Assembly: GCA_021814065.1 (NCBI GenBank)
Contig: JAKAIZ010000002.1
Coordinates: 909 to 64,908 of the forward strand
Length of the DNA: 64,000 bases
Origin: Nitrospirota bacterium
GTDB taxonomy: Bacteria; Nitrospirota; Thermodesulfovibrionia; Thermodesulfovibrionales; UBA6898
Direction of reading: 5' to 3'
The notes below the pieces were generated by a model. That model worked only from the letters and a program-made list of their open reading frames with translations. It did no database searches and was not told the DNA's origin. The translations under genes were made by a program, and so were the position numbers. Shown one piece after another: positions 1-64,000 of the stretch. Positions within the stretch are counted from its first letter, which is position 1, and every line of letters starts with the position of its first letter.

Positions 1-261
1 TGTGACCTCCCCGAGCATCGCATCAGGAAGTACGATGCTGAGGGGCCCTACGATGACATCGACCCGCTGTGAGTTCCAGACGATTGCGTTTTCCCCCGTT
101 GCGCCCTTGTTCGCCCTCGCCTTCATCATAGACGTCGTTGCAGCAGCATTTGTGCCGAGTGCGATGATCTCGACCGTCTCTTTGAACTCCTCCCTTAGCC
201 GCTTGACGATAAGGTTGCCTATCCCGCCGCCCTGACCGTCGATCACTGCTATCCTGAGCAT
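1..261 (-). CDS. DUF3842-family protein, N-terminal 87 codons (gene runs off the left edge)
   Basis: Minus-strand ATG at 261 is open to position 1. It is absent from the ORF track because there is no stop in the window. Translation: MLRIAVIDGQGGGIGNLIVKRLREEFKETVEIIALGTNAAATTSMMKARANKGATGENAIVWNSQRVDVIVGPLSIVLPDAMLGEVT. The pattern IAVIDGQGGGIG...IALGTN...GATGENAI matches DUF3842 as I remember it. Confidence 0.7.
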   Translation of the reverse strand, partial: MLRIAVIDGQGGGIGNLIVKRLREEFKETVEIIALGTNAAATTSMMKARANKGATGENAIVWNSQRVDVIVGPLSIVLPDAMLGEVT

Positions 262-454
262 ACCTGAAGTATAAGAAATAGGCAGTCCACTGTCAAACAG
301 GACAGGGGGACTTACCTCATCCATTGTAAGTGTGCGCAGGGGCTGCATTCGGGCAGAGGGCATTCCCGCGGATTCATTGACTCTTTGGCCGAAAACGGCA
401 ATAATATAGCGCAAAATGAGTACCAACGATTATCACCACAAAAGGGGGGGGCGC

Positions 455-1852
455 ATGGCACAAAAAAAAGTTGCCGTAATCGCGAAAAGCAGCGCCGTCC
501 TTGGATTTCTGAAGACTTTTTTCCGAAGCTGCAGGACATACGAGGCGACCTATTACTCCAAGACCGGCGTCTTCGTGAAGAATCTCTGCGAATCCCCGCC
601 AGCCGCCGTGGTCGTCGAAGGGGCACTCATAGAGACGGTCGCCGACAAGGTCACGAAGTGCCCGACGGTCGCGGTCATCTCCGGCAACATTGCGAGAGGG
701 GTCGAAGAAGTAATCAGCTACAACGTGAAGCAGTATCTCTACAGGCCCTACGTCGCCAGGGACCTCGAGTTCAAGCTCGAGTCCGCGATCCTCGAAAAAT
801 ACACCCTCAAAAAAATGACGGACGAGATGAAGGAACTCGAGGCGGTCGTGGCACTGACCCAGCTCATCTCCTCGACGCTTGATCCGAAAGAACTGCTTTT
901 CCGGATCGTCAGGAAGATCGCCGACATCATGCCCGTCACGCGGTGTTCGGTGATACGGGCGGACTGGCTGCATCGCTCTGCGTTTGTCGTGGCGAGCTTC
1001 GAAGATCCCCACATCGCGGGAATAAAGCTGAACCTCCGGAAATATCCGGAGATCATGGAATCGCTTACCTCGAAAAAGCCTGTTATCATCAAGGATGTCG
1101 CGACCGACCCGCTAATGGCCCGCGTGAGGAAGACCCTTGAACCCCTCGGAATACGCTCGATAATCGTCATCCCTATCTTTTTCAGGGACAAGGTGATCGG
1201 AACGCTCTTTCTCCGGACTTCGAGGGCGGAGCGGGCCTTCATTCAAAACGAGGTCCGCCTGCTGAACACGATCGCAAACGTTTCCGCAAACGCCCTCTAT
1301 AACGCCTTTCTCTTTGAGCAGGTGGAGGACGAAAAGTCGAGGCTCGAAAAGCTTGCCATTACCGATTTCCTTACGGGCATCTATAATGTGAGGTACTTCT
1401 ACCACCGCATCATCGAAGAGTTCAGCCGGGCCGTGCGATACGGACTGCCGATCAGCTGCCTCATGCTTGACGTCGACCATTTCAAGAAGATCAACGACGT
1501 CTATGGGCATAAGACTGGCGACCTTGTACTCAGGGAATTCGCGCAGCTCCTGAAGAAGCATTCCCGCAAGAGTGACGTGCTGGCCCGTTACGGTGGAGAA
1601 GAGTTCATCCTCCTGCTGCCCCAGACGCCCCATGAAGGCGCGATGTCAGAAGCCGAGAGGCTCCGTGAATATGTGAAGAGGCATAAGTTCAGGAGTCTCA
1701 GGAATAAGGGCGGGCTTACTGTCAGCGTCGGCGTCTCAGTCTTCCCTGACGGAGACATCAAAACCCATGACGACCTTATCGCCTTTGCCGATAACGCCCT
1801 TTTTTCCGCAAAGAACAGCGGAAGAGACCGCGTGGCGGTCTACAGGCGATAG
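455..1852 (+). CDS. Diguanylate cyclase (degenerate REC-like N-domain + GAF + GGDEF)
   Basis: Track ORF is 416..1852. ATG 455 is preferred because a purine-rich AAGGGGGGG lies just upstream. RYGGEEF active-site motif with an RKSD I-site five residues upstream. GAF-like block LISSTLDPKELLFRIVRKIADIMPVTRCSVIR. Confidence 0.9.
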   Translation: MAQKKVAVIAKSSAVLGFLKTFFRSCRTYEATYYSKTGVFVKNLCESPPAAVVVEGALIETVADKVTKCPTVAVISGNIARGVEEVISYNVKQYLYRPYVARDLEFKLESAILEKYTLKKMTDEMKELEAVVALTQLISSTLDPKELLFRIVRKIADIMPVTRCSVIRADWLHRSAFVVASFEDPHIAGIKLNLRKYPEIMESLTSKKPVIIKDVATDPLMARVRKTLEPLGIRSIIVIPIFFRDKVIGTLFLRTSRAERAFIQNEVRLLNTIANVSANALYNAFLFEQVEDEKSRLEKLAITDFLTGIYNVRYFYHRIIEEFSRAVRYGLPISCLMLDVDHFKKINDVYGHKTGDLVLREFAQLLKKHSRKSDVLARYGGEEFILLLPQTPHEGAMSEAERLREYVKRHKFRSLRNKGGLTVSVGVSVFPDGDIKTHDDLIAFADNALFSAKNSGRDRVAVYRR

Positions 1853-1871
1853 ACGCTGCTTCAGGGATCCC

Positions 1872-4481
1872 TTGAAGCTGATCACATCCCACATAAATGC
1901 CGATTTCGACGCTCTTGCCTCGATGATCGCGGCGAAGAAGATATATCCGGGGGCGGCGATCGTCTTCCCAGGCTCGCAGGAACGCAAGGTGCGTGACTTC
2001 ATCGAGGTCTTCAACCCGGTGGACATCATTCGTCTCAAGGATGTTGATCCCGAACAGGTCACCCACCTCATCATCGTCGATGCCAAGCGGCCGGACCGGA
2101 TAGGACCGCTTGCCCCGCTGCTTCAGAGCAAGTCGGTCAAGGTGCACGTCTATGATCATCATCCGTTTGAGAAAAACGATATCCGGGGCGAGGTCGAAAA
2201 GACCGAGGAGGTCGGCGCCACTGCCACGATCTTTACAGAGCTTCTCAGGGAGAGGAAGCTCCATCCTTCACCGATGGAAGCGACGATCCTCACTCTGGGG
2301 ATCTATGAGGAGACCGGCTCCCTGATCTTCCCCTCGACAACCGAGCGGGACCTTCTGGCTGTTTCATACCTCCTCAAGAGGGGGGCGAATCTGAATATTG
2401 TTTCGAGTTACCTGAAGATGGGACTCAACAGAGAGGAGCTCGAACTCCTCAACGAACTTGTCAAGTCCTCCGCCGAAGTTGTACTGAGGGGTCTCAGGAT
2501 TGTCATCACAAAGGCATCCCGTGACTCTTACTTCGGTGATGCGGCCCATCTTGCGCACAGGGTGATGGAGATGGAAGACATCGACGCTGTAGTCCTTCTC
2601 CTCGACATGGAGGGGAAGATCCTGATTGTTGCAAGGAGCAGGGTACCCGAGCTCGACGTTGCCGAGCTGATGAAGGAGTTCGGGGGGGGTGGCCATCCGA
2701 CCGCAGCATCGGCGACCATTAAAGAGGCGTCCCTCGAAGTGGTGGCGGACCGGATCAGGGAACTGCTAAAGGCACACGTAAAGATGGGAAAGGTCGCTGC
2801 TGACATCATGACGAGCCCGGTGATTACGATCCAGTGGGACAGCAGTCTCAAAGAGGCCGAAGACATGATGACCCGTTACGGCGTCAACGTTTTGCCGATC
2901 CTCCGGGACGGAAAGTTTATCGGCCTGATTTCGAGGGAGATCGTAGAAAAGGCCCTCTTCCACGGCTTCAAGAATAACAAGTGCGTCGATTTCTCGACTT
3001 CCGATGCGGCCACTGTCGGCAAGGACACGCCGATCAGGGAAATCGAGGCGACCATGATCGAACAGAATCAGAGGTTCATGCCGGTGGTCGAAAACGGAAA
3101 GATCGTCGGAGCCATCACGAGGACCGACCTTTTACGGGTGCTTTACGAGGAATTTCTTAGAAAGAGGCATATCAGCAAGGAGGGCGTCTACGAGAGGGCG
3201 CCCTCCGGCAGGAACCTCGCGTTGTGGCTGAAAGAGAAATTTCCGGAGTCGGTATATCGCATCCTCCTTCTTGCGGGGAATGTCGCCGAAGAAATGGGCG
3301 TCAACGCATACCTCGTAGGCGGCTCCGTGCGGGACCTCCTTCTCGGGCAGGCGAACCTCGATATCGACCTTGTGATCGAGGGCGATGGGATCCGCTTTGC
3401 CAAGGAGTTCGGAGAGCGGCTGAAGGCGAAGGTGCGGTCGCACCACAGATTCGGCACAGCCAATATCAGCCTGGACGGCCAGAAGCTGGATGTGGCCACT
3501 GCGAGGACCGAGTATTATGAGTCCCCCGCTGCGCTTCCCAAAGTCGAGATGTCGTCGATAAAAAAGGACCTCTACAGGAGGGACTTTACGATCAATACTC
3601 TTGCGATAAAGCTGAACGCCCGCGATTTCGGCCAGCTGATAGATTTCTTCGGGGGCCAGCGCGACCTGCGGGAAAAAACGATCAGGGTACTCCACAACCT
3701 CAGTTACGTGGAAGATCCTACGCGCGCCTTCAGGGCAGTCAGGTTCGCGGAGAGGTTCGGGTTCAAGCTCAGCAAGCACACCGAAAACCTGATCAAGTCG
3801 GCGATCCAGATGGACCTCTTCGAACGGCTCTCCGGGGCGAGGCTTTTCGATGAACTCAGGCTCGCCTTCGAAGAAACGAACCCGGTCAGGACGCTCAAGA
3901 GGCTTTCTTCCTGCGGCCTTCTCAAGGTGATCCACAAGGACCTTCTTTTCGACGAAAAGCTCGAGGCGACGCTCTCTTCGATGTACGAGACGCTTGCCTG
4001 GTACGACCTCCTCTATATCGACGAAAAAGTGGACAAAGGGATCCTCTACCTTGCCGCGCTCCTCTCGAACCTTGACCCCGCGCAGAGGACGGCGGCGGTC
4101 GAAAGACTGGCCCCGTCGCAGAAGACGAAGGAGATCATCCTCAGAAGCATGACGGAATCGGCCGACGTTCTCGCAAAACTGCCCCTTCGGGACCCCGCCG
4201 GAGTTTACCATCTGCTGGCAGGCAAAAGCCCCGAGCTGATACTTTTTTCTATGGCGCTCACGAACGACACGCGGAAGAAGAAACAGATTTCGCAGTTCCT
4301 CGTCGAGCTGAGGAAGATAAAACCGCTCCTGAAAGGTGATGACCTCAAGAAACTCGGCATCGCCGAAGGGCCGCTCTTTTCAAAGATATTCAGGGAACTC
4401 CTCGACGGGAGACTGAGGGGGAAGTTCAAGACCGAAGAGGACGAAAAGAGGTTCGTTCTGCAGCGATACTTGGAGAAATAG
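1872..4481 (+). CDS. DHH/DHHA1 phosphoesterase + tandem CBS + poly(A) polymerase / CCA-type tRNA nucleotidyltransferase fusion protein
   Basis: Track ORF is 1767..4481. Its first 85 nt overlap the cyclase gene, so the in-frame TTG at 1872 (LKLITSHINADFDALAS) is preferred. Motifs: DHH (VYDHHPF), DHHA1 (GGGGHPTAASA), two CBS repeats, nucleotidyltransferase GGSVRDLLLG..DIDLV and RRDFTINTLA. Confidence 0.85.
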   Translation: MKLITSHINADFDALASMIAAKKIYPGAAIVFPGSQERKVRDFIEVFNPVDIIRLKDVDPEQVTHLIIVDAKRPDRIGPLAPLLQSKSVKVHVYDHHPFEKNDIRGEVEKTEEVGATATIFTELLRERKLHPSPMEATILTLGIYEETGSLIFPSTTERDLLAVSYLLKRGANLNIVSSYLKMGLNREELELLNELVKSSAEVVLRGLRIVITKASRDSYFGDAAHLAHRVMEMEDIDAVVLLLDMEGKILIVARSRVPELDVAELMKEFGGGGHPTAASATIKEASLEVVADRIRELLKAHVKMGKVAADIMTSPVITIQWDSSLKEAEDMMTRYGVNVLPILRDGKFIGLISREIVEKALFHGFKNNKCVDFSTSDAATVGKDTPIREIEATMIEQNQRFMPVVENGKIVGAITRTDLLRVLYEEFLRKRHISKEGVYERAPSGRNLALWLKEKFPESVYRILLLAGNVAEEMGVNAYLVGGSVRDLLLGQANLDIDLVIEGDGIRFAKEFGERLKAKVRSHHRFGTANISLDGQKLDVATARTEYYESPAALPKVEMSSIKKDLYRRDFTINTLAIKLNARDFGQLIDFFGGQRDLREKTIRVLHNLSYVEDPTRAFRAVRFAERFGFKLSKHTENLIKSAIQMDLFERLSGARLFDELRLAFEETNPVRTLKRLSSCGLLKVIHKDLLFDEKLEATLSSMYETLAWYDLLYIDEKVDKGILYLAALLSNLDPAQRTAAVERLAPSQKTKEIILRSMTESADVLAKLPLRDPAGVYHLLAGKSPELILFSMALTNDTRKKKQISQFLVELRKIKPLLKGDDLKKLGIAEGPLFSKIFRELLDGRLRGKFKTEEDEKRFVLQRYLEK

Positions 4482-4564
4482 AGGGGCCGGGAGTACTGTC
4501 CTTCCGATTTGACGTATTCCTGAAAATCTGATAGTGTAGAATCAATCGTTCTTTCGGAGGGATT

Positions 4565-4810
4565 ATGGATGCCGCACTTAAGGAATTAATGAGTATCGCT
4601 GCCAGACGGGGGAATAAGTATGTTAAGGGCGAGACAACGGCTGTCGATCTCCAGTCGAAGCTGGCGGAACTCGGTGTCCTGCTCCTGGAAAAGGCGGGGC
4701 GTTTCCCCGATCTTGAGGACTCGAAGATCAGGACGGAACTGATAGAGATACAGAACAAGCTCGATGACCTGAGAAAGGTAATTTTCGCAAGCAAGGTCCA
4801 CCTGCATTAA
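4565..4810 (+). CDS. Hypothetical small protein (81 aa, helical/charged)
   Basis: ATG preceded by GGAGGG about 6 nt upstream. No recognisable motif. A weak hairpin (AGGCG-CTGCAC-CGCCT) lies downstream. Confidence 0.45.
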   Translation: MDAALKELMSIAARRGNKYVKGETTAVDLQSKLAELGVLLLEKAGRFPDLEDSKIRTELIEIQNKLDDLRKVIFASKVHLH

Positions 4811-4965
4811 GACCGTCCTGACCTGAGGCGCTGCACCGCCTTTCCCGTTTCGGACCTTCCATGAAAAACTTTGTTTTTTCTTTGCCTGCATGGATCTCGC
4901 CTTCACCTTCCTCATTGTTTTTGTGATCGCGCTCCGGAGATGTTGCCTCAGAGCGTGTATTCAAT

Positions 4966-5245
4966 TTTAAATGGCAGGGCGGTATCATTGAAGGAAGAAC
5001 GCCCCCTTCGCGCCTCCCGATCATTTTGGGACACCAGATAGTCGGAAGGGTGGCGGAGGAAGGCAGCAACGCGGCGAGGTACAAGGTGGGAGACAGGGTA
5101 GGCGTGGCCTGGATCAATTCGGCTTGCGGCGGAAATCCCGATCAGGCCCGAGACTCAGGAATATCGGCTGGAAGAGGCGAACACGGCGCTGCTCGAGCTC
5201 AAGGGCAGAAAGATCCGCGGGGCGAAGGTCCTGAGGGTAGGGTAG
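4966..5245 (+). pseudogene. Remnant of a zinc-type alcohol dehydrogenase with a large internal deletion
   Basis: One frame reads GGIIEGRTPPSRLPIILGHQIVGRVAEEGSNAARYKVGDRVGVAWINSACGG, the N-terminal catalytic-domain pattern PGHE/QxVG...GDRVGV.W...CG. About 5128 another frame continues EIPIRPETQEYRLEEANTALLELKGRKIRGAKVLRVG-stop, a typical C-terminus. The roughly 200 residues normally in between (Rossmann fold) are missing, and the upstream part is interrupted by stops. Confidence 0.6.
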
Positions 5246-5361
5246 AAGCCGGCTGCTGAAGGGCCCCAGGGAGCAGCAGCTATGGCTCTTTTTCAGCATG
5301 TCCGCCACCTTTCTGTTGGGTGTCTAAGGAAGCTGCAATGGTATAATAGCCACAGTTCCAT

Positions 5362-6606
5362 ATGCAGAAATACCAGCTTATCATATTGATCTGCTACCTG
5401 CTTGTCGAGGGGTTCGAATACTGGTTGAGGTTTATCAACCTCCGGTATATGAAGAAGCACGGGACAGAAGTGCCGGCCGGGTTCGAAGGGTATATCGACG
5501 AGTCTGTGCTGAAGAAGACGCAGGCCTACACCCTCGATATGAGCAGGCTTTCGCTTGCCGAATCGGTCTTCAGCAGTGCCGTGATGATCGTTTTTCTCTT
5601 TGGCGGACTTATGAATGCTTACAACAGTTGGATCGGCTCCTTCAAGCTATCCTTTGTTCCGCAAGGCGCGGTATTCTTCCTTATCCTGACCTTCCTGAAT
5701 ACGGCACTCTCGATTCCCTTCAGCCTCTACAGGACATTCAGGATCGAAAACAGATACGGCTTCAATACCATGACGCCGGCACTGTGGCTGACGGACCTCG
5801 TAAAGTCGTTTTTTCTCTCTGCCGTCATCCTCGGGATCGCCCTGTTTGCCGGACTCTATATTGTCAGGCAGAGTCCCGGCTACTGGTGGCTCCTCGTATG
5901 GGGGTTCTTCTTCATCCTCAGCATATTCCTTATGTACATCTCCCCCTATGTGATCGAGCCCCTCTTCAACAAGTTCACCCCGCTCGAAGGAGGGGAACTC
6001 GAGACGAAGATCAGGGATATGATGAAAAAGGCCGGTATACGGGTGAGCAGGGTCTTCAAGATCGACGCGTCGAAGAGAAGCAGGCACTCAAACGCCTATT
6101 TTACCGGCATTGGAAAGACAAAAAGGATCGTGCTCTTCGACACGCTGATCGAGATGATGGAGCAGAATGAGATACTTGCCGTGCTCGCCCATGAGGCCGG
6201 CCACTGGAAGAAAAAGCATGTGCTGAAGCGCATTGTGGCGTTCGAATGCCTGTCCCTGGTCGTCGCGTACATTGCTTTCCGCATCCTCAGTACAGACATT
6301 CTCTCAAATATTTTTCATATCCAGGGAGAGACGTTCTTCGCAAAACTGATTATACTCGGCTTCATCTTCGGCATAGTGTCTTTCCCGTTTACGCCTGTTT
6401 CGAGTTATATATCGAGGAGACACGAAGATGAGGCTGACAGGTTCGCGTCAGAGTTGTCCGGACATCCGGAGAGCCTCGCGACTTCGCTCATCAAGCTCAC
6501 GAAGGACAACCTCTCCAATCTCCATCCCCACCCGTTTTACGCCAAGTTTTACTTTTCCCATCCACCGATCGTCGAACGGATCAGGAGGCTCCGGGGCTTT
6601 CATTAA
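5362..6606 (+). CDS. M48-family zinc metalloprotease (Ste24/HtpX-like, polytopic)
   Basis: 414-aa ORF with several N-terminal hydrophobic helices. HEAGHWKKKH (HExxH) motif and a downstream EDEADRFA glutamate motif. Confidence 0.9.
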   Translation: MQKYQLIILICYLLVEGFEYWLRFINLRYMKKHGTEVPAGFEGYIDESVLKKTQAYTLDMSRLSLAESVFSSAVMIVFLFGGLMNAYNSWIGSFKLSFVPQGAVFFLILTFLNTALSIPFSLYRTFRIENRYGFNTMTPALWLTDLVKSFFLSAVILGIALFAGLYIVRQSPGYWWLLVWGFFFILSIFLMYISPYVIEPLFNKFTPLEGGELETKIRDMMKKAGIRVSRVFKIDASKRSRHSNAYFTGIGKTKRIVLFDTLIEMMEQNEILAVLAHEAGHWKKKHVLKRIVAFECLSLVVAYIAFRILSTDILSNIFHIQGETFFAKLIILGFIFGIVSFPFTPVSSYISRRHEDEADRFASELSGHPESLATSLIKLTKDNLSNLHPHPFYAKFYFSHPPIVERIRRLRGFH

Positions 6607-6891
6607 TCGGGAAATTGCATTACCGCAGGAATATGCTCCAATAAACTTTTTAATGCGCAATTAGGTTGTTTTGATAACAAAGGTTTTTATTAACAGGATG
6701 TGACGCCCTTTGAAAAAAAACGTCTTACAGTGGTGGCGCAGAAAAAGTTTTTTTCCGCATACCCCCGCGGTTTCCAGTCCTTACCGTATTATTGACGCCA
6801 ATGACGAAGAATCATATCCGACTGGGAGGTAATGCTGTTTCTCTCCCCTGCGAGGGAGAGGGCTGGGTGAGGGGAGACTCTCAGGAAAACC

Positions 6892-7137
6892 TCAGCGGTC
6901 CGTCAAAAACCACGCCGATACCCCCTCGTCATAATAGAGGGTATAAATAAATCCGTCGCTGCCTTTGACCCTAAAAAACCTTTTTAGCGTTCTGTCTGCA
7001 GCGTTCTCCTCGACCCACTCTTTTGTTATGGAAGTGACTTCGATCCTCTCCTCCCCGAGCAGAAAAGACCTCGGGCTTTCTTCGCTTCTAAAGCCCGCAT
7101 AACAGACGACATCGATCCTCCGGTCTGCCTTACTCAT
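6892..7137 (-). CDS. Hypothetical small protein
   Basis: Track ORF is 6892..7185. The internal ATG at 7137 (MSKADRRIDVVCYAGFRSEE...) has a weak TAAGG upstream. The sequence looks globular (YTLYYDEGVSAWFL). No family assigned. Confidence 0.45.
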   Translation of the reverse strand: MSKADRRIDVVCYAGFRSEESPRSFLLGEERIEVTSITKEWVEENAADRTLKRFFRVKGSDGFIYTLYYDEGVSAWFLTDR

Positions 7138-7323
7138 TACCTTAAAGTTACATAATATGCCATGTCTGCTCTGGTCCTTACCCATCGACAGTGTTTACCA
7201 TTCAGTTGAATAAAGATTGTAAATTAACAACCACAAAAGCTTGATTGACGGGCTTTTGAGCCTGATGACACTCCTTATGTTGGAGTTCACCGAATGTTAC
7301 CTCCAGGTCATAGTTCTTTTTCC

Positions 7324-7401
7324 GTCATGCCCGAGGTTCTCAGTCGGGCATCCATGTTTTCTTAAGAATGGATTCCCGCCTAAAGACTGCGGGAATGACG
7401 G
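7324..7401. repeat. MITE/REP-like palindromic element (family GTCAT...GGGAATGAC)
   Basis: Termini CCGTCAT / ATGACGG. Two internal 8-bp hairpins (ATGCCCGA/TCGGGCAT and ATTCCCGC/GCGGGAAT). Shares the AATGGATTCCCG core with the other copies. Confidence 0.6.
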
Positions 7402-7434
7402 CCTAAATACACACACTTTATCCAACGACAGGGT

Positions 7435-7614
7435 TTACTCTATATTGAAGACCGCTACTTCCTTTATCCCGGGAAGATACTCTCCGACCGGCACCAGCCT
7501 CTTCCCCTCGCTCACGCAGCCTATGATAATCGTCCACAGTTGATTCAGCTCTTTTTTTTCGCGGTCGTTCTCCGGCGTCATCTTCAGGAGTGTCCCTTCG
7601 AGTTCCATCCTCAT
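7435..7614 (-). CDS. Hypothetical small protein (59 aa; below the track length cutoff)
   Basis: Minus-strand ATG 7614 is preceded by GAGGAGGAA (reverse complement of 7619-7627). Translation: MRMELEGTLLKMTPENDREKKELNQLWTIIIGCVSEGKRLVPVGEYLPGIKEVAVFNIE, stop at 7435-7437. Confidence 0.4.
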   Translation of the reverse strand: MRMELEGTLLKMTPENDREKKELNQLWTIIIGCVSEGKRLVPVGEYLPGIKEVAVFNIE

Positions 7615-7697
7615 GATCGTTCCTCCTCGGAAAAAAGTAATGTATATATAAACCTTATCATATCGGCGGACATTATCAACATAAAGCTAATACAAAA

Positions 7698-7868
7698 GTT
7701 GGGATGGCGGCAAAGAGCGGCATGGGCCGATTTCGTGGCCGTTCTTCACAAAATGGAGCGTCAGCAGACGTGACTGTCTGAACCCGCAGGGTGAGTTTCA
7801 CGGATGCAGCGGAGTGCGCATAGAACGGCAGAAATCGGGACTTTAAAGCGAATGGCCGCCATCCCAAC
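7698..7868. ncRNA. Candidate structured RNA, rod-like (6S-RNA-like architecture); strand undetermined
   Basis: A 14-bp perfect closing stem pairs GTTGGGATGGCGGC (7698-7711) with GCCGCCATCCCAAC (7855-7868). Inner helices pair CCGATTTC/GAAATCGG and GCCGTTCT/AGAACGGC. The central region has small hairpins (CAGAC..GTCTG, GTGA..TCAC). The overlapping 63-aa ORF does not look like a protein. Confidence 0.35.
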
Positions 7869-7886
7869 CCTATTTTCTGAGGGGTG

Positions 7887-8726
7887 CTAAAGCCTTACCG
7901 GCACGCCTTTGGACCTGAGGTACTCCTTTGCTTCCCGCACCGTAAACTCCCTGAAGTGGAATATCGAGGCAGCGAGCACAGCGTCGGCCTTTCCGTCGAC
8001 GAGGCCCTCGTACAGATGTTCGAGTGTCCCGGCCCCGCCCGAGGCGATTACCGGTATCGAGACCGCCTCGGATATGGCCCTTGTCAATTCGATGTCATAG
8101 CCGTCCTTTGTCCCGTCCCTGTCCATGCTCGTCAGCATGAATTCGCCGGCGCCGAGTTCTTCCATCTTCTTCGCCCACCGGACCGCGTCGACCAGTTTCA
8201 TCTTTCTTCCGCCGTGCGTAGAAATCGCCCAACTGAGGCCTGTGGCAGGAAGAGAAAGACGCACCTCCTTGAGAGACGGATCCTCCAGCCAATCCTCTCC
8301 GGTAGCTTCGGACATGTCACCGATAACCCTCTTGGCGTCGATCGCCACTACGATGCACTGGCTCCCGAATCTTTCGGCCGCCCTGCTCACAAAGTAGGGG
8401 TCTTTCACTGCGGTTGTGTTGATCGAGACTTTGTCGCATCCGGCGTTGAGGAGCGCCCTGATGTCGTCGAGGGTCTTTATCCCTCCCCCGACCGTAAGAG
8501 GCATAAACACATCTTCGGCGGTGCGCTCGACCACGTCGAGTATGATCTTGCGTTTTTCATGGGAGGCGGTGATGTCGAGGAAAATGAGTTCGTCGGCACC
8601 CTGCCCGTCATAGAATATCGCGTTCTCCACAGGGTCTCCCGCATCACGCAGATTGACGAAACTCACTCCCTTGACCACGCGGCCGTCCTTCACATCGAGA
8701 CAGGGGATGATCCGTTTCGCGAGCAT
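7887..8726 (-). CDS. hisF: Imidazole glycerol phosphate synthase, cyclase subunit
   Basis: [34 protein letters not shown]...LDITAS...GGGI...[12 protein letters not shown]...IASGGAG matches HisF throughout. Confidence 0.95.
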
Positions 8727-8729
8727 CTA

Positions 8730-8850
8730 ATAAACCGTGAGGAGTAAAAAGTAAGGGGTAAGGGGTGAAATACCGCTAAAACAACATTCAGATAATGCCA
8801 TCGTTTCTTTTCTCCTCACGCCTGACTCCTCACACCTTACGCGTTGCTCT
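8730..8850. repeat. Intergenic inverted repeat built from GTGAGGAG / GTAAGGGG motifs
   Basis: The left part reads CGTGAGGAGTAAAAAGTAAGGGGTAAGGGGTG. The right part reads CTCCTCACGCCTGACTCCTCACACCTTAC, the inverse orientation of the same motifs, about 45 nt away. It lies between hisF and hisA. Confidence 0.5.
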
Positions 8851-9576
8851 TCACGATTTGTTTTCACTTAGCTTTATTGCTTCTTTCAGATCGAGGGAAC
8901 CGGAGTAGATGGCCTTGCCGGTAATAGCGCCCCAGAGGCCTTTGATCTGCAGGAGGTTCCTGACGTCATCGAGGGTGGCGATGCCGCCCGAAGCGATCAC
9001 CGGAACGGTCACGGTCTTCAACATCTCCTGCTGGGCGGCTAAATTGGGGCCGGTAAGCATGCCGTCTCTCGAAATGTCCGTATAGATGATGCCCGCAACC
9101 CCTGCGGCCTCCACTCTCCTTGCAAGCTCTTTGGCCTCGACGGTACTCACTTCCTCCCATCCCCTGACCGCCACCTTCCCGTCTTTAGCGTCTATCCCGA
9201 CAAGGATTTTCCCCGGGAATCTGTTGCATGCCTCGACCACGAAGGCTGAGTCTTCCACCGCCGACGTGCCGAGAATGACCCTTTCTATGCCGGCGTTTAC
9301 AAGTTGTTCTACCGTTTCCATGTCGCGTATGCCCCCGCCGACTTCGATAACCATCTTCACGTACTTTCTGATCTTCAGCACGATGTCTATATTCTTCTGG
9401 CGCCCGGTAAAGGCTCCGTCGAGGTCGACGACATGAAGTATCTTCGCTCCGGCGGATTCCCATTTTTTTGCGGTCGCAACCGGGTCGCGGGAGTACACCG
9501 TCACCGCATCTTTCTTCCCCTGAAGGAGGCGCACACAGTTGCCGTCTTTCAAATCTATTGCGGGAATAATAAACAT
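8851..9576 (-). CDS. hisA: 1-(5-phosphoribosyl)-5-[(5-phosphoribosylamino)methylideneamino]imidazole-4-carboxamide isomerase
   Basis: Track ORF extends to 9675. The internal ATG at 9576 gives the canonical N-terminus MFIIPAIDLKDGNCVRLLQG. Also VVDLDGA, GGGIR and ASGG motifs. Confidence 0.93.
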   Translation of the reverse strand: MFIIPAIDLKDGNCVRLLQGKKDAVTVYSRDPVATAKKWESAGAKILHVVDLDGAFTGRQKNIDIVLKIRKYVKMVIEVGGGIRDMETVEQLVNAGIERVILGTSAVEDSAFVVEACNRFPGKILVGIDAKDGKVAVRGWEEVSTVEAKELARRVEAAGVAGIIYTDISRDGMLTGPNLAAQQEMLKTVTVPVIASGGIATLDDVRNLLQIKGLWGAITGKAIYSGSLDLKEAIKLSENKS

Positions 9577-9622
9577 AATATTAATATAGCAGAAAAAATC
9601 TTTTAATTCTCCGGGAGGTCCC

Positions 9623-10393
9623 TTGGCGTTCGGGAAAAAAGGAAAGTCTGTCAAAATAAAATTTCTTCTCTGCACATTCTTCTTATCATTTTTGACGGTT
9701 TTCGCCGCTATTTCGGACGCATACGCCTTCCGTGTCCCCGAGAAGCTTGTCTACGACCTTACCTGGGGGGGAATCAAGACAGGCACCGCAACTCTCGAAA
9801 TCAAAGAAGAAAACGGGGCTATGATAATTGTTTCGACCGCCCGCTCTGCCGCCTGGGTCTCTCTGTTTTACACCGTCGACGACAGAATAGAGTCCGTCCT
9901 CTCAAAACCCCTGCGTCACGCTGCTCTCGGCAATCCGCGGCACTACCGCATCAGGATCAGGGAAGGGCGGGACAGGCGTAACAAGGAGATCGTCTTTGAC
10001 GCGGCGAAACGCAAGGCTCTTTATACCGACTATCTGAATGGAGAGCGAAAGGACATTCTTATCCCCGACAATACCTTCGATCCCCTGTCGAGTTTCTATT
10101 ATTTCAGAACGATCAAGACCGTGCCCGGGAAGTCCGTTTACGTATATGTGGTGGACAGCAAGAAATTATGGAATGTCGAGGTGCAGGTCATCAGGAGGGA
10201 AAGAATTACCACGGAACTCGGGGTTTTTGATACCATAGTGATCAAGCCTCTCTTGAAATCGGAGGGCATCTTCAACAGGAGGGGAGACATGTATATATGG
10301 CTTACGGACGACGAAAAACGTGTACCCGTCAAGTTGCAGACAAAAGTGGCGCTCGGGAATGTCACCGCAACGCTGACAGGAGGCCAATATTAG
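9623..10393 (+). CDS. DUF3108-like exported protein
   Basis: TTG start just after GGGAGG. Signal peptide (FLLCTFFLSFLTVFAAISDAYA). YDLTWGGIKTGTATLE and later beta-rich blocks resemble DUF3108 from memory. Confidence 0.65.
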   Translation: MAFGKKGKSVKIKFLLCTFFLSFLTVFAAISDAYAFRVPEKLVYDLTWGGIKTGTATLEIKEENGAMIIVSTARSAAWVSLFYTVDDRIESVLSKPLRHAALGNPRHYRIRIREGRDRRNKEIVFDAAKRKALYTDYLNGERKDILIPDNTFDPLSSFYYFRTIKTVPGKSVYVYVVDSKKLWNVEVQVIRRERITTELGVFDTIVIKPLLKSEGIFNRRGDMYIWLTDDEKRVPVKLQTKVALGNVTATLTGGQY

Positions 10394-10457
10394 GACCCTC
10401 AGCAATCTGAAATTCGCTTCCGAATTTCTGGCCCTCTTCTTCATCGATATCGCCACC

Positions 10458-11831
10458 GTGGTGATATCGTTCTATTGCGCGGTCTTCGTGAGGACCAGCA
10501 TCCTGCCTTTTTTTTATGCTGGCTTTCCTGAGGGGATGCCGTTCAGAGGCCTTTTCGACATCTGGTGGGTCTTTGTCGTATGGGTTTTTTTCTTCTACTA
10601 CGAGGGGCTTTATACAAAAAGGTTCTCCTTTTGGGACGAGATACGGGTGTTGTGGAAGGTATCCTTTTTTTCGACTGTCGGCGTCTTTACTATCGTGTCG
10701 ATCGGGAAATTGAGTGATGAGATGTCCCGGACGGTCGTTGCCCTTATGGGTGCGATTTCCCTTTTGTACCTTCCGCTCATACGGATGGTCGCGAAGAAGG
10801 TCCTCAGGCGTTTGGGATTTCTGAAAAGGAGAGTGCTCATCCTGGGCGCGGGAGAGACGGGGAAGCTCATTGTCAGGGCGCTCAAGAAAGAGCCGAATTA
10901 CGGATATGAGATCAAGGGATTCTTAGACGACGACCCCGGTAAGTTCGGCAGGGAAATGGAAGGCGTCAAAATCCACAAGGGGACGGACAGGGCGGCAACA
11001 TATATAAACCGGTGCGGCATAGACGACCTCGTTATTGCCATGCCTGGCGCCGGCAAGGAGCGTCTCCAGGGACTGATAAACGGTCTTCAGCACAAGGTCG
11101 ACCGCATCCTCTTTGTGCCCGATATATTCGGTATCGCAGTATTGGGGACGAACCTTCAGCACTTCTTTCATGAAGAGGCGTTTGCCTTCGAGATGAAGAA
11201 CAACCTGGCAAGCCCCTTCAATATTTTCTTGAAGCGGAGCTTCGATATCTTGATGAGCATACTGCTTTTGCCTCTCCTTTTATTCCCTGTGGCGCTTATT
11301 TCCCTTCTCATCCGGATCGATTCCCCCGGGAGGGCGATTTTTTCTCAAGAGAGGGTGGGCAGGAGAGGAAAAACCTTCAGATGTTATAAGTTCAGGACGA
11401 TGTTCGATGATGCGGAAGACCGGCTTGAGGGGCTGCTGCAGGATGACCCGGAGGTGAAGAACAGATGGGAGCAGAACTGGAAGCTGAATGACGATCCGAG
11501 AGTGACTAAGATTGGATGGTTTCTCAGGACCACCTCCCTCGATGAATTGCCGCAGATACTGAATGTGCTGAAGGGCGAGATGAGTTTCGTCGGCCCCAGG
11601 CCGGTGACGCAGGACGAGATAGACATCCACTATCGAGAAATGGCCGAGCTCTGCTTCAGCGTGCTGCCGGGGATCACCGGGCTCTGGCAGGTGAGCGGAA
11701 GAAGCAATACAAGCTACGATTACCGCATCGCCCTTGATTCATGGTACGTGCGGAACTGGAACCTCTGGCTCGATATAGTTATTCTTTTCAAGACGGTCCG
11801 GATTGTCATAAGGAAGGAAGGGGCGTACTGA
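10458..11831 (+). CDS. Polyprenyl-phosphate sugar phosphotransferase (WbaP/EpsB-type priming enzyme)
   Basis: N-terminal TM helices, a central Rossmann-like region (VLILGAGETG) and the C-terminal bacterial sugar transferase domain (KRSFDILMSILLLP...RVGRRGKTFRCYKFRTM...DELPQILNVLKGEMSFVGPRP). The true start may lie a few codons upstream of GTG 10458, because the frame stays open with no canonical start. Confidence 0.9.
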   Translation: MVISFYCAVFVRTSILPFFYAGFPEGMPFRGLFDIWWVFVVWVFFFYYEGLYTKRFSFWDEIRVLWKVSFFSTVGVFTIVSIGKLSDEMSRTVVALMGAISLLYLPLIRMVAKKVLRRLGFLKRRVLILGAGETGKLIVRALKKEPNYGYEIKGFLDDDPGKFGREMEGVKIHKGTDRAATYINRCGIDDLVIAMPGAGKERLQGLINGLQHKVDRILFVPDIFGIAVLGTNLQHFFHEEAFAFEMKNNLASPFNIFLKRSFDILMSILLLPLLLFPVALISLLIRIDSPGRAIFSQERVGRRGKTFRCYKFRTMFDDAEDRLEGLLQDDPEVKNRWEQNWKLNDDPRVTKIGWFLRTTSLDELPQILNVLKGEMSFVGPRPVTQDEIDIHYREMAELCFSVLPGITGLWQVSGRSNTSYDYRIALDSWYVRNWNLWLDIVILFKTVRIVIRKEGAY

Positions 11832-11937
11832 TTCCCTCTTTTCTCCGCTTCCGTCACCTGGGCCGTCATGGAAATTTGAGAGCCTTATCCAATATAATAA
11901 AAACGCAGACTTACGGGAATTTTGGTATATCACGGTG

Positions 11938-11993
11938 CTGTCATTCCCGCGCAGGCGGGTCTCCTCAGGCGACTCGAAGCGAGAATCCAGAGA
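11938..11993. repeat. Half copy of the MITE/REP-like element
   Basis: CTGTCATTCCCGCGCAGGCGGGTCTCCTCAGGCGACTCGAAGCGAGAATCC parallels the left half of the element at 58611-58755. No right terminus is present. Confidence 0.5.
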
Positions 11994-12002
11994 ACTCTTT
12001 GA

Positions 12003-15000
12003 ATGAGGAACAATACTTTGGAAGAAGGAAGGCCTTTGGTTTCTATAATTGTCAGGACAAAAGACAGGCCCAAGCTTCTTAAGAAGGCGCTTGCGAGTAT
12101 CTCTGCCCAGACTTACCGTCCGGTTGAAGTTGTCCTTGTCAACGACGGCGGTTGCGAACTCGACACCGAAGAGCTGAAAGAACTCCTCAACGACATGCCG
12201 CTCAATTATATAAGGCTCGAAAAGAACGCGGGGCGGGCGCATGCCGGAAACGTGGGGCTCAAAAACGCAAAAGGCGAATACGTAGGATTCCTGGATGATG
12301 ACGATGAATTTTATCCCGAGCATGTGGAAACGCTGGTAACTTTTCTTGAACACAGTGAATATAAGGTTGCGTATACGGATTCATTTTGCGTATTTCAAGA
12401 ATGGGTAACAGATAAATATGTGACTGTCAGTAAAAAAGTCCTTTATAGTCAAGATTTTGATCGCGAGGGATTGTTAGTAGCTAATTACATTCCTATGCTC
12501 AATGTTTTGTTTAGAAAAGATTTGATTTTCAGCACAGGATTACTTGATGAAAAGCTTGAAGCCCATGAAGACTGGGACATGTGGTTGCGGCTTTCCCAAC
12601 ACAGTGATTTTTATCACATCAACAAAATAACCGCCGAATTCAGTATGAGAACTGACGGAACTACAATAACTAGCAGTAACCGGAAGGCATTTCTGGAGAC
12701 TGCAAGAATAATTCATAAGAGATATTCCCCTTCTCCCCCCGATGAGAAAATTGTTAAAGGGCAGAATACTGTTGAGTGGTTACTTGCTAAAGGAGTGGTG
12801 ACTAATGGGGAAAAATTGGAAAACTCATATCTCGTAGATATTGCTGAAGCACTGATTCAGCAGAAGGACATCCAAATAGGAAATCTTGAGGCAGCTATAC
12901 AGAGGGATATCCAGATAAGGCAGAAGGACACCCAAATAGGAAATCTTGAGGCGGCGATAAATGGGAAGGATATCCAGATAAGGGAGAAGGACGCCCGGAT
13001 AGAGGATCTTGAGGCGGCGATAAATGGGAAGGACGCCCGGATAGAGGATCTTCAGGCGGCGATAAATGGGAAGGAGGCCCGGATAGAGGATCTTCAGGGG
13101 GCGACCAGCGAGAAAGATGATGCCTTAAATAATATTTACAGTTCCCATGGATGGAAGACCCTTTTGTTTTATTACAAAGTTAGGGACAGGATATTTCCGC
13201 CAAGCAGCAGGAGGCGGAAGGCAGCAAAACTTGCATGGAACCTTTTAAGTCCGGCCGGCAGCGGCTGGAAGGGCCGGCGGAGGAGCATCGTCGATGCATC
13301 TGAAGGTCGGTTTGCGCGGTCGCTGGTTTCTGCCTATTCTTCCAGTACATTCCTCCGGAGCAGTTTTGCTGCAGCAAACGTTTGGTCGCATAAATATGTG
13401 CGCCCATGGTTTCCAGCCCTGCACGACAAATTTTTTGTGGATTTCAAGCTCTATCTGAAAAAACGATGGTTAACCGGAGGCGGCGGAAACGGCGCTGTCC
13501 TGCAACCCCAACTTTACTCCTTGCCTAAGCCGGCAGATGAAGAATTCCTTCCGAAAGTATCCGTCATAATCCCTAATTACAATCACGCGCGCTATTTGCG
13601 TCAGAGGCTTGAAGCCGTTTATAGGCAAACGTATAAGAATATTGAGGTTGTTTTGCTTGATGATAACTCCGACGATGAAAGCACGCAGATTCTTGAGGAA
13701 TACCGGCTGCGTTATCCAAATATTACAAAATGCATCTTTAACGATAAGAATTCGGGGAGCGTTTTTTATCAGTGGCAGCGCGGCATTGAATCAGCCCAGG
13801 GAGAACTTATCTGGATTGCGGAAAGCGATGATTACTGCTCTGATAATTTAATAGAAGAATTAGTCCATTTTTTTGCTAATGAAGCAGTAATGCTTGCTTT
13901 TTGCAAAACGGTGTTCGTTGACGGCGACACAGACCGGCAAAGCTGGAGTCTGGAGGAGTATCTGGCGGATGTCATAGACCCGGCATTATGGCAGCAGCCT
14001 TTTATCAAATCAGCAAACTATTTGGTAAATACTATGTGGGGAATAAGGAATATCGTTGCCAATGTGGGTAGTGCGGTATTTAGAAATCCTGGCAAATTAG
14101 AATTATTGGAAAACGAACCCTGGAAACGAATGAGGATATGCGGAGACTGGATCTTCTATTTGCATATAATCCGCGGCGGATTGGTTGCTTATACTCCAAA
14201 GGCAACTAATTTTTTCCGGATGCACGAGAAAAATACTTCAGTGAATACCTATAATCAGGATATTTATTACCGCGAACATGAAAAAGTTGCGGAAGAGCTG
14301 GTTAAGCTCTATCGACTGCAGGAAGGCGTTCTTGAAAAGCAGCGGCGTGTTCTGGAGGGGCATTGGCGCTTACACCGTGCAGATTATTCCGAACATGCTT
14401 TCATGCGATGCTATAATTCAGAGCGTATTAAGCATTTATCCAAGAGCCGTAAGCCTAATTTGCTGATCATTGCATTTGCGCTGGCAAGCGGCGGCGGAGA
14501 AACTTTTGCTGTCAGACTCTCAAACTTATTGAAGTCTAACGGCAGCGGCGTGACCTTACTTAATTTTCATCGAGAACCTACACAGCAGGGGGTCCGGCGA
14601 ATGTTGCACAAAAGCATACCTTTGCTGGAGTTGGACAGATGGGACAAGCTCAGTATGGTGGTTGATGACATGGGTATTGAAATTGTGCATTCTCATCATG
14701 CCTGGGTCGATGTAACTATCTGTTCGCTTTTAGAAGATAATCCGAATTGCAAGGTGATCGTGACAACCCACGGCATGTATGAGATGATGTCGCGCGCCGA
14801 GATAAACAGGGTCAATCGTTTGCTGAAGGAGCGTGTTGACAGGTTTGTTTATCTCGCAGACAAGAATCTGGACGGCTTCGATTTTAACATTGTTGAGCAA
14901 AAGCACTTCGTCAAAATCGGCAATGCGATGGAAAAAGTGCCGATAACGCCTGTCCCAAGGGAGGATCTCGGGATCAGGAAAGAGGATTTTGTCCTGTGTA

Positions 15001-15584
15001 TGGTCAGTCGGGCCATACCGGAAAAAGGCTGGAAGGAGGGCATCGCTGCCGTGGCATTGGCGCGAGAACTCAGCGGAAAAGAGATCCACTTGTTATTGAT
15101 CGGCGACGGCCCCGAATATGAACGGTTGAAAAATCGTGAGAAGACCCATTTCATACATTTTATGGGGTTTAAGGATAATGTCTGCGATTATTTTGCAACC
15201 TCCGATCTGGGGTTTCTTCCATCCAGGTTCCGCGGAGAAAGCTATCCGCTGGTAATTATCGAATGCCTTCAGGCTAATCGCCCGGTTTTGGCAAGCGATA
15301 TTGGCGAAACTGCAAAGATGCTGGAAACCGAGTCGGGTCCTGCCGGCAGTGTATTTGCTCTTGATAACTGGAAGATCCCGGTCAAACGGATTGCGGAGCT
15401 TATCGCGGGGTATGCGACGAACAAGGCCTGGTATTCCGAACAGCTTGCGCGGGTGCCGGAGGCGGTAAAGAAGTTCGACCCGGAGAAGATGGTCCAACGC
15501 TACGAGAAGGTGTATCGGGAGGTCCTTGAGGAAGACGGCAAAGACAAAATCGAACATCCCGCAGAGGTGGGAAAAAAAACATAG
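12003..15584 (+). CDS. Multidomain glycosyltransferase: GT2 - repetitive coiled coil - GT2 - GT4
   Basis: GT2 signatures occur twice (VSIIVRTKDRP...VNDGG and VSVIIPNYNHARYL...LDDNSDDES). 14-residue coiled-coil repeats (KDARIEDLEAAING) lie between them. The C-terminal third has GT4/GT-B features (ASGGGETF...E..GESYPLVIIECLQANRPVLASDIG). Confidence 0.85.
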   Translation: MRNNTLEEGRPLVSIIVRTKDRPKLLKKALASISAQTYRPVEVVLVNDGGCELDTEELKELLNDMPLNYIRLEKNAGRAHAGNVGLKNAKGEYVGFLDDDDEFYPEHVETLVTFLEHSEYKVAYTDSFCVFQEWVTDKYVTVSKKVLYSQDFDREGLLVANYIPMLNVLFRKDLIFSTGLLDEKLEAHEDWDMWLRLSQHSDFYHINKITAEFSMRTDGTTITSSNRKAFLETARIIHKRYSPSPPDEKIVKGQNTVEWLLAKGVVTNGEKLENSYLVDIAEALIQQKDIQIGNLEAAIQRDIQIRQKDTQIGNLEAAINGKDIQIREKDARIEDLEAAINGKDARIEDLQAAINGKEARIEDLQGATSEKDDALNNIYSSHGWKTLLFYYKVRDRIFPPSSRRRKAAKLAWNLLSPAGSGWKGRRRSIVDASEGRFARSLVSAYSSSTFLRSSFAAANVWSHKYVRPWFPALHDKFFVDFKLYLKKRWLTGGGGNGAVLQPQLYSLPKPADEEFLPKVSVIIPNYNHARYLRQRLEAVYRQTYKNIEVVLLDDNSDDESTQILEEYRLRYPNITKCIFNDKNSGSVFYQWQRGIESAQGELIWIAESDDYCSDNLIEELVHFFANEAVMLAFCKTVFVDGDTDRQSWSLEEYLADVIDPALWQQPFIKSANYLVNTMWGIRNIVANVGSAVFRNPGKLELLENEPWKRMRICGDWIFYLHIIRGGLVAYTPKATNFFRMHEKNTSVNTYNQDIYYREHEKVAEELVKLYRLQEGVLEKQRRVLEGHWRLHRADYSEHAFMRCYNSERIKHLSKSRKPNLLIIAFALASGGGETFAVRLSNLLKSNGSGVTLLNFHREPTQQGVRRMLHKSIPLLELDRWDKLSMVVDDMGIEIVHSHHAWVDVTICSLLEDNPNCKVIVTTHGMYEMMSRAEINRVNRLLKERVDRFVYLADKNLDGFDFNIVEQKHFVKIGNAMEKVPITPVPREDLGIRKEDFVLCMVSRAIPEKGWKEGIAAVALARELSGKEIHLLLIGDGPEYERLKNREKTHFIHFMGFKDNVCDYFATSDLGFLPSRFRGESYPLVIIECLQANRPVLASDIGETAKMLETESGPAGSVFALDNWKIPVKRIAELIAGYATNKAWYSEQLARVPEAVKKFDPEKMVQRYEKVYREVLEEDGKDKIEHPAEVGKKT
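12861..13102 (+). repeat. Coding tandem repeat (60/63-nt units grading into three 42-nt units)
   Basis: CAGAAGGACATCCAAATAGGAAATCTTGAGGC... recurs at 12861 and 12921. AAGGACGCCCGGATAGAGGATCTT(G/C)AGGCGGCGATAAATGGG repeats three times from about 12986. The repeats encode xKDxxIxxLEAAIx units. Confidence 0.9.
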
Positions 15585-15696
15585 AAATTGTACAATAGCG
15601 AAGGGTGGGGATGGTCTTACGCATGAAGAGGCGGAACGGCCGGCCCGGTTCAGCGGCGAAAGCCGGCAAGGTACGAAGGGGAAAATTGGAGGGAAC

Positions 15697-17886
15697 ATGA
15701 AGAAGACATCTGGCCTGTTTATCCTGTTTGCATGCGTGGCGCTGCTTCTCGGAGCCTGCGGCGGGGGCGGAGAAAGAGAGACACCACCTCCGGCACAGTT
15801 AAGTCTGAGTGTTCTGCCTACATCGCTCCCCGATGCTACGGTTAATGTTCCGTATTACCAGACAACGGCAATTTCGGCGTCGGGAGGTACGCCTCCTTAT
15901 CAGTATTCCTGCTCTGCCCCGAAGGCCTCGGGTCTCTCGGCTTCCATAACTTCTTCTGATCTTTCATCCGGTAGTGCGTCATGTCTGATAAGCGGAGTCC
16001 CGGTTGCCGCTGGCGCGGCCGCAATAAGTATTTCCGTATCTGACGCGAGGGGCGCTTCGGCGTCCGCAGGCACTTCGTCAGTCGCTATTACGCCTTCACC
16101 GGACCCGCTCGATAACTGGCATTGGAGAAATCCGCTGCCGCAGGGTAATACGCTTAATGGTGTGGCATATGGGAACGGCATCTACGTCGCCGTCGGGGAT
16201 AACGGCACTATCGTAACCTCGCCGGACTCGACGATATGGACTTTGAGGAACTCCGGGATAACGGCCTCATTGCACGCAGTGACGTATGGGAACGGCATCT
16301 TTGTTGCGGTAGGAGAAAACGGCAGTGTCGTGACGTCGCCGGATTCAGTAACGTGGACATCCAGAAGTGCAGGAACAAGCGCGTTAAGCGGGATCAGCTA
16401 TGGCAACGGCATCTTTGTCGCCGTGGGGGATAACGGCACTATTCTTACTTCATCCGATGGGGTAATCTGGACCCCCGGAAACTCCGGCACAACTGCTTCC
16501 CTAAGCACAGTGGCCTATGGCAACGGTAAGTTTGTGGTCATGGGTGTCGATATCATCCTCACGTCCGCTAATGGTATAACATGGACATCGGCAAGCACAA
16601 CAATATCAATTAATTGGTCCGGTGTAATGTACGGCAATGGCATATTTGTTGCCGGAGGTTATTTTGGCTGCAATCACTTCACCTGCGAAGGATTCGCAAC
16701 CTCACCTGACGGGATAACATGGACTCCCAGTTCTTTGCCTGCGTATCAGCCGCCAGGTCTTGGATTTTGCATGAGCTATGGCAATGGCACCTTTGTGATC
16801 ATGGGGGGCGGCCGACTGGCGACCTCGTCCGACGGCAATACATGGACAGTAGAATGGGCATCGGAATCCGGCGATTTTGACGCAAATGCGGTTACGTATG
16901 GCAATGGCACCTTTGTCGATGTGACGTATGCAGGGATGATCAAGACTTCCCCAGACGGGATAACCTGGACATCCAGGATATCTGGAACGGCTGATAATTT
17001 GAGGCACGCAGTGTATGGAAACGACACCTTTGTGGCGGTGGGATATTCCAATGTGTACGGTTACTTTTCCATCGCCTCCACCAACGCCTTAATTCTCACT
17101 TCGCCAGATGGAAAAACGTGGACGTCCAGACTCACGGATCTGACAGGAGGATTGGGTGGGGTCGCCTATGGCAACGGCACCTTCGTTGCCGTGGGAGGGA
17201 CTCCATATATCGCGGGCGGCATTATCCTCACTTCCCCTGACGGAGTCACCTGGACATCGAGGGACTCCGGTACCCTTGATAATTTGAATGCGGTAGCGTA
17301 CGGGAACGGTATCTTCGTCGCAGTAGGCAATTCCGATGTCAACGGGGTTATTCTGACGTCGACCGACGGCGTCACGTGGGCACAAAGAAATTCGACGGAA
17401 AGCGTCGGCTTGTACGACGTGACTTTTGGAGATGGGATGTTTGTGGCGGTAGGAAATTCCGATGCCGCCGGAGTAATTCTCACCTCCCCCGACGGCGTGA
17501 CCTGGACTTCGAGAAACTCTGCAGACAGCGCAGTTTTGGCTGGGGTGGCCTATGGCAATGGCACCTTCGTTTCGGTAGGGTGGTATTATCATTCTCCCTC
17601 TGACACCGGTGCAACCATCATCAGTTCCGACGATGGAGTAATATGGACATCCAGAAGATCGGATTCAGCCGTTGTTGCTTTTAACGGTGTGTCTTATGGC
17701 AACGGCACTTTTCTGACGGTGGGGTATTCCGGTTCCATGCTCACCTCACCCGACGGGGTAACGTGGACATCCAGAATCTCCGGAACATCTGGAACAACTT
17801 TTCTGTCCGGGGTAGCTTATGGTAATGGGACCTTTGTGGCTGTAGGCGAGGGAGGCACCATTATCCAGTCTGACCCACTGAAATAG
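15697..17886 (+). CDS. Lipoprotein with an Ig-like domain and 14 propeller-blade repeats
   Basis: Track ORF starts at 15526. ATG 15697 follows GGAGGGAAC and gives the lipobox MKKTSGLFILFACVALLLGAC. PPYQYS putative-Ig motif. 14 copies of (V/I)xYGNGxFVAVGxxGxIxTSxDGxxWTxR, an Asp-box-like SPDGxTW. Confidence 0.8.
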   Translation: MKKTSGLFILFACVALLLGACGGGGERETPPPAQLSLSVLPTSLPDATVNVPYYQTTAISASGGTPPYQYSCSAPKASGLSASITSSDLSSGSASCLISGVPVAAGAAAISISVSDARGASASAGTSSVAITPSPDPLDNWHWRNPLPQGNTLNGVAYGNGIYVAVGDNGTIVTSPDSTIWTLRNSGITASLHAVTYGNGIFVAVGENGSVVTSPDSVTWTSRSAGTSALSGISYGNGIFVAVGDNGTILTSSDGVIWTPGNSGTTASLSTVAYGNGKFVVMGVDIILTSANGITWTSASTTISINWSGVMYGNGIFVAGGYFGCNHFTCEGFATSPDGITWTPSSLPAYQPPGLGFCMSYGNGTFVIMGGGRLATSSDGNTWTVEWASESGDFDANAVTYGNGTFVDVTYAGMIKTSPDGITWTSRISGTADNLRHAVYGNDTFVAVGYSNVYGYFSIASTNALILTSPDGKTWTSRLTDLTGGLGGVAYGNGTFVAVGGTPYIAGGIILTSPDGVTWTSRDSGTLDNLNAVAYGNGIFVAVGNSDVNGVILTSTDGVTWAQRNSTESVGLYDVTFGDGMFVAVGNSDAAGVILTSPDGVTWTSRNSADSAVLAGVAYGNGTFVSVGWYYHSPSDTGATIISSDDGVIWTSRRSDSAVVAFNGVSYGNGTFLTVGYSGSMLTSPDGVTWTSRISGTSGTTFLSGVAYGNGTFVAVGEGGTIIQSDPLK

Positions 17887-17937
17887 TTGTCTCTGGTATT
17901 CTATGAAATCAGGAATTCAAGGTTTAGTTGAGGAGCC

Positions 17938-18708
17938 ATGATCTTATATCCTATTCCGGAAAGAAGACCGACAACAATAGAACAGATTTCTTCAAAATGC
18001 GGGTCCGTGGGGATATGTACAGCCTGCGGGCGAATAGCATACTTCAGAAGATATCTTGATAACCACAGGGAACTGGGCAATTGTCTGTTTTGCGGAGCAA
18101 GCAACAGAAAAAGGCAGATATGCTACCTGCTGAGAAAAGAGCTTAAGTCAGGGGATATCGGAAAGATCATAACCTCGGCATCCATATTGAATGCGGAATC
18201 ATCCGGAGGGCTCCACAACTCCCTCAAACATAATACTAATTATATTTCGAGTGAATACTTCGGCGACGCATACAGGTCCGGAGAAATGGTCAACGGGACA
18301 TTACATGTGAATTTGCTGGATACACATTTTGACGACAACAAATTTGATTTTGTTTTGACGTCAGACGTGTTGGAGCATATACCGGACCCTTATAAGGCAT
18401 TCAGAGAAATCTATAGAATCCTGAGGCCGGGGGGCGTGCATATTTTTACCGTCCCTTTTTATCAGACCCATTACTTCGATGAAAAAAGAGCTGAGATAAT
18501 AGACAGCCAGATAATTCATCATATGGAACCTATCTACCATCTGGATCCAAACAATCCAAACGGGATTCTTGTCTATAATATTTTTTCGATCGAAATGCTG
18601 CTCAACTTAAGCAGGATCGGATACAGAACGATTATGCACAAACTTTATGCTTTTCGGTATGGAATTTTCGGCAACAACGCTATTATCTTTGAAAGTCGAA
18701 AAATTTGA
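17938..18708 (+). CDS. Class I SAM-dependent methyltransferase with an N-terminal Cys4 zinc-ribbon-like segment
   Basis: GAGGAG RBS. CTACG...CLFCG cysteine pairs. Methyltransf_11-like block FDFVLTSDVLEHIPDPYKAFREIYRILRPGGVHIFTVP. Confidence 0.8.
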   Translation: MILYPIPERRPTTIEQISSKCGSVGICTACGRIAYFRRYLDNHRELGNCLFCGASNRKRQICYLLRKELKSGDIGKIITSASILNAESSGGLHNSLKHNTNYISSEYFGDAYRSGEMVNGTLHVNLLDTHFDDNKFDFVLTSDVLEHIPDPYKAFREIYRILRPGGVHIFTVPFYQTHYFDEKRAEIIDSQIIHHMEPIYHLDPNNPNGILVYNIFSIEMLLNLSRIGYRTIMHKLYAFRYGIFGNNAIIFESRKI

Positions 18709-18793
18709 GGCGGAGCCACTTCGCCAGATAGGACTTGTCGGTGAATGTGTGGGCTGTTTTTTTATTGCCGTGGGTGGCTGACGGCATCATTCT

Positions 18794-20557
18794 TCAGTCG
18801 GCACCCTTGTGAATTTCAGGGACCGTGAAAATCTCTTTTTTGTCAGGATAGTACGCTACAAACAGATCTTCCAAGTGATGCAGTGCGGTGCCGTCGAATG
18901 GTCTCATCTTCTTATAAATGTGCACTCTGACATCATTATCGAGGAGAAACTCATAGTTCAGTGCGTCAAAAGATGAGCCAATGCCCCCCTTCAGATGCAT
19001 TTGTTCAGCGAGAATGCCGATGACCCTCTGGTCTTCTGGCCTGAGATGATACTGTTCAGGTTCCGCGACTACCACATAGCCTGCGGAGAGAAGATTTTTA
19101 GGAAAGCCGTCTTTTTTATCCACATGGCTGGAGGCAAAGATCTTGTTGCAGAAGGATTGTGGATAATCAAAAGCACGGCAGGCGTTTCTTAAGATGTCGT
19201 CGTTGATAATGGTCGAGCTTGCGACGACATAAATTCCTTCCGTGTCGTTTCTTACTAACTCCCCTAAGACATCCAGCAACTTCCGGATTTCTCCCAGATC
19301 GTTCCTTACTAGCGGATAATGTCTATACCCCGTAATAAAAGGCGTTATCTTTGGGTATTTGTCGGCAACTCCGGGAATAAATACAGTGAAGATCTGTATG
19401 GTGAGAATAGCGACATATGCCGACGAAAGGGAAAGCCTTAGCGGCAGATTTTTCACCCACTTAAGGAGACCTGAGGCGAATAAGGATATCACAAGAATCA
19501 TTGATGGCATGAGTTGATAAAGATGCTGAGCGCCAAAATTCTGGACTCTCGAGAAAAGGACGACAACACAGATGGAATGCACAATTAAAAAGATGGAAAA
19601 ATGTCTCGTCTTTTCCGCGTAAACGCTGTAAAGCAAGCCGGCAACGAATATGACAGTTGTGAATGGGCCGAAATACCAGTAAAACCTGCCGAATATCTGG
19701 CTGAGGGTATTGTCAGATTTATAAGCGGAATAAATGTCCGCATAATCCGTTGAAAGCATCTTTGTCGCCTGAGGCCCCGCAATCAGAAAGAAAACGGCCG
19801 TGGCTGCGCAGCCGATGACAATTATGTTCCTTGCGGCGGAGAAGTACTTTTTGAAGTTCAGGCGGGATCGACTGAAAAGCGCCACTGACCTTTCGGCCGC
19901 AAGGGCGACAAAAAAGGAGACGACCCAGTATGCATACCATCGCCTGAGCAGCACGAGAAAGGCAAGCATTAGTCCCAGGGATATAAGCGTCTTCGCAGAC
20001 ATATCCTCGACGGGTGTGCGGCAGAGGACCAAAAGAATGCAGAAGATGACGACGACTCCCGCGGCATCAGGATATCCCAAAAAAACGGGGTTCCAGAATT
20101 GAACGAAAAGGAGAAACGTCGAAAGTGTGACCAACTCGGCAAGAAAGGATTCCCTCTGATCACTCTGGGAAGTAAGGTTTCTTACAAGTGCTGTGCAAAG
20201 AATTGCCGAGGGGAGTACATATACATTTGCGATCGCCAAAATGTATGGCAGCCTGCCCGCCCCGAAAAGCAGCCGAAAGGGCATTAGAAAAAGTACTGGC
20301 AGGAGATTGTAGTCATCCTGCCGGATGGTGCGCCAGATTTCAGAAAAAGCATTCACCGGCGAGTACATCAGGAGATCGCCAAGATTTTGATATTTTACCC
20401 AATAATTGTAGTAATCCCAGAAGTAGATATACCGCTCCTGGCTGATGAAATAATAGACGAATGAATTGACGAAGGCGAAAGCGACGACAAAAAGAAGCAT
20501 CTGGCTGAGGTTGACTTTTGTCCCCTTAATAAGATATTTTCCCATACGATTCCTCAA
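18794..20557 (-). CDS. Polytopic membrane protein with a C-terminal soluble domain (GT-C-like; function unassigned)
   Basis: 587-aa ORF with about 11 hydrophobic helices in the first 400 residues, followed by a soluble tail. It is divergent from a polyprenol-P glycosyltransferase gene. No catalytic motif recognised. Confidence 0.6.
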   Translation of the reverse strand: MRNRMGKYLIKGTKVNLSQMLLFVVAFAFVNSFVYYFISQERYIYFWDYYNYWVKYQNLGDLLMYSPVNAFSEIWRTIRQDDYNLLPVLFLMPFRLLFGAGRLPYILAIANVYVLPSAILCTALVRNLTSQSDQRESFLAELVTLSTFLLFVQFWNPVFLGYPDAAGVVVIFCILLVLCRTPVEDMSAKTLISLGLMLAFLVLLRRWYAYWVVSFFVALAAERSVALFSRSRLNFKKYFSAARNIIVIGCAATAVFFLIAGPQATKMLSTDYADIYSAYKSDNTLSQIFGRFYWYFGPFTTVIFVAGLLYSVYAEKTRHFSIFLIVHSICVVVLFSRVQNFGAQHLYQLMPSMILVISLFASGLLKWVKNLPLRLSLSSAYVAILTIQIFTVFIPGVADKYPKITPFITGYRHYPLVRNDLGEIRKLLDVLGELVRNDTEGIYVVASSTIINDDILRNACRAFDYPQSFCNKIFASSHVDKKDGFPKNLLSAGYVVVAEPEQYHLRPEDQRVIGILAEQMHLKGGIGSSFDALNYEFLLDNDVRVHIYKKMRPFDGTALHHLEDLFVAYYPDKKEIFTVPEIHKGAD

Positions 20558-20631
20558 AATTATTGGTTATATTAATGGATAGCAATCCTGGATGTAAATG
20601 ATGAGAGAGTTCCGAACTCACGCCGCGTACC

Positions 20632-21582
20632 ATGAAACTTAGCGTCGTCATCCCGCTCTTCAATGAAGAGGCCGTTATAGGGACCACCCACGCGACTGTC
20701 ATGGAGACGCTTGCCGGGCTTCTCGGGAAAGGCCTGATCGACGACTATGAGATCGTCTTTGTCGACGACGGTTCCCATGACCGTTCCCTGGAGATCCTCA
20801 GAAAACTTGCGGGAGAATCGTCCAAGGTGAAGGTGATCTCTTTCAGCCGGAATTTCGGTCATCAGCGGGCCCTGGCAGCAGGGATACTCCACTCCTCGGG
20901 GGACGCGGTCGTGAGTCTCGACGCAGACCTTCAGGACCCCCCGGAGCTGATCGGCGAGATGCTCGAAAAGCTCCGGCAGGGCAACGACATCGTCTATGCC
21001 GTCCGGAGGGAGAGAAAGAAAGACACCGTGTTCAAACGTCTGACGGCGCGGTTCTTCTACCGCCTTATGCGGAGCATGGGGGTGGACCTTATCTATGACC
21101 ACGCCGATTACCGGCTCATCTCAAAGAAGGTCGTCGCTGCGTTCCGGCGCATCGGAGAGACCAATATCTTTCTCCGCGGGATCTTTCCCTATCTCGGCTT
21201 CAATCACGAAATCGTCTATTACGAAAGACAGGAGAGGTTTGCAGGCGCTACTAAATATCCGTTACGCAAGATGCTGGCCTTTGCATGGGAAGGGATTACC
21301 TCCTTCAGCAATGTGCCGCTGAGGCTTGCCTCTCTTGCCGGACTGACCATCTTTGTCACTTCACTCTGCCTTGTCTCATGGGCTTTTTACGAAAAATTCG
21401 CCGGAAGGACGATCCCCGGCTGGACCTCTACGGTTATCCCGATCTTCTTCATCGGCGGCTTGAACATACTCTTTCTTGGACTGATCGGGGAATATATCGG
21501 GAAAATTTACCTTGAAGTGAAGAGGAGGCCGCTTTTTCTCGTGAAGGAGACGCATAATCTCGGAGAACCGCCCCGGGGATAG
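20632..21582 (+). CDS. GT2 polyprenol-phosphate glycosyltransferase (GtrB/ArnC-like)
   Basis: MKLSVVIPLFNEE...VDDGSHDRS...DADLQDPPE, plus two C-terminal TM helices (LAGLTIFVTSLCLV; IPIFFIGGLNILFLGLIGEYIGKIY). Confidence 0.9.
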   Translation: MKLSVVIPLFNEEAVIGTTHATVMETLAGLLGKGLIDDYEIVFVDDGSHDRSLEILRKLAGESSKVKVISFSRNFGHQRALAAGILHSSGDAVVSLDADLQDPPELIGEMLEKLRQGNDIVYAVRRERKKDTVFKRLTARFFYRLMRSMGVDLIYDHADYRLISKKVVAAFRRIGETNIFLRGIFPYLGFNHEIVYYERQERFAGATKYPLRKMLAFAWEGITSFSNVPLRLASLAGLTIFVTSLCLVSWAFYEKFAGRTIPGWTSTVIPIFFIGGLNILFLGLIGEYIGKIYLEVKRRPLFLVKETHNLGEPPRG

Positions 21583-21644
21583 GCCGCGACAAGAACCCCG
21601 GTAGTCGTCCGGTCCTCTGGCCCACCGGGATGGCAGTGCCGTCA

Positions 21645-21673
21645 TTGAATTTTTTCCTGTAAATTGTTAAAGT
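21645..21673 (+). promoter_or_regulatory. Candidate sigma70-type promoter for the amidase/MamK-like/SPOR genes
   Basis: TTGAAT (21645-21650), a 17-nt spacer, then TAAAGT (21668-21673). If it is used, the amidase start is more likely ATG 21686 than GTG 21674. Confidence 0.25.
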
Positions 21674-22732
21674 GTGCATACTATTATGATTTCCGCCTTT
21701 TCCAGGAAAAAAGAGCTGAAGGTTCGCCAGGAGATCCTGAAAGGGATCTACGAAGAGAATCTTCGTATAATCGGCAAGAAAAAGGGCGTCCTTTTGAGAC
21801 AGCGGACGTTCTCTCCGAACAGGGTCTTGCTGATATTATGTATTGCGGCGATAGTTGTCCTGGCGGGGGGTAATTATCTGGATGCCCCCTTGCTTGCCGA
21901 AAAGCAGACAGCGGGGGAAATAGTGATGCGTCCGCTCCCATCGTCCGCTGAATTGCCTAACGCCTCGGATTTTAAGGCCTTTATCACCAATGCGGACGTG
22001 TCAGTGAGCCGCACCTTCGGTTTGGGAGTCAAAACGATCATGATCGATGCGGGCCACGGCGGTGTGGATTCGGGGACAAGGGGGAAGATGGGAACCGCAG
22101 AGAAGGATATCGCCCTCGACATTGCAAAACGTCTCAAGGCCCGTCTCGACAAGTACGGACGTTTTCATGTTGTCATGACACGGAGCGAAGACGTCACGCT
22201 GCCCCTCAATAAGCGGGTCGAACTTGCCCGGGAGGCAAAGGCCGACCTCTTTGTCTCGATACATCTCAATTATCTTCCTTCCAAGCCGATCAATATCATC
22301 GAGACGTATTATTTCGGTCCATCCGCTGACAGCAAGACGCAGGAGCTCGCCGAACAGGAAAACGCCGGCTCCCAATACGGCCTCGGTGAATTCAAGGAGG
22401 TCATCGAGAAGCTCGGCCAGAGACTCAAACTCCAGGAATCGAGGGAACTTGCCTATTCCATACAGAAGAACCTCTTTGTAAATATAGCAAAGGAAAACGG
22501 AAATGCCTACAACTTCGGGGTAAAGCGGGCGCCTTTTGTTGTGCTCCTCGGCGCCGAAGTGCCGGCCGTTCTTGCAGAGGTGTCATGCCTCAGCAACAGG
22601 CAGGAAGAGAAGCAGCTTAATACCGAGGCGCACAGGGAAAATATCGCGCATGACCTCGAAGCGGGGATACTGGACTATATAAATAAAGGAGAAGCAGGCT
22701 ATGGCGCAGACAGATACGCGGAAAAAAGATGA
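21674..22732 (+). CDS. N-acetylmuramoyl-L-alanine amidase (Amidase_3 / AmiC type) with an N-terminal membrane anchor
   Basis: IMIDAGHGGVDSGTRG...EKDIALDIAKRL...VVMTRSEDVTLPLNKRVELAREAKADLFVSIHLN...APFVVLLGAEVPAVLAEVSCLSN. One hydrophobic helix (VLLILCIAAIVVLAGG). Confidence 0.9.
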   Translation: MHTIMISAFSRKKELKVRQEILKGIYEENLRIIGKKKGVLLRQRTFSPNRVLLILCIAAIVVLAGGNYLDAPLLAEKQTAGEIVMRPLPSSAELPNASDFKAFITNADVSVSRTFGLGVKTIMIDAGHGGVDSGTRGKMGTAEKDIALDIAKRLKARLDKYGRFHVVMTRSEDVTLPLNKRVELAREAKADLFVSIHLNYLPSKPINIIETYYFGPSADSKTQELAEQENAGSQYGLGEFKEVIEKLGQRLKLQESRELAYSIQKNLFVNIAKENGNAYNFGVKRAPFVVLLGAEVPAVLAEVSCLSNRQEEKQLNTEAHRENIAHDLEAGILDYINKGEAGYGADRYAEKR

Positions 22733-23729
22733 GGTATTGTTTGTCGGGATCGACCTCGGGACGTCGAGGAGTTCGATTTCGGCGGGCAACGGCAAGCGGG
22801 AGTGGATAGAAAGTTTCGTCGGCTGGCCGAAGGATTTTATTGCAATGCAGGTGGTCGGCAAGCCGGTGCTGTTCGGCTCCGAGGCTTTGCAGAACAGGCT
22901 TTCCCTTGATATCTGCCGGCCCCTTGAGCACGGCGTGATCAAGGAAGGCATCAACAGGAACGACGAGGCGGTGAAGGAGATCATCAGGCACCTTATTGAA
23001 CTCGCCGGTCCTGCATCGGGACAGAAGATACACGCGGTCGTCGGCGTACCGGCCGACACCCTGAAGGTGAACAAACTGGCGATACGAAAGGCGGTGACGG
23101 AGTTTGTCCATTCGCTGATGGTTGTGACGGAGCCTTTTGCGGTGGCGTACGGCATGAACCTCCTGAATAATTCGATGGTGATCGACATCGGCGCGGGCAC
23201 GGCGGACTTCTGTATTATGCACGGGTCTATCCCATCGGAGGAGGACCAGAAGACCGTCCTGACGGCGGGCGATTACATAGACGAGCAGCTCTTCAGCTAC
23301 CTCAGCGAGAAATACCCGAATTCCAAGTTCAACAAAAATATGGTCCGGCAGTTCAAGGAGCAGTACAGCTTTGTCCGGGACACGCCGGAAGAGATACGGG
23401 TCGAAATCCCTGTGGACGGCAAGCCGGTGATGCACGACATCAAAAACGAGATAAAGCGTGCCTGCGAGAGCATCCTGCCGGCGCTCACAGAGACGACGGC
23501 CGAGATGATCGCGCGATTCGATCCGGAATTCCAGGTCAAGATAAAGAACAACATCGTCCTGGCGGGAGGAGGGAGCCTCATCAGGGGACTTCGCGATCAT
23601 CTTCAGGATGCGCTTAAGGAATACGGTCCCTGCAAGGTGTCGTGCGTCGAAGACCCTCTGTTTGCGGGCTCCGACGGCGCGCTCAAACTCGCTCAGGACA
23701 TGCCTTCGAAATACTGGGAACCTCTTTGA
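22701..23729 (+). CDS. MamK-family actin-like ATPase
   Basis: AAGGAGAAG RBS. Actin-fold motifs GIDLGTS, VVGVPA, VIDIGAGTADF, VLAGGGSLIRGL. Collinear with remembered MamK blocks: FVGWPKDF, LDICRPLEHGV, VVTEPFAVAYG, QFKEQYSFV, C-terminal KLAQDMPSKYW. Confidence 0.85.
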   Translation: MAQTDTRKKDEVLFVGIDLGTSRSSISAGNGKREWIESFVGWPKDFIAMQVVGKPVLFGSEALQNRLSLDICRPLEHGVIKEGINRNDEAVKEIIRHLIELAGPASGQKIHAVVGVPADTLKVNKLAIRKAVTEFVHSLMVVTEPFAVAYGMNLLNNSMVIDIGAGTADFCIMHGSIPSEEDQKTVLTAGDYIDEQLFSYLSEKYPNSKFNKNMVRQFKEQYSFVRDTPEEIRVEIPVDGKPVMHDIKNEIKRACESILPALTETTAEMIARFDPEFQVKIKNNIVLAGGGSLIRGLRDHLQDALKEYGPCKVSCVEDPLFAGSDGALKLAQDMPSKYWEPL

Positions 23730-23765
23730 GATTCTCTCAATACATATGAAGACGGGAGATTTACC

Positions 23766-24950
23766 ATGGCAAGCAAGACGGTCCTCGTAATCGACGCCGA
23801 TAGCGAAACAGAACAATTCATCGCTTCTACTCTTGAAGCCGAAGGGTATCTTGTGTTTGCAGTTCCCGGAGGTGACGTTGGCGCCGAGATGGCCCAGAAG
23901 GTCAGGCCTTCCCTGATTTTCGTGAATCCCGAAGATACAAGCGACAAGGGCATGGAGGTCTGCAGGACGATACGCAGTTATGAGTCACTTAAGAACGTGC
24001 CGATTATTTTGCTTTCCTCGGGTCCCCGGGGAACTGATCTCGGTCTATTAGGAGTTGTAGACGCCCTGTCAATGCCGGTCAGCTCAGCGGAGCTCCTGGA
24101 AAAGACCGAAAAGGCCATGAACGTCAAGTCTCCCGTCGTGCTTCGTGTCAGGGAGAAAGCCGCTGAGTTCCGGGAAGACAAAATGCCGGCTGCCGAATCG
24201 CCATCCCCTGGATTGCGGGAAGGGGTCTCTTCGAAGTCTCGTCTGTCGGACTTGTCGGAAATAGAGGACATGGAAGCAGAGGGAGAAGCAGTTAAGGGCA
24301 CTCAAAAAGACCGGGAGGTGCCTGCCGAATCCTACTTCCCGGAAGAAGAGACCGCTGGGGGAAAAAAGGGCAAGAAAGTTTTGTTGGCGCTACTTGCGGT
24401 ATTGGTGATCGTCGTCGGTGTGGCGGGAGCTCTTTATTATACCGGGCTGATACCGGGGGCCGGCCTTCAGACGAAGGTCCCGGCGGCGCCGCCAAGAACG
24501 GTCGAGAAGCCGAAAAAGCCCGAACCACTGCCCGCCGCTGAGACTGAAAAGCAGCCGGTTGCGGAGGAAAAGACAGCGTCTGCTCCGGCTGCCGCACAGA
24601 CGCCGGTTGCCGCTACTGCGCCTCACGCGGCGGAAGTTCAAACGCCATCGCCCAAGACTTCTCCTGCGCAACCGCCTGCTACCAAGGCGGCTCCGGCCTC
24701 AAAACCATCAGGCAAGACCGTCTACTCGGTCCAGGTCGGGGTCTTCAAAAATGAGAAAAATGCCTCGACGCTCTCAAAGAAACTTAAAGAAAAAGGGTAT
24801 GATGCATTTATCCTGAAGAGCAGCAGTAGAGAGAAGGGTACCGTATATAGGGTGCTGGTCGGCAAGTTCGAAGACAACAAGAAATCCCGGGAAATGGCAG
24901 TCCAGATCAGCAAGAAGGAGAACATCAAGGCGGTCATTTTTTCAGAATAA
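23766..24950 (+). CDS. Bitopic protein: pseudo-receiver domain - TM helix - Pro/Ala-rich linker - SPOR domain
   Basis: REC-like VLVIDADSE...PIILLSS, but the acceptor position is N (LIFVNPED) and the conserved Lys position is M (LSMPV). TM helix VLLALLAVLVIVVGVAGALYY. C-terminal SPOR pattern YSVQVGVFKNEKNA...GYDAFI...YRVLVGKFEDNKKSRE. Confidence 0.85.
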   Translation: MASKTVLVIDADSETEQFIASTLEAEGYLVFAVPGGDVGAEMAQKVRPSLIFVNPEDTSDKGMEVCRTIRSYESLKNVPIILLSSGPRGTDLGLLGVVDALSMPVSSAELLEKTEKAMNVKSPVVLRVREKAAEFREDKMPAAESPSPGLREGVSSKSRLSDLSEIEDMEAEGEAVKGTQKDREVPAESYFPEEETAGGKKGKKVLLALLAVLVIVVGVAGALYYTGLIPGAGLQTKVPAAPPRTVEKPKKPEPLPAAETEKQPVAEEKTASAPAAAQTPVAATAPHAAEVQTPSPKTSPAQPPATKAAPASKPSGKTVYSVQVGVFKNEKNASTLSKKLKEKGYDAFILKSSSREKGTVYRVLVGKFEDNKKSREMAVQISKKENIKAVIFSE

Positions 24951-24987
24951 GCCCTTGCGGCTCGGTGACAGCTATCCTATAATATCC

Positions 24988-25048
24988 GTCATTGCGGCTT
25001 GTCCGCAATCCTTCTTAAAGAAAGATTCCCGACAAGCGGGAATGACGG
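24988..25048. repeat. MITE/REP-like palindromic element
   Basis: GTCATTGCGGCTTGTCCGCAATCC...AAAGATTCCCGACAAGCGGGAATGACGG. Termini CCGTCATT/AATGACGG. It sits between convergent operons. Confidence 0.6.
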
Positions 25049-25072
25049 TCCGGCGGCCGACTGGCGAATTCC

Positions 25073-26194
25073 TCAGCGTCTTGATTTATCGCCATTCGCC
25101 GTGTCGATGAGGAATTTTTCGAACCGGTAAGCTATCTTGTCCCAGGTCATGTCTTTGGCAGATTCCCTGCCCCGCAGTCCGATCTCTGTACGGTCCTTGC
25201 TTTCCTCAAGCTCCTTCATACACTGTGCGAGCGACGAGGCATCACCGGATTTAAAAGTCTTTCCCGCACCGTTCTTCTTCACAAAGGAGAACCCTGATAT
25301 GTCGCTTACAACGACCGGTTTCCCGCAGGCCATCGCTTCGAGGACCGCGATAGGCTGGACTTCATGGCGCGAGGGAAAGACCGCGAACGCAGCTTTACTC
25401 AGGACTTCTGTTTTTCTGTCGCCGGAAACCCAGCCGGTAAAATCGATTTTCCTCCGCACTTCCCCGGGCAGCGTCATGACTGAGGCCTTGAACTTCTCCA
25501 TGTCCCTGCCGTCACCTGCGATCACAAGCCCTATATCAGGAAGCCATTGCGAAAAATCCCTGTACGCGGCAAGGAGGAGATCGAGCCCCTTGCCGTATAT
25601 GTCTATTCTCCCGAAGTAAAGAACATAGTCTCCTTCGAATGTCGGAACGCCGAGAAGTTCCGGTGAAACGCCGTTGGCAATGATCGCAATGCGGCTCTTT
25701 GGATTCTTGCGAAACTTGCCAGCCGTTTCCTGGCTGATAAAAATAAAGTTCCGGTAGCAGGCAGGCCGCAGCTGTTCCATAAGGGAGAGGACCGAGGCGT
25801 AGAGAGGATTGTATTTTCTGAAATAGAGTGTTCCAGTGTATCCCTGGACCTGGAGCACTGCCGGCTTCCCGGCCACGGCGTGAAGAAACGTGGGGATCGC
25901 GGGAGAAAATTCCTCGATGATGACGTCATACTCACCTCCTTTTTTCTTGACGAACCGCGCCGCATGGTAAGCATAGGAGAGGAGCGTTATTGCTAGGCTC
26001 CTGCTTTCAGTCCCTGCAAATAGGTGCCGGAGTCCGTCCTTGTACCCGTCCGCCGCACCAGGATATTTCTTGCAGAGCAACGTGATATCGTGCCTGTCCT
26101 TCAGGTGCCGATAGATCTCATAGGCCCTGACGCCGACACCGCCGATCCCGAAATAATCCCCCTGGCTTTCGTAGAGAAGATGCAGTATCTTCAT
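25073..26194 (-). CDS. GT4-family (GT-B) glycosyltransferase
   Basis: 373 aa. C-terminal E..PIAVLEAMACGKPVVVSDISG motif typical of Glycos_transf_1. Confidence 0.85.
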   Translation of the reverse strand: MKILHLLYESQGDYFGIGGVGVRAYEIYRHLKDRHDITLLCKKYPGAADGYKDGLRHLFAGTESRSLAITLLSYAYHAARFVKKKGGEYDVIIEEFSPAIPTFLHAVAGKPAVLQVQGYTGTLYFRKYNPLYASVLSLMEQLRPACYRNFIFISQETAGKFRKNPKSRIAIIANGVSPELLGVPTFEGDYVLYFGRIDIYGKGLDLLLAAYRDFSQWLPDIGLVIAGDGRDMEKFKASVMTLPGEVRRKIDFTGWVSGDRKTEVLSKAAFAVFPSRHEVQPIAVLEAMACGKPVVVSDISGFSFVKKNGAGKTFKSGDASSLAQCMKELEESKDRTEIGLRGRESAKDMTWDKIAYRFEKFLIDTANGDKSRR

Positions 26195-27294
26195 TCGCCG
26201 TCCTGCAGGGCCTTCTCACAGGAATGAAGAATTCCCTGTGCAGTTTTTTCCCACGAAAATAGTTCAGCCCTCTTGAGCCCATTGGCCGAGAGCGTTTCCC
26301 TCAGACCTTCATTCCCGAGGGTCGTCAGGATCAGCTCTCCAAGGACGGCACTGTCAGCCGGATCAAAAAGCAGCCCCGCGTCTCCAATCACCTCAGGTAA
26401 TGAAGCACGGCTTGAGCATATGACAGGCGTGCCGCAGGCCATGGCCTCCAGGGGCGTCAGGCCGAACCCCTCGCTCAGGGATGGATGGACAAGTATGTCG
26501 GCATAAGAGTAGAGCCCTGGAAGATCTCCCTGTGGGACATAGTCGAGGTAACGCACTCTTTCATCCCGGGCGAGAGCCCCGTTGAAGAACTCCCTCCTGC
26601 CGGCGATGACGAGATCATGGGGAATCTCCTCCTTTATGCGCAAAAATGCATCAATGAGCAAGGTTACATTTTTGTACGGGAAAAGATTTCCGACAAAGAG
26701 GATATATCGGTCTCCTAAAGAATATCTCTGCAGAAACTCCTTTCTCTCCTGAAGCGGTTGCGGGTAATACCTTTTTTTGTTGTATCCGTTCAGCACCACA
26801 TCAATCCTGTTTTCGGGAATATCTGTTTCACGAAGCAGTTCTTTCTTTATATATTCGGAAACAACGGTTATGCGACGGGCCGTCTTGCCAAGTCGGTCAA
26901 GCGAGAGTCTGAAATAGAGGCCGGCCCTGCCGAATTGAGGAAGGAACCTGATAGGGTGCAGGTCATGGACCTGGACCACAAGCGGGACCATGGGGAGAAA
27001 GGGATATTCCATCATTGGACAATAAAGGAGATCACGCTTTCCGGCCCTGCACCTAAGCGGCAGAACTGCGTTTTGGTAAGACACTCTCAAAAGGTTGTTC
27101 CAAAAGCGCGTCGATCCCCTGATTGAGGAAGGGACTAAGGAAATTGCCGACTCGGGAACTCCTTCAAACCGGAAAGGAGAGTAGATAAGTGTGTCTCTGT
27201 TGCGCTCCACAAGACAACGCGAAACCTCCTGCGTGAAGACCCCGAGTCCCGTCGGTGTATCGTGAAGGAATGTGGCGTTGATGCCGATCTTCAA
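26191..27294 (-). CDS. GT4-family (GT-B) glycosyltransferase
   Basis: 367 aa. HPSLSEGFGLTPLEAMACGTPVICS motif. 4-nt overlaps with both neighbours. Confidence 0.85.
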   Translation of the reverse strand: MKIGINATFLHDTPTGLGVFTQEVSRCLVERNRDTLIYSPFRFEGVPESAISLVPSSIRGSTRFWNNLLRVSYQNAVLPLRCRAGKRDLLYCPMMEYPFLPMVPLVVQVHDLHPIRFLPQFGRAGLYFRLSLDRLGKTARRITVVSEYIKKELLRETDIPENRIDVVLNGYNKKRYYPQPLQERKEFLQRYSLGDRYILFVGNLFPYKNVTLLIDAFLRIKEEIPHDLVIAGRREFFNGALARDERVRYLDYVPQGDLPGLYSYADILVHPSLSEGFGLTPLEAMACGTPVICSSRASLPEVIGDAGLLFDPADSAVLGELILTTLGNEGLRETLSANGLKRAELFSWEKTAQGILHSCEKALQDGE

Positions 27295-28421
27295 TTGCGA
27301 AGGGCCTTTTCGTAAGTCCTGATTGTTTCCGCCGCGACCTTTTGCCAGGAGTACTCTCCAGCCTTTCTCAGGCCCTTTTGCTTCATCTCGGCTCTCAGCG
27401 AGGCAGAAGACAAGACTCGTGCTATTGCATCGGCGAGTGCTTCGTGGTTAGCAGGGTCAAAAAAGATTGCCGCATCGCCGGACACCTCCCTGTGGGGGGG
27501 GATGTCGGATACAATGACGGGAGCGCCGCAGGCCATCGCTTCGAGTGGAGGTATCCCGAATCCCTCGTAGAGAGAAGGGTACACGAAGACCGACGCGAAC
27601 TGATAGAGAGCGCACAGGGTCCCTCCGTCGACATAGTTCGTGAAAATGACGTCTTTCCCGAGGCCGAGTTTCTCCGGATAGGAGACAATGTCGTCATAGA
27701 GCCAGCCGAGTCCCCCGGCAATCACTAGCGCCACATCATATTTGGCCCTCACGTCTTTGTAAGCCCGAATCAGGGTCTTAAGGTTCTTTCTCGGCTCAAC
27801 GGTACCCGCATACAACAGGTAATCTCTTGTTGTAATCTTTCTGACCTCTCCGGGGATTTTCGAAACGTCTTTTGCCTCCCTGTAGCACTCCGCCGCGGCA
27901 AGGGGAATGACGTCGATTTTTGCGGGAGGAATATTCAGGATTTCGGTTACCTCGTCCCTGATAAAACTCGTATTGACGATGACCCGTTCGGAGGCCGAGA
28001 TATTTCCCAGTATGTTGGGTGTTACTTCCTTTGCAAATCCGTCTACGAAAAGTTCGGGAAAACGCATCACCGCAAGGTCGTAGACATTGCAGACACTCCT
28101 CGCGCCGATGGAGGGAATCGGGTCAAGGCTTGTCTCGTGGTACAGCTCATACGAAGTGACCGCGGCATCCCTTCTGTGGAAGCTCCGATAGACTGCATCA
28201 CCCATTTTTTTCACAAAGGGAGGATAATACTTCCCGAAGGTCGTCCTCATGCGCGCTGATAAGTCCCCGATCGACTTCACCAGTGCGATAGATGAATCGT
28301 CCAGAGTGGGAACGACATCAATTCCCGCCTTCAGCAGTTCGTTATAGAGGTTGAAGACGTAGAAGCCGACCCCAGCCCGGTGGGAGCATATGAGCAATCT
28401 TGTATTCAGAAGGACCCGCAC
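27291..28421 (-). CDS. GT4-family (GT-B) glycosyltransferase
   Basis: 376 aa. YPSLYEGFGIPPLEAMACGAPVIVSDI motif. First gene of the three-gene minus-strand operon. Confidence 0.85.
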   Translation of the reverse strand: MRVLLNTRLLICSHRAGVGFYVFNLYNELLKAGIDVVPTLDDSSIALVKSIGDLSARMRTTFGKYYPPFVKKMGDAVYRSFHRRDAAVTSYELYHETSLDPIPSIGARSVCNVYDLAVMRFPELFVDGFAKEVTPNILGNISASERVIVNTSFIRDEVTEILNIPPAKIDVIPLAAAECYREAKDVSKIPGEVRKITTRDYLLYAGTVEPRKNLKTLIRAYKDVRAKYDVALVIAGGLGWLYDDIVSYPEKLGLGKDVIFTNYVDGGTLCALYQFASVFVYPSLYEGFGIPPLEAMACGAPVIVSDIPPHREVSGDAAIFFDPANHEALADAIARVLSSASLRAEMKQKGLRKAGEYSWQKVAAETIRTYEKALRN

Positions 28422-28562
28422 TGCCCGGTTTACCAGCCGTCTCCTTTATGCATTCGGCGCGCCATGTAAAATTTTATCATAGCGGCGCGTCTTTATAACA
28501 GGCCAGCGTCAGACAATGCGTACAATGAGAGAGATCGGGTATAATATCAGGCGGCATCGTCC

Positions 28563-29348
28563 ATGAGTGCAAGTACGAGCGAAATATTCGAGATACTGAG
28601 ATACAAGGAACTTCTGCGGAACCTTGTGACGCGGGACATTAAGGTCCGCTACAAGCGGTCGGTCCTCGGCTTCTTCTGGGTCATGCTGAACCCTCTCCTC
28701 ATGATGTTAGTGATGAGCATGGTTTTTTCAAGCCTGTTCAAGGTAACGACGCCAAACTATACTTCCTATCTGCTTTCGGGCATCATCTTCTGGAACTTTT
28801 TTTCCCAGAGCACGTCCACTTCGGTAGTGAGTCTGATTTCCAACAGTGGTCTTATTAAGAAAATATATATTCCGAAGGCGATCTTCCCCCTTTCGGTTGT
28901 TCTTTCCGCAGTGGTCAATTTTTTCTTTTCCCTGGTGCCGCTTTTTTTCATTATTTATATGACCGGCACACCTCTCGGAAGCCATGTCTATCTCCTGCCC
29001 GTTATTCTCGTACTCGTGGCAGTGTTTTCGTTCGGTATCGCCCTAATACTGTCGACGCTTACGGTTTTTTTCCACGACACCATCTATATATATGATGTGC
29101 TGCTCATGATATGGATGTACATGACCCCGATATTCTATCCGGAATCGATTATCCCCCAGAAATTCAGTTTTATTATCCATCTCAACCCCTTCTATTATTA
29201 CCTGTCTATCTTCCGGGGAGCGCTGTACCTTGACGTTTCTTCAGTTTTCGAAAAATTGCTCTACGGGTTTCTTTTTTCCCTTGCATCCCTGACGGTAGGC
29301 TGGTTCTGTTACAGTGCGAACAAGGACAAGATCGTATACCATCTCTAA
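28563..29348 (+). CDS. wzm: ABC-2 type polysaccharide export permease
   Basis: 261 aa. N-terminal RDIKVRYKRSVLGFFW signature followed by six hydrophobic helices. Confidence 0.85.
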   Translation: MSASTSEIFEILRYKELLRNLVTRDIKVRYKRSVLGFFWVMLNPLLMMLVMSMVFSSLFKVTTPNYTSYLLSGIIFWNFFSQSTSTSVVSLISNSGLIKKIYIPKAIFPLSVVLSAVVNFFFSLVPLFFIIYMTGTPLGSHVYLLPVILVLVAVFSFGIALILSTLTVFFHDTIYIYDVLLMIWMYMTPIFYPESIIPQKFSFIIHLNPFYYYLSIFRGALYLDVSSVFEKLLYGFLFSLASLTVGWFCYSANKDKIVYHL

Positions 29349-29396
29349 TGCGAACATATATGAATAACACGACGAGGGTTGCCTTTGGATAGTGCC

Positions 29397-30125
29397 ATGA
29401 TAGAGATAAACGACGTTTGCGTACGTTACCGTCTTGCAAAGGAGAAGCCGAAGACCCTCCAGGAATATCTCATCGATAGACTGAAGGGGAAAAGACACGA
29501 CTATGAGGATTTCTGGGCTCTGCGGGATCTCAATATTGGGGTCAGAAAGGATGAAACCTTCGGCATCGTAGGCCGGAATGGTGCGGGGAAGAGCACGTTG
29601 CTGAAGGTCATCGCCGGGGTTTTGCGGCCGACCAGTGGACGAGTGTCTGTCCATGGGAAGATTGCTCCGCTCATTGAACTCGGCGCAGGGTTTGATCCTG
29701 AACTCACGGGCGCTGAAAATATCTATCTCAACGCATCTATCCTCGGGCTTTCACGGAGTGAAATAAAAGAAAGGTTCCCGAGCATTGTTGATTTTTCCGA
29801 GCTGAATGAATTTATATACAGTCCATTAAAAAGCTATTCTTCGGGAATGGTCGCAAGGCTGGGGTTCTCTATCGCTACGGAGGTCGATCCGGATATCCTT
29901 ATTATCGATGAGATTCTTTCGGTCGGAGACAAACAATTTGTGACGAAATGTAACGAGAGGATGCGTCTTTTCAGGGAAAAAGGGACGACGATGCTGCTTG
30001 TGTCGCATAACCTGGTCGAAATTGCCGAAATCTGCAGTACCGTCCTCTGGATGGACCACGGAGGGGCTAAGATGTGCGGAGAGCCGAAGACAGTTATTGA
30101 CGAATACGTGAAGTCGCTCACATAA
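29397..30125 (+). CDS. wzt: Polysaccharide ABC exporter ATP-binding protein (short form, no C-terminal carbohydrate-binding domain)
   Basis: Walker A GRNGAGKST, signature YSSGMVARLGFS, Walker B ILIIDE. Track start is TTG 29379; ATG 29397 (MIEINDVCVRY) is preferred. Confidence 0.85.
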   Translation: MIEINDVCVRYRLAKEKPKTLQEYLIDRLKGKRHDYEDFWALRDLNIGVRKDETFGIVGRNGAGKSTLLKVIAGVLRPTSGRVSVHGKIAPLIELGAGFDPELTGAENIYLNASILGLSRSEIKERFPSIVDFSELNEFIYSPLKSYSSGMVARLGFSIATEVDPDILIIDEILSVGDKQFVTKCNERMRLFREKGTTMLLVSHNLVEIAEICSTVLWMDHGGAKMCGEPKTVIDEYVKSLT

Positions 30126-30257
30126 GCGGCTTGAGATAATAGTGAACAGTCCGGCGGATGCCGCCACCCTTTAACTATTATTAACCCGCAAAGTCGTATC
30201 TTTTCGCAGGCCGTTTTAACCGGACAATCCGATTATTTTCATAAATGCGCATTTTAT

Positions 30258-30286
30258 TTGACGGCAGAAGTGATGCATCATAATAT
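30258..30286 (+). promoter_or_regulatory. Candidate sigma70-type promoter upstream of the S8 protease gene
   Basis: TTGACG (30258-30263), a 17-nt spacer, then TAATAT (30281-30286), in an AT-rich intergenic region. Confidence 0.35.
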
Positions 30287-30343
30287 ATAGGAGAGGATTT
30301 CCTGAGGCGTAAAATATTATTATTGCACGGAGGATGTTCGTTA

Positions 30344-32446
30344 GTGTCGAAGAGGTCTTGTGCCGCGGTATTATTCGGTATCCTCATCATATGTGCGGCA
30401 AGCGGTTTGTCCTATGCCGTAGTCATCACTCCTGATCTCCGCCAGGCATTGCAGTCCGCAGGTCCTGCCGGAGACGTTTCCGTGATCATAAATCTGGCCT
30501 ACAGGGTCGACCTCAAAAAAATTGCCGCAATTGCGCCTGACCGGATTGCCGGGAGTGACAAGGTGCGAAAAAGGGATGCGATAATCAAGGCTCTTCGGGA
30601 GAAGGCCAGTCTCACCCAGAAGTCCATAAGGGCACTGCTCCAAAACAGGGGCGCAAAGAAAATAAAACCCCTCTGGATCACAAATTCAGTTGCGGCAACG
30701 GTCCCTGCTTCGGTAATCAGCGAGTTGATGAGCCTGCCTGAGATAGAGAGCATCGAACTGGACGCGGTTGTACAGGCCTCTCCTGTTATTCCTGCGGCAG
30801 CGGTGACTCCGTCTGCCGGATATGAGTGGAATATTTCAACGATCAACGCGCCGGTCCTCTGGGGCGTCGGTATTAACGGTCCGGGCGCAGTAGTGGCGAA
30901 TCTGGATACGGGGGTCGATGTAAGTCACCCTGACCTGCAGAACAAGTGGAGGGGAGGCTCAGACAGTTGGTACAATCCTTATGCCGATCCTGCCAACTGT
31001 TGTTACTGTTCTAATGCGCCATTGCCTCTCACGACCTGCCTCACCAACTGTGTGGCTGCTACGGCATGTACTTCCTGTGAGCTTTCTGCGACAACCCCGT
31101 GCGACAACAACGGCCATGGCACCGGAACGATGGGAGTTATGGTCGGAGGCTCGGCGACGGATGCCTATGGTGTGGCGCCGGGTGCTCAATGGATAGCGGC
31201 AAAGATATTTAATGACGCCGGGACCACCGATGAGAGCAAGATTATCCTCGCGATGCAGTGGCTCCTCGCACCCGGAGGAAATGCCGCAAACGCCCCCGAC
31301 ATCGTCAATAACTCGTGGGGGTTTAATGCGCCGGGCCAGTGCTTCCCTGCGCTACCCAATGCGTTGGAGGTTGCGATTCAAAACGTTCAGGCCTCCGGCA
31401 TCGCCATGGTCTTTTCCGCCGGCAATAAGGGCCCGAATCCTTCAACCAGCGTGAGCCCTGCCAACTATCCGGGAAGTTTTGCGGTCGGCGCGACCGACGG
31501 TTCTAATCTTATCGCCTGGTTTAGCAGCAGGGGACCTTCCGCCTGTCTTGACAGAACCGCCAGCTTCCCTAATGTAGTAGCTCCCGGCCTAGGCATCTAT
31601 ACTTCAGCCCCTGTCTCCCCCGGACCTTCTTATGTAACGGTTCAGGGCACATCCTTTTCCGCTCCTCACGTTGCCGGTGCAGAGGCCTTGCTGATAAGCG
31701 CATTTCCTACTCTGACCCCGGACCTGGTGGAAACAGCCCTTGAACAGACCGCAGTGAACATCGGGGCACCTGCTTCTGTTCCCAATATTACTTATGGATA
31801 CGGCCTGATTGATGTCAACGGAGCACTCTCATACCTTACTTCGCATGGAGAAATCTCCATTCCCGAAATCGTAGGCTATCCTGCCTCTTTTGATTACGGG
31901 ACGGTGGATACATCCAGTCCGCTGATTTCTCAGACATTTACAATTACAAACAGAAGCGCAGCGAGCATAACGGTAAATTCGATAACGGTCACAGGTCTCA
32001 ATGGTAGGGATTTCTTGATATCAAGTAACACTTGCAGCGGATATTCCCTGGCTCCTTTGGCAAGCTGCACGTTTATCGTGACGCCTACTTCTACCGGTCC
32101 TAAGATTGCGGATATAAGCATCAATTATGGCAGCAGTCCTGCTTATAATGTCCCGCTCAGCGGTAATATTACAACGCCTGTTGCACGTGTTCAGAGCAGT
32201 ACAGTGATTGCGACTTACTCCCTTATCCAGACGGCCTATAATAAGTGTGCCGGCGGGGAAATCGTCGGGATGCAGGCGACAACGTATTACGAAAGTCCGA
32301 ACTTTAATTCCCCTTTAAACATAAGCGTCAGCTTGCAGGGCGGTTATGATGCATCGTTTGGATATCAGTACGGCTTTACTACTCTCCAGGGTTCGCTCAC
32401 AATCAGTAGCGGGACAGTGACCGTTGGGAATTTAATATTGCAGTAA
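30344..32446 (+). CDS. Secreted S8 (subtilisin-like) serine protease with an I9-like propeptide and C-terminal beta-rich domains
   Basis: Catalytic triad blocks VANLDTGVD, GHGTGTMGV, GTSFSAPHVAG. GTG 30344 lies 9 nt after GGAGGA and gives the signal peptide VSKRSCAAVLFGILIICAASGLSYA. Track start is TTG 30323. Confidence 0.9.
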   Translation: MSKRSCAAVLFGILIICAASGLSYAVVITPDLRQALQSAGPAGDVSVIINLAYRVDLKKIAAIAPDRIAGSDKVRKRDAIIKALREKASLTQKSIRALLQNRGAKKIKPLWITNSVAATVPASVISELMSLPEIESIELDAVVQASPVIPAAAVTPSAGYEWNISTINAPVLWGVGINGPGAVVANLDTGVDVSHPDLQNKWRGGSDSWYNPYADPANCCYCSNAPLPLTTCLTNCVAATACTSCELSATTPCDNNGHGTGTMGVMVGGSATDAYGVAPGAQWIAAKIFNDAGTTDESKIILAMQWLLAPGGNAANAPDIVNNSWGFNAPGQCFPALPNALEVAIQNVQASGIAMVFSAGNKGPNPSTSVSPANYPGSFAVGATDGSNLIAWFSSRGPSACLDRTASFPNVVAPGLGIYTSAPVSPGPSYVTVQGTSFSAPHVAGAEALLISAFPTLTPDLVETALEQTAVNIGAPASVPNITYGYGLIDVNGALSYLTSHGEISIPEIVGYPASFDYGTVDTSSPLISQTFTITNRSAASITVNSITVTGLNGRDFLISSNTCSGYSLAPLASCTFIVTPTSTGPKIADISINYGSSPAYNVPLSGNITTPVARVQSSTVIATYSLIQTAYNKCAGGEIVGMQATTYYESPNFNSPLNISVSLQGGYDASFGYQYGFTTLQGSLTISSGTVTVGNLILQ

Positions 32447-32584
32447 GAATCCTTTTTCGTTCGAGCATTCTTCAATAATCCCCGGGTTTGACCATGATTA
32501 CTACGGAGACGTGATATAATTGTGGGTAATCCGCTCTTTGTGGACATCAGTGAACATACTTTTTGATGATTTAAGGAGGAGCAG

Positions 32585-33019
32585 ATGAAACGGATTGGCA
32601 GATTTTATTCCCAGGTCGCAGTGGCCGGCATTTATTGCATGTTTCTGATCTGGGGCGGTCAGGCATCTGCTGGAGACGCCAACCTGTGCGCAGGAGATAT
32701 CGCAAAGTTCTGCAAAGATGTGAAACCCGGCGCGGTCATGGATTGCCTTGAAAGACATGAAAACGAACTATCCGACGAGTGCAAGACCTATGAAGCAAAG
32801 ATGGGCGGGAAGAGGGTCGAGATGAGGGAGGAAGTGCGGCAGCTGAAGATCTTTCGGGAGGCCTGTAACGAGGATATGGCCAAATTCTGCAAGGACGTCC
32901 AGCCTGAACAGAGCGTGATCGAAAAATGTCTGAGTTCACATGAAGGTGAATTGTCGGCATCGTGCGGGGAACGCATGAAAGCGACTATGGAAGAGAGGGC
33001 GAAGAAGAAAACACCGTAG
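32585..33019 (+). CDS. Secreted cysteine-rich repeat protein (two 4-Cys repeats)
   Basis: AAGGAGGAG RBS and a signal peptide. Repeats CAGDIAKFCKDVKPGAVMDCLERHENELSDEC and CNEDMAKFCKDVQPEQSVIEKCLSSHEGELSASC resemble the Cys-rich repeat family (PF00839-like) from memory. Confidence 0.75.
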   Translation: MKRIGRFYSQVAVAGIYCMFLIWGGQASAGDANLCAGDIAKFCKDVKPGAVMDCLERHENELSDECKTYEAKMGGKRVEMREEVRQLKIFREACNEDMAKFCKDVQPEQSVIEKCLSSHEGELSASCGERMKATMEERAKKKTP

Positions 33020-33543
33020 GCCGTAGGCCGCTTTCGCAACAGCGGGTCAGTGGATAACCCAGTCGCTTTCTTACACCAACTCCGGCTTGGGGCCTTTGGT
33101 GAGTTGAACGATATAATAGCCCTTTGATCCGTAGCGCTGGCCGGGGCCGAAACTGGACCTCGGGTACAGGGGATAAATTGCGTCCTGTTCCCATAATCCC
33201 ATTCCGCTTGTGCTCATGGTCATACCGAAAAGGTTCAGAAGATAGTCGCGGTAATAATTCCCGTTCATCCCCATCAAAACCTGTGACAGAACCTGGACGG
33301 TGGTATACACCTGTTTCAAAGTGACCAGCGCATCGCCGCGGACATTACTGAGTGACCGGGAACTGCTGACAAGATGAAGACCCTTGGAGGAGAGAGAGGG
33401 AATTCGGCCTGGCTGCTCCTGGGAGTCATTCCAGAGTCGGTGTCTGTCGCGAAATAGAAGTTTATCTCCAGTAGCGTCCGAAGATTATCAGACAGCATTA
33501 TATTTAAATTTTTTAGGATTCCTTTTTTATTAAAATAAATTAA

Positions 33544-33594
33544 TTTTGTAGGATAAATTCCTACAAAAGTTTCAGACAATGACCTATTGTCTGA
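33544..33594. promoter_or_regulatory. Two adjacent perfect palindromes in the AT-rich leader of the multicopper oxidase gene
   Basis: TTTTGTAGGA-taaat-TCCTACAAAA (33544-33568) and TCAGACAAT-gacct-ATTGTCTGA (33572-33594). Both have 5-nt spacers and they lie 3 nt apart. Confidence 0.4.
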
Positions 33595-33791
33595 CTGATT
33601 TTCTTCTGGCATAGTAAATAAAAAAAAATAAAAAAAGGGGGCGCTTATCAACTTCATCCTGCAAGAAGATACGCGATTGATACTCATGAGGCCCGCCGAT
33701 AGGCAACTTCAAAGCAATTGATATGAGGCATGAATAATCAAAGATGCTCAAGATACTGAACGATAAAAAAAATCACAGGAGGAGTGATAGC

Positions 33792-36700
33792 ATGAAGAGG
33801 CGCAATAATTTGGTCCTTGTGAGTGTGCTTTTGCTTGCAACGGCCTTTCCCTGGGGAATCAACACGGCTGATGCCGGCCCCGGGATCACCAATCCATGCC
33901 CGCCGGACCAGATTTGCCCCGAGGGGCCTGGTTTCGGTACCTACTACGCAAATAGCCCCGCGGGTATCCGGACTTATCAGGGTGTGTCATATTTTACCGG
34001 TGGCCCTCTCAGGAAGTTTGTCGACAGTCTGCCGGGCTTGGGATATGCGAACAGAAATAACCTGGGGCAATATATCCCGGTTGCTGTGCCGGATACATCG
34101 ACGTTTCCGGGGTCCGACTATTACGTGATCGGCCTGAAGGACTACAGAATAAAGATGCATTCCGACATGCCAGCTGCGACTGACACACTCGGAACCGGTA
34201 CAAGGATCAGGGGTTATTACCAGATCAACGGCACGGATCACAGTTCACAATATCTGGGGCCTTTGATCATAGCCAGGCGGGACAGGCCGGTGCGCCTCCT
34301 CTTTGAAAACCATCTCGGCGCCGGAACGGCAGGCGACCTCTTCATACCGGTTGACACCACGGTGATGGGTGCAGGGCAGGGTCCGCTTGGGCTTGGCTGC
34401 GGAGGAGTTTACCCCGGCTGCAACTACACCCAGAACCGGGCTGTTATCCATCTCCACGGCGGCAACACACCATGGATCAGCGATGGTATTCCCCGCCAAT
34501 GGATAACCCCGATCGGGGAATACTCGACGCCCTATCTTAAAGGGGAGACCCAGCGAAACGTCCCTGACATGTGGTTTGACTCGGGCCACAACGTTGTCCC
34601 GGCTGGAACCTCCGGTGCGACGAACGACCCTGGTCAGGGAAGGGCCACTTATTATTGGACTAACCAGCAGAGCGGCAGGTTTATGTTTTTTCATGACCAC
34701 TCTTACGGACTCACACGCCTTAACGTATATGCGGGCGAGGCGGCGGGCTATCTGATAACAGACCCCGAGGAAGATAAATTGATCGATGCCGGTACTATCC
34801 CCAATGTATGTCCTTCCGGCAGTCCTGATTGCGTATACCGTTACGGGATACCCCTTGTCATCGAGGACAAGACTTTCGTTCCCTGGGACGTCTCTGTCCA
34901 GGATGCAAAATGGGATGTCAATAAATGGGGTAAGCCGGGAGACCTCTGGTTCCCTCATGTCTACGAGCCGAATCAGAAGCCCAATGACCCGACCGGCGCC
35001 AACCCCTTCGGAAGATGGGACTATGGCCCATGGTTCTGGCCTCCTGTGCTGCTTGACGCCGCACACTCAACGCTTCCCGACCCTTCGATAGTGCCGGAAG
35101 CTTTTATGGACACTCCGATAGTCAACGGCACTGCATATCCTTATCTGAACGTGGAGCCGAAGGCCTACAGGTTCCGTATCCTCAATGCCACAAACGACAG
35201 GATGCTCAACCTGCAATTCTATGTTGCAGAACCTCTCCATATCAGTGTTACAAACGGGGGCTCCAATTATTCCGCAACGCCGATTGTTGAAATAGGCAGC
35301 AGCGGCTGCACCCCCGAGCCACTGGCAACTGCAACGGTGGATGGCGGTGTGATTACGGGAATTACAGTTACCAACTCTGACTCAATTGCATGCACCTCGA
35401 TTCCAAATGTCAGCATAACGGACTCAACCGGGACAGGCGCTGCCGTGGCTGCTTCAATCAATACGGAAGTCAGGATGGTGGCGGCGCTGCCGCCGACTGC
35501 AGGAAATCTTCCGGCCTGTACCACGGCAACAGTGACTAATGACTCGGGGCTTGCGCTCGGGGGCCTCACGCTGGGCCCAACGGGCCTTCCGGCAAATTGC
35601 TGGCCGACGACATGGCCGGTAGACGGAAGGGACGGGGGCGTGCCTGATCCGACCACAGCCGGGCCTGCGATGGTCCAGATCGGCACTGAAGGAGGTTTTC
35701 TGCCGAAGCCGGTTGTGATACCCTCGACTCCGGTCGGCTATGAATACAACCGCAGAAATATAGTGGTCCTGAATGTCCTGAACAAGGCGATTTTTCTCGG
35801 CTCGGCCGAAAGGGCCGACATCGTCGTAGACTTCTCTCAGTTTGCAGGGAAAACACTAATAATGTATAACGACGCGCCGGCGCCTGTCCCTGGTTTCGAT
35901 CCTCGCAACGACTACTACACTGACGACCCTGATCAGTCCTCGACAGGGGGCGCACCCACGACCCTGCCCGGTTACGGCCCTAACACTCGTACGATCATGC
36001 AATTCCGGGTGGCGGACTCTGCTACCCCCCCTACCTTTGACCTCGCGGCGCTGCAGAATGAGGCAACCGGTCTCCCTGCAGCGTTTGCAGCGTCTCAACC
36101 GCCTATGCACGTGCCCGAACCGGTTTATCCTGCTCCCAACAATGCCGTCGCCGATACGCTTGCAACTATCCAGGCATACTCTTTAACCTTCAATCCGAAC
36201 ACACTGACCAGCGGCATCGAGGCGATCAGGAATATAACGGTAATAAACGGGGGCGCGGGATATACTGTTGCCACCGTAACTGTGGATCCGCCACCTCCCG
36301 GTGGCACGCAGGCGACGGCTTCTGCGGCCGTATCGGGCGGTGCTGTCACGGCTATAAACATCATAAACCCCGGATCAGGGTATTATTATGCTCCCGGAGT
36401 TACGATTTCAGGCGACGGCACGGGCGCTGCTGCCGTTGCCAATTTTGGGGCGACTCCCCAGGCGATCAGGTCCGTCACGGTTACGAACGGAGGCTCGGGC
36501 TGCGTTGCCTCTCCGACTGTCAATTTCTTGGGTGGCGGCGGCACGGGCGCTACTGCTTCTGCAACGGCACCGGCCGGAGAAATTACCGGGATCACGGTTA
36601 CGAATGGAGGTTCCGGGTATACTTCTTTACCCGCAGTGGCAATCACAGGCTGCACTTTTGCCGCTACTGCCGTTGCGAACTTTGAGCCGGTAACGGTCCC

Positions 36701-38246
36701 TATGCAGCCAAAGGCGATCCAGGAGCTCTGGGACTCCTATGGCAGGATGAACGCCACACTCGGCGTCGAGCTCCCATTTACCAATAACAACATCCAGACA
36801 ACCATCCCGCTCGGATACATTGATCCGACTACTGAGATAGTGCCCGAGGGGCAGACGCAGCTATGGAAGATCACCCATAACGGTGTCGACACCCATCCTG
36901 TCCACGTACACCTTTACAACATGCAGATCATCAACAGGGTCGGCTGGGACGGGGCGATAAGGCCGCCGGAGGACAATGAACTCGGATGGAAGGAGACTGT
37001 CAGGATGAACCCGCTGGAGGACATTATCGTCGCGCTTCAGCCGAGGACCATGACCCTTCCCTTCACGGTACCGGATAGCGTCCACAGTGAGGACACTACT
37101 ACTCCGGCGAGCTCTAATATAACCGTCGTAAGCCCATTCGGGATACCGGGGGGAGGCGTGGTCGGCAACCCGATTATTGTTTCAAACGCCGATCAATTCT
37201 TCGGGTGGGAATATGTCTGGCACTGCCATATCCTTGGCCATGAAGAAAACGACTTTATGCGTCCGTTTGTCATGCTTGTCCCTAACGATTTCCCTGCTGC
37301 GCCGACCAGCCCGTTTGCTACAGTGCCGACTCCGGCGTTGCCCGCGACAACAGGGAACACCGTCCAATTGAGCTGGACGGATAATGATGCCCTCGATCCC
37401 CAAACGAATCTGCCGGAGGCTGTCCGGAATTCCGAGATCGGTTTTCGCATCGAGCGTGACAGCGGCAGCGGATTCGTACCGATAACGAACGTATTTACGC
37501 CGATAACATATGTTTATCCGGACACGATTTACTTTACCGATACACAGGTCGCTTCGGGCGCGACTTACAACTACCGGATCTGGGCTTATAACGAGAAAGG
37601 CGACTCGCTGCGTTCGGTGACAGCGTCGGTAACGATGCCGACATGGACGAAGGCCGATAGCGTGACCCTCATCCCCACGCCGGCGAGTCCGGTGGTAGCC
37701 GGAAACCCGGTCTTGTTTTCTGCCTATGGTTCGGGCTCCTCAGTTTCCTACCAGTACCGGTTCTGGCAAAACGGTGTCATGGTCCAGGACTACGGTATCG
37801 GCTCTACGTGGACGATGCCGGCTTCGACGCTTCCGGGGACCTATACAATAATCGTCGATGTGCGGACCAGCCTGTCGTCTCCGGCTCCGGATGCGTCTGC
37901 GTCCACAAACTATGTAGTTTCGAATCCTTTTGTCACGCCGGCGTCAGGATCAGTGCAGATTGTCACGCCTCCGACGACAATTACGCCTCATTCTGTCGTT
38001 ACCCCTTATTCTACCCTTGCAGCAGCATTTGCCGCAGCCCAGGCTAACGACACGATCGAGGCATGGGGCGTGCCGTTCTCCGAAAGTATTAACTTAACCA
38101 CCCCCGGGCCGGCCACAGTGACATTTGCCGGAGGTTATGACCAAACCTTCGGCAGCCCCCTTTCCATGACTACCCTGCAGGGCGGATCCCTGACTGTAGG
38201 CGGAGTCGGCGGGACCCTGGTCGTGGACCGGCTGACTATACAATAA
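33792..38246 (+). CDS. Giant secreted multicopper oxidase with inserted GGxGY repeats, FN3-like and Y_Y_Y-like domains and a shared C-terminal module
   Basis: ATG 33792 follows AGGAGGAG and gives the signal peptide MKRRNNLVLVSVLLLATAFPWGINTADA; the track ORF starts at 33744. Copper motifs appear in order: IHLHGG, FFHDHSYG, HPVHVHL, WHCHILGHEENDFM. Confidence 0.9.
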   Translation: MKRRNNLVLVSVLLLATAFPWGINTADAGPGITNPCPPDQICPEGPGFGTYYANSPAGIRTYQGVSYFTGGPLRKFVDSLPGLGYANRNNLGQYIPVAVPDTSTFPGSDYYVIGLKDYRIKMHSDMPAATDTLGTGTRIRGYYQINGTDHSSQYLGPLIIARRDRPVRLLFENHLGAGTAGDLFIPVDTTVMGAGQGPLGLGCGGVYPGCNYTQNRAVIHLHGGNTPWISDGIPRQWITPIGEYSTPYLKGETQRNVPDMWFDSGHNVVPAGTSGATNDPGQGRATYYWTNQQSGRFMFFHDHSYGLTRLNVYAGEAAGYLITDPEEDKLIDAGTIPNVCPSGSPDCVYRYGIPLVIEDKTFVPWDVSVQDAKWDVNKWGKPGDLWFPHVYEPNQKPNDPTGANPFGRWDYGPWFWPPVLLDAAHSTLPDPSIVPEAFMDTPIVNGTAYPYLNVEPKAYRFRILNATNDRMLNLQFYVAEPLHISVTNGGSNYSATPIVEIGSSGCTPEPLATATVDGGVITGITVTNSDSIACTSIPNVSITDSTGTGAAVAASINTEVRMVAALPPTAGNLPACTTATVTNDSGLALGGLTLGPTGLPANCWPTTWPVDGRDGGVPDPTTAGPAMVQIGTEGGFLPKPVVIPSTPVGYEYNRRNIVVLNVLNKAIFLGSAERADIVVDFSQFAGKTLIMYNDAPAPVPGFDPRNDYYTDDPDQSSTGGAPTTLPGYGPNTRTIMQFRVADSATPPTFDLAALQNEATGLPAAFAASQPPMHVPEPVYPAPNNAVADTLATIQAYSLTFNPNTLTSGIEAIRNITVINGGAGYTVATVTVDPPPPGGTQATASAAVSGGAVTAINIINPGSGYYYAPGVTISGDGTGAAAVANFGATPQAIRSVTVTNGGSGCVASPTVNFLGGGGTGATASATAPAGEITGITVTNGGSGYTSLPAVAITGCTFAATAVANFEPVTVPMQPKAIQELWDSYGRMNATLGVELPFTNNNIQTTIPLGYIDPTTEIVPEGQTQLWKITHNGVDTHPVHVHLYNMQIINRVGWDGAIRPPEDNELGWKETVRMNPLEDIIVALQPRTMTLPFTVPDSVHSEDTTTPASSNITVVSPFGIPGGGVVGNPIIVSNADQFFGWEYVWHCHILGHEENDFMRPFVMLVPNDFPAAPTSPFATVPTPALPATTGNTVQLSWTDNDALDPQTNLPEAVRNSEIGFRIERDSGSGFVPITNVFTPITYVYPDTIYFTDTQVASGATYNYRIWAYNEKGDSLRSVTASVTMPTWTKADSVTLIPTPASPVVAGNPVLFSAYGSGSSVSYQYRFWQNGVMVQDYGIGSTWTMPASTLPGTYTIIVDVRTSLSSPAPDASASTNYVVSNPFVTPASGSVQIVTPPTTITPHSVVTPYSTLAAAFAAAQANDTIEAWGVPFSESINLTTPGPATVTFAGGYDQTFGSPLSMTTLQGGSLTVGGVGGTLVVDRLTIQ

Positions 38247-38403
38247 TGGTGAAATTGTGTATCATTATGATAATTACGGGGTATCTGATGGTAAGTATGT
38301 GTTATCAGATAAGGAAAAAGGAGGTGTCTTAATTCGGGGTAATCGGCAGGACATCGGAAAATCCATTGTTATTTATGAAATATTTCTTTGAAAGGAGAAA
38401 AGT

Positions 38404-39099
38404 ATGAAGAAGTTATTGGTAGTTGTGATGGCAGTGGCGGCAGTAGCATGCATGTTGGTGCCCCCGGCGTTTGCTGGGCTCGGCGACAGCAGTGCAGATT
38501 TATTGTTTACTCCTGTGGCGCCCTGCAGGATAGTTGATACCAGAGTCGCAGGAGGCAGGATTGATGCCGGAACGCAGAGAAATTTTTACGTAGTGGGGGC
38601 TGCTGCCAACTTTGCCTCCCAGGGAGGAACGGCGGGCGGCTGTGGAATTCCTGCCGGCGCAACGGCAGTGATGATCAACTACGTGGCTGTGGGGCCAGCA
38701 GGTCCTGGCGATCTTCGGGCCTGGCCTTACGGGAGCACGATGCCTAATTCCTCGGTAATCAATTACGCTGCTTATGCAGGCCTGAACCTAGCCAACGGGC
38801 TCGTTCAGCCAATCTGTGACAGCACAGCCACAACGTGTACGTCAGACCTCACTGTGCAGGCCGATGTAAGCTCAACGCATCTTGTCGCCGACGTTATGGG
38901 ATATTATCAGAAGTACCCCGGAGTTAATGTTGCCGGCGGGCTGGCGGCAGACGCAAGATTGAAGGTAGTAACCGGGGATATTGTTTCAACTGCTCAGGGT
39001 AACGGTCTCATAATGAAGGCTTCGGACGGGGCCAATTGTTTTCGGATTACGGTGAACAACGCAGGGGCACTCAGCACGTCTTCCGTAACGTGTCCTTGA
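38404..39099 (+). CDS. Secreted protein with an unassigned ~140-aa conserved domain (paralog 1)
   Basis: AAAGGAGAA RBS. Signal peptide MKKLLVVVMAVAAVACMLVPPAFA. Shared block FTPVAPCRIVDTR...GGCGIPAGATAVMINYVAVGPAGPGDLRAWPYG..MPNSSVINY...VADVMGYY. Confidence 0.75.
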   Translation: MKKLLVVVMAVAAVACMLVPPAFAGLGDSSADLLFTPVAPCRIVDTRVAGGRIDAGTQRNFYVVGAAANFASQGGTAGGCGIPAGATAVMINYVAVGPAGPGDLRAWPYGSTMPNSSVINYAAYAGLNLANGLVQPICDSTATTCTSDLTVQADVSSTHLVADVMGYYQKYPGVNVAGGLAADARLKVVTGDIVSTAQGNGLIMKASDGANCFRITVNNAGALSTSSVTCP

Positions 39100-39147
39100 A
39101 GGAAATGCGCCGACTTTCACGGGTGGCGTATAAAACGATTTTTTGTG

Positions 39148-39187
39148 GCTGAGGGTGGCGGTCTCGGACCGCCGCCTCAGCATTTTC
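39148..39187 (+). terminator. Rho-independent terminator candidate
   Basis: GCTGAGGGTGGCGGTC-tcg-GACCGCCGCCTCAGC (about 15-bp stem with one imperfect position), followed by ATTTTCT. Confidence 0.6.
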
Positions 39188-39574
39188 TCCCCTCACTTTC
39201 CTCCGGACGTTTCTTGAAAAACCCGTATTGCGGCCGGCAGACTCTCATGTGGTGCGACAATACGCAGGATTGACAGAAAAGCTATTTCTATGGTAATAAA
39301 TCAGCATCCATTCAGAAGTTCCATGTAACAAGGCCTATGGATGATGCGCCGAAAAGGGGGTGGTGGCGAAAACATATCCTTAAAGGGGAGGGGTGCCAGA
39401 GGCGAAAGCTGAAGCCGGTACAACCGTGTCACTGAAAGATAAAGTATTGCAGTCGGCTTTCATTTCGCCAGGCGTTGTGCGGATCTAACAACGTAGTCCT
39501 CACGATAAAAATCGAATGAGCGGCAGGGCAAAAGGTCGGCTGCCATCAAGGTTCCGTGAGGGAAAGGGGACATC

Positions 39575-40750
39575 GTGAAAAGAATCTTAGCAGTACTGAT
39601 CTTTATTTCTATTACTATTTTGATAACAGGCAGTGGGACGGACATCTTCGCGGCGGGCTCGGAACCCACGATCGGCGACTCGGTCCCTGCGGCCCAGACT
39701 GCGGACCAGAATGTGGCGTTGGCAGAGGCGATCGTTGCAAAGTTTGAAGCGGACTCGGGCAGGCCCCTTGACCCTGCATACCGGGTCTCTCTGGTAAATG
39801 ATCTCGCTTCGCGCCCCACCTCGCAACTTGATGCGATACAGAGCGGAGCAGGACTCATCACCACGCAAAACCTCGGCGACAGTGCCTCAGATCTGGTCTA
39901 CACGCCCGTGGCGCCGTGCAGGATCATCGACACGCGGCTTGCAGGAGGCGCGATAGCTGCCAACACGTTAAGAAACTTTTTCGCTGTAGGGTCCCCTTTT
40001 AATATGCAAGGAGGGACATCCGGCGATTGTGGCATCCCATTTGGGCCGGCAACGGCGGTCGCCATCAATTTTGTTGCGGTTGGGGCCAGCGGTCCTGGTG
40101 ACCTGCGCGCCTGGGCATACGGGGACACGATGCCAAATGCCTCGATTCTTAACTATGGCAACGCTAGCTATGTCGGGACCAATCTTGCAAACGCCATTAC
40201 CGTGCCTATCTGCAACCCCGGAACAGCCGTCAACAGATTGAGCGCCTGTGCTTATGATATGGTCGTTCAGGCGGACGTGAACAGCACCCAAGTTGTGGCC
40301 GATGTAGTGGGCTACTTCCGGAAGGTCAGAACAGAACAGGTGAAGAGCTTCTCGCAAAAGGCCGTTAGTAGTGGCACGACTGCCGTCGGGGCTACTTGCA
40401 CGAACTATAAGACGATCACGGTTACCGCACCAACGGGAGTGGCTGGGACTGTTCTGGTCAGGGCAGATGCCGTCTTCCAATTAAACCATACAAACGGCAC
40501 AGCGGACGAGGTGGTCCCCTTTCTGAGCGCGACAAGCGGCACTGAATGTTCTACGTCGTATGCCGGCAACATCTTTCTTCATCTTCCGGCCGAATTGCCT
40601 ACGAGTACAAGTTATTTGCCGATCTCCCTTTCGGCCCGGTTCCCTGTCAGTGCAGGGGCAGCCGCTACCTTCTATCTGAACGTAAGGAATAACTCCGGAT
40701 CGATGAACTTCTTCTCGTCGGCCATGGACGCAACTTTTATTCCAAATTAA
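39575..40750 (+). CDS. Secreted protein with the same unassigned domain plus a ~130-aa C-terminal extension (paralog 2)
   Basis: GTG start after AAAGGGGA and a signal peptide. Shared block YTPVAPCRIIDTR...GDCGIPFGPATAVAINFVAVGASGPGDLRAWAYG..MPNASILNY...VADVVGYF. Confidence 0.75.
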   Translation: MKRILAVLIFISITILITGSGTDIFAAGSEPTIGDSVPAAQTADQNVALAEAIVAKFEADSGRPLDPAYRVSLVNDLASRPTSQLDAIQSGAGLITTQNLGDSASDLVYTPVAPCRIIDTRLAGGAIAANTLRNFFAVGSPFNMQGGTSGDCGIPFGPATAVAINFVAVGASGPGDLRAWAYGDTMPNASILNYGNASYVGTNLANAITVPICNPGTAVNRLSACAYDMVVQADVNSTQVVADVVGYFRKVRTEQVKSFSQKAVSSGTTAVGATCTNYKTITVTAPTGVAGTVLVRADAVFQLNHTNGTADEVVPFLSATSGTECSTSYAGNIFLHLPAELPTSTSYLPISLSARFPVSAGAAATFYLNVRNNSGSMNFFSSAMDATFIPN

Positions 40751-40768
40751 ACTTGAAAGATCTAACCC

Positions 40769-40803
40769 ATGAGGCCGGGCGTAATGTCCGGCCTCATTTG
40801 GTT
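40769..40803 (+). terminator. Rho-independent terminator candidate
   Basis: ATGAGGCCGG-gcgtaatgt-CCGGCCTCAT (10-bp perfect stem), followed by TTGGTT. Confidence 0.55.
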
Positions 40804-40859
40804 CTCGCGATGCCGGCCTCTTGTTTAAGAAAACCCCATTATTTTTTGTATAATAGAAA

Positions 40860-43364
40860 ATGTCCGATAGCGTTCCAGACGGAATAAACGCCGCTTCCGA
40901 AAACAATATCCCATCCTATTATCTTCACGTCAGGTCGGAGATACTTTCCGCTGTCCCTTCAACCGCACTTAACATTCTCGATGTCGGCTGCGCGGCAGGC
41001 ATGCTGGGGAAGGCGCTCAAGGAAAAAGACCCTGCCCGCCGGCTCGTCGGGATAGAACTGGATGCCTTCGCGGCGTCGTTTGCAAAGCGGTTGCTGGACG
41101 CCGCCTATCATGCCGACGTCGAATCTTTCGACCCCCCTTTTCAGCCGGGGGAATTCGACTGTATCGTCTTCGCCGATGTCCTCGAACATCTGAGAGACCC
41201 GTGGGCTACAGCGGAAAAGTATGTGACTTTCCTTAAGCCGGGCGGCACGCTCATCGCGTCCGTCCCGAACGTCCGCTATCTGCCCCTTCTCAGGGATGCG
41301 GCCGAGCTCGGCCTGTGGGAATATCAGGAGGAGGGGATCCTGGACAAAAGCCATCTGCGGTTCTTTACGAAGAGGCAGTTCCTGGAGATGATGGAGCGGC
41401 TTTCGGTCGGCTGCGACGCGGTAGAATATCTCTACAAGGACCCGTTGCATGTGATAGGCGCTGAGGGACACGGGCGGGCTGTTCAATGCGGCAACCTCCT
41501 GCTCATGAACGTAACCGATGAAGAGCTCGATGAGTTGCGCGCCTTTCAGTTCGTCTTTGTCGGGACTTACCGGCCCGGGACTGCTAGGGCGGACAATCAA
41601 TGGACCGGGCAAGAGTCTATCCGAAAGGCAGGATGCGGTGAACGTCCCGAACAGTCTACGGAGCCTCTTGAAAAGTCCGCTTCAGAGGGAGAGGTCGATA
41701 TGGGCAGGCCGGTCCCGATGGGACCGAAATATGATATGGGCCGGCAGGACCTTGTTGTCGGGCACCTTGAGGAGATCCATTTCCAGCAGTGCGACTATCC
41801 CAAAATTTCTATAATTATTCCTGTGATGGACAAATGGATGCTCACATATCATTGCCTGAGCTCTATTCTCGAACATACGAAAGAGATCGCTTATGAAGTG
41901 ATTATCGTCGATGACGGCTCCACGGATGAAACGATCGAAATGCTCGGAAAAGTCGGAAACATTACGCTGCTTAGAAACGAAAAAACCAGGGGGTTTGTGT
42001 TTTCCTGCAATAAGGGAATTGGGAGCGCAAGGGGGGAATACGTTCTTTTTCTCAATAACGACACGGTCGTCACCGAGGGCTGGCTGACGCCGATGGCCGC
42101 GCTGCTGGACAATTCGGCGGCAATAGGCGCTGTCGGAGCAAAATTGATCCTTCCCGACGGGACCTTGCAGGAGGCGGGCTGCATTGTATGGAATGACGGC
42201 TCCACGGCAGGATACGGCGGGGGTGAAAATCCTGAAGATCCCCGGTTCTGTTATGTGAGGGACGTCGACTACTGTTCCTGCGCCTGTCTGCTTGTCCGCA
42301 AGGAACTCCTATATGATCTGGGAGGTTTTGATGAGGTGTACTCACCGGCCTATTATGAAGATGCGGACCTTTGCTTCGAAGTCAGGAGGCTGGGATACCG
42401 GGTTGTTTATCAGCCTGCTGCTAAAATCATCCACCATCAGTTCGGCAGCAGTTCAAGAGAAGAAGCCATGGCCCTTTATCTGAAAAACATGTCGGCTTTT
42501 GCGGCGAAATGGCGTCACGTTCTTAACGGACAGTATTCTCCGAAAAGCGGCAATGTCCTGCGGGCGAGAACCAGCAGGCGGGGGCAAAGAGTCCTTATCA
42601 TTGACGGTAGCGATACTGTATTCGATGAGACGGGATATCTTCGATCGGCCCGTGATATCGCAGAATTTCTTATGCGGTCCGGCTACACGGTGACGTTCTT
42701 CTCTCTGAGTGGGAATAATTGCCGGCAGGCAGGCGTACTCCAACAGCAGGGTGTCGAAGTATTCTGCGGCGGTGAAATGACGGCAGGGGACTTGGCAAGA
42801 GAAAGGGCCGGTTTCTACAGTGCACTCTTTATATGTGCGCCGTTGCGTGCCGACGACGAACTGAAAACCCTTAGGGAGGCATTCCCCTCGGCGCGGCTCA
42901 TCTATAAAGTGGTAGAATCCGGATCCAAGGCTGATGGCGAGGAAGAAAAGAGAACCGAACTGCTGGTGCAGTATGGTCCCGACGTTGTTATTGTGCCATC
43001 GCAAGGTATGGTCAACAATTTCTCGGAGCGGGGGCTTCGAAACGTTTTTTTCTGGGGATGTCAGGCTGAGCCAAAGCCTCAAGGGGACCGTCCGGTGAAT
43101 CAAACGCTCGCTGATACTATGAGAAAAGCCTTCAGAGGGGCGCCGATTGAAGAGGATAGATGTGGTTCCGATGATTTATTAGTTCAGGAGCTTCGAGCCA
43201 AGACAGATGAAATGGAGCGATACGTGACAAGTCTGAAAGAGACCCTTGCCGAGAAGGACAAATACGTAGAAAGCCTGCTGGAGGCCGTCGGCAGGAAGGA
43301 CGTGTATATCGCGTCTTTGCTCGAACACATAGAAGAAATCAAGAAGAAGATCAAATGGTTTTAG
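40860..43364 (+). CDS. SAM methyltransferase - GT2 glycosyltransferase - uncharacterised alpha/beta region - C-terminal coiled coil
   Basis: Methyltransferase block ILDVGCAAGMLG...FDCIVFADVLEHLRDPW...LKPGGTLIASVPN. GT2 block ISIIIPVMDK...IIVDDGSTDET...EDADLCF. The last ~45 residues form 14-residue repeats (EMERYVTSLKETLA / EKDKYVESLLEAVG / RKDVYIASLLEHIE). Confidence 0.85.
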   Translation: MSDSVPDGINAASENNIPSYYLHVRSEILSAVPSTALNILDVGCAAGMLGKALKEKDPARRLVGIELDAFAASFAKRLLDAAYHADVESFDPPFQPGEFDCIVFADVLEHLRDPWATAEKYVTFLKPGGTLIASVPNVRYLPLLRDAAELGLWEYQEEGILDKSHLRFFTKRQFLEMMERLSVGCDAVEYLYKDPLHVIGAEGHGRAVQCGNLLLMNVTDEELDELRAFQFVFVGTYRPGTARADNQWTGQESIRKAGCGERPEQSTEPLEKSASEGEVDMGRPVPMGPKYDMGRQDLVVGHLEEIHFQQCDYPKISIIIPVMDKWMLTYHCLSSILEHTKEIAYEVIIVDDGSTDETIEMLGKVGNITLLRNEKTRGFVFSCNKGIGSARGEYVLFLNNDTVVTEGWLTPMAALLDNSAAIGAVGAKLILPDGTLQEAGCIVWNDGSTAGYGGGENPEDPRFCYVRDVDYCSCACLLVRKELLYDLGGFDEVYSPAYYEDADLCFEVRRLGYRVVYQPAAKIIHHQFGSSSREEAMALYLKNMSAFAAKWRHVLNGQYSPKSGNVLRARTSRRGQRVLIIDGSDTVFDETGYLRSARDIAEFLMRSGYTVTFFSLSGNNCRQAGVLQQQGVEVFCGGEMTAGDLARERAGFYSALFICAPLRADDELKTLREAFPSARLIYKVVESGSKADGEEEKRTELLVQYGPDVVIVPSQGMVNNFSERGLRNVFFWGCQAEPKPQGDRPVNQTLADTMRKAFRGAPIEEDRCGSDDLLVQELRAKTDEMERYVTSLKETLAEKDKYVESLLEAVGRKDVYIASLLEHIEEIKKKIKWF

Positions 43365-43374
43365 GATAAACAAA

Positions 43375-44685
43375 ATGGAGACAATCCGAATATCCAAGAA
43401 AGAATGTTATTCAGTGAATTCTGGGGAGTATAAGGTTGTCGCGGGAAAGAAATACCGCGCATGCATCAGGGCCCAGGGTATCAGCGGCGAGAGGTATTCC
43501 GCGTATCTGGCAATCATATTGCTCAGTGCAGCCGGAAGAGAGCTCGACAGAAAAATCAGGTGGCTGAACGATTTTTCTGGGAAATTATTAGACTATTCTT
43601 TGACTGCCAAGGCCCCGGCCGGCAGCGCCAAAGCGGTAATCGCCTACCGCATAAATACGGAAATCGCCATAGAGTCGGAGTGGGCGGGGGCGCTCACTGA
43701 GGTCGGAGAACTGACCCTCGACGAAACCGAAGGGTCTTCCCCCGAGGATTTTGACAACATCCTAGATGCGCACGCGGCGAGGGCATCGGCAAATGCCAGG
43801 CCGCTGACCTCCAAAGAGGAAGATGCGATCGAAAGAAACATGGCATGGGTGCTCGGATCTCCCCGGAGCGGAAGCTCATGGCTGGTTCTAAAGTTGTTAA
43901 AGCGGGAAAATATCATAGCGTGGAACGAGCCTTTGGTAGGCGCTCACCTGGGGAATTTAGTTGCTTTAGCTTTCAATGACGAATGTTTGACAAAAATAGG
44001 CAGGACAATGGATGTCTACGCAGGCGAACCCGATTATTTTTTCTCCTCGATCTACAGGCAGGCGTGGATGCCGTATTTTAGAAAGATGGTGCTGCAGAGG
44101 CTTTATTGCCAATATCCTGAATGCCTGCATAAAATGGTTGCGATAAAAGAGCCCAACGGGAGCGTCGCTGCAGACATGATTATGCACTTGTTTCCGAATT
44201 CAAAGTTGTTGTTCCTCGTGAGGGACGGTAGGGATGTCATCGAGTCTGTTCTTGATATGTTCAGGAAAGAGTCCTGGGCCAATAAATGGATGGAGTTCCC
44301 GGTTCTAACAGATGAAGTGCGCAAGATCGTAATTATAAGACAGTCTAATATCTGGAACTATCTCCTGGCAGTAACTAAGTCGGCATACGAGTTTCACTCG
44401 CGAGAGAAGCGGCTCATGATTAAGTATGAGGAGCTGAGATATAATACGTTGGCAAAGTTGAAGGAAATATACGGACTGCTCGGAGTCCCCGCGGATGAAG
44501 AAGAATTGCAGGGTCTTATCGACAGTTCCAGCTTCGAAAGGATACCTGACGATGAAAAGGGAGAAGGCAAGGTCATAAGAAAGGCCAAGCCGGGCAGTTG
44601 GAAAGAGACCTTCACCGAAGAAGAGAAGAAGATTATGAATTGCATTATGGGGAAGACGCTGAAAGAATTCGGATATGAAGTATGA
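43375..44685 (+). CDS. Sulfotransferase with an N-terminal ~140-aa beta-rich (CBM-like?) domain
   Basis: PAPS 5-prime-phosphosulfate loop VLGSPRSGSSWL and 3-prime-phosphate motif LFLVRDGRDVIES. The N-terminal domain is unassigned. Confidence 0.8.
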   Translation: METIRISKKECYSVNSGEYKVVAGKKYRACIRAQGISGERYSAYLAIILLSAAGRELDRKIRWLNDFSGKLLDYSLTAKAPAGSAKAVIAYRINTEIAIESEWAGALTEVGELTLDETEGSSPEDFDNILDAHAARASANARPLTSKEEDAIERNMAWVLGSPRSGSSWLVLKLLKRENIIAWNEPLVGAHLGNLVALAFNDECLTKIGRTMDVYAGEPDYFFSSIYRQAWMPYFRKMVLQRLYCQYPECLHKMVAIKEPNGSVAADMIMHLFPNSKLLFLVRDGRDVIESVLDMFRKESWANKWMEFPVLTDEVRKIVIIRQSNIWNYLLAVTKSAYEFHSREKRLMIKYEELRYNTLAKLKEIYGLLGVPADEEELQGLIDSSSFERIPDDEKGEGKVIRKAKPGSWKETFTEEEKKIMNCIMGKTLKEFGYEV

Positions 44686-44721
44686 GGCCGTCCCCCGGGG
44701 AAATTCGGCGTTAAGGATAGA

Positions 44722-47259
44722 ATGAGCGACATCGCAATTTTCACCATAATTTCCAAGAACTACATCAGTTACGCGCGGACGCTTATGGACTCGGTGGCGG
44801 CATACCAGCCGGACGCCGACCGTTTTCTTCTGCTCGCGGACCGGATCGACGGCCATTTCGATCCGGCGGAAGAAAATTTCAGAACGGTGCAGATCGAGGA
44901 GCTGAATATTCCGGACAGAGAATCTCTTTTCTTCAAGTATGACATCATGGAGCTCAATACTGCGGCCAAGCCCTTCTTCATCGAGCATCTTTTAGCCCGG
45001 TTCGGCTATCGCAAGGTTATCTATTTCGACCCTGATATTTTGGTGATGAGGGACCTCCGGGAACTTTGCGGGATCCTCGACAATTACTCTATTGTCCTGA
45101 CGCCGCATTTCACGAAACCTATTCCGGACGACGGTAAAAAGTTCGGCGAGATCGATATCATGCGGACGGGGTGCTATAACCTGGGGTTTATCGCCCTCTC
45201 ATCATATGACCGTGTGAAGGGATTTTTGGAGTGGTGGAAGGCACGTTTGCAGAAGTACTGCTACTCGGCGCCGGAACAGGGGCTTTTCGTGGACCAGAAG
45301 TGGATAGATCTTGTCCCTTCCTTATGTGAAGGCGTATTTATACTGAAGCACCCCGGATATAATGCCGCGTACTGGAACCTGCATGAGCGGACCTTCGCGA
45401 CGACCCGCGACGGATATCGCGTGAATTGTGAACCCCTGTTTTTCTACCACTTCAGCGGAATAGTTTTCGACAATCTCGATGTTGTCTCAAAATATCAGAA
45501 CCGCTTCACCCTTAAAGAAATTCCGCAACTTCGCCCCCTGTTCAACCTCTATAAGAAGAAAGTGCTCGCGTCGGGATACGAGTCGACGAGGCACTGGTCC
45601 TATGCATTTGGGTTTTTTGAGAACGGCATACGTATTCCTGATATAGTCAGGAGACTTTATGGATATCTCGAAGGGCGGGAGGATTTTGAAAATCCCTTTG
45701 CGACCTCGCGGGGAAAGAGTTTTTTTGATTGGCTTATCGCTCCCGTATCTTCGAGGCTTGTTATCTCAAATGTCTTACTCTATATATACGAACAAAGGAC
45801 TGATCTCCAGAAGGCATTTCCCCGGCTAAGCGAGGAGCAGGAGGCACTTTTTCAGTGGGCACTTTTGAATCTATCGAGTCAGTACGGCTTTTCGGACGAT
45901 TTCCTGCGCTCTCTGAAGCTCGAAACAACAGAGCCGCGAACGGCTCAATCCCCGCCGCCTGCTGCTGTGCAGTATGCAAAAGACATACTCTGGGAGTACG
46001 GAATGAAGCATGCTGAGGCGATCAAGAGCGTCCCCGTGCTCAGAGGAATTGCCGAAAAGGCATTCTGGAAACTCGCGGAAGAGAAAAGCTCGGCGTCTCT
46101 GCCCTTGCCGCTACGGAGTGCGCCGCTCTCTGTTTCAGCATGCGAGTCCCTTAATGAGCTGGTTGGCGAGGCCGGCATCAACATCGCAGGATACCTGGAC
46201 ACGGAAAGCGGTGTTGGCGAAGCGGCCAGGGGGATGGTCCGAAGTCTGGAGAAAAGCGGCCTCGGATTCGTTTTGAACAACATCGAACAGGAGTGGCTGA
46301 GAAGAGATGACAGGACCTATGTCCAATTCTCACACGACAACCCGTATGCGGTCAACCTCGTGCATGTAAATGCCGACCAGATGCCTGCTGTTTTCGCCCA
46401 GTTGGGGGAGGACTATTTCAAGCGAAAGTACAATATAGGGTACTGGTTTTGGGAGTTGTCCTATTTCCCGGAGAAATGGCTCGGGTCTTTCGAATACTTT
46501 AATGAAATCTGGGTGGCGAGCGATTTTCTCCTCGACGCGATTTCGAGAGTATCCCCGATTCCGGTGGTAAAAGTGCCCATTTCGGTGGAGTTTTCACCTC
46601 CGGGTATCCTGACACGTAAGGCGCTTGGGGTGCGTGAGGACGCATTCATGTTTCTCAATATCTTCGACTGCAGGTCCTTTATCGAACGGAAGAATCCTCT
46701 TGCGCTGCTGGACGCTTTCCGTATCGCCTATCGGAATCCGGATTGTCGCAACAGTGTCCTCGTGCTGAAAATGACGAACACGGAAACGAATCCGCAACTT
46801 TTGGAGACTTTGCGGAAGAAGAGCGCCGGGCTGCCCGTGGTCATGATCGGTGAGTATTACGACAGGGCTCATGTGAATGACCTGTTCGCGCTTTGCGACT
46901 GCTACGTTTCCCTGCACCGGTCGGAAGGTTTGGGCCTCCCTCTTGCCGAGGCGATGTATCTCGGCAAACCGGTCATCGCAACGGGGTATTCGGGAAATAT
47001 GGAATTCATGAATGTAAACAACAGTTATCTGGTGAAATACGAGCTGGTTGAGATAGAAAACGAGATTGGTCCTTACGAGAAGGGGGCGCTTTGGGCTGAT
47101 CCCCATCCGGAGCACGCGGCGGAATTGATGCAATTCGTATACGAAAACCGGGAGTCATCGAGAAAAACCGGGCTAAAGGCAGCCGCCGACATTAAGGACT
47201 ATTACAGTCCCTCGACGCTCTGCACCAAGATCAGGTCGAGGCTAAGGACATTCCGTTAA
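44722..47259 (+). CDS. Bifunctional glycosyltransferase (N-terminal GT-A-fold domain with DxD + C-terminal GT4)
   Basis: N-terminal IAIFTIISKNYISYARTL...VIYFDPDILV (DxD). C-terminal SLHRSEGLGLPLAEAMYLGKPVIATGYSGNMEF. Confidence 0.8.
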   Translation: MSDIAIFTIISKNYISYARTLMDSVAAYQPDADRFLLLADRIDGHFDPAEENFRTVQIEELNIPDRESLFFKYDIMELNTAAKPFFIEHLLARFGYRKVIYFDPDILVMRDLRELCGILDNYSIVLTPHFTKPIPDDGKKFGEIDIMRTGCYNLGFIALSSYDRVKGFLEWWKARLQKYCYSAPEQGLFVDQKWIDLVPSLCEGVFILKHPGYNAAYWNLHERTFATTRDGYRVNCEPLFFYHFSGIVFDNLDVVSKYQNRFTLKEIPQLRPLFNLYKKKVLASGYESTRHWSYAFGFFENGIRIPDIVRRLYGYLEGREDFENPFATSRGKSFFDWLIAPVSSRLVISNVLLYIYEQRTDLQKAFPRLSEEQEALFQWALLNLSSQYGFSDDFLRSLKLETTEPRTAQSPPPAAVQYAKDILWEYGMKHAEAIKSVPVLRGIAEKAFWKLAEEKSSASLPLPLRSAPLSVSACESLNELVGEAGINIAGYLDTESGVGEAARGMVRSLEKSGLGFVLNNIEQEWLRRDDRTYVQFSHDNPYAVNLVHVNADQMPAVFAQLGEDYFKRKYNIGYWFWELSYFPEKWLGSFEYFNEIWVASDFLLDAISRVSPIPVVKVPISVEFSPPGILTRKALGVREDAFMFLNIFDCRSFIERKNPLALLDAFRIAYRNPDCRNSVLVLKMTNTETNPQLLETLRKKSAGLPVVMIGEYYDRAHVNDLFALCDCYVSLHRSEGLGLPLAEAMYLGKPVIATGYSGNMEFMNVNNSYLVKYELVEIENEIGPYEKGALWADPHPEHAAELMQFVYENRESSRKTGLKAAADIKDYYSPSTLCTKIRSRLRTFR

Positions 47260-47400
47260 CAAACTTTATTCTGCGTTATGACGTGAAAACGACGGCAATT
47301 CTCATGCTTTTTGCCGATGGATTAAGCAGATAGCCGCGGCTGTACATGACGCTTGCCAGCGGGGTTACGCGTGTGGAGACGATTCACTCTCGTATATTTT

Positions 47401-50400
47401 CTATTGACCATCTTCTTTTCGTTTAAAGAGGCGAATCTCGCTTACCGCAAAGTCGCTACATGCCGGGGGATTTACTATTCTGACACTTATTTCATTTACC
47501 CTGCCGCCCTTCACCCACCTCGGGCTGCTGTCGAGAGGAACGACCATCACCCCCTGCTCGGCGTAAAAACGAATATCCCTCTTGTCATCGTATGACGGAA
47601 AATCTTCGTTAGTCCACTGAAGAGCCAACTCCGGATATAGTGCTCCCGCGCGCTTGCACTTGAGATCCAAAACCGCGTATTGGGCGTCAGCGCCCAGAAT
47701 TCCCGGCGGGGCAGGCTTGAACACAACGCGCGAGTCGGTGAAGGGGACTGGTGCTTTCGCTAAGGGTCGTGATACGCCATTCTTGCCAGGGATGCGAACT
47801 AATCTTCCGGTCTCCCGGACATGTCGCTCCAGACTCTTCCACGACCTGCCCCAAGCCATGGGAAGCTTCTGGAGGTGCTCGACGCGAAATGCTGAGTCCA
47901 GCAGAGCCAGCCTCATATCACGCACTGCAGACTGTGTCCCCGGCAGCTGAACCGGATGCATGCGCCGGGCGCTTACTACGTGCCGGTGCTCGCCGGCCGG
48001 ATCGAGAGGAGGACCATCCAGCGACAGCACGTTACCTGAGATGCTCGTGATGGTTCTTTCATGGGCATGATGGAATATGATCTTATCCCCAGGACAGAGT
48101 GTCAGAAGGTCTACAGAATATTTCAGGAGGATGGCGGGCCTCTTTCCGCGGTTGGAAATCCCGTTCGACCAGTCTTCGTTGGTCACTGGGCTGAGTGTCA
48201 GGACATCTTCCGGCAGAAGCACCGACAGCTTCGCTCCGCGTTTCGGCTCTATAAGAAGTATGTAACGACCCCGCTTAACCGGTACGTAGGATTTTACTAT
48301 ATAGCGGTAGAGAAGATTTGCACGAAGTTGCACCGTAGGTCCATCCCACGAGATAGTATCTCCATCTATAATAATCACCGGGGGCGGCTGCGATACCAGC
48401 TGCTGAATCATTCTCTCTTGCGTAGCGACCGACGGCGCGTTGTAAACGGCGGCTTCCACAACCGGAACCGGATATCCTAGGAAAAAGTAGCGGGCAGAGT
48501 GATTCGTCAGGTCCAGATAAGTTTCCCCCGGCAAGAGTATTTCGTGCAGGATTTGCCGCAACTCGTGGAGGCCTTCGGCGCGATCGTCGTCAAGGATGAG
48601 GTACCCGAGATGAGGGAGGGCGGGGTCGAGCGCCACCCGTCTGTTCTGGACCTTGATGATATCGACAGATCTCGATACGAGGGTTGTTGTATCGGGCAGG
48701 TCTCCGCCCATTGCAGCATAGCAAACCGCTCCAAGGGCTGCCCATAGAAGCATGGGAGCAGAAAGTATTCTTTGCCGCGGGAGCAGGAAGAGAAGAGGAA
48801 TGGCAAAAGAAAGCAGCCACAGTGAAACAACACCTGTTCTGGTGATGCCGAGATCAATTCGGCCGAAGCTATAAGCCATCATCAGCAGAAGGAAAAAAAC
48901 AATGAAGATCCCGAAAATCAGTGTCTGCCTGCGACGTGCATTATGCGGAGCTGCCGCCTCCCTCCAGACAACGATGGCGGTCGCCGCGACACCTAGTATC
49001 CAGCCGGATCTTAAGAGTTCAGACAAGAAGCCCGACGCGAATAGACCCGTAGTGTGAAAGGGGGCCCCAAATGTGTCTGCCCAAGGGGAGCCATTTGCGA
49101 TTGTATTGACTGAAGCATTCTCGGCAAGAAATCGCAGCAGGCCTGCGAGCACTTTCCCGAGCGGCGTGACCAGCAAGAGCAGAGTGAGAATTCCGGTAGT
49201 AAGCAGCATTCCGTTTCTGATCCGCTTCGGGTCCTCTTTCCAGGCGCGGACAATCATCCAAAGCCCAAAGGGGAGAGAGGCCAACGCGAATGCGGTGCCC
49301 GTCGACATGGCATATAACGTTAAGAAAGTTGCCGACAATCCCCAGACGACAACCCAGCGCGCAGGCCTGTCCAGTAAATATGCATTAATCAGTAGCATGA
49401 TGGCGGGAGCGGTGAACCAATGATTCTGAGTGAATTTTTCCAGCGGGAAGGTGACCATTACAAAAAATGCCCAGAATGGTCCGACAATCGCACTGATCGA
49501 TAAAAAAGTGAGCGCACAAGCGAACATCAGCAGCATCCTGTCAGAGGCAAAAAAAGAGGCAGCGGTGGTGTCAAAGAAAATCCGGCCGAGGACGCCTTGC
49601 AGAAGATGCACGAAGCCGTGCGGATAGTTGATGCCCACAAAAGGGAGTTTGCCGAAATCAGTGAGTTGCTGCCATGGAAGGTACCACTCCCCCATATGGT
49701 AATCATCAAGATGCAATATGGGCAATCCCAGCTGTTGGGCATGCAGGAAGACGACAAGGGCGACTACGGCCCCCGGGACTACAGCTGAAGCCAGGGTTTG
49801 CTCACCGGCTGCCTCACGGCTTTTAAACGAAAGCCACCGGCGATACCACGAGTACAGGCTGATGCTGATGACTATTCCTACCGCCGCATAGAGTGCTGCT
49901 GTGGGCTGATATCCCCGATAAAGGAGCCCGTCTTGGCGCCATGGATGCGGCAACGCATCGAAGAACAGGAAGGGCAGAGGCAATTGAATAAGAATGACCA
50001 TGTTCAGTAGGAGCACACGAAAATCCTCGGCAGTCTTGCTGCGCCACCATGCCACTACCGCGACGGCAGCCGCCCCGGCCAGAAAAACAGCAGCAAACTT
50101 TGCCGCCGTGTCCGGACCGAGGCCGGCCAACGGTAACCCAAGCCAGAAATGCATCGTTACAAGACTTTTCCACACTAAGACCGATGTGGACAGCCCCGCG
50201 GCAGTCGCACCTACCAGAATACAGAAAAGTGCGCCTCCAATATCCTCGATTTGCCTGCTCTCGATATGGCTTGCGTACTTGCAGAGCATCAGACAGATCA
50301 GACAGGAAATAACATTGAGACATACTGAAATCAGCAGAAAGGAGTATGACGGCCGAGAGGCGACTAAGTCGGTGACAAGCCACCATACTACCGGGAAGAG

Positions 50401-50733
50401 AGAGATTAGGAAAATGGAGCTGAGAGATTCCCTTATCTCAGGAGACTTGCGACGGAGGTGAAAATACTGAAATAGTGCGTTCAAGGAAAGACACGAGACG
50501 GAAAAAAATACAAGAAAGGCCAGTATAGCGTAATAGTCAGCGCTCTTATTTGCAGCTGTCCACGTTACGGGGCCGACAACGAAGTCCGCAAATGTTTGAT
50601 GAAGAGCAGGCTTCCATCTTGAAAAAAGAAGAGCAAGGCCACAGATGGCAGAAAGGAAGGCCGCACTCAGTATTGGAGCCAATCCTAAGCCGGGAAGAAG
50701 ATAAGGAATAATCCCGTCCCTATCGAGTTTCAT
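47401..50733 (-). CDS. 1110-aa polytopic membrane protein with a ~400-aa C-terminal soluble domain (GT-C-like candidate; unassigned)
   Basis: Long uninterrupted ORF. Roughly 20 hydrophobic helices by eye in residues 1-700. Last gene of a minus-strand operon with the GT2 and mutase-like genes. Confidence 0.7.
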   Translation of the reverse strand: MKLDRDGIIPYLLPGLGLAPILSAAFLSAICGLALLFSRWKPALHQTFADFVVGPVTWTAANKSADYYAILAFLVFFSVSCLSLNALFQYFHLRRKSPEIRESLSSIFLISLFPVVWWLVTDLVASRPSYSFLLISVCLNVISCLICLMLCKYASHIESRQIEDIGGALFCILVGATAAGLSTSVLVWKSLVTMHFWLGLPLAGLGPDTAAKFAAVFLAGAAAVAVVAWWRSKTAEDFRVLLLNMVILIQLPLPFLFFDALPHPWRQDGLLYRGYQPTAALYAAVGIVISISLYSWYRRWLSFKSREAAGEQTLASAVVPGAVVALVVFLHAQQLGLPILHLDDYHMGEWYLPWQQLTDFGKLPFVGINYPHGFVHLLQGVLGRIFFDTTAASFFASDRMLLMFACALTFLSISAIVGPFWAFFVMVTFPLEKFTQNHWFTAPAIMLLINAYLLDRPARWVVVWGLSATFLTLYAMSTGTAFALASLPFGLWMIVRAWKEDPKRIRNGMLLTTGILTLLLLVTPLGKVLAGLLRFLAENASVNTIANGSPWADTFGAPFHTTGLFASGFLSELLRSGWILGVAATAIVVWREAAAPHNARRRQTLIFGIFIVFFLLLMMAYSFGRIDLGITRTGVVSLWLLSFAIPLLFLLPRQRILSAPMLLWAALGAVCYAAMGGDLPDTTTLVSRSVDIIKVQNRRVALDPALPHLGYLILDDDRAEGLHELRQILHEILLPGETYLDLTNHSARYFFLGYPVPVVEAAVYNAPSVATQERMIQQLVSQPPPVIIIDGDTISWDGPTVQLRANLLYRYIVKSYVPVKRGRYILLIEPKRGAKLSVLLPEDVLTLSPVTNEDWSNGISNRGKRPAILLKYSVDLLTLCPGDKIIFHHAHERTITSISGNVLSLDGPPLDPAGEHRHVVSARRMHPVQLPGTQSAVRDMRLALLDSAFRVEHLQKLPMAWGRSWKSLERHVRETGRLVRIPGKNGVSRPLAKAPVPFTDSRVVFKPAPPGILGADAQYAVLDLKCKRAGALYPELALQWTNEDFPSYDDKRDIRFYAEQGVMVVPLDSSPRWVKGGRVNEISVRIVNPPACSDFAVSEIRLFKRKEDGQ

Positions 50734-50757
50734 CGCGCCTGGTTGCCACCCGGGCCT

Positions 50758-51441
50758 TTACCTTAGCCAATATTCCTGCCAGAGATATTTTAACAGCTTC
50801 ATGCCTGTGGGCAAAACTGAAAAGTGAGTCTTGCCTGCAGGCCGCGGCATTTCCTTAACGGGAAATTCCGCAACCCGCATGTTGAGCTTATATGCCTTTA
50901 CGACCATTTCAATATCTATCGAGAGCCCGTAGTCACGCGGTGCCATCTTCTTAAAAGCGGATATGGTAAATCCTTTGTACCCATGGAGAACGTCTTTGAC
51001 AACAATGCCTTCCTTCCTCCAGAGAAATTCTGCGAGATAGGCGAGAAATAGGACACCCCATTTCCTTGGTTTCAGAACGTTACTATCTTCTTCGTTGCTT
51101 CCCCCTGCGATATTGCGGCTGGCGATGACAAGGTCCTCGCCACGCTCAAGGAGAGGACGAAACTGGAGAAGACTCGAGGGATCTATCGTCCCCTTTGGGA
51201 AGAACACGACCAACGCTTCTCCCTTCGTCTTGGCGACAGCATGGACATAGGCGGCATTGAGCCCCGGCTTCGGCTGTCGATGCACTGAAATGCCAAGACC
51301 CTTCAAATATTCCACAGTGTTGTCAGTGCTCCCTCCGTCAACGGCGAAAAATTCGTAGAACTGGTCAGAAGGAATACGAGGTATGTCGGTTCGGCAACCG
51401 TCTATCTCGTTAAACACCAGCAGACACAGGGAAATCTTCAT
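50758..51441 (-). CDS. GT2 glycosyltransferase (small, DPM1/polyprenol-phosphate glycosyltransferase-like)
   Basis: MKISLCLLVFNE...FAVDGGSTDNTVEYL...VIASR. 227 aa. Its start abuts the stop of the upstream gene. Confidence 0.8.
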   Translation of the reverse strand: MKISLCLLVFNEIDGCRTDIPRIPSDQFYEFFAVDGGSTDNTVEYLKGLGISVHRQPKPGLNAAYVHAVAKTKGEALVVFFPKGTIDPSSLLQFRPLLERGEDLVIASRNIAGGSNEEDSNVLKPRKWGVLFLAYLAEFLWRKEGIVVKDVLHGYKGFTISAFKKMAPRDYGLSIDIEMVVKAYKLNMRVAEFPVKEMPRPAGKTHFSVLPTGMKLLKYLWQEYWLR

Positions 51442-52650
51442 TTAGAATGGTGTTTCCAGGAGACGCCTAGCCATGTCGGATGCCTCCGACACGGCCACGT
51501 CGCAGTTCATGTGCGCCCAGGTGCCCCACCGGCCAAGGCCGACAATATGGTGGCATCCGGCCCAATCCGAAATGCTTTCAACGGCACGCGGTTTTTCAAT
51601 AGTGCTGACGGGGTAGGCGAATATATTGCGGTAATGCCACTGTCCTTGCTGCTTGGCACGCAATGAGTTTGTCTCGGTCCAGTGACCCCTGCTACCCTGA
51701 CAGAAATTATTTCTGCAGAGCAATCTGTGATGGGGCACATTTTCGTCAGGATCATAAATCCACTGAGCATTTGTGGGAAGGTCTTCGGAATAATAATCGA
51801 CATCGATCGACGTCCATTTCAGTTTCTTGATTTGTTCTCCTATTGCAGAGGGAATGTCGGTGAAAGAAGGCCAGAGCGGCCACGGTATCGTATTGATAAT
51901 CTTTTTCTTCGCTTTGAATGTGCGATTGACAACAAGAGAGCGAATATCAACCGACGTGACTGCGCTGGATAAAATCAGGGAATCTCCCAGCGATTCTCCC
52001 ATCCGGCGCCACACTTCTCCAAATCCCGAGTGCGCCGGATACAAAAAAGTCCTGTGAGCGGGCAGTTTCCCATATGGCTGCCTTTCAAGACAGCTCTGGA
52101 GGGTCTGACGAAATGAGACGTCCGGCAACTTGTAGAGCCAATCCGTCCCTAGTGTGCTCAAATCCACAGACCATATCTTTCGATTATAGGGCAGCATGTA
52201 TTCTCGCGAGACCCTCTTCCCGAAGTGCCATACAATCCAGTCCTCGAAAGACTGAGGCGTCGACGCGTTACTTGCAAACCGTGCTTCTGCAATGGATTCA
52301 AGGAAGTCGAGTTGATCAGCAATCGGCAGTTGCCAAAGATTGGCTTCAAGAGGATAATCCACGTATGCTCCGTGAAGCTTTATCTTGGATATTCTCGAAT
52401 ATTGCTTCCAGTCCTCGCGGGGCAGAAAGCTGAAGAGCAGATCCAGAACGTCCCTGCGTTTCTCGTCCAAAAAATGGCCGCCCCCAATGTCAAGCGGCGC
52501 TCCCTCTACCTGCGCACTTCGGCAAAGACCTCCGGCGACGGATTCCTTTTCGATCAAAAGAAAAGAGGTTTCGCCTAGTTGTTTCAGTGTATGTGCAAAA
52601 GCCAGGCCGGAAGGGCCGGCACCGATTATAATGTAATTATATTGTTTCAT
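51442..52650 (-). CDS. glf: FAD-dependent UDP-galactopyranose-mutase-like enzyme (eukaryote-type GLF family)
   Basis: Track ORF extends to 52683; ATG 52650 gives MKQYNYIIIGAGPSGLAFA. Blocks collinear with remembered fungal UGM: GGL...DIGGGH, EDW..YSRIS...G.YVDYPLEANLWQLP, SFEDWIVWHFG...MLPYNRKIWSV, FLYPAHSGFGEVW, GLGRWGTWAHMNCD. Confidence 0.65.
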   Translation of the reverse strand: MKQYNYIIIGAGPSGLAFAHTLKQLGETSFLLIEKESVAGGLCRSAQVEGAPLDIGGGHFLDEKRRDVLDLLFSFLPREDWKQYSRISKIKLHGAYVDYPLEANLWQLPIADQLDFLESIAEARFASNASTPQSFEDWIVWHFGKRVSREYMLPYNRKIWSVDLSTLGTDWLYKLPDVSFRQTLQSCLERQPYGKLPAHRTFLYPAHSGFGEVWRRMGESLGDSLILSSAVTSVDIRSLVVNRTFKAKKKIINTIPWPLWPSFTDIPSAIGEQIKKLKWTSIDVDYYSEDLPTNAQWIYDPDENVPHHRLLCRNNFCQGSRGHWTETNSLRAKQQGQWHYRNIFAYPVSTIEKPRAVESISDWAGCHHIVGLGRWGTWAHMNCDVAVSEASDMARRLLETPF

Positions 52651-53192
52651 AAACGATAGAGTGTCATGTGTGCGAAATGCCATGCAATAGACGTTGAACC
52701 ATCTTCAAAAACTCTACATTACCTTATGGCATCCACGCTAAAACTGATACACAGAACAGTCGACTAACTATAATACAATACATTCTTTAAACTCGCAATT
52801 CCCCGCAGCTGGGCATTGCGGAGCAGCCGGCCGATAAATTCCTTTCTGTTTCCGACTCCTGGCTTTTGTTTTCAACGCACCGGGTTTGTCCTGTAGCGCA
52901 TCGGCACCTTTTCAGCCTTGCGGCCAAAAGAGATGAGCTTTTTGGTATAATGACGTGGGAAGTCTTTAGGTTCGGGATATGACAGTCGATACTACCAAAT
53001 GATACGACAGTACACGCCGGTTTTGAATTGCGATCAGGGACCTTGTCGGAAAGATCGCCTCTTTCACGGGTTTTCACGGCGGCATCGTGCGGACCGGTTT
53101 TTTGAACTTAAAAGCGATTACTTCTTTTGACGAGGGTTTGAAGAGAACGATGGAATGGCATAAGTAATATTTACTTAAGGAGAGAGATTAGT

Positions 53193-54224
53193 ATGAGGAA
53201 GCGCGCACTTATCACCGGCATTCGCGGCCAGGACGGCGCCTATTTGTCCAAGCTTCTGCTGGAAAAGGGATATCAGGTTTACGGAGCCGACAGGAGGAGC
53301 GGAGACTCGAGTTTCTGGAGGCTCAAAGAGCTTGGGATCGACAGGGACGTGAAGATCCGGTACATGGACCTTCTGGAGCTCACCAACGTCATGCGTGCGG
53401 TCGAGCTGATCATGCCCGATGAGGTCTACAATCTAGCTGCGCAGAGTTTTGTCCAGGCATCCTTTGAGCAGCCGCTTCTCACGTCGGACATCGATGCGAT
53501 GGGGGTATTAAGACTCCTCGAGGCGATCAGGATGATCAACCCTGACGCGAAGTTCTACCAGGCGTCCACGTCCGAGATGTTCGGGAAGGTCCAGGCGATT
53601 CCGCAGAATGAAAAGACGCTTTTCCATCCGAGAAGTCCCTACGGCGTTGCCAAGGTCTACGGTCACTGGATAACCGTAAACTACCGGGAGTCGTACAATA
53701 TGTTTGCCTGTTCGGGCATTCTCTTCAATCACGAATCGCCGTTGAGGGGAGTAGAGTTCATCACGCGCAAGTTGACTTCCGGCATTGCGCGCATAGCGAA
53801 AGGACTGCAGGAGAAGATCATAGTCGGCAGTCTTGATTCGAAGCGGGACTGGGGTTATGCACCGGAATATGTCCACGCGATGTGGCTAATGCTGCAGCAA
53901 AGACAGCCTGACGACTATGTCGTCGCCACGGGAGAGACCCATTCGGTGCGGGAATTTACCGAGGTCGCCTTCAGAAGTACGGGCATCCGGATAGGCTGGA
54001 AGGGAAAGGGGCTTAGGGAAAAGGGCATCGACAAGAAAACCGGGAAAACCCTTGTCGAAGTTTCTCCGGAGTTTTTCCGGCCCGCCGAGGTGAACATCCT
54101 GATCGGCGATCCTGCCAAGGCGAAGAAGAAGCTGGGCTGGAGGCCGAAGACCACGTTCAGCAGACTGGTCGAAATAATGGTCGAGGCAGACCTTCAGCGT
54201 GTAAGAAAAGAGTGTCTCCCATGA
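53193..54224 (+). CDS. gmd: GDP-mannose 4,6-dehydratase
   Basis: KRALITGIRGQDGAYLSKLLLEKGYQVYG...VYNLAAQSFV...FYQASTSEMFG...SPYGVAKVYGHWITVNYRESY.MFACSGILFNHESPLRG. Confidence 0.95.
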   Translation: MRKRALITGIRGQDGAYLSKLLLEKGYQVYGADRRSGDSSFWRLKELGIDRDVKIRYMDLLELTNVMRAVELIMPDEVYNLAAQSFVQASFEQPLLTSDIDAMGVLRLLEAIRMINPDAKFYQASTSEMFGKVQAIPQNEKTLFHPRSPYGVAKVYGHWITVNYRESYNMFACSGILFNHESPLRGVEFITRKLTSGIARIAKGLQEKIIVGSLDSKRDWGYAPEYVHAMWLMLQQRQPDDYVVATGETHSVREFTEVAFRSTGIRIGWKGKGLREKGIDKKTGKTLVEVSPEFFRPAEVNILIGDPAKAKKKLGWRPKTTFSRLVEIMVEADLQRVRKECLP

Positions 54225-54374
54225 TCAAACGATCTTCACTGGCACAATGCCCCATATCCCTTTCGCATATGGAGCCTTCCGCCCCGGGCAGATCCGCCTG
54301 CGGAGGACAGATTGTGGACCTTTTTCAGCACGCTCGCCACTTTATTTATTGTTGAGATGGACAGCTGTATGGAT

Positions 54375-55304
54375 TTATTTTCTCAGCGGCAGCGCAACAT
54401 TCCTGAGAGCCTCCATAGGCCCCCGCATCTTCAGTGTCTCCATCTGCTGCAGGTCCCGAACGAGAAGGGCGCCGGCGTATCCGAGGGAGTTGATCGATAT
54501 GCCCTCGAAGAACTCCACGGACCGCGGAACGAGCAGCATCCATTCCCTTGTCACCAGCAGACAGTAAGGCCCGGACTGTTTTCCCGGGCCATCCCCGGCC
54601 GGCCCCTTTATGCCGACATGCCTGAGCATATCGCGATACAGGGCGAAGGTTTTTTCCGCAGCAGCCGGGATCGGGCAGGCGGCCCCGAGCCGTGCAAATA
54701 CGTGGAGGAAAGGGAGCCCCGGCAATGTTCCCATTTTACCTTTGAATTGCGCGCCACCAAACAGGGGCTCAAGGGGAACTGCCGGTCCTTCTGGGGCGAG
54801 CGGCAGCGGGACCACCTGGAGGTGCTTGTGACGCTGACTGGCGCCTGCGGCCTCTCCACCGTTATAAAACCCGAGGCTGTTATATTCCTGGAGACACGCC
54901 CATAGAGCCTCGAAATCGCGGATTGTGAGCAGCGTCTCCTGGTCTTCAAACTCACGGGTGACTACCAGAAGATGATGCTCCACGACGTTGTATTTGTTAA
55001 GGACCGCCACATGGGCTTCTGAAATATCGGCGACGAAGAGGTCTTTATCGAAAGGGAGGAAGGGGTTTACCGGTCTGCCTTCCTGCTTCTGTTTCTTTTT
55101 CTCTTCGTCCTTCCGGGCGAGGCTAGTCAACGACCTCACGAAGAAGCGTACCCCTCCGTCTTCGACAAACTCGTATTCTGTGGGAATAGGCAGAAGTGCG
55201 CCCGTGCCGAGGGCACGCGCGGTCGCTCTCATCAGCGCATCCCGGAGGGTTCCTTTCCTGATCAGTATTTTCGATTTTTCAGTCTTCACGCGAAGTCTCC
55301 TCAA
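54375..55304 (-). CDS. ATP adenylyltransferase / Ap4A phosphorylase-family protein (GalT-branch HIT fold)
   Basis: VLNKYNVVEHHLLVVTREFEDQ...GFYNGGEAAGASQRHKHLQVVP (HxHxQ nucleotidyl-transfer motif). Confidence 0.65.
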   Translation of the reverse strand: MRRLRVKTEKSKILIRKGTLRDALMRATARALGTGALLPIPTEYEFVEDGGVRFFVRSLTSLARKDEEKKKQKQEGRPVNPFLPFDKDLFVADISEAHVAVLNKYNVVEHHLLVVTREFEDQETLLTIRDFEALWACLQEYNSLGFYNGGEAAGASQRHKHLQVVPLPLAPEGPAVPLEPLFGGAQFKGKMGTLPGLPFLHVFARLGAACPIPAAAEKTFALYRDMLRHVGIKGPAGDGPGKQSGPYCLLVTREWMLLVPRSVEFFEGISINSLGYAGALLVRDLQQMETLKMRGPMEALRNVALPLRK

Positions 55305-55675
55305 TGCCCCGCCGGGAGCGTCCCTTCGGTTCTAGTACTGGCGAATATCTGCTCAGGGATACGGTATAACAAAAAAATTCTCGGGTCAAGGTGCGTTTGC
55401 CCTCAGGCGCAAACAAATCTTTACAAAGCAGGACAAGGGTGTTGAAAAATGGCTTGTAGCGACACCTTCCGGACCTATTAAGAGGCCAGCCAGCCTTTTT
55501 TTGAAAGATACCTGCCATTACAACTGCGGCCACGTGAAAGACAAATAAGATCATGTCGTCATTACAAGACTTTTTCGGCGCTCTTGTCCTGCTTCTATGA
55601 AACGTCAGGGTGTAACTGCGTTGCAATCGTAAGCTAATTTAGGAATAGTGCCGAATGTGTTAAAATTGAAAGCTC

Positions 55676-57304
55676 ATGAAAAACGGAAAAGGCATTGTCT
55701 ATCTTGTAGGCGCGGGGCCGGGTGATGTCGGGCTGCTGACGGTCAAGGGGCTGCGGTGTTTACAGAAGGCCGAAGTTGTGATCTATGATTTCCACCTGAA
55801 CGCCCAGATCCTTAATTACATTAACGGCGACGCCGAATTCATATACGCCGGAAAGCGCGGTGGCCATCATACGATGACACAGGACGAGATCAATGCCGCG
55901 ATCGTTGCGAAGGCGAAGGAGGGAAAGATCGTCTGCCGGCTCAAGGGCGGAGACCCCTTTGTCTTCGGCAGGGGCGGTGAAGAAGCGCAGATACTGGCAA
56001 AAGAGCATATCCCCTTTGAGGTTGTGCCCGGGGTAAGTTCTTCGATTGCCGCCCCGGCATATGCGGGCATCCCGCTTACACACAGACTTTACTCGTCTTC
56101 CTTCGCGGTCATTCCGGGCTACGAAGATACGACCAAGGAGGAGTCGGCCATAGACTGGGCGAAACTTGCCACAGGGGTCGGCACCCTCGTCTTTCTCATG
56201 GCGGTCAAGAACATCGGGGTACTCACGGAGAAATTGATCGAACACGGAAGGAAACCGGACACTCCGGTGGCGGTGATACGATGGGGGACGCGGCCCGACC
56301 AAAGGACTCTTGTGTCCACGCTGGGTAATATCGCCGAGCTCGTCCGGGAGAAGGACATAAGGCCTCCTGCGGTGATGGTGGTCGGAGACGTCGTGAATCT
56401 CAGGAAGGAACTTTCCTGGTACGAAGAAAAGCCGATGTTCGGTCAGCGCATACTCGTGACAAGGGAGCACAGCGGAGGGTTCGAGCCGCTCGAAGAACTC
56501 GGCGCCGAGGTGATCCAGTTCCCGACGGTCGAGATAGCGCCCCCGCCGTCATGGGAAGAACTGGATGCATGTATCAACCGGATCCATGCGTACGACTGGC
56601 TCATATTTACGAGCGCGAACGGAGTGAAATATTTTTTTAGAAGACTCTTCGAAAACGGGATAGATATCCGGGAACTGAAAGGGCTGAGGATATGCGCTAT
56701 CGGTACGAAGACCGCTGCCGAGGTCAATAAATTCGGCCTCAAGGTTGATCTCGTGCCGGAGGAATTCAGGGCGGAAGGGCTGATAGAGGCGTTTGTAAAA
56801 TTGCACAGAGCGGAGAGCAAAGGGCGAAGTGTGGATGAAAGAAAAGACTATGGAAGTAAGGAATCTGTGCCCTGTGCGCCAAGCGCTATGCCCCTTGCGG
56901 GTTTTAAGTTCCTTCTTCCCCGGGCAGAGGTGGCGCGGGAGATTTTCCCTGAGAAAGTCCGTCAAATGGGAGGAGAAATCGACGTGCCGGTGACATACAG
57001 GGCGGTCTTGCCCGAGCTTCACGGGAAAAGGCTGCGGCGTTTTCTGAAAGAGGGCAAGATCACTGTCGCGACATTTACGAGTGCGGCGACTTTCAATAAT
57101 TTCAGGGAGATCATGGGGGACGAATCGGATGGACTTCTCAGAAAGGTTGCGATCGCCGTGATTGGCCCTGTTACTGAAAAGGCGGTGAAGAAAGCGGGGC
57201 TCGATGTCGCGATCATGCCTCGGGAGGCGACGATCGAGGCTATGGTCGAGGCGATAAAAGAATGGGCAGCAAGTAACGCCCCTGCCTCCGGCACCCCCTC
57301 TTAA
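55676..57304 (+). CDS. cobA: Uroporphyrinogen-III C-methyltransferase / uroporphyrinogen-III synthase fusion
   Basis: N-terminal VYLVGAGPGDVGLLTVKGLRCLQKAEVVIYD...RLKGGDPFVFGRGGEE. The C-terminal half is HemD-like (ILVTRE...WLIFTSANGV...IGPVT). Confidence 0.9.
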   Translation: MKNGKGIVYLVGAGPGDVGLLTVKGLRCLQKAEVVIYDFHLNAQILNYINGDAEFIYAGKRGGHHTMTQDEINAAIVAKAKEGKIVCRLKGGDPFVFGRGGEEAQILAKEHIPFEVVPGVSSSIAAPAYAGIPLTHRLYSSSFAVIPGYEDTTKEESAIDWAKLATGVGTLVFLMAVKNIGVLTEKLIEHGRKPDTPVAVIRWGTRPDQRTLVSTLGNIAELVREKDIRPPAVMVVGDVVNLRKELSWYEEKPMFGQRILVTREHSGGFEPLEELGAEVIQFPTVEIAPPPSWEELDACINRIHAYDWLIFTSANGVKYFFRRLFENGIDIRELKGLRICAIGTKTAAEVNKFGLKVDLVPEEFRAEGLIEAFVKLHRAESKGRSVDERKDYGSKESVPCAPSAMPLAGFKFLLPRAEVAREIFPEKVRQMGGEIDVPVTYRAVLPELHGKRLRRFLKEGKITVATFTSAATFNNFREIMGDESDGLLRKVAIAVIGPVTEKAVKKAGLDVAIMPREATIEAMVEAIKEWAASNAPASGTPS

Positions 57305-57343
57305 CCCTGGTGTTGCAGAAGCGCCGGGCAAGAACGCCGAAAA

Positions 57344-58126
57344 ATGCTCGCAGATAAAGACATCTATATCACCGACCCGCAACGTCCGCGGTCTCTGTTT
57401 TCAAGGGTTCTTCTCAGCCCTAAGTTCACCTTCTATCCCCAGTTTTTTTGGATCGTATGGGTAAACAGCAGGAAGGCTAAAAGGGGCTTATACGGAGGCA
57501 AGGAATGGGCCGGGAGCAGTCTGGACGTCATGCGCGCCCTGGAGAACGTGGGAGTCCGGGTCGAGATCACCGGCATGCATAATATGAGGAAGTTCGACGG
57601 TCCGGCGGTCTTCATCGGCAACCACATGAGTACGCTCGAAACCATGGTGCTTCCATGCATCATCCAACCTGTTAAAGAGTCAACGTTCATCGTAAAGAAA
57701 AGCCTGATCACGATGCCTGTTTTCGGACACGTCATGCGGTCGAGGGACCCGATCGTTGTGGGCCGCACGAACCCGAGGGAGGACCTAAAGGCGGTCCTCG
57801 AAGAAGGGACAAAGAGACTGCAAAACGGCAGATCGGTCATTGTCTTCCCGCAGAGCACGAGGGCAGTCGAGTTCAGGCCCGAGGAGTTCAATTCTCTCGG
57901 GATAAAACTTGCTGCCAGAGCAGGAGTGCCCGTCATCCCGGTGGCTCTGAAGACAGATGCCTGGGGAATAGGGAAACACATAAAGGAATTCGGGCCCATA
58001 GACAACCGGCAGACCGTGCACTTCGCCTTCGGTGAGCCGCTGAAGGTCGAGGGGCGCGGCGCAAAAGAGCATGAGCTGGTGATCAGGTTTATACGGGAAA
58101 AACTCGATGGGTGGAACAAGTTTTGA
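57344..58126 (+). CDS. plsC: Lysophospholipid (1-acyl-sn-glycerol-3-phosphate) acyltransferase family protein
   Basis: NHMSTLE (HX4D/E-type motif), VIVFPQSTR (FPEGTR-like) and IPVAL blocks. Confidence 0.8.
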   Translation: MLADKDIYITDPQRPRSLFSRVLLSPKFTFYPQFFWIVWVNSRKAKRGLYGGKEWAGSSLDVMRALENVGVRVEITGMHNMRKFDGPAVFIGNHMSTLETMVLPCIIQPVKESTFIVKKSLITMPVFGHVMRSRDPIVVGRTNPREDLKAVLEEGTKRLQNGRSVIVFPQSTRAVEFRPEEFNSLGIKLAARAGVPVIPVALKTDAWGIGKHIKEFGPIDNRQTVHFAFGEPLKVEGRGAKEHELVIRFIREKLDGWNKF

Positions 58127-58203
58127 TGTCGCACACCCGAGGAGGCGAACATGCTGAAAAAGTCTATAAATTCGGCAATTATCAAGTGAGTTCATTAGCG
58201 GGG

Positions 58204-58275
58204 TGTCATTCCCGCGAAGGCGGAAATCCAATTTAACCTGCAATGGATTCCCGATTAAGGTCCTCGGGAATGACG
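58204..58275. repeat. MITE/REP-like palindromic element
   Basis: TGTCATTCCCGCGAAGGCGGAAATCC...CAATGGATTCCCG...CTCGGGAATGACG. Confidence 0.6.
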
Positions 58276-58326
58276 ACAAAGTGATTTTTTTCAGGGGCTT
58301 CTACTAGGAGGAGAAACCGGGGGACA

Positions 58327-58581
58327 TTGGCGATGGAAATACGGAATGAAGACATTCAAGAGGTGACAGTCGGGGTCCCGGAAGGGCACAGACATATCAG
58401 GACCTGCATCGTCCTGCGGGACGGCACGGAATTCGTGTTCCCGGAGGCTGCTGTGGCTAATATCCTGAGGGCCTTTGTCACGGTGAAGACCCATCCTGTG
58501 AAGACGGCCGTCAGGCTTAAGGTAAAGCGCATGGAGCAGAGGAAGAAAGGCTACGCCGAGTGGCAGCTCGTGGAGGAGTGA
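58327..58581 (+). CDS. Hypothetical small protein (84 aa) flanked by REP-like elements
   Basis: AGGAGGAG lies 15-21 nt upstream of TTG 58327 / ATG 58333. Globular-looking sequence, no family assigned. Confidence 0.45.
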   Translation: MAMEIRNEDIQEVTVGVPEGHRHIRTCIVLRDGTEFVFPEAAVANILRAFVTVKTHPVKTAVRLKVKRMEQRKKGYAEWQLVEE

Positions 58582-58610
58582 AAGTAAGTCGGCAATCAAA
58601 TACCCGAACT

Positions 58611-58755
58611 TTTGTCATTCCGGCTCACCTGCCTGCCCGGTGGGCAGGTCCGGTCTCCTCAGCGACTCGCCGTGGCGAGAATCCTTCTGAAAACAAAGAA
58701 AGATTCCGGATTCTCCTCGGCGAATCCGCCGTGGCGGACAAGCGGGGATGACAGA
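58611..58755. repeat. MITE/REP-like palindromic element (long form)
   Basis: TTGTCATTCCGGC...CCTGCCCGGTGGGCAGG...CTCGCCGTGGCGAGAATCC...AAAGATTCCGG...GCGGGGATGACAG. Several internal hairpins. Confidence 0.6.
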
Positions 58756-58839
58756 TTACGATAATACCATTACCGGGTCAATAATATCGTTCCTTTTGTT
58801 TTCCCAATTTCGGTTTCAAAGTGTTACATTATAGGTGCT

Positions 58840-59184
58840 ATGGCTGAGAAGATCCTTGTTGTCGACGATGAGCCTCTGATACTTACCGCGGTCGAGAGGG
58901 CGCTTGCCAAGGTCGGCTATTTCATTACAAGGGCGCAAACCATGGAAGAACTCGGCGAGGTGCTGAAAGATGGGCCGTTCGACCTGCTTATAACTGATGT
59001 CTACATGCAGGGGGGCTCCCTCGATGAGGTGATCGAAAAAGTGCGGAGGACATCCCCGTCGATCAAGGTCCTCAAGATGAGCGGCGCGATCAGCGGAGGG
59101 AAGGCCGGGCACTTCATCGAAAAGCCATTCAATATCGAGGCGCTCAGGGAGAAGGTCAAAGACATACTCAATGGGTCTTTCTGA
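58840..59184 (+). CDS. Single-domain response regulator (CheY-like)
   Basis: KILVVDDEP...DLLITDVYM...KVLKMSG...IEKPF. All canonical receiver residues are present. Confidence 0.9.
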   Translation: MAEKILVVDDEPLILTAVERALAKVGYFITRAQTMEELGEVLKDGPFDLLITDVYMQGGSLDEVIEKVRRTSPSIKVLKMSGAISGGKAGHFIEKPFNIEALREKVKDILNGSF

Positions 59185-61213
59185 ATTAGACGTTTCCGTT
59201 TTTTTTATCATAAACAAAAATCTTCAAAACGGCCTCTTCGACGTTTTGATGCCTTTTCTTTCGAACAATCCGAGGCTGGTTTTTCTGCCGCTTCTGCTGT
59301 GGGTATTCGCGAAAGAGGGAAGAAAAGCATGGTCTTCCGTGGCGATTGCGGGTCTTGCCTATGCTTTGGCCGATTCCGGCGGGAACATTCTGAAGCAGTT
59401 GATCGCCAGACCCAGACCCTGCAGCGTGCTCGAAGGCGTGCGCCTTCTGGCAGGCTGCGGAAACTCCTTCTCGATGCCTTCCAATCACGCAATAAATGCC
59501 TTCGGAGTCGCGGCCGCCTTCTGGTTTCTCCGCAAGGATTTTGTTACAGGTTTCTATCTCTTCGTCGCCGCCGCCATTGGATTTTCGCGGGTGTATATCG
59601 GGGTCCATTATCCGGCCGACGTCCTGGCCGGCGCACTTTTAGGAGTCGGTGTTGCTTATGCCGCGGTTGTGCTGTCTTTGCGTGCGGCAGCAATGTACCG
59701 CAGAGAAGATTACAGCAGGCTGCTTTTTCTCGGCATCGTGCTTATAAGTATATTGCGTATTTACTATATCCAGACCGGCCCGTTTGATCTGAGCGCTGAC
59801 GAGGCCCATTACTGGGAATGGTCGAGAAGACTGGACCTTAGCTACTATTCGAAGGGGCCCCTGATCGCCTATCTCATCCATGCCGGCACTTTGATCTTCG
59901 GCAATACGGTTTTGGGGGTGAGGGTATTCGCGGTCGTCCTTTCGGCCCTGAGCAGCCTCGCGCTCTTCAAGCTGGGCAAACAGCTCTATGACGGAAGGAC
60001 CGGCTTTTTCTCCGCATTGCTGGTGCAGGTCGTCCCGCTCTACTCCACCTACGGTGTGCTTATGACGATAGATTCGCCTTTCATGTTCTTCTGGATTCTG
60101 TCGCTCCTCCTCTTCTGGAAGACGATGGAAGCCGGGGACCCCGAAGTTCCGCGGAAAACGGGCATGCTTGTCTGGGTGCTGCTGGGGGTTTCGATAGGTC
60201 TCGGACTTCTGGCGAAATATACCATGGCCTTTTTCTATCTCTCGGGGTTTCTTTTTTATATTTTCAATAAAGACTCACGGAGGCTCTTTCTCGAAAAAGG
60301 CCCCTATGTTGCGACGGCAGTCAGTCTCATCGTCTTTAGTCCCGTGATCATATGGAATGCCGGCCACGGCTGGGTAACTCTGAAACATACCGCGGGTCAG
60401 GCCCATCTGTCTGACGGGCTGGTACTTTCGCCGAAATATTTTTTCGATTATATAGGCTCCCAGCTTGGCGTCATCACCCCGGTCCTTTTTGTGCTTCTTT
60501 TCATCGCCCTCTGGAAGCTGAAGGGCGATAAGAAAGGCTCATTCCTGTTTTGGTTCTCGGTACCGATCTTCGTTTTTTTTGCACTGAAGAGCATCCAGGG
60601 TAAGGTCCAGGGAAACTGGGCCCTGCCTGCATACGCTGCCGGATTCATTGCATTCCCGGCATACTTCGTCAAAAAAACGGCCCTCGCAAAAAAATCTTAC
60701 CGGTGGCTCGTGGCAGTATCGATAGCCCTTGCACTGGTCCTGACCTGCGTTGCCTATTACCCTTCGCTTCTGAAATTCCTTCCCCCCAGGATCGACCCGA
60801 CGGCGAGGCTGACAATGAAGCTGCTGGGGTGGAAGGAACTCGGCGAGCAGACGAGCGGCATCTATAAAGAGCTGTCTTCGGAGGGTCCCGCGTTTGTTTT
60901 TTCCGACAGCTATCAGATCTCCAGTGAACTCGCCTTTTATATGCAGGGCAATCCGGTCACCTACTGCGTGAACTTCGGGAGGCGCATGGACCAGTACGAC
61001 CTCTGGCCTGGGTTCGGAAAGGACATCGGGTATAACGCGCTCTTTGTGGCGTTTGACGACACGGAACTGCCGCAGGAACTGGCGCATGCCTTTGCAAGGA
61101 GTGAGAAGATACCTGTCATCATCGCGCTCAAGAGGGACAGGATAATGAAATTTACGGTCTTTAAGTGTTATGATTTCAAGGGCATTAAATCCAGCTTTCC
61201 GGAGACGTATTGA
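59171..61213 (+). CDS. PAP2 phosphatase fused to an ArnT/PMT-like (GT39/GT83, GT-C) glycosyltransferase
   Basis: PAP2 motifs KQLIARPRP, SMPSNH, SRVYIGVHYPADV. Then DEAHYWEWSRRLDLSYYSKGPLIAYL and about 10 further TM helices. 14-nt overlap with the response regulator gene. Confidence 0.85.
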   Translation: MGLSELDVSVFFIINKNLQNGLFDVLMPFLSNNPRLVFLPLLLWVFAKEGRKAWSSVAIAGLAYALADSGGNILKQLIARPRPCSVLEGVRLLAGCGNSFSMPSNHAINAFGVAAAFWFLRKDFVTGFYLFVAAAIGFSRVYIGVHYPADVLAGALLGVGVAYAAVVLSLRAAAMYRREDYSRLLFLGIVLISILRIYYIQTGPFDLSADEAHYWEWSRRLDLSYYSKGPLIAYLIHAGTLIFGNTVLGVRVFAVVLSALSSLALFKLGKQLYDGRTGFFSALLVQVVPLYSTYGVLMTIDSPFMFFWILSLLLFWKTMEAGDPEVPRKTGMLVWVLLGVSIGLGLLAKYTMAFFYLSGFLFYIFNKDSRRLFLEKGPYVATAVSLIVFSPVIIWNAGHGWVTLKHTAGQAHLSDGLVLSPKYFFDYIGSQLGVITPVLFVLLFIALWKLKGDKKGSFLFWFSVPIFVFFALKSIQGKVQGNWALPAYAAGFIAFPAYFVKKTALAKKSYRWLVAVSIALALVLTCVAYYPSLLKFLPPRIDPTARLTMKLLGWKELGEQTSGIYKELSSEGPAFVFSDSYQISSELAFYMQGNPVTYCVNFGRRMDQYDLWPGFGKDIGYNALFVAFDDTELPQELAHAFARSEKIPVIIALKRDRIMKFTVFKCYDFKGIKSSFPETY

Positions 61214-62160
61214 TGACTATATCGGTAGTAATCCCTCTTTATAACGAAGAAGAGAACGTCGCCGAGCTCCATCGGAGGGTGAAATCCGCTATGGACGGCA
61301 CGGGGAAAGAATACGAGGTCATATTTGTCGATGACGGCAGCACCGACCGTACGCTCCCCCTGCTGCAAGAGATACAGTCGGCCGACAGAAACGCTGTAGT
61401 GCTCAGCCTCAGGAGGAACTTCGGACAGACCGCCGCCTTTGCCGCCGGCTTCGACTATGCGAGGGGGGACGTGATCGTGACGCTTGACGGCGACCTGCAG
61501 AATGACCCCGACGATATCCCGAAGCTGCTCGAACTGCTCCCGGAAAACGATATCGTCAGCGGGTGGCGGAAAAAGAGGAAGGACCCTTTTCTTTCGAGAC
61601 GGCTGCCGTCGGTCATGGCCAACTGGCTGATCAGCAAAGTCACCGGCGTGACACTCCATGATTACGGTTGCTCTTTGAAGGCCTACCGCAGGGAGGTGGT
61701 CAAGAACCTGAAGCTTTACGGGGAAATGCACCGTTTCATCCCCGCGGTAGCCAACTGGTACGGGGTGAAGATCGCAGAGGTGGAGACGACCCATCACCCG
61801 AGGCTGAGGGGGAAATCGAAGTACGGGATCTCGCGCACGGTCAGGGTGGTGCTCGACCTGATCACGGTAAAGTTCCTGCAGAGTTTTTCCACCAAGCCGC
61901 TCCAGTTTTTCGGCCCCATAGGTCTCCTGAGCGGTATTATAGGGCTTCTGATCTCCTTTTATCTGACTGTCGAAAAGGTGTTCAGCGGGAGGGACATCGG
62001 CGGCAGGCCGTTGCTTCTGCTCGGGGCGCTCCTGATAATCGTCGGGATACAGTTCATGGGCATGGGCCTGCTCGGAGAAATGATGGTCAGGGTCTACCAC
62101 GAGACCCAGAAGAAGCCGATATACGTCATCAAAAAAGTAAGCAGGCATGAAGATAAATAA
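61210..62160 (+). CDS. GT2 polyprenol-phosphate glycosyltransferase (ArnC/GtrB-like), paralog of 20632..21582
   Basis: ISVVIPLYNEEENV...FVDDGSTDRT...LDGDLQNDPDD, plus two C-terminal TM helices. 4-nt overlap with the upstream gene. Confidence 0.9.
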   Translation: MMTISVVIPLYNEEENVAELHRRVKSAMDGTGKEYEVIFVDDGSTDRTLPLLQEIQSADRNAVVLSLRRNFGQTAAFAAGFDYARGDVIVTLDGDLQNDPDDIPKLLELLPENDIVSGWRKKRKDPFLSRRLPSVMANWLISKVTGVTLHDYGCSLKAYRREVVKNLKLYGEMHRFIPAVANWYGVKIAEVETTHHPRLRGKSKYGISRTVRVVLDLITVKFLQSFSTKPLQFFGPIGLLSGIIGLLISFYLTVEKVFSGRDIGGRPLLLLGALLIIVGIQFMGMGLLGEMMVRVYHETQKKPIYVIKKVSRHEDK

Positions 62161-63061
62161 GACCGCCTTTTTTCTCTTCAAGCTGGCGGTCAGCGCGCTT
62201 TCGCTTTACATCGTTTTTTCGGAGGCGGGCCCGCGCCAGATCCTGTCGATGATGAGGCGCATCGGGCCCCTTTATTTTTTTACTGCATGTCTCATATATA
62301 TAGCGGCGCAGGCGATCTCGACCTTCCGGTGGAAACTCCTCCTTAAGGATAACTTCACCTTCCGGAAACTCTTTTCCCTGTATATGATCGGCGCCTTCTT
62401 CAACAGTTTTCTTCCGGGGCTCGTCGGCGGAGACGTGGTGAAGGCCTATTATCTCAACAAGGACGCGAGGAAACTGGGGCATACCCTCGCCTCCATTTTC
62501 ATGGACCGGTATGTCGGATACGTGGCGCTCATGATCGTGGGGATGGCTGCCTATCCCTTTGCTCTTCGCTATTTCGGGGAGTCGGTCTACAAGTGGGTCA
62601 TGCCTGCCATCGTCTGCGCTTTTATCGTGGGGAGCTTTCTTTTCTTCGCCCTCAGGCTTGGAAGGCGCTTCACGACGATGTCGGAGTTCTATGAATATTT
62701 TGTTACGCTGAAGTCCCGCAGAGGGGTGATCGCAAAGGCGGTCCTGATCTCTCTGTTCGTCCAGATCATGGGGTTTTCCTCGGTCGCCCTCCTGGCTTCG
62801 GCCATGGGCGAGGACATCCCTGTCTTCCTTCTTTTTGTCTTTCTGCCGATTATCATTACTGTGACGACAGTGCCGATCTCGATATCCGGACTCGGGGTGA
62901 GAGAGGGCGCCTTTGTCCTGCTGCTCGGCCTTATTGGGATCAGGCCTGAACTGGCGACCTCGCTCTCCCTGTCGTGGTTTTTTTCGAGTTTCCTGGGGAG
63001 CCTCCCGGGACTGGCGGCCTATATAAGGCAGACCGGCGGGACAAAAAATGTGCAGCAATAA
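62147..63061 (+). CDS. Flippase-like membrane protein (UPF0104 / lysyl-PG synthase TM-region family)
   Basis: 304 aa, about 8 TM helices. FRWKLLL and LPGLVGGDVVKAYYL motifs typical of the family from memory. Confidence 0.7.
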   Translation: MKINKTAFFLFKLAVSALSLYIVFSEAGPRQILSMMRRIGPLYFFTACLIYIAAQAISTFRWKLLLKDNFTFRKLFSLYMIGAFFNSFLPGLVGGDVVKAYYLNKDARKLGHTLASIFMDRYVGYVALMIVGMAAYPFALRYFGESVYKWVMPAIVCAFIVGSFLFFALRLGRRFTTMSEFYEYFVTLKSRRGVIAKAVLISLFVQIMGFSSVALLASAMGEDIPVFLLFVFLPIIITVTTVPISISGLGVREGAFVLLLGLIGIRPELATSLSLSWFFSSFLGSLPGLAAYIRQTGGTKNVQQ

Positions 63062-63080
63062 GCCCGTCCGGTTGTTGTTT

Positions 63081-63180
63081 GTCTGTCATTCCGGCTTGTC
63101 CGGTCATCCTTGGCGCCTCGCCGGGGCGAGAATCTTTCCGGAAGGATTCCCGGCGCTCTTCGATTGCGGGAATGACAGGC
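63081..63180. repeat. MITE/REP-like palindromic element
   Basis: CTGTCATTCCGGCTTGTCCGG...CTCGCCGGGGCGAGAATC...GGAAGGATTCCCGG...GCGGGAATGACAG. Confidence 0.6.
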
Positions 63181-63190
63181 CGTTTAGTGT

Positions 63191-64000
63191 ATGGATCTGA
63201 AGCGGCGCCTCGCAGAAGCGGACAAAAAGTATATCTGGCACCCTTTTACCCAGATGAAGGAGTGGGCCGGAGAGAAGCCGCTTATCATTGAGGGCGGGGA
63301 AGGCTGCCACCTCGTCGATACTGACGGCAACCGCTATCTTGACGGCGTCTCTTCCCTCTGGGTGAATATCCACGGTCACAGGAAAAAGGAGATCGACGAG
63401 GCTATCAGGGCGCAGATCGACAGGGTGTCGCACTCCACGCTCCTCGGCCTGAGCAGCGTGCCTGCGATACAGCTAGCTGAAAGGCTGGTTGAGATTGCGC
63501 AATTGTCATTTTGCGGTAGGGGCGACCCTGCGTGGTCGCCCTCAGATGGGCAGGCACATGGGCCTGCCCCTGCAGACGCCTTACCTTCCCGGGTTTTCTA
63601 CTCCGACAACGGCTCGACATCGGTCGAGGTGGCCCTCAAGATGGCATTTCAGTACTGGAAACACAAAGGAGTCGAAGGGAAGAACAGTTTCCTCTGTCTG
63701 AACAACGCCTATCACGGAGACACGCTCGGCGCAGTGAGCGTAGGGGGGATAGATATCTTCCATGCTGCTTTTGGGCCGCTCCTTTTCAAGACGTTCAGGT
63801 CGCCTTCGCCTTACTGTTACCGCTGCGAGCTTGCCGTCGAATATCCGGGCTGCGGCCTGGCATGTCTTGAAAAAATGGAGGACATTCTCAAGGCCCATCA
63901 TCATGAGATTGCGGCGCTTATCATAGAGCCGCTTGTCCAGGCGGCAGGCGGGATGATCGTCTTTCCATCTGGATATCTCAAAGGGGCGCGCGACCTCTGC
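63191..64000 (+). CDS. bioA: Adenosylmethionine-8-amino-7-oxononanoate aminotransferase (N-terminal 270 codons; continues past the right edge)
   Basis: Hand translation from ATG 63191 is open to the window end: MDLKRRLAEADKKYIWHPFTQMKEW...VFYSDNGSTSVEVALKMAFQYW...YHGDTLGAVSVGG...IIEPLVQAAGGM. It is not in the track because there is no stop in the window. Confidence 0.9.
   Translation, partial: MDLKRRLAEADKKYIWHPFTQMKEWAGEKPLIIEGGEGCHLVDTDGNRYLDGVSSLWVNIHGHRKKEIDEAIRAQIDRVSHSTLLGLSSVPAIQLAERLVEIAQLSFCGRGDPAWSPSDGQAHGPAPADALPSRVFYSDNGSTSVEVALKMAFQYWKHKGVEGKNSFLCLNNAYHGDTLGAVSVGGIDIFHAAFGPLLFKTFRSPSPYCYRCELAVEYPGCGLACLEKMEDILKAHHHEIAALIIEPLVQAAGGMIVFPSGYLKGARDLC
63500..63589 (+). repeat. REP-like hairpin element embedded in frame within bioA
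   Basis: Starts with the family terminus TGTCATT (63504-63510). Two 8-bp GC hairpins follow: GGGCGACC/GGTCGCCC (63520-63541) and GGGCAGGC/GCCTGCCC (63548-63569). It encodes QLSFCGRGDPAWSPSDGQAHGPAPADALPS between the conserved LAERLVEIA and RVFYSDNGS. Confidence 0.6.

What the first reader, a model, noticed from the sequence alone, without database searches (positions are those of the whole stretch)
21645..24950. Orphan MamK-family actin gene wedged between a peptidoglycan amidase and a pseudo-receiver/SPOR protein
Seen: three co-directional genes with a 32-nt overlap (22701-22732) and then a 36-nt gap, so probably one transcript. The middle product carries the actin-fold ATPase motifs (GIDLGTS, VVGVPA, VIDIGAGTADF, VLAGGGSLIRGL). 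It follows MamK, as I remember that sequence, block by block over its whole length: LFVGIDLGTS; FVGWPKDF; LDICRPLEHGV; VVTEPFAVAYG; QFKEQYSFV; DGALKLAQDMPSKYW at the C-terminus. MreB, FtsA and ParM do not share these blocks. No other magnetosome gene (mamA/B/E/I/M/P/Q, mad, man) is visible in the 64 kb. Established: Amidase_3 enzymes create denuded glycan strands at division sites and SPOR domains bind exactly that product; MamK forms dynamic filaments that position organelles. Inference: this may be a MamK-type filament coupled to amidase-processed peptidoglycan through the bitopic REC-like/SPOR protein. That would be a cytoskeleton-to-septum (or pole) module distinct from the MreB and FtsA systems. 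I know of no description of such a module.
Basis: partly seen in the sequence, partly recalled or inferred. Interest (0 to 1): 0.85.

Follow-up and report, generated by a model that had tools for sequence, protein, structure and literature searches.

The report
Actin-like filament gene paired with amidase
A MamK-type bacterial actin that has nothing to do with magnetosomes is locked, across at least three phyla, into a small operon with a membrane-anchored cell-wall amidase and often an FtsN-like wall-binding protein, which points to an undescribed cytoskeleton-guided cell-wall cutting module.

Summary
Three co-directional genes (amidase 21686-22732, MamK-family actin 22701-23729, pseudo-receiver/SPOR 23766-24950) form a self-contained unit with a 32-nt overlap and a 36-nt gap, and the 64 kb contains no magnetosome genes. 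The actin passes NCBIfam's MamK cutoff, and its closest solved structures are MamK. It belongs to a separate clade (100% bootstrap) outside the groups anchored by real magnetosome clusters. An AmiC-type amidase overlaps the actin gene in 54 of 54 related loci (Nitrospirota, Thermodesulfobacteriota, Acidobacteriota) and in sister lineages only 51-64% identical. Every one of these amidases has lost its export signal and AMIN domain. In their place is a transmembrane anchor and a nearly invariant cytoplasmic peptide (ILRGVYEENL) found nowhere else. The REC-like/SPOR gene follows in 35 of 53 loci, and its family was seen only in this context. No held paper describes this. All evidence is genomic and no interaction was tested. 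PGAP already names the protein "MamK family actin-like protein". Rating: new variant of a known kind, moderately high interest.

The parts
21629..21652 (+). Terminator-like hairpin plus T-run after the upstream GT2 gene. It marks the 5' boundary of the three-gene unit.
   Evidence: (stem 21629-21643, tail ATTGAATTTT) and the sequence. This is a consensus match only.
21686..22732 (+). Membrane-anchored AmiA/B/C-type N-acetylmuramoyl-L-alanine amidase, 348 aa from ATG 21686 (alternative GTG start at 21674).
   Evidence: Pfam Amidase_3 1e-43. Residues 121-339 align with E. coli AmiC 4BIN, Bartonella AmiB 3NE8 and AmiA 8C2O, including the regulatory insertion. Gene callers use ATG 21686.
21704..21781 (+). 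Conserved cytoplasmic tail motif of the amidase (aa 7-32, RKKELKVRQEILKGIYEENLRIIGKK; core I-L-[RK]-G-V-Y-E-[ED]-N-L). It is the proposed adaptor peptide for the filament.
   Evidence: Present in 54 of 54 full-length orthologs. Mean identity is 0.61 against 0.21-0.32 for its flanks. It occurs once per locus and nowhere else in the window in any frame. Degenerate versions occur in the deep sisters L068 and L071.
21824..21880 (+). Single transmembrane anchor of the amidase (aa 47-65), oriented N-in/C-out.
   Evidence: Kyte-Doolittle 19-residue mean of 2.49. Flank charge is +5 on the N side and -2 on the C side.
22022..22690 (+). Periplasmic Amidase_3 catalytic domain, including the AmiC-like regulatory insertion (aa 217-262).
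   Evidence: identity 0.73-0.74 in the catalytic parts and 0.67 in the insertion.
22701..22732 (+). 32-nt overlap of the amidase 3' end with the actin-like 5' end. An AAGGAG ribosome-binding site lies at 22686-22691.
   Evidence: A 14-74 nt overlap is kept in the related loci.
22701..23729 (+). MamK-family actin-like ATPase (342 aa), soluble, with all nucleotide-binding motifs.
   Evidence: NCBIfam NF040964 410.6 bits against 400. PDB MamK E 3.5e-89. AF2 model plus Foldseek: top matches MamK 5LJW/5LJV, TM 0.79-0.82. No hydrophobic segment. 81% mean identity across 55 orthologs.
23766..24950 (+). Bitopic pseudo-receiver/SPOR protein (394 aa) with an FtsN-like layout.
23766..24125 (+). Cytoplasmic receiver-fold domain (aa 1-120) without a phospho-acceptor Asp (Asn54).
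   Evidence: AF2 pLDDT 85-94 with alternating beta-alpha topology. The acceptor column reads N16/K9/R5/S2/D1 in 33 orthologs.
24375..24440 (+). Transmembrane helix of the REC/SPOR protein (aa 204-225).
   Evidence: KD 3.10 and an AF2 helix at 204-225.
24717..24944 (+). Periplasmic C-terminal SPOR domain (aa 318-393), preceded by a disordered Ala/Pro-rich linker.
   Evidence: Pfam SPOR 8.4e-15. AF2 pLDDT about 95 with a beta-alpha-beta-beta-alpha-beta fold.
25025..25043 (.). Hairpin between the trio and the convergent GT4 gene. It is the likely 3' boundary of the unit.

Best explanation
This is an autonomous two- to three-gene cell-envelope module. A MamK-family actin-like ATPase forms cytoplasmic filaments. 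These filaments hold, position or gate a membrane-anchored, AmiC-type peptidoglycan amidase through the amidase's short conserved cytoplasmic tail, so that wall cleavage in the periplasm is directed from inside the cell. In about two-thirds of lineages a third protein joins. It has a cytoplasmic pseudo-receiver head, one TM helix, a long disordered linker and a periplasmic SPOR domain. The SPOR domain binds the peptide-free glycan strands that the amidase produces, which would retain or reinforce the assembly at the site of cutting, much as FtsN does. The most likely role is daughter-cell separation or another localised wall-remodelling event. Shown here: domain identities, topology, conservation pattern, gene linkage and independence from magnetosome genes. 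Inferred: filament formation, tail-to-filament binding, the site of action and the physiological role.
For: Gene linkage. An amidase lies directly upstream of and overlaps the actin gene in 54 of 54 informative loci from more than 55 species-level genomes of Nitrospirota/Thermodesulfovibrionales, Thermodesulfobacteriota and Acidobacteriota. The same holds in sister lineages whose actin is only 64% and 51% identical. All-against-all clustering of ORFs in 57 loci finds only these three conserved families, and the neighbours vary.

Amidase tail. The amidase has an AmiC-like catalytic domain with the regulatory insertion. It has no AMIN domain or cleavable signal; instead it has a TM anchor with positive-inside charge. 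Ahead of the anchor is a cytoplasmic motif present in 54 of 54 orthologs, at 0.61 identity against 0.21-0.32 for its flanks, and unique to this protein. The actin is the only cytoplasmic protein that always co-occurs with it.

Actin. It is extremely constrained (81% mean identity, higher than the amidase catalytic domain), as expected of a polymer with many contacts. It keeps the ATPase motifs.

REC/SPOR. The cytoplasmic head (0.49) is as conserved as the SPOR domain (0.49), while the linkers are at 0.15-0.20. The phospho-acceptor is lost in 32 of 33 orthologs. The two most divergent family members tested are again directly downstream of an amidase/actin pair.

Independence from magnetosomes. 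The 64 kb has no Mam genes. Ca. Sulfobium MAGs carry the locus (L009, L011, L029), and the near-complete Ca. Sulfobium Nbg-4 genome was reported to lack magnetosome genes (PMC5812927).

Established knowledge. Amidases make denuded glycans and SPOR domains bind them. FtsA-FtsN and MreB-RodZ are precedents for actin-like proteins linked to periplasmic wall enzymes through bitopic proteins.
Against: No interaction, polymerisation, localisation or enzyme activity has been tested. All carriers seen are uncultured MAGs. The tail is amphipathic and could bind the membrane or another partner, such as the general divisome. The REC/SPOR gene is missing next to the pair in 18 of 53 loci, so the feedback element is not essential or lies elsewhere in those genomes. 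The amidase keeps an AmiC-like regulatory insertion, which normally calls for a LytM-type activator, and none is linked. I could not examine whole genomes, so I do not know whether these organisms also have FtsA, FtsN, MreB or other amidases. I also cannot exclude a magnetosome cluster elsewhere in this particular MAG.
Confidence: 0.5

Rival explanations
1. The actin-like filament positions some other cargo, such as an inclusion, a polar complex or DNA. The amidase and SPOR genes are only co-transcribed with it because all act at the same cell-cycle stage, and there is no physical link between filament and amidase.
For: MamK-family and ParM-type actins are classic cargo positioners. Other branches of the family sit next to unrelated genes: a coiled-coil protein, bactofilin/ParAB, and Roadblock/small-GTPase genes. 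No interaction has been shown.
Against: This does not explain why a periplasmic enzyme has exchanged its export signal for a TM anchor plus a nearly invariant cytoplasmic peptide in exactly the lineages where it overlaps the actin gene. No candidate cargo gene is conserved in the neighbourhood.
Confidence: 0.2
2. The amidase tail and the pseudo-receiver head dock onto the ordinary divisome (FtsA/FtsZ) or onto each other. The MamK-like protein is then a regulator or chaperone-like ATPase and not a scaffold.
For: FtsN's cytoplasmic tail binds FtsA (established knowledge). The receiver head is as conserved as the SPOR domain. The actin fold also occurs in non-polymerising ATPases.
Against: The tail is universal, whereas the REC/SPOR gene is absent from a third of the loci, so REC cannot be its only partner. 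The actin-like protein is closest in sequence and predicted structure to filament-forming MamK and BeeR. Its 81% mean identity across orthologs suggests polymer-type constraint.
Confidence: 0.15
3. The gene is a stray or auxiliary magnetosome MamK. It works with a magnetosome gene cluster elsewhere in the genome, and its neighbours are irrelevant.
For: It passes the NCBIfam MamK cutoff. The phylum Nitrospirota contains magnetotactic genera. AMB-1 has a second mamK-like gene outside its magnetosome island (PMC2818848). The whole genome could not be inspected.
Against: The 64 kb has no Mam genes. The clade is found in more than 55 species-level genomes of three phyla and is always fused in an operon with the amidase. 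Ca. Sulfobium MAGs carry the locus, and the near-complete Ca. Sulfobium Nbg-4 genome was reported without magnetosome genes. The clade is monophyletic at 100% and is not nested in the branches anchored by real clusters: AMB-1 MamK and MamK-like, CAX83788, and L077.
Confidence: 0.03
4. It is a mobile lysis, defence or prophage-derived cassette, with an endolysin-like amidase and an actin-like partition protein.
For: Neighbours vary and inter-phylum identity is high (73-80%), which suggests lateral transfer. The amidase hits phage endolysin PHROGs, and the actin weakly hits a phage partition family. One locus has a holin-family gene downstream.
Against: The PHROG and PADLOC hits are generic fold-level matches. 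No integrase, phage structural gene or defence partner appears in the window or the loci. The amidase carries the cellular AmiC-type regulatory insertion. The module is single-copy and under strong purifying constraint across many free-living lineages.
Confidence: 0.04

Closest known systems
MamK (magnetosome actin of magnetotactic bacteria; NCBIfam NF040964; PDB 5JYG/5LJV)
   Same: Same protein family and fold. Full-length alignment at 41% identity (E 3.5e-89), which lies inside the 35-95% range reported among experimentally studied MamK orthologs (PMC10653835). All ATPase motifs are present. MamK is the top Foldseek match.
   Different: It is not in or near a magnetosome gene cluster. It forms its own clade (100% bootstrap) with an amidase partner. 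It is found in lineages not known to be magnetotactic. Its presumed cargo is a cell-wall enzyme and not an organelle.
BeeR (MamK-related actin of non-magnetotactic Verrucomicrobiota; PDB 8R2N; PMC11929497)
   Same: It is a precedent for a MamK relative with a non-magnetosome role in non-MTB. It is the second-best structural match (31% identity).
   Different: The window protein scores 227 bits against the BeeR cutoff of 530. It lacks BeeR's disordered N-terminal domain. BeeR's function and partners are unknown, and no amidase link has been reported.
FtsA-FtsN (E. coli divisome)
   Same: An actin-like cytoplasmic protein is paired with a bitopic protein whose cytoplasmic part contacts it. That protein has a long disordered periplasmic linker and a C-terminal SPOR domain that binds amidase-processed glycan. 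This gives a self-reinforcing loop with amidases.
   Different: The actin here is MamK-type, not FtsA. The cytoplasmic part is a 120-aa pseudo-receiver domain, not a short basic tail. The TIGR02223 FtsN score is 46.6 against a cutoff of 107.65. The amidase itself is membrane-tethered with a cytoplasmic tail, which FtsA-FtsN systems do not have.
MreB-RodZ-elongasome
   Same: An actin-like filament under the membrane is coupled through a bitopic adaptor to periplasmic wall enzymes.
   Different: MreB directs synthesis, whereas this module contains a hydrolase. There is no RodZ-type HTH adaptor. The MreB NCBIfam score is 92.6 against a cutoff of 293.
AmiA/AmiB/AmiC with EnvC/NlpD; membrane-anchored LytH-ActH (S. 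aureus)
   Same: Same Amidase_3 catalytic domain with an AmiC-like regulatory insertion. LytH is a precedent for a TM-anchored Amidase_3 whose activity depends on a membrane partner (from my own knowledge).
   Different: There is no Tat/Sec signal, no AMIN domain and no linked LytM activator. The conserved cytoplasmic N-terminal peptide and the obligate overlap with an actin gene are unique to this module.

Membership tests
MamK family (NCBIfam NF040964; magnetosome actin) | Sequence scores above the curated family cutoff over the full length | tested here: met
   410.6 bits against a cutoff of 400, E 4e-123, residues 13-341 on profile 1-329/335. It only just clears the cutoff.
MamK family (NCBIfam NF040964; magnetosome actin) | Closest solved structures and fold are MamK, not MreB, ParM or FtsA | tested here: met
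   phmmer against PDB: MamK 5JYG/5LJV about E 1e-89, BeeR 1e-44, MreB 1e-17. Foldseek on the AF2 model: MamK 5LJW/5LJV E 1e-30, TM 0.79-0.82. The model confidence is moderate (pLDDT 69).
MamK family (NCBIfam NF040964; magnetosome actin) | Actin-fold ATPase motifs, including the catalytic Glu (E143 in AMB-1) | tested here: met
   GIDLGTS, VVTEPF (E144) and DIGAGTAD are invariant, and LAGGGS is invariant apart from its first two residues, in the 26-sequence alignment.
MamK family (NCBIfam NF040964; magnetosome actin) | Encoded within or beside a magnetosome gene cluster (mamA/B/E/I/M/P/Q and others) | tested here: not met
   The 64 kb has no Mam families and neither do 57 related loci. By contrast, representative P0162 sits among MamF, MamI, MamE-magnetochrome and a Magnetosome_regulatory protein.
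MamK family (NCBIfam NF040964; magnetosome actin) | Branches inside the clade of magnetosome-cluster MamKs | tested here: inconclusive
   The window clade plus P0121 is monophyletic at 100/100 and is not nested in the AMB-1 group (72-80/100). The deep nodes are a star, with the MGC super-clade at 24/100. The tree is NJ only and has no MreB outgroup.
MamK family (NCBIfam NF040964; magnetosome actin) | Forms two-stranded, non-staggered filaments that align magnetosomes | not testable with these tools
   This needs biochemistry, cryo-EM or genetics.
BeeR family (NF053558) | Scores above the curated cutoff and has a disordered N-terminal domain | tested here: not met
   227.1 bits against a cutoff of 530. 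Only 11 residues precede the first beta-strand.
MreB (NF010539 / TIGR00904) | Scores above the curated cutoff | tested here: not met
   92.6 against 293 and 76.1 against 365.75.
AmiA/B/C-type division amidase | Amidase_3 catalytic domain with Zn ligands and the regulatory (autoinhibitory) insertion | tested here: met
   Pfam 1e-43. Residues 121-339 align continuously with AmiC 4BIN 175-396, AmiB 3NE8 and AmiA 8C2O, including the insertion. Autoinhibition itself was not tested.
AmiA/B/C-type division amidase | Exported by a cleavable Tat/Sec signal; AMIN targeting domain in AmiB/AmiC; curated equivalog score | tested here: not met
   The N-terminus is a 46-aa charged cytoplasmic tail followed by a TM anchor. 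No AMIN hit. NCBIfam AmiC 115.6 against 700, AmiA 115.8 against 400, AmiB 79 against 532.
FtsN (TIGR02223) | Bitopic N-in topology with a disordered periplasmic linker and a C-terminal SPOR domain | tested here: met
   TM 204-225, disordered 230-315, SPOR 318-393.
FtsN (TIGR02223) | Curated equivalog score; short basic cytoplasmic tail; essential periplasmic helix | tested here: not met
   46.6 bits against a cutoff of 107.65. The cytoplasmic part is a 120-aa receiver fold plus an 80-aa acidic linker.
Response-regulator receiver domain (PF00072) | Alternating beta-alpha receiver fold | tested here: met
   AF2 residues 1-120 have pLDDT 85-94, with five strands and four clear helices. Helix alpha-4 is degenerate.
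Response-regulator receiver domain (PF00072) | Phospho-acceptor Asp at the end of beta-3, and a Pfam gathering score | tested here: not met
   The window has Asn54. Orthologs read N16/K9/R5/S2/D1, and L079 has Glu. Pfam score is 29.8 against 30.2.

The most novel reading that the evidence does not exclude
This would be a fourth kind of bacterial actin-based envelope system, alongside MreB, FtsA and magnetosome MamK. MamK-family filaments would directly capture a septal-type peptidoglycan amidase through a dedicated cytoplasmic tail peptide, so that wall hydrolysis is placed and timed from the cytoplasm. A pseudo-receiver/SPOR protein would close an FtsN-like positive feedback loop. Because the pair is widespread in the anaerobic Nitrospirota and Desulfobacterota, the phyla that also hold deep-branching magnetotactic bacteria, it might reflect what MamK-type actins did before one lineage was recruited to magnetosomes.
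Probability: 0.3. Interest if true: 0.8.

Novelty: new variant of a known kind. Interest (0 to 1): 0.62.

Why it matters
How bacteria confine dangerous wall-cutting enzymes to the right place is a central question in cell biology. In known solutions, amidases are activated from the periplasm or through FtsEX-EnvC. A filament that grips the amidase itself from the cytoplasmic side would be a new control logic. It would also give a first function to one of the many non-magnetotactic MamK homologs, which magnetotaxis surveys currently discard as noise. Finally, it supplies a concrete, testable peptide-filament pair (a tail of about 26 aa plus a 342-aa actin) that can be studied in E. coli or in vitro without culturing the source organisms.

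Tried and rejected
1. A homology search with the amidase tail plus TM alone (70 aa), meant to find other proteins carrying the peptide, returned nothing. Only one word-sharing candidate was found, so this is uninformative.

No docking evidence could be obtained.

3. The review 'Bacterial actins and their diversity' (PMC4318550) is not held.

4. The Ca. Sulfobium metaproteome supplements contained no entry for amidase, MreB or actin, so there is no expression evidence.

5. Source names for family representatives were mostly missing or read 'rod shape-determining protein'. The tree therefore had to be anchored by gene context.

6. The long (500-1,230 aa) MamK-domain proteins were checked as possible amidase-actin fusions. 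They carry coiled-coil and disordered N-termini or FtsZ, not an amidase.

7. A CwlD-type (spore cortex) reading of the amidase was rejected. The NCBIfam hit is split and below cutoff, and the domain carries the AmiC-type insertion.

8. PADLOC and PHROGs gave only generic hits.

9. The scan of the GTDB genome collection could be run only once, and whole MAGs cannot be fetched. I could not check the rest of this genome for a magnetosome cluster, FtsA, FtsN or other amidases.

Full report
**1. What is there**

The window carries three co-directional + strand genes exactly as described.
- An amidase at 21674/21686-22732.
- An actin-like gene at 22701-23729.
- A REC-like/SPOR gene at 23766-24950.

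The 32-nt overlap and the 36-nt gap are exact. Gene callers on identical public contigs start the amidase at ATG 21686, giving 348 aa. The finding's start of 21645 is intergenic; it lies just after a terminator-like hairpin that closes the upstream glycosyltransferase gene. Good ribosome-binding sites precede both internal start codons. The next gene downstream is convergent. The trio therefore looks like a self-contained transcription unit, though that is inferred and not shown.

The surrounding 64 kb encodes glycosyltransferases, an ABC-2 exporter, a sulfotransferase, GDP-mannose dehydratase, hisA/hisF and similar genes. It contains no magnetosome family, no tRNA and no Rfam element.

**2. 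The actin-like protein**

It passes NCBIfam's MamK subfamily model at 410.6 bits against a cutoff of 400. It fails BeeR (227 against 530) and MreB (93 against 293). Against the PDB, MamK is by far the best match (E about 1e-89, full length), followed by BeeR (1e-44) and MreB (1e-17). An AF2 model of moderate confidence (pLDDT 69) finds MamK 5LJW/5LJV first (TM 0.79-0.82, 41% identity), then BeeR, then MreB and actin.

The identical protein is already in GenBank, named by PGAP 'MamK family actin-like protein [Nitrospiraceae bacterium]'. The family call is therefore correct but not new.

**3. Where it sits in the family**

An exhaustive search of 1.84 billion cluster representatives gave 174 representatives at E<=1e-30. 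In an NJ tree of the 73 full-length ones plus AMB-1 MamK, the window protein and its close relatives form a tight clade (100/100). Its sister, also at 100/100, is a lineage 64% identical (P0121). Deeper nodes are unresolved.

Proteins that can be tied to real magnetosome systems lie elsewhere in the tree:
- AMB-1 MamK
- AMB-1 MamK-like, P0DSO6
- the fosmid protein CAX83788
- a Magnetococcales protein
- P0162, whose contig carries MamF, MamI, MamE-magnetochrome and a Magnetosome_regulatory gene

Other branches come from ANME-2 archaea, Planctomycetota, Nitrosomonadaceae, Verrucomicrobiota and Gemmatimonadota. Where I checked their contexts, they have neither Mam genes nor an amidase next door.

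The magnetotaxis literature already notes many non-MTB MamK homologs and filters them out: 2,798 metagenomic hits, of which only 227 sat beside other Mam genes (PMC7449369). BeeR is the one non-MTB relative that has been characterised (PMC11929497).

**4. The decisive result: synteny**

One scan of the GTDB species-representative genomes returned 61 true loci with 73-99% identical actins. They come from Nitrospirota/Thermodesulfovibrionales (including Ca. Sulfobium), Thermodesulfobacteriota (several labelled Syntrophaceae) and one Acidobacteriota MAG.

In all 54 loci with enough upstream sequence, an orthologous amidase lies directly upstream and overlaps the actin gene by 14-74 nt. The pair persists in the 64%-identical sister lineage (L068-L070). 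It also persists in an Acidobacteriota lineage only 51% identical (L071/L072), and neither of these has the third gene.

The REC-like/SPOR gene follows in 35 of 53 informative loci. In the others the downstream gene is unrelated and varies by lineage: a secreted Ysc84-domain protein, a holin-family protein, or a SPOR-TPR protein. Clustering all ORFs of 57 loci shows that nothing else is conserved, with no LytM factor and no FtsEX.

Conversely, the REC-like+SPOR architecture is a small family of 53 hits. Its two most divergent members that I checked are again directly downstream of an amidase/actin pair.

**5. The amidase is unusual in an informative way**

Its catalytic domain aligns end to end with AmiC, AmiB and AmiA, including the regulatory insertion. 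It has no AMIN domain and no cleavable signal. Instead it begins with a 46-residue, strongly basic cytoplasmic segment followed by one TM helix, with flank charge +5 inside and -2 outside.

Within that segment, the core I-L-[RK]-G-V-Y-E-[ED]-N-L-x-[IM]-[IL]-G-K is nearly invariant in 54 of 54 orthologs. Its mean identity is 0.61, against 0.21-0.32 for the adjacent linker, TM and periplasmic stalk, and 0.73 for the catalytic domain. The motif occurs once per locus and nowhere else in the window in any frame. Recognisable degenerate versions head the amidases of the deep sister lineages.

A periplasmic hydrolase has no evident need for a conserved cytoplasmic peptide unless something in the cytoplasm reads it. 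The only cytoplasmic protein that always accompanies it is the actin. That is the basis, by inference, for proposing tail-to-filament binding.

**6. The third protein**

AF2 gives five parts:
- a confident receiver fold at residues 1-120
- an acidic disordered linker
- a TM helix at 204-225
- an Ala/Pro-rich disordered linker
- a confident SPOR domain at 320-393

The phospho-acceptor position is Asn here. In 33 orthologs it reads N/K/R/S in 32 and Asp in one, and one distant member has Glu. Its head is as conserved as the SPOR domain (0.49 each), against 0.15-0.20 for the linkers, which implies a cytoplasmic partner. The layout is that of FtsN, but it fails the FtsN model (46.6 against 107.65).

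**7. Mechanism proposed**

- *Shown:* domain identities, topology, the conservation pattern, tight gene linkage across phyla, and independence from magnetosome genes.
- *Established elsewhere:* Amidase_3 enzymes strip peptides from glycan strands. SPOR domains bind those denuded strands. FtsA-FtsN and MreB-RodZ link actin-like proteins to periplasmic wall enzymes through bitopic proteins.
- *Inferred:* the MamK-like protein polymerises under the membrane. The amidase tail docks on it, so the filament decides where, and perhaps when, the tethered amidase cuts. Where present, the pseudo-receiver/SPOR protein bridges the filament to the amidase's product and stabilises the site.

I put this at about 0.5. 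The main rivals are these:
- co-expression without physical coupling (0.2)
- tail or REC docking onto the ordinary divisome, with the actin as a regulator (0.15)
- a stray magnetosome MamK (0.03)
- a mobile lysis or defence cassette (0.04; PADLOC and PHROGs gave only generic hits)

**8. Limits**

- All evidence is comparative genomics on MAGs.
- I could not inspect whole genomes. A magnetosome cluster elsewhere in this MAG is unlikely but not excluded, and I do not know whether carriers lack FtsA, FtsN or AmiC.
- The tree is NJ without outgroups.
- Docking could not be run.
- Inter-phylum actin identity of 73-80%, together with variable neighbours, suggests lateral spread of the module, extreme constraint, or both.

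**9. Novelty and score**

The component families are known, and the gene already carries a MamK-family label. What I could not find in the held literature is any link between a MamK-type actin and an amidase or a SPOR protein, or any membrane-anchored AmiC-type amidase with a conserved cytoplasmic tail. I rate it a new variant of a known kind, namely an actin-like cytoskeleton organising cell-wall enzymes. Interest is about 0.6. It would surprise a bacterial cell biologist, and the key claim is directly testable with two small proteins, but nothing functional has yet been shown.

Noticed in passing
L075:7001-16157 (Logan SRR14699966 contig; representative P0133): A sub-family of 500-1,230 aa proteins has an N-terminal coiled coil (motif KKDRFREWTKSLGE), a very long disordered region and a C-terminal MamK-family domain. 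One of them sits next to a second actin-like gene, four Roadblock/LC7 genes and an Arf/Ras-like small GTPase. This looks like a separate, uncharacterised cytoskeletal/GTPase module.
   Followed up: partly
L011:7280-7984, L012:1695-2468, L013:1849-2622 (Ca. Sulfobium-like MAGs): Where the REC/SPOR gene is missing in this lineage, the gene after the MamK-like actin encodes a secreted Ysc84-domain protein (PF04366, 'Las17-binding protein actin regulator', E 2.6e-37). The actin-related name is intriguing, but the signal peptide argues for a periplasmic location.
   Followed up: partly
L026:7047-7445: In one Nitrospirota MAG the gene after the amidase/actin pair is a four-TM Phage_holin_4_2 family protein (E 2e-32). 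Holin next to amidase is reminiscent of lysis cassettes, but this was seen in only one locus.
   Followed up: no
L045:7289-8248: In this locus a SPOR-TPR protein without a receiver domain follows the actin gene. A SPOR-bearing partner may therefore have been recruited more than once.
   Followed up: no
L079:5001-5972: In a distant trio next to Wood-Ljungdahl genes, the receiver acceptor position is Glu (LVLLE), a classic phosphomimetic substitution. Most other orthologs have N, K or R.
   Followed up: no
P0155 cluster: MamK-family actins about 38% identical to the window protein occur in ANME-2/Methanosarcinales archaeal MAGs, annotated as 'rod shape-determining protein'.
   Followed up: no
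P0161 (CAX83788): A 768-aa 'Magnetosome protein MamK' from an uncultured bacterium is an N-terminal FtsZ-like domain fused to a MamK domain.
   Followed up: no
window 18794-20557 (-), 33744-38246 (+), 47401-50733 (-): Three large ORFs in the polysaccharide region have essentially no Pfam assignment. One is 587 aa and visibly rich in hydrophobic stretches. One is 1,500 aa with only a Cu-oxidase_2 fragment hit. One is 1,110 aa.
   Followed up: no
L004, L053, L061 (MAG MFD01872.bin.1.109): The same MAG holds three contigs with the trio. In two of them the actin and REC/SPOR genes look frameshifted. These are probably strain variants or long-read errors and not true paralogs.
   Followed up: no
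L036-L052 compared with the window: Actin identity between phyla (73-80%) is far higher than for the amidase (46-56%) or REC/SPOR (30-43%), and the flanking genes differ in nearly every lineage. This fits lateral transfer of the module, very strong constraint on the filament protein, or both.
   Followed up: partly

Follow-up and report, generated by a model that had tools for sequence, protein, structure and literature searches.

The window, meaning the whole analyzed stretch of 64,000 nucleotides from a contig of a Nitrospirota bacterium (JAKAIZ010000002.1), carries 2 forward-strand genes for exported enzymes that end in the same module. The first, at 30344..32446, encodes an S8 subtilase of 700 aa when read from a GTG at 30344 (Pfam Peptidase_S8 E = 2 × 10−47); its longest ORF opens at a TTG at 30323, which gives the 707-aa numbering used here for its domains. 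The protein is laid out as a signal peptide, an S8 domain, a choice-of-anchor D Ig-like domain, and the C-terminal module. The predicted Sec signal peptide (30344..30418, with VSKRSCAAVLFGILIICAASGLSYA preceding the cleavage site and V following it) was read by eye from the translation. The Peptidase_S8 catalytic domain covers aa 186 to 494 (30878..31804; PF00082, 162 bits), and a choice-of-anchor D or HYDIN-VesB-type Ig-like domain covers aa 514 to 605 (31862..32137), as matched by NCBIfam NF012200 (choice_anch_D) at E = 1.2 × 10−10 and 41.8 bits, slightly under the 45-bit cutoff. The choice-of-anchor D family is named for standing before alternative C-terminal anchors, and here it directly precedes the module, which occupies aa 619 to 707 (32177..32443).

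The second gene, at 33792..38246, encodes a giant multicopper oxidase (MCO) of 1484 aa from an ATG at 33792, with Pfam Cu-oxidase_2, partial NCBIfam matches to PhsA and CueO, Ig-like and FN3-like inserts, and its own copy of the module at aa 1409 to 1500 in the 1500-aa longest-ORF numbering (37968..38243). We call it OmpB/MofA-like, the family description being taken from PMC5566968. Its predicted signal peptide, also read by eye (33792..33875, MKRRNNLVLVSVLLLATAFPWGINTADA before the cleavage site and G after it), was considered as either Sec or Tat, its KRRNNLV motif not being canonical for Tat. Between the 2 genes is a secreted 144-aa Cys-rich repeat protein at 32585..33019 on the same strand (Pfam Cys_rich_FGFR E = 5 × 10−11), itself without the module. 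The starts given above, GTG 30344 and ATG 33792, are probably the corrections needed to the longest ORFs, as the public contig copies ENA ERZ27237554 and GCA_028064315.1 (the latter a MAG labeled "Nitrospiraceae bacterium") call the genes from there, and the exact oxidase product from ATG 33792 is present on 12 public contigs. From gene calls on an identical public contig, with Pfam for the upstream set, the surroundings are 3 GT4 glycosyltransferases on the reverse strand (within 25073..30125) and a forward-strand Wzm/Wzt-type ABC-2 polysaccharide exporter (28563-30125) upstream, and a methyltransferase-GT2 fusion, a sulfotransferase, and a GT1-family protein downstream, all forward (40860..47259). 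These flanks place both module genes within a surface-polysaccharide locus, a context noted in the preliminary description that is real in the window but does not recur in the related loci examined, where the recurrent neighbors are RHS/YD proteins and S74 fiber proteins, both absent from the window.

The protease and the oxidase are alike only at their tails, where BLASTP of the 707-aa against the 1500-aa longest-ORF translation gives E = 7 × 10−8 with 32% identity over 97 aa. The Smith-Waterman score of tail against tail is 118, to be compared with 28.2 ± 5.2 and a maximum of 61 over 2000 shuffles (z = 17.2, none of the 2000 reaching 118), and with a top score of 35 to 38 for either tail against other windows of the partner protein. 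The similarity, first noticed by reading the translations, is therefore genuine and survives the shuffled-sequence control that had been named as a way to overturn it; the tail translations quoted at that time match the sequence exactly. Each tail runs up to the stop codon that closes a long ORF, and a six-frame scan of the window with an HMM made from the 2 tails finds these 2 copies only. The extent needs adjustment, since the module had been drawn as about 80 residues beginning at 32204 and 38004, and an extra N-terminal beta-strand (PVARVQ in the protease, PPTTIT in the oxidase) belongs to it. Its true start is about 9 to 12 residues further upstream, giving about 89 aa and the coordinates 32177-32443 and 37968-38243. 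The first copy, delimited by the pairwise statistics, by positions 4 to 88 of the family HMM, and by an AlphaFold2 (AF2) model, reads as the strand PVARVQ, a cap helix at IQTAYN, and the motifs GGYD, TTLQG, and GTVTVGNLILQ, the last running to the C terminus; the second is delimited by the pairwise statistics and family HMM positions 8 to 88.

Relatives of the module turned up at 9 loci in genomes and 12 in metagenomes, and a word-indexed search using a 10-sequence alignment built from the genome loci gave 61 matches. An exhaustive profile search gives 10,051 cluster representatives at E ≤ 10−3 and 5,078 at E ≤ 10−10, a count in which some of the weaker matches may be without the module, as the profile held about 45 flanking columns of Ig-like neighbors; the module is present in all of the 150 best matches. 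Every named carrier belongs to Nitrospirota or to Desulfobacterota/"Deltaproteobacteria", and a single genome or locus can have several carriers (at least 4 for BMS3Abin06, 4 for locus L018, and 2 for locus L019). Neither tail matches Pfam or NCBIfam at E ≤ 10, no PDB sequence matches the module significantly in a sequence-profile search, and our literature search found no description of it. Quinolinate phosphoribosyltransferase, a marginal match in the PDB search, is evidently spurious. The family is thus thousands of proteins strong and absent from every domain catalog searched (Pfam, NCBIfam), so that its carriers are named by their other domains only. The clusters come from environmentally important anaerobes, including Nitrospirota/Thermodesulfovibrionia-like MAGs and Geobacter relatives, and the carriers among them include proteases and metal oxidases as well as adhesin-like proteins. 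Annotation would gain from a definition of the family, which would mark a large set of probable surface-displayed exoproteins, among them the OmpB/MofA-type MCOs implicated in metal redox chemistry.

The AF2 model of the module, computed with a 63-sequence multiple alignment, has a pLDDT of 86.7 and a pTM score of 0.76, and shows a capping helix followed by a beta-helix-like strand order. The Cys of GGYDC covaries with one just ahead of the first strand, both being present in 141 sequences and neither in 76, with 14 discordant, which indicates a disulfide and hence an oxidizing, extracytoplasmic location. Because of the model and the covarying pair, we take the module to be a folded extracytoplasmic domain of about 89 residues, and a short linear tag is ruled out. 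The preliminary description had likened the first half to the opening turn of right-handed beta-helix proteins, and this holds: the first half is homologous to their N-terminal cap, making the whole module a cap plus about 2 rungs. The shared cap motif is (S/T)(L/I)QxA(Y/I)(N/D)AAxxGDxI followed by F/Y-x-E, and HMM positions ~3 to 54 of the module, its first half, recur every ~400 aa in giant proteins, each time opening a beta-helix unit. In one relative (P0106) the half-module coincides with the N terminus of a Pectinesterase match, in another (P0161) a full module runs directly into a PF13229 match, and 4 of the 63 family members have weak NosD matches. Foldseek of the model against the PDB gives nothing under E = 2.3; the partial fold matches that come closest are to beta-helix proteins, namely tapirin (6n2b) and, at a query TM-score of up to 0.55, phage DUF1565 proteins. 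Pfam beta-helix models give no match at E ≤ 1 on the module (both tails, 63 members), nor does hhalign align the module with a NosD/Beta_helix protein, the single one compared (L016). The cap helix and first rung of a beta-helix are thus present, but not the 3 or more PbH1 rungs that a profile would detect, the module stopping at ~89 aa. Compared with PF13229, NosD, Pectinesterase, and DUF1565 domains, it shares the cap motif and first rungs but ends after ~2 rungs, has its own conserved GGYD(C) loop with the disulfide, and is placed C-terminally on unrelated proteins. That the starting piece of a beta-helix should serve again as a terminal module in its own right is unusual. The best-conserved positions of the module (YSTLQAAYNAA, GD.I, GGYD) look as if they determine the fold rather than bind a ligand.

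Among 252 non-redundant instances, the module lies within 4 residues of the C terminus in 181, usually with 0 to 2 residues beyond the last strand. It is not always C-terminal, since 59 instances have at least 20 residues after it, internal copies with further domains behind them occur (P0112, P0125, P0120, P0062, P0066), and there are tandem doublets and triplets (P0065 for a triplet), throughout in secreted multidomain proteins. Internal copies in many cytoplasmic proteins had been named as a result that would count against a surface role; the internal copies exist, but no cytoplasmic carrier was seen among the proteins examined. Carriers include S8, M4, and C1 peptidases, MCOs, GH2 enzymes, beta-helix proteins, and MopE, all of secreted type, as well as signal-peptide proteins with PKD, FN3, CARDB, RCC1, FG-GAP, TSP3, and YD repeats. 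The simplest carriers, such as the 163-aa P0008 with a signal peptide, one YD hairpin, and the module, and P0046, which likewise has almost nothing besides the module, look like adaptors. The internal and tandem copies argue against an obligate cleaved sorting signal, and a tandem arrangement is typical of modules that bind or anchor.

The ends of the 2 tails, ...GTVTVGNLILQ and ...GTLVVDRLTIQ, have neither a hydrophobic stretch as long as 15 residues nor a basic tail, confirming the earlier reading that they are unlike PEP-CTERM, LPXTG, or GlyGly-CTERM. Those signals, too, are C-terminal on diverse surface proteins and often behind choice-of-anchor domains, but they measure ~25 to 35 aa and consist of a motif, a TM helix, and a basic tail, whereas the module is soluble and beta-rich with a polar end. 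The non-aromatic end noted at the outset extends to the family, with Q, K, E, N, or R as the last residue in 156 of the 181 terminal copies. Only 7 of the 181 end in F or Y, and the length is 89 aa versus at least 250 aa for a barrel, so the features of an outer-membrane beta-barrel or autotransporter beta-signal are missing. The comparison with dockerins (PF00404) is closer in habit, as these are also small, mostly C-terminal on diverse secreted enzymes, and occasionally internal or duplicated. The module differs in having no sequence or fold similarity to them, no Ca-binding loops, and no known cohesin-like partner. PF00404 has no match on the modules of the 63 members, the only dockerin match being in a separate region of P0112; as that protein has a genuine Dockerin_1 alongside the module, neither makes the other redundant.

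A further comparison is among homologs of the oxidase, of which there are 6261 at E ≤ 10−20, including Geobacter, Anaeromyxobacter, and Methanoperedens proteins; strong matches are the MCO/FN3 proteins of Geobacter pickeringii, Geomesophilobacter, and Anaeromyxobacter. Among the 120 best homologs of the oxidase body, the C-terminal piece is the module in 15, a tail of ~70 aa that is dockerin-like by eye only in ~19 (G. pickeringii, for example), an FG-GAP/VCBS-like repeat array in ~14, and a TM helix with an RRR tail in 1. Pfam finds no dockerin match in the Geobacter-type MCO tails, which are at the same position as the module. The module thus has a modular, mostly terminal placement, and orthologs have other anchoring-type tails in its place. 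This swapping of tails among orthologous MCOs makes the position an interchangeable slot for localization or attachment.

From these observations we infer, tentatively, that the module is a non-covalent docking module for the cell surface or matrix. It would be a mini beta-helix made of an N-terminal strand, a capping alpha-helix, and about the first 2 rungs of the pectin-lyase type, closed by the conserved GGYD loop, with the disulfide stapling the first strand to that loop in most relatives. It would be appended last, behind an Ig-like stalk, on many signal-peptide exoproteins of Nitrospirota and Desulfobacterota. The carrier enzyme would cross the inner membrane via Sec (or Tat) and the outer membrane via the general type II route, after which the module may attach to a structure of the cell surface (a glycan or a protein partner) and so retain the carrier there or in the extracellular matrix, working like a dockerin or SLH-type anchor rather than a cleaved sorting peptide. 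The docking function, its partner, and the export route are all part of what we infer, the type II route being suggested by one adjacency and by the literature on a homolog with a different tail. The adjacency is in G. argillaceus, where 43 nt separate a module gene from gspEFGHIJK downstream of it, the only T2SS adjacency among the loci examined. The homolog is Geobacter OmpB, which PMC5566968 and the title of Mehta 2006, as it appears in PMC1974784, describe as an MCO exposed at the surface and exported through an atypical T2SS. The surface-display tag of the preliminary description is accordingly kept as to its recurrence on unrelated exported proteins, with attachment or retention as the best reading, and is weakened as to a short tag or a cleaved signal. 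With Geobacter argillaceus ATCC BAA-1139 as a culturable carrier, the module offers a handle on how extracellular enzymes are retained or sorted in these diderms.

The strong terminal bias would also suit a secretion signal. The alternative is a true C-terminal sorting domain, like the T9SS CTD in function, that would be read in the periplasm by dedicated outer-membrane machinery of Nitrospirota and Desulfobacterota, which would export and attach the carriers and possibly remove the module or link it covalently later. The 181 copies at the extreme C terminus, the small size with highly diverse cargo and several carriers per genome, the position behind a choice-of-anchor D domain, and the narrow set of lineages all favor it, and T9SS CTDs do sit at the extreme C terminus of many unrelated Sec-exported proteins, behind Ig-like, PKD, or FN3 stalks, with proteases and adhesins among many cargo proteins per genome. 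They also measure about 70 to 100 aa, so the module is not too short for one, as had been claimed. T9SS membership is excluded instead because there is no HMM or fold match: CTD profiles (TIGR04183/PF18962 and related models) match neither tail (E ≤ 10) nor the 63 members (E ≤ 1), CTDs are among the solved structures that Foldseek leaves unmatched, and the module has a capping helix and beta-helix-like strand order where a CTD has an Ig-like beta-sandwich. No PorU, PorV, Sov, or other T9SS genes occur within the window or the flanks of related loci fetched, and Nitrospirota and Desulfobacterota, the hosts of the module, are not known to have a T9SS. A sorting domain of another system is unlikely on our estimate, as an obligatory terminal signal should not permit internal, doublet, and triplet copies, no universal processing, secretion, or machinery gene stands beside the module genes in 25+ loci, and orthologous MCOs do with non-signal tails or none.

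We assign a similarly low probability to a substrate-targeting module of the CBM type, binding the external polymer or mineral acted on rather than the carrier's own cell surface. The parent pectin-lyase beta-helix fold typically binds glycans, the module occupies the place of CBMs and PPC domains in secreted hydrolases, proteases and oxidases are numerous among the carriers, and tandem copies are frequent among CBMs. Against this, the cargo (MCO, proteases, RCC1, FG-GAP, PKD-only, and YD-only proteins) is too mixed for one substrate, many carriers have no catalytic domain, and the module keeps the cap and first rungs without the long glycan-binding groove of beta-helix enzymes. A structural end-cap or C-terminal pro-domain of the PPC or aqualysin pro-sequence type, with no binding role, would assist folding, delay activity, or shield the end of the Ig-like stalk, and we regard it as very unlikely. 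S8, M4, and C1 peptidases often bear removable C-terminal extensions, several carriers are such peptidases, the conserved residues look structural, and the PPC domain (PF04151) is likewise a C-terminal appendage of ~70 to 90 aa on secreted S8 and M4 peptidases. Yet peptidases are a minority and the module is also on non-peptidases, P0008 and P0046 are nearly all module, a pro-domain would have no reason to occur in tandem triplets, and PF04151 matches neither the 2 tails nor the 63 members.

In 8 of ~20 related loci an S74-chaperone trimeric fiber gene is directly downstream of the module gene, often beside RHS/YD proteins. It is conceivable, at still longer odds, that Nitrospirota and Desulfobacterota have an undescribed surface-display system for which the module tags the cargo. 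The mature fiber N terminus (A-x-GDL-I-V-N-G-N-V-G-I-G-T) would then complete the free last rung of the module, the one half of a split beta-helix, and strand complementation would load enzymes onto cell-surface fibers; if true, this would be a cohesin-dockerin-like system made of beta-helix parts. Short matches that resembled stand-alone, module-only small proteins were rejected, being fragments of frameshifted long-read assemblies or, in one case, of a gene split by an integrative element.

The S8 protease (30344-32446, plus strand) and the multicopper oxidase (33792-38246) of the window end in a common module of ~89 residues. The identical window sequence is present in contigs of a 'Nitrospiraceae bacterium' MAG (GCA_028064315.1; ENA ERZ27237554), whose gene calls give the starts of the two carrier genes. 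The protease is a subtilase (Pfam Peptidase_S8, E = 2 × 10−47) with a choice-of-anchor D Ig-like domain at residues 514 to 605 (NCBIfam E = 1.2 × 10−10, slightly under the cutoff), and the very large oxidase matches Pfam Cu-oxidase_2 and, partially, PhsA and CueO. When the whole proteins are compared by BLASTP, the tails are the sole significant segment (E = 7 × 10−8, 32% identity, 97 aa). Tail against tail, the Smith-Waterman score is 118, versus 28.2 ± 5.2 with a maximum of 61 in 2000 shuffles, and a tail against any other stretch of the partner protein scores at most 38. A search of all six reading frames of the window with an HMM built from the two tails brings up no further copy. The similarity, first proposed in a preliminary description made from the sequence alone, is therefore real and specific. 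The translations given there match exactly, each reaching the stop codon of a long plus-strand ORF, but the module truly starts one beta-strand earlier than was proposed, giving improved limits of 32177-32443 in the protease and 37968-38243 in the oxidase, both on the plus strand.

Between the two genes, 32585-33019 (plus strand) encodes a secreted protein of 144 aa whose Cys-rich repeats belong to the Cys_rich_FGFR type (PF00839, E = 5 × 10−11), typical of eukaryotes. Directly downstream of the oxidase are two paralogous secreted proteins of 231 and 391 aa (38404-39099 and 39575-40750, plus strand) that have no Pfam or NCBIfam match and share a domain with the motif TPVAPCRI(V/I)DTR..GG...G.....F.V.G.

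With the threshold relaxed to E ≤ 10, neither tail has a match in Pfam or NCBIfam. When 63 members are scanned singly, the module region has only weak NosD matches in 4 of them (best E = 0.004), all other matches falling in flanking domains; a sequence profile search of the entire PDB returns one marginal, spurious match. NCBI names of the carriers derive from other domains, such as 'choice-of-anchor D' or 'PKD', and no description of the module was found in the literature searched. A pattern scan of one genome per species yields nine loci, in Geobacter argillaceus, several Nitrospirota/Thermodesulfovibrionales MAGs, BMS3Abin06 and one deltaproteobacterial MAG, and a metagenome scan adds twelve. 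A word-indexed search with a 10-sequence alignment gives 61 matches, and a 63-sequence profile against 1.84 billion cluster representatives gives 10,051 at E ≤ 10−3, 5,078 at E ≤ 10−10 and 165 at E ≤ 10−30, the weak end of that list being uncertain because the profile held some flanking columns. Re-scanning with a module-only HMM confirms the module in all 150 of the best 150 matches. Matches with an organism name are all from Nitrospirota, BMS3Abin06 or 'Deltaproteobacteria'. The module represents a new domain family, not catalogued before, that is carried by surface or secreted enzymes in Nitrospirota and Desulfobacterota; it is of moderate interest, chiefly for annotation and as an entry point to exoenzyme display in these bacteria.

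The consensus begins C-x-lPVRI-(5-7)-YYSTLQAAYNAA-x-x-GD-x-IQ-(5)-F-x-E-x-L-x-x-N-(4)-VTL-x-GGYD(C), followed by x-(Y/F)-(5)-G-x-T-x-L-x-G-x-(L/M)-T-I-x-x-G-T-V-T-(V/I)-x-N-(F/L)-x-(I/L)-x-COOH. Terminal copies have Q, K, E, N or R as the last residue, and rarely an aromatic. The AlphaFold2 model of the protease tail, from the 63-sequence alignment, is confident (pLDDT 86.7, pTM 0.76), with two short N-terminal strands, a helix on IQTAYN, and then six strands. The Cys immediately preceding the PVRI strand covaries with that of GGYDC, both being present in 141 instances, neither in 76 (the class of both window copies), with 14 discordant, a pattern indicative of a disulfide and hence of a folded domain outside the cytoplasm. 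Taken together, the evidence shows the module to be a folded, disulfide-capable, extracytoplasmic mini-domain.

Its first half had been likened to the opening turn of right-handed beta-helix proteins, and this is correct on several grounds. Positions ~3-54 of the module HMM, its first half, recur about every 400 residues in seven giant proteins. In the database protein P0106 one such half-module falls on the N-terminal portion of a Pfam Pectinesterase match, and in another, P0161, a full-length module runs straight into a PF13229 Beta_helix match. Foldseek with the module model finds nothing significant in PDB or BFVD; its best partial superpositions are to beta-helix proteins, namely large phage proteins (query TM-scores up to 0.55), a phage DUF1565 protein and tapirin 6n2b. 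In the best description, the module consists of a beta-helix cap and about two rungs, after which it stops abruptly; it is a truncated beta-helix starter re-employed as a terminal module.

Among 252 non-redundant full-length instances, 181 end within 4 residues of the protein C-terminus (150 of these within 1), 12 end 5-10 residues from it, and 59 are followed by at least 20 residues. Internal copies comprise upstream copies in two- or three-copy proteins (~45 proteins; P0065 has three in tandem, P0076 two), a few single copies that precede additional Ig-like domains or a dockerin (P0112, P0125, P0120), and those in the giant beta-helix proteins. The carriers cover a striking range of proteins, all apparently exported, with several occurring within one genome or locus: S8, M4 and C1 peptidases, the multicopper oxidase, a GH2-FG-GAP protein, and beta-helix, MopE, RCC1, CARDB, PKD, FN3, TSP3 and InlB-B-repeat proteins. 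Placement is shown to be modular: numerous unrelated exoproteins carry the module, in most cases as their final element. Some very small carriers are made up of a signal peptide, a single YD-repeat hairpin and the module. A signal peptide and single hairpin open many carriers (P0008, P0046, P0065, P0112, P0125 and those of loci L008, L009, L021 and L029), and the hairpin may be a second docking element, at the N-terminus. Apparent stand-alone module proteins are assembly fragments and were rejected. At locus L013 (1697-10384) a module gene is apparently split by an integrative element with an HTH protein, a primase and two tyrosine recombinases, leaving the 127-aa C-terminal fragment P0044.

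Homologues of the oxidase body (aa 17-1408) number in the thousands. Among the best 120, the module ends the closest 15, while ~19, including that of Geobacter pickeringii, have a ~70-residue tail (HGDVAP...PDGKID..DV...LRK.VGL..W/F) that is dockerin-like by eye yet unrecognised by Pfam, ~14 carry FG-GAP/VCBS-like repeat arrays at the end, one has a TM helix plus RRR there, and the rest have terminal FN3 domains or a LamG-like tail. Orthologues are thus shown to bear other anchoring-type elements in the module's position, and the C-terminus of this enzyme family is an interchangeable accessory position. Some 20 other homologues, with P0263, P0275 and P0277, share the ending ...MYFDEFTSSR(L/I)xG(L/V)xYxxxLPx(V/I)x(R/K)-COOH, which may be a further uncharacterised terminal element of giant multicopper oxidases. 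Geobacter OmpB is described as an outer-membrane-associated, surface-exposed multicopper oxidase with an FN3 domain, a homologue of MofA whose secretion runs through an atypical type II system (PMC5566968; reference list of PMC1974784); by this description the window oxidase is a candidate OmpB/MofA-like enzyme.

The two module genes are flanked on one side by GT4 genes and a Wzm/Wzt exporter and on the other by methyltransferase-GT2, sulfotransferase and GT1 genes, so the surface-polysaccharide setting proposed for them is real in the window, but it is not conserved in the other loci examined. In G. argillaceus (L005) the carrier gene follows an RHS gene, and gspE-F-G-H-I/J-K comes 43 nt downstream of it. 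Genes for large RHS/YD-repeat proteins adjoin module genes in 7 fetched loci (L005 15-2660, L008 3-2276, L021 3589-8652, L029 10286-16825 and others). In 8 of ~20 loci with room (L007, L008, L009, L013, L019, L021, L027, L029), a gene for a secreted fibre-like protein follows within ~100 nt, as at L008 6188-7774, L009 3645-4403 and L021 10213-11787. Its mature N-terminus reads A-(A/N)-(D/G)-GDL-(I/T)-V-x-G-N-(V/L)-G-(I/V)-G-T, followed by GNVGIGT repeats, and three members carry a C-terminal Peptidase_S74 intramolecular-chaperone domain (Pfam E = 10−16 to 10−18), which marks the protein as a tail-fibre-like trimeric fibre. Both families are absent from the window. No secretion or processing gene lies consistently beside the module genes among the fetched loci.

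Our tentative preference is for a binding or docking module that holds enzymes at the cell surface or in the matrix, favoured by the internal and tandem copies, the minimal adaptor-like carriers and the lack of an associated machinery gene. The same three observations speak against a cleaved sorting signal that must be terminal. Of the sorting or attachment tag first proposed, attachment or retention stays plausible and the strictly C-terminal character does not. A T9SS-CTD-like sorting domain serving an undescribed machinery had been set aside as requiring a longer module, and that size argument is wrong; given the internal copies and the missing machinery we nevertheless consider such a domain unlikely, and a CBM-like substrate-targeting module equally so. 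A structural end-cap or pro-domain is improbable. Attachment by docking could in principle take the form of a split beta-helix, with the co-encoded S74 fibres supplying the N-terminus that completes the exposed last rung, a scheme to which we give slightly less credence still.

Elsewhere in the window, 22701-23729 (plus strand) encodes a MamK-family actin-like protein (NCBIfam NF040964, 410.6 bits, cutoff 400), followed by a response-regulator-SPOR fusion protein (23766-24950), and no further magnetosome genes were noticed beside it within the window. At the edge of the polysaccharide locus there is a 1110-aa polytopic membrane protein (47401-50733, minus strand) matching nothing in Pfam or NCBIfam. 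A 786-aa probable lipoprotein (15526-17886, plus strand) with ~14 YGNGxFVAVG...TSxDGxxWT repeats (DUF6242) is probably a beta-propeller array and is weakly similar to BamI of Bacteroidota. The span 12003-15584 (plus strand) encodes a 1193-aa protein in which a coiled-coil segment, built of short repeats that are nearly identical (DIQIR.KD.QIGNLEAAI / KDARIEDL.AAINGK), links two glycosyltransferase regions.

What the first reader, a model, noticed from the sequence alone, without database searches (positions are those of the whole stretch)
33792..38246. 1484-aa secreted multicopper oxidase with repeat-expanded architecture: candidate extracellular metal (Mn/Fe/Cu) oxidase
Seen: all four MCO copper motifs occur in canonical order (IHLHGG; FFHDHSYG; HPVHVHL; WHCHILGHEENDFM), spread over more than 1100 residues. 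Two blocks of GG(S/A)GY-type repeats sit between the cupredoxin domains (VTNGGSNYSATPIVEIG; VINGGAGYTVATVTV; INPGSGYYYAPGVTISG; VTNGGSGCVASPTVNFLGG; VTNGGSGYTSLPAVAITG). These are followed by an FN3-like domain (TVQLSWTDN...YNYRIWAYNEKGDS), a Y_Y_Y-like Ig domain (VSYQYRFWQNG...YTIIVDV) and the shared C-terminal module. Established: very large secreted MCOs include the MofA/MoxA/MnxG-type Mn(II) oxidases. The N-terminal GGPLRKFVDSLPGLG region resembles what I remember of MofA-like proteins, but I cannot verify that here. Inference: this is a surface-displayed oxidase acting on an extracellular metal or phenolic substrate. The upstream Cys-rich protein and the downstream paralogs may be accessory factors.
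Basis: partly seen in the sequence, partly recalled or inferred. Interest (0 to 1): 0.65.

Follow-up and report, generated by a model that had tools for sequence, protein, structure and literature searches.

The report
Giant secreted MofA/OmpB-type multicopper oxidase
This is an intact gene for a very large secreted copper oxidase from an uncultured mine-drainage bacterium; it belongs to an already known, very widespread family (MofA of Leptothrix, OmpB of Geobacter) whose real substrate is still unknown, so it is a solid but fairly ordinary find.

Summary
Window 33792-38246 (+) encodes a 1484-aa Sec-secreted protein with all ten His and one Cys copper ligands in canonical order. It is under purifying selection (dN/dS 0.12).

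Structure prediction and Foldseek show one CotA-like three-domain multicopper oxidase core, not a six-domain MnxG type. The core carries two insertions of GGxGY repeats, followed by an FN3 domain, a second beta-sandwich and a ~95-aa C-terminal module.

The protein belongs to the giant MofA/OmpB-like family:
- More than 6000 homologues were found.
- At least 421 species genomes carry one, including Geobacter, Gallionella, Leptothrix, Nitrospirota, Bathyarchaeota and Methanothrix.
- Identity is 36-43% to two tandem Leptothrix ochracea MofA-like ORFs and 54-58% to Geobacteraceae proteins.

New details:
- The T1 axial position is Phe, not Met. About 40% of the family shares this, including the Leptothrix ORFs.
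- The repeats are an optional module, with 0-19 copies per homologue. The same module occurs in phage virion proteins.
- The usual accessory genes, a mofC-like cytochrome and SCO1, are reduced here to a 3' remnant.
- The C-terminal module is shared only with the neighbouring S8 subtilase.

The substrate (Mn, Fe, Cu or phenolics) cannot be decided from sequence. Verdict: a new member of a known kind, of modest interest.

The parts
33792..38246 (+). Gene for the 1484-aa multicopper oxidase (stop codon included). Shine-Dalgarno AGGAGG lies at 33777-33782.
   Evidence: dN/dS 0.12 against the 82%-identical L004 copy.
33792..33875 (+). Sec-type signal peptide (res 1-28, cleavage after TADA). There is no conserved twin-arginine motif in homologues.
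   Evidence: Sequence. Homologue N-termini.
33999..34796 (+). Cupredoxin domain 1 (about res 70-335). It holds Cu motif 1 IHLHGG (34446-34463; H220, H222), the proton-relay Asp D231, and Cu motif 2 FFHDHSYG (34683-34706; H301, H303).
35025..36131 (+). Cupredoxin domain 2 (about res 412-780), interrupted by a ~165-residue family-specific insertion.
   Evidence: CotA residues 204-267 align to res 412-476, and CotA 290-321 align to res 665-696. Model.
35238..35459 (+). Repeat block 1 inside domain 2 (res 483-556): one clear GGxGY unit (VTNGGSNYSATP) plus one degenerate unit (VTNSDSIACTSIP).
   Evidence: dN/dS 0.20.
36225..36686 (+). Repeat block 2 in the D2-D3 linker (res 812-965): four GGxGY units of about 35-42 residues, each predicted as three beta-strands.
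   Evidence: PHROG matches at E 5e-22 to 1e-10. 7152 representative proteins carry the module.
36687..37286 (+). Cupredoxin domain 3 (res 966-1165). It holds HPVHVHL (36894-36914; H1035, H1038, H1040) and WHCHILGHEENDFM (37218-37259; H1144, C1145, H1146, H1150, E1151). The axial position is F1155 (37254-37256).
   Evidence: dN/dS 0.034.
37305..37634 (+). FN3-like beta-sandwich (about res 1172-1281).
   Evidence: PF00041 is annotated in homologues.
37659..37922 (+). Second Ig-like (PKD/Y_Y_Y-like) beta-sandwich (about res 1290-1377).
37950..38243 (+). C-terminal module of about 95 residues (consensus Y.tI..A....d.I......f.E....vtl.GGyD..F.....TTLqG.ltv..G.l.vd.l.IQ), with no family assignment.
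   Evidence: The model has low confidence here.
30323..32446 (+). Neighbouring secreted S8 subtilase with a choice-of-anchor-D domain. It carries the same C-terminal module in its last ~92 residues (32168-32443). An S8 gene also adjoins the oxidase in L004, L005/L036 and L039.
32585..33019 (+). Secreted 144-aa protein with two 4-Cys repeats (Cys_rich_FGFR). It is conserved next to the oxidase only in L004.
33071..33484 (-). 3' remnant of a mofC-like gene (Peripla_BP_6 plus CxxCH haem motif). It is 73% identical to residues 462-574 of the 582-aa L004 protein. The 5' part of that gene and the adjacent SCO1 gene are missing.

Best explanation
The gene encodes a Sec-exported extracellular or cell-surface three-domain multicopper oxidase of the giant MofA/OmpB-like family.

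Shown:
- A complete type-1 copper site (His2Cys) is present.
- A complete trinuclear cluster (8 His) is present.
- Both acidic proton-relay residues of CotA are present (D231 = CotA D116; E1151 = CotA E498).
- The core has a CotA-like fold.

It should therefore take single electrons from a substrate at the T1 copper and reduce O2 to water at the trinuclear site.

Inferred:
- Phe occupies the axial position, as in high-potential fungal laccases. This would give a three-coordinate T1 copper with a raised potential, suited to hard-to-oxidise substrates such as Mn(II) or Mn(III).
- The protein is exported unfolded by Sec, so copper must be loaded outside the cytoplasm. In relatives an adjacent SCO1-type chaperone probably does this.
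- The GGxGY repeats, the FN3 domain and the Ig-like domain act as spacers or adhesive arms. They would hold the enzyme at the cell surface, in the polysaccharide layer or on mineral particles. The same repeat module is found in phage virion proteins.
- The ~95-aa C-terminal module, shared with the adjacent subtilase, is a common targeting, anchoring or processing tag.
- The most likely substrate class in a mine-drainage organism is a reduced metal, Mn(II) or Fe(II). Sequence alone cannot establish this.
For: Copper ligands and proton-relay residues:
- All ligands are present and align to CotA. They are conserved in 71 homologues.

Fold:
- AF2 model of res 29-1170: pLDDT 78.7, pTM 0.82.
- Foldseek top hits are CotA laccases, with TM 0.78-0.80 normalised to the target, over the whole length.

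Family size and relatives:
- 6234 homologues and at least 421 genome loci.
- 36-43% identity to two tandem Leptothrix ochracea ORFs, 46-49% to Gallionella ORFs and 54-58% to Geobacteraceae ORFs.
- The giant MCOs form a clade separate from small CotA- or CueO-like MCOs.

Accessory genes:
- mofC-like genes occur in 17 and SCO1 genes in 12 of 79 genome loci, mostly in the Phe-axial group.
- Both are present next to the 82%-identical L004 copy.

Axial residue:
- Phe in 30 of 83 genome-locus MCOs and 57 of 127 protein hits.

Selection:
- Purifying selection acts on every module.

Accessory domains:
- FN3 and Ig-like folds confirmed.
- The repeat module matches phage virion proteins.

Habitat and literature:
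- The source is mine-drainage metagenomes.
- The literature describes OmpB/MofA as extracellular MCOs with FN3 adhesion domains (PMC5566968; bioRxiv 10.64898/2026.01.22.701106).
Against: - No activity or expression data exist. Three small metatranscriptomes from the same study have no contig on the locus, which is uninformative.
- The reference sequences MofA (L. discophora SS-1) and OmpB (GSU1394) could not be retrieved. Family placement rests on genus-level relatives and on the literature.
- MofA's own Mn-oxidase role is disputed. OmpB is linked to Fe(III)-oxide reduction, not oxidation.
- In this window the mofC-like gene is a remnant and SCO1 is absent, so the locus has lost its usual helpers.
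- The nearest solved structures are laccases and bilirubin oxidases that act on organic substrates.
- The effect of Phe at the axial position is inferred from other MCOs. M1156 next door could conceivably coordinate the copper.
- The tree is a quick NJ tree without support values.
Confidence: 0.6

Rival explanations
1. It is a laccase or bilirubin-oxidase-like enzyme acting on organic substrates (phenolics, humic substances, pigments or polymer cross-linking in the envelope), not on metals. The surrounding polysaccharide genes would then hint at a role in modifying or cross-linking the extracellular matrix.
For: - The best solved-structure and sequence matches are CotA laccase, bilirubin oxidases and phenoxazinone synthase.
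- A non-coordinating Phe at the axial position is typical of fungal laccases (established knowledge).
- The gene sits inside a large glycosyltransferase, ABC-2 exporter and sulfotransferase cluster.
Against: - It falls in the giant MofA/OmpB-like clade, apart from small CotA-like MCOs.
- Relatives carry cytochrome-c (mofC-like) and SCO1 partners, and are enriched in metal-cycling taxa such as Geobacter, Gallionella and Leptothrix.
- All NCBIfam equivalog scores are far below cut-off: PhsA 110 against 950.
- CotA itself can oxidise Mn(II) (PMC3618234), so the fold does not discriminate between substrates.
Confidence: 0.2
2. It works like Geobacter OmpB/OmpC: a surface copper protein that helps with contact to, or electron transfer to, insoluble Fe(III)/Mn(IV) oxides under anoxic conditions, rather than acting as an O2-reducing oxidase.
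For: - The closest named relatives outside its own clade are Geobacteraceae and Desulfuromonadaceae proteins, at 54-58% identity.
- Homologues occur in strict anaerobes, including Methanothrix, Bathyarchaeota, Methanoperedens and Syntrophobacter.
Against: - The full O2-reducing trinuclear site and proton relay are strictly conserved. This would be unnecessary for a pure adhesin or electron conduit.
- No multihaem cytochromes or porin-cytochrome genes occur in the window.
- The only cytochrome partner is a remnant.
- OmpB's mechanism is itself unknown.
Confidence: 0.12
3. It is a cuprous oxidase or copper-detoxification enzyme (CueO/PcoA-like) for a copper-rich mine-drainage habitat.
For: - The habitat is mine drainage.
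- Weak NCBIfam CueO and FtsP hits were found.
Against: - The CueO equivalog score is 56 against a cut-off of 525.
- There is no Met-rich segment near T1 and no Tat signal.
- The architecture and clade differ from CueO-like proteins.
Confidence: 0.04
4. The locus is decaying: the oxidase has lost its helpers and is on its way to becoming a pseudogene.
For: - The mofC-like gene is reduced to a 3' remnant and SCO1 is missing.
- In the closest relative, L004, the oxidase itself is split into 252-aa and 1218-aa ORFs.
Against: - The 4455-nt ORF is intact and identical on 12 contigs from several samples.
- All ligands are intact.
- dN/dS is 0.12 overall and 0.03 in domain 3.
- Helper genes may lie elsewhere in the genome.
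Confidence: 0.04

Closest known systems
MofA of Leptothrix (putative Mn(II) oxidase), represented here by two tandem MofA-like ORFs of Leptothrix ochracea (L084)
   Same: - Homologous over the whole core: 36-43% identity, E about 1e-150.
- The T1 motif YVWHCHILGHEENDFMRP is identical, including Phe at the axial position.
- It is likewise a giant secreted MCO with GGxGY repeats in the D2-D3 linker and FN3-type C-terminal domains.
- The family is linked to mofC-like and SCO1 genes.
   Different: - It falls in a different subclade: Nitrospirota-like plus Geobacteraceae, against the betaproteobacterial clade.
- There is no mofB or mofC operon here, only a mofC-like remnant.
- It has a different C-terminal module and an S8 subtilase partner.
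- The original L. discophora sequence was not compared directly.
- MofA's own function is unsettled.
OmpB (GSU1394) and OmpC of Geobacter sulfurreducens, outer-surface multicopper proteins needed for Fe(III)-oxide reduction
   Same: - It belongs to the same family according to the literature, where OmpB is described as homologous to MofA (PMC5566968).
- It is 54-58% identical to Geobacteraceae and Desulfuromonadaceae giant MCOs whose loci also carry SCO1 and mofC-like genes.
- It has an FN3 domain and is a secreted surface protein.
   Different: - The G. sulfurreducens sequences themselves were not retrieved.
- It has only one ExxE motif (EDNE 1060-1063), which is not informative.
- No type II secretion genes are seen nearby.
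- The host is probably a Nitrospirota-like mine-drainage bacterium, not a Geobacter.
CotA laccase / bilirubin oxidase (Bacillus), a three-domain MCO
   Same: - Best solved relative: phmmer E 6e-36 and Foldseek TM 0.78-0.80 normalised to CotA.
- It has the same four Cu motifs and the same Asp and Glu proton-relay residues.
   Different: - It is about 1000 residues longer: insertions in D2 and in the D2-D3 linker, plus three C-terminal domains.
- Phe replaces Met at the axial position.
- It is Sec-secreted rather than a spore-coat protein.
- It belongs to a separate clade.
MnxG (Bacillus sp. PL-12 / Pseudomonas putida), the best-characterised Mn(II) oxidase
   Same: It is a large bacterial MCO that has been proposed to oxidise metals.
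   Different: MnxG types are described as differing in the number of Cu-binding domains and, from general knowledge, are six-domain proteins. Here there is a single three-domain core with one set of motifs. It is therefore not a member of this type.
GGxGY repeat module of phage virion proteins (PHROGs 460, 701, 5342, 708, 19630; cyanophage structural, baseplate and tail-fibre proteins)
   Same: Residues 811-964 match these profiles at E 5e-22 to 1e-10. They also match BFVD models of cyanophage structural proteins.
   Different: Here the module is inserted into an enzyme rather than a virion protein. No Pfam family or solved structure exists for it, so its function is unknown in both settings.

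Membership tests
Three-domain multicopper oxidase (CotA / bilirubin-oxidase type) | Four copper-binding motifs supplying 10 His and 1 Cys (T1 plus trinuclear cluster), in the order HxH, HxH, HxxHxH, HCHxxxH | tested here: met
   H220, H222, H301, H303, H1035, H1038, H1040, H1144, C1145, H1146 and H1150 align to the CotA ligands. They are conserved in 71 homologues.
Three-domain multicopper oxidase (CotA / bilirubin-oxidase type) | Three cupredoxin domains in one chain | tested here: met
   AF2 model with pTM 0.82. Foldseek finds CotA with TM 0.78-0.80 normalised to the target, covering the whole core.
Three-domain multicopper oxidase (CotA / bilirubin-oxidase type) | Axial Met at T1 (typical of bacterial members but not obligatory; fungal laccases have Phe or Leu) | tested here: not met
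   F1155 aligns to CotA M502, and M1156 aligns to M503. Phe is found in about 36-45% of the giant family.
Three-domain multicopper oxidase (CotA / bilirubin-oxidase type) | O2-dependent oxidase activity | not testable with these tools
   This needs purified, copper-loaded protein.
MofA/OmpB-like giant extracellular MCO | Full-length homology of the core to Leptothrix MofA-type and Geobacter-type giant MCOs, forming a clade apart from small MCOs | tested here: met
   Caveat: genus-level relatives were used (L. ochracea, Geobacter spp.), not the reference MofA and OmpB entries. The NJ tree has no support values.
MofA/OmpB-like giant extracellular MCO | Secretion signal, length over 1000 aa, and FN3-type domain(s) after the catalytic core | tested here: met
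   The features are as described in PMC5566968.
MofA/OmpB-like giant extracellular MCO | Adjacent mofC-like (periplasmic-binding plus cytochrome c) gene, with a SCO1 copper chaperone or mofB gene | tested here: not met
   Only a 3' remnant of the mofC-like gene is present (33071-33484, minus strand), and there is no SCO1. Both are present next to the 82%-identical L004 copy and in 12-17 of 79 genome loci. The feature is therefore frequent but not universal in the family.
MofA/OmpB-like giant extracellular MCO | Mn(II) oxidation (MofA) or requirement for Fe(III)-oxide reduction (OmpB) | not testable with these tools
   This is unsettled even for the type members.
MnxG-type Mn(II) oxidase | Six cupredoxin domains or duplicated MCO core, acting in a complex with MnxE and MnxF | tested here: not met
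   There is a single set of motifs and a single three-domain core. No such partner genes are evident among the neighbouring genes.
CueO/PcoA cuprous oxidase | Passes the NCBIfam equivalog cut-off, has a Met-rich segment over T1, and has a Tat signal | tested here: not met
   NF008205 scores 56 bits against a cut-off of 525. There is no Met-rich stretch, and no RR motif is conserved in homologues.
PhsA o-aminophenol oxidase (NF045554) | Score above the equivalog cut-off | tested here: not met
   110 bits against a cut-off of 950.

The most novel reading that the evidence does not exclude
The ~95-residue C-terminal module may be an undescribed targeting, anchoring or co-assembly tag. It would display the oxidase and its cognate protease together on the cell surface or in the sulfated polysaccharide layer, or mark the oxidase for maturation by the protease. 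On this reading the locus is a small, lineage-specific surface-display system for a high-potential (Phe-axial) metal oxidase in mine-drainage Nitrospirota-like bacteria.

The module is found in three settings:
- At the extreme C-terminus of this oxidase.
- At the extreme C-terminus of the adjacent S8 subtilase, both here and in L004.
- As a free-standing 126-aa secreted protein next to the homologous oxidase in another Nitrospirae MAG.
Probability: 0.15. Interest if true: 0.55.

Novelty: new member of a known kind. Interest (0 to 1): 0.3.

Why it matters
Giant MofA/OmpB-type oxidases are among the few non-cytochrome candidates for microbial Mn and Fe redox chemistry at the cell surface. Yet no member has a defined substrate, redox potential or structure.

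This copy offers a clean, intact, strongly selected example from a metal-rich habitat. It has a Phe-axial T1 site and only six repeat units, which makes it a tractable construct for expression.

The survey done here also gives family-level facts that help in choosing targets:
- The core is a single CotA-like unit.
- Met and Phe axial subgroups exist, and the Phe group goes with the mofC-like and SCO1 genes.
- The GGxGY repeats are optional and shared with phage virion proteins.

It does not open a new category of biology.

Tried and rejected
- I searched with Geobacter pickeringii P0093 to reach G. sulfurreducens OmpB/OmpC. No G. sulfurreducens entry appeared among the best 120 hits.
- Mehta 2006 is not held in the paper library.
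- The word-index search with the 100-aa C-terminal module returned nothing, so its wider distribution is unknown.
- A local HMM of the module found it only in the clade's oxidases, in S8 proteins and in one free-standing protein.
- The cluster look-up gave no organism names for the closest relatives, so the host taxon is only inferred. It is Nitrospirota-like, judging from L025, L036, L021 and L073.
- PDB sequence searches with the repeat block and with the C-terminal 325 aa gave no significant hit.
- Pfam on the isolated segments gave nothing for the repeats or the module.
- Three small metatranscriptomes from the same study have no contig on 30000-41000. This is uninformative.
- The promoter and terminator scan was not above shuffled expectation.
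- The MnxG-type, CueO-type and PhsA-type assignments were rejected (see Membership tests).
- The single ExxE motif, proposed as Fe-binding in OmpB, was dismissed because a four-residue pattern carries no information.

Full report
**1. Observation**

The ORF list shows a 1500-codon frame at 33744-38246 on the + strand. It is preceded by AGGAGG nine bases upstream. It is also the start called independently on 12 public contigs that carry the identical protein.

The N-terminus is a Sec-type signal peptide (MKRRNNLVLVSVLLLATAFPWGINTADA|GPG). The RR pair is not conserved in homologues, so Tat export is unlikely.

All four copper motifs are present in canonical order. They align ligand for ligand with Bacillus CotA:
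- H220 and H222
- H301 and H303
- H1035, H1038 and H1040
- H1144, C1145, H1146 and H1150

The two acidic residues that relay protons to the trinuclear site in CotA (D116 and E498) are also matched, by D231 and E1151. In an alignment with 70 homologues, every ligand is invariant or at least 90% conserved.

- The motifs span about 940 residues, not more than 1100.
- The canonical axial position, five residues after the last His, is F1155. The Met of 'DFM' is the next residue, equivalent to CotA M503 rather than the ligand M502.

**2. Architecture**

An AlphaFold2 model of residues 29-1170 has mean pLDDT 78.7 and pTM 0.82. Searched against the PDB, its best matches are CotA laccases, with TM 0.78-0.80 normalised to CotA and alignments running along the entire core. 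Bilirubin oxidases and phenoxazinone synthase follow. The catalytic part is therefore one three-domain MCO, not a six-domain MnxG or ceruloplasmin type.

The extra length has three sources:
- An insertion of about 165 residues lies inside domain 2, between the segments aligned to CotA 204-267 and 290-321. It contains one clear and one degenerate GGxGY unit (res 483-556).
- An expansion of about 240 residues lies in the D2-D3 linker. It contains four GGxGY units (res 812-965), each predicted as three beta-strands.
- A C-terminal extension follows the core.

The C-terminal 325 residues were modelled separately (pLDDT 79.7). The model shows an FN3-like domain and a second beta-sandwich, both with pLDDT above 90. 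Together they match tandem FN3 structures at E about 4e-8. By sequence, the second domain gives only sub-threshold PKD (1.4e-4) and Y_Y_Y (0.0096) hits.

The last ~95 residues fold with low confidence and match nothing in Pfam, NCBIfam or the PDB.

Nei-Gojobori dN/dS against the 82%-identical L004 copy is 0.12 overall. By region it is 0.03 in domain 3, 0.20-0.26 in the repeat blocks and 0.21 in the C-terminal module. All parts are therefore under purifying selection.

**3. Family**

The protein has more than 6000 significant homologues, and the top 120 are all giant proteins of 1000-2600 aa. The named taxa include:
- Geobacter, Geomonas, Desulfuromonadaceae, Anaeromyxobacter and Syntrophobacter
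- Gallionella, Comamonadaceae and Leptothrix ochracea
- Nitrospirota and Thermodesulfovibrionales
- Acidobacteriota, Chloroflexi and Planctomycetota
- The archaea Bathyarchaeota and Methanothrix; Methanoperedens also appears

The window protein is 54-58% identical to Geobacteraceae and Desulfuromonadaceae members, 46-49% to Gallionella members, and 36-43% over the whole core to two tandem ORFs of Leptothrix ochracea.

A quick NJ tree on 858 well-occupied columns gives the following picture (no support values):
- All giant MCOs fall together, apart from the small CotA-like and CueO-like MCOs that happen to lie in the same loci.
- The window protein groups with L004, L006, L036 and L025 (Nitrospirae/Nitrospiraceae MAGs), as sister to a Geobacteraceae/Desulfuromonadaceae group.
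- The Leptothrix, Gallionella and Comamonadaceae proteins form a separate clade.

The literature treats exactly this set as 'OmpB/MofA' extracellular MCOs. It notes their FN3 domain and their linkage to a mofC-like cytochrome-c/periplasmic-binding protein, to mofB and to an SCO1 chaperone (PMC5566968). A 2026 preprint models the Gallionellaceae MofA and proposes that its FN domains act as a 'sticky arm' for minerals.

I could not retrieve the reference MofA and OmpB sequences themselves. That last link therefore rests on genus-level relatives and on the papers.

**4. Axial residue**

Across the genome loci the axial position is Met in 52 MCO ORFs, Phe in 30 and Leu in 1. Among the protein hits it is Met in 70 and Phe in 57. 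These counts include the few small MCOs found in the same loci.

The Phe group includes both Leptothrix ORFs, one of which has a motif identical to the window's. It also includes the Gallionella group and the window's own clade. It contains most of the loci that carry mofC-like and SCO1 genes.

In other MCOs, a non-coordinating Phe or Leu at this position raises the T1 potential. This is established for fungal laccases and for CotA M502 variants (general knowledge, not tested here). It is consistent with a demanding substrate such as Mn(II)/Mn(III), but it does not prove one.

**5. The repeats**

Among 200 homologues the motif count ranges from 0 to 19, and 86 have none. Different homologues carry arrays at the N-terminus, in domain 1, in domain 2, in the D2-D3 linker or after the FN3 domain. 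The repeats are thus an optional, mobile accessory rather than part of the catalytic design.

An exhaustive HMMER search with block 2 found 7152 representative proteins at E <= 1e-3, of which 1958 were at E <= 1e-10. Of the best 148, only 12 contain an MCO T1 motif.

Ten non-MCO examples all match PHROG families of phage virion proteins at E 1e-35 to 1e-110. These families cover structural protein, tail fibre, baseplate wedge and head closure. The same ten have no Pfam domain for the repeat.

The oxidase's residues 811-964 hit the same PHROG segments at E 5e-22 to 1e-10. The model also matches BFVD models of cyanophage structural proteins locally.

The module therefore looks like a general extracellular beta-repeat used for reach or adhesion. 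Its actual function is unknown.

**6. Neighbourhood**

The gene lies inside a long envelope-polysaccharide region. That region includes a sugar transferase, several GT2 and GT4 genes, an ABC-2 exporter pair, a methyltransferase-GT2, a sulfotransferase and GDP-mannose dehydratase.

Immediately upstream are a secreted S8 subtilase with a choice-of-anchor-D domain and a secreted protein with two 4-Cys repeats.

The subtilase ends in the same ~95-aa module as the oxidase (33% identity, E 3e-12). A local HMM finds the module in only three settings:
- In the oxidases of this clade.
- In the S8 proteins of the window and of L004.
- As a free-standing 126-aa secreted protein directly upstream of the oxidase in the Nitrospirae MAG L005/L036.

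An S8 gene adjoins the oxidase in four independent contexts: the window, L004, L005/L036 and a Gallionella MAG, L039. This is the most interesting unexplained feature.

The two downstream secreted proteins (231 aa and 391 aa) are paralogues of each other. They have no family, and they accompany the oxidase only in this genome.

Between the Cys-rich gene and the oxidase, the minus strand at 33071-33484 encodes a fragment 73% identical to the last ~113 residues of a 582-aa Peripla_BP_6/CxxCH protein. In L004 that protein sits next to an SCO1 gene, upstream of the oxidase. In the window, the rest of that gene and the SCO1 gene are gone. In L004, the oxidase itself is split into two ORFs.

**7. 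Habitat and expression**

The exact sequence occurs in several mine-drainage metagenomes of one study, at about 19x word depth. Three small metatranscriptomes of that study contain no contig on the locus, which says little.

**8. Mechanism and verdict**

Shown:
- The protein is a complete, selected, Sec-exported three-domain MCO of the MofA/OmpB-like family.
- It carries accessory beta-domains.

Inferred:
- Copper is loaded in the periplasm.
- The protein is displayed at the surface or within the matrix.
- It performs one-electron oxidation of an extracellular substrate at a raised-potential T1 site, with O2 reduced to water.
- The repeats, FN3 and Ig domains serve as spacers or adhesive arms.
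- The C-terminal module is a tag shared with the protease.

A metal substrate, Mn(II) or Fe(II), is favoured by family context and habitat but remains unproven. An organic-substrate laccase role and an OmpB-like role in metal-oxide reduction remain open.

MofA's own assignment is uncertain, because its deletion did not abolish Mn oxidation. MCO-based oxidation passes electrons directly to O2 and so offers no obvious route to energy conservation (PMC9040806).

I rate interest at about 0.3.

Noticed in passing
window 33071-33484 (- strand): This is a 3' remnant of a mofC-like gene (Peripla_BP_6 plus CxxCH). It is 73% identical to residues 462-574 of the intact 582-aa protein in L004. The 5' part of the gene and the neighbouring SCO1 chaperone gene are missing here, replaced by about 250 bp of AT-rich spacer.
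   Followed up: partly
L004 9223-9981 and 10001-13657: In the closest relative (82% identity) the oxidase is split into a 252-aa ORF and a 1218-aa ORF. This is either a frameshift or an assembly error. That locus keeps the S8, Cys-rich, mofC-like and SCO1 genes.
   Followed up: partly
window 37950-38243 and 32168-32443; L004 S8 C-terminus; L005 9375-9755 / L036 7255-7653: An unassigned ~95-aa module always sits at the extreme C-terminus. It is shared by the oxidase and the S8 subtilase, and is free-standing as a 126-aa secreted protein in another MAG. From memory, its consensus resembles the N-terminal cap and first turns of right-handed beta-helix proteins. This was not tested.
   Followed up: partly
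window 36225-36686 (res 812-965) and 35238-35459: The GGxGY repeat has no Pfam family, but it is the same module found in many phage virion proteins (PHROGs 460, 701, 5342, 708 and others). It is carried by at least 7152 representative proteins, most of which are not oxidases.
   Followed up: yes
window 37254-37256 (F1155); loci L007-L085: The T1 axial residue splits the giant-MCO family into Met (about 60%) and Phe (about 40%) groups. The Phe group contains the Leptothrix, Gallionella and window clades, and most loci that carry mofC-like and SCO1 genes.
   Followed up: yes
window 38404-39099 and 39575-40750: Two secreted paralogous proteins (231 aa and 391 aa; about 60% identical over 153 aa) share a DL.FTPVAPCRI.DTR.AGG motif and match no family. 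Outside this genome the only weak relative lies in one Solibacteraceae locus (L041).
   Followed up: partly
window about 10458-30125 and 40860-54224: A large envelope-polysaccharide gene region surrounds the oxidase island. It includes a Bac_transf sugar transferase, multi-domain GT2/GT4 proteins, an ABC-2 exporter pair, a methyltransferase-GT2 fusion, a sulfotransferase and GDP-mannose 4,6-dehydratase.
   Followed up: partly
loci L027, L037, L038, L043, L052, L060, L030, L050; proteins P0061, P0098, P0102: Close homologues of this bacterial-type giant oxidase occur in archaea, including strict anaerobes: Bathyarchaeota, Methanothrix/Methanotrichaceae and Methanoperedens. This is odd for an O2-reducing enzyme.
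   Followed up: no
BFVD hits A0A3G5AHN9 (Satyrvirus) and A0A3G5A9G4 (Hyperionvirus): Giant-virus 'copper oxidase' proteins of 1102 aa and 863 aa match the whole oxidase model (best E 7e-31), so large MCOs also exist in giant viruses.
   Followed up: no
loci L084, L082, L015, L023, L078, L013: Giant MCO genes often come in tandem or near-tandem pairs within one locus. Examples are two MofA-like ORFs in Leptothrix ochracea and two in a Gallionella MAG.
   Followed up: no
window 33544-33594: Two 10-bp-stem inverted repeats lie in the AT-rich spacer upstream of the oxidase, and one of them reads as terminator-like on both strands. This suggests the oxidase is transcribed separately from the Cys-rich gene. 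The scan as a whole was not above chance.
   Followed up: no
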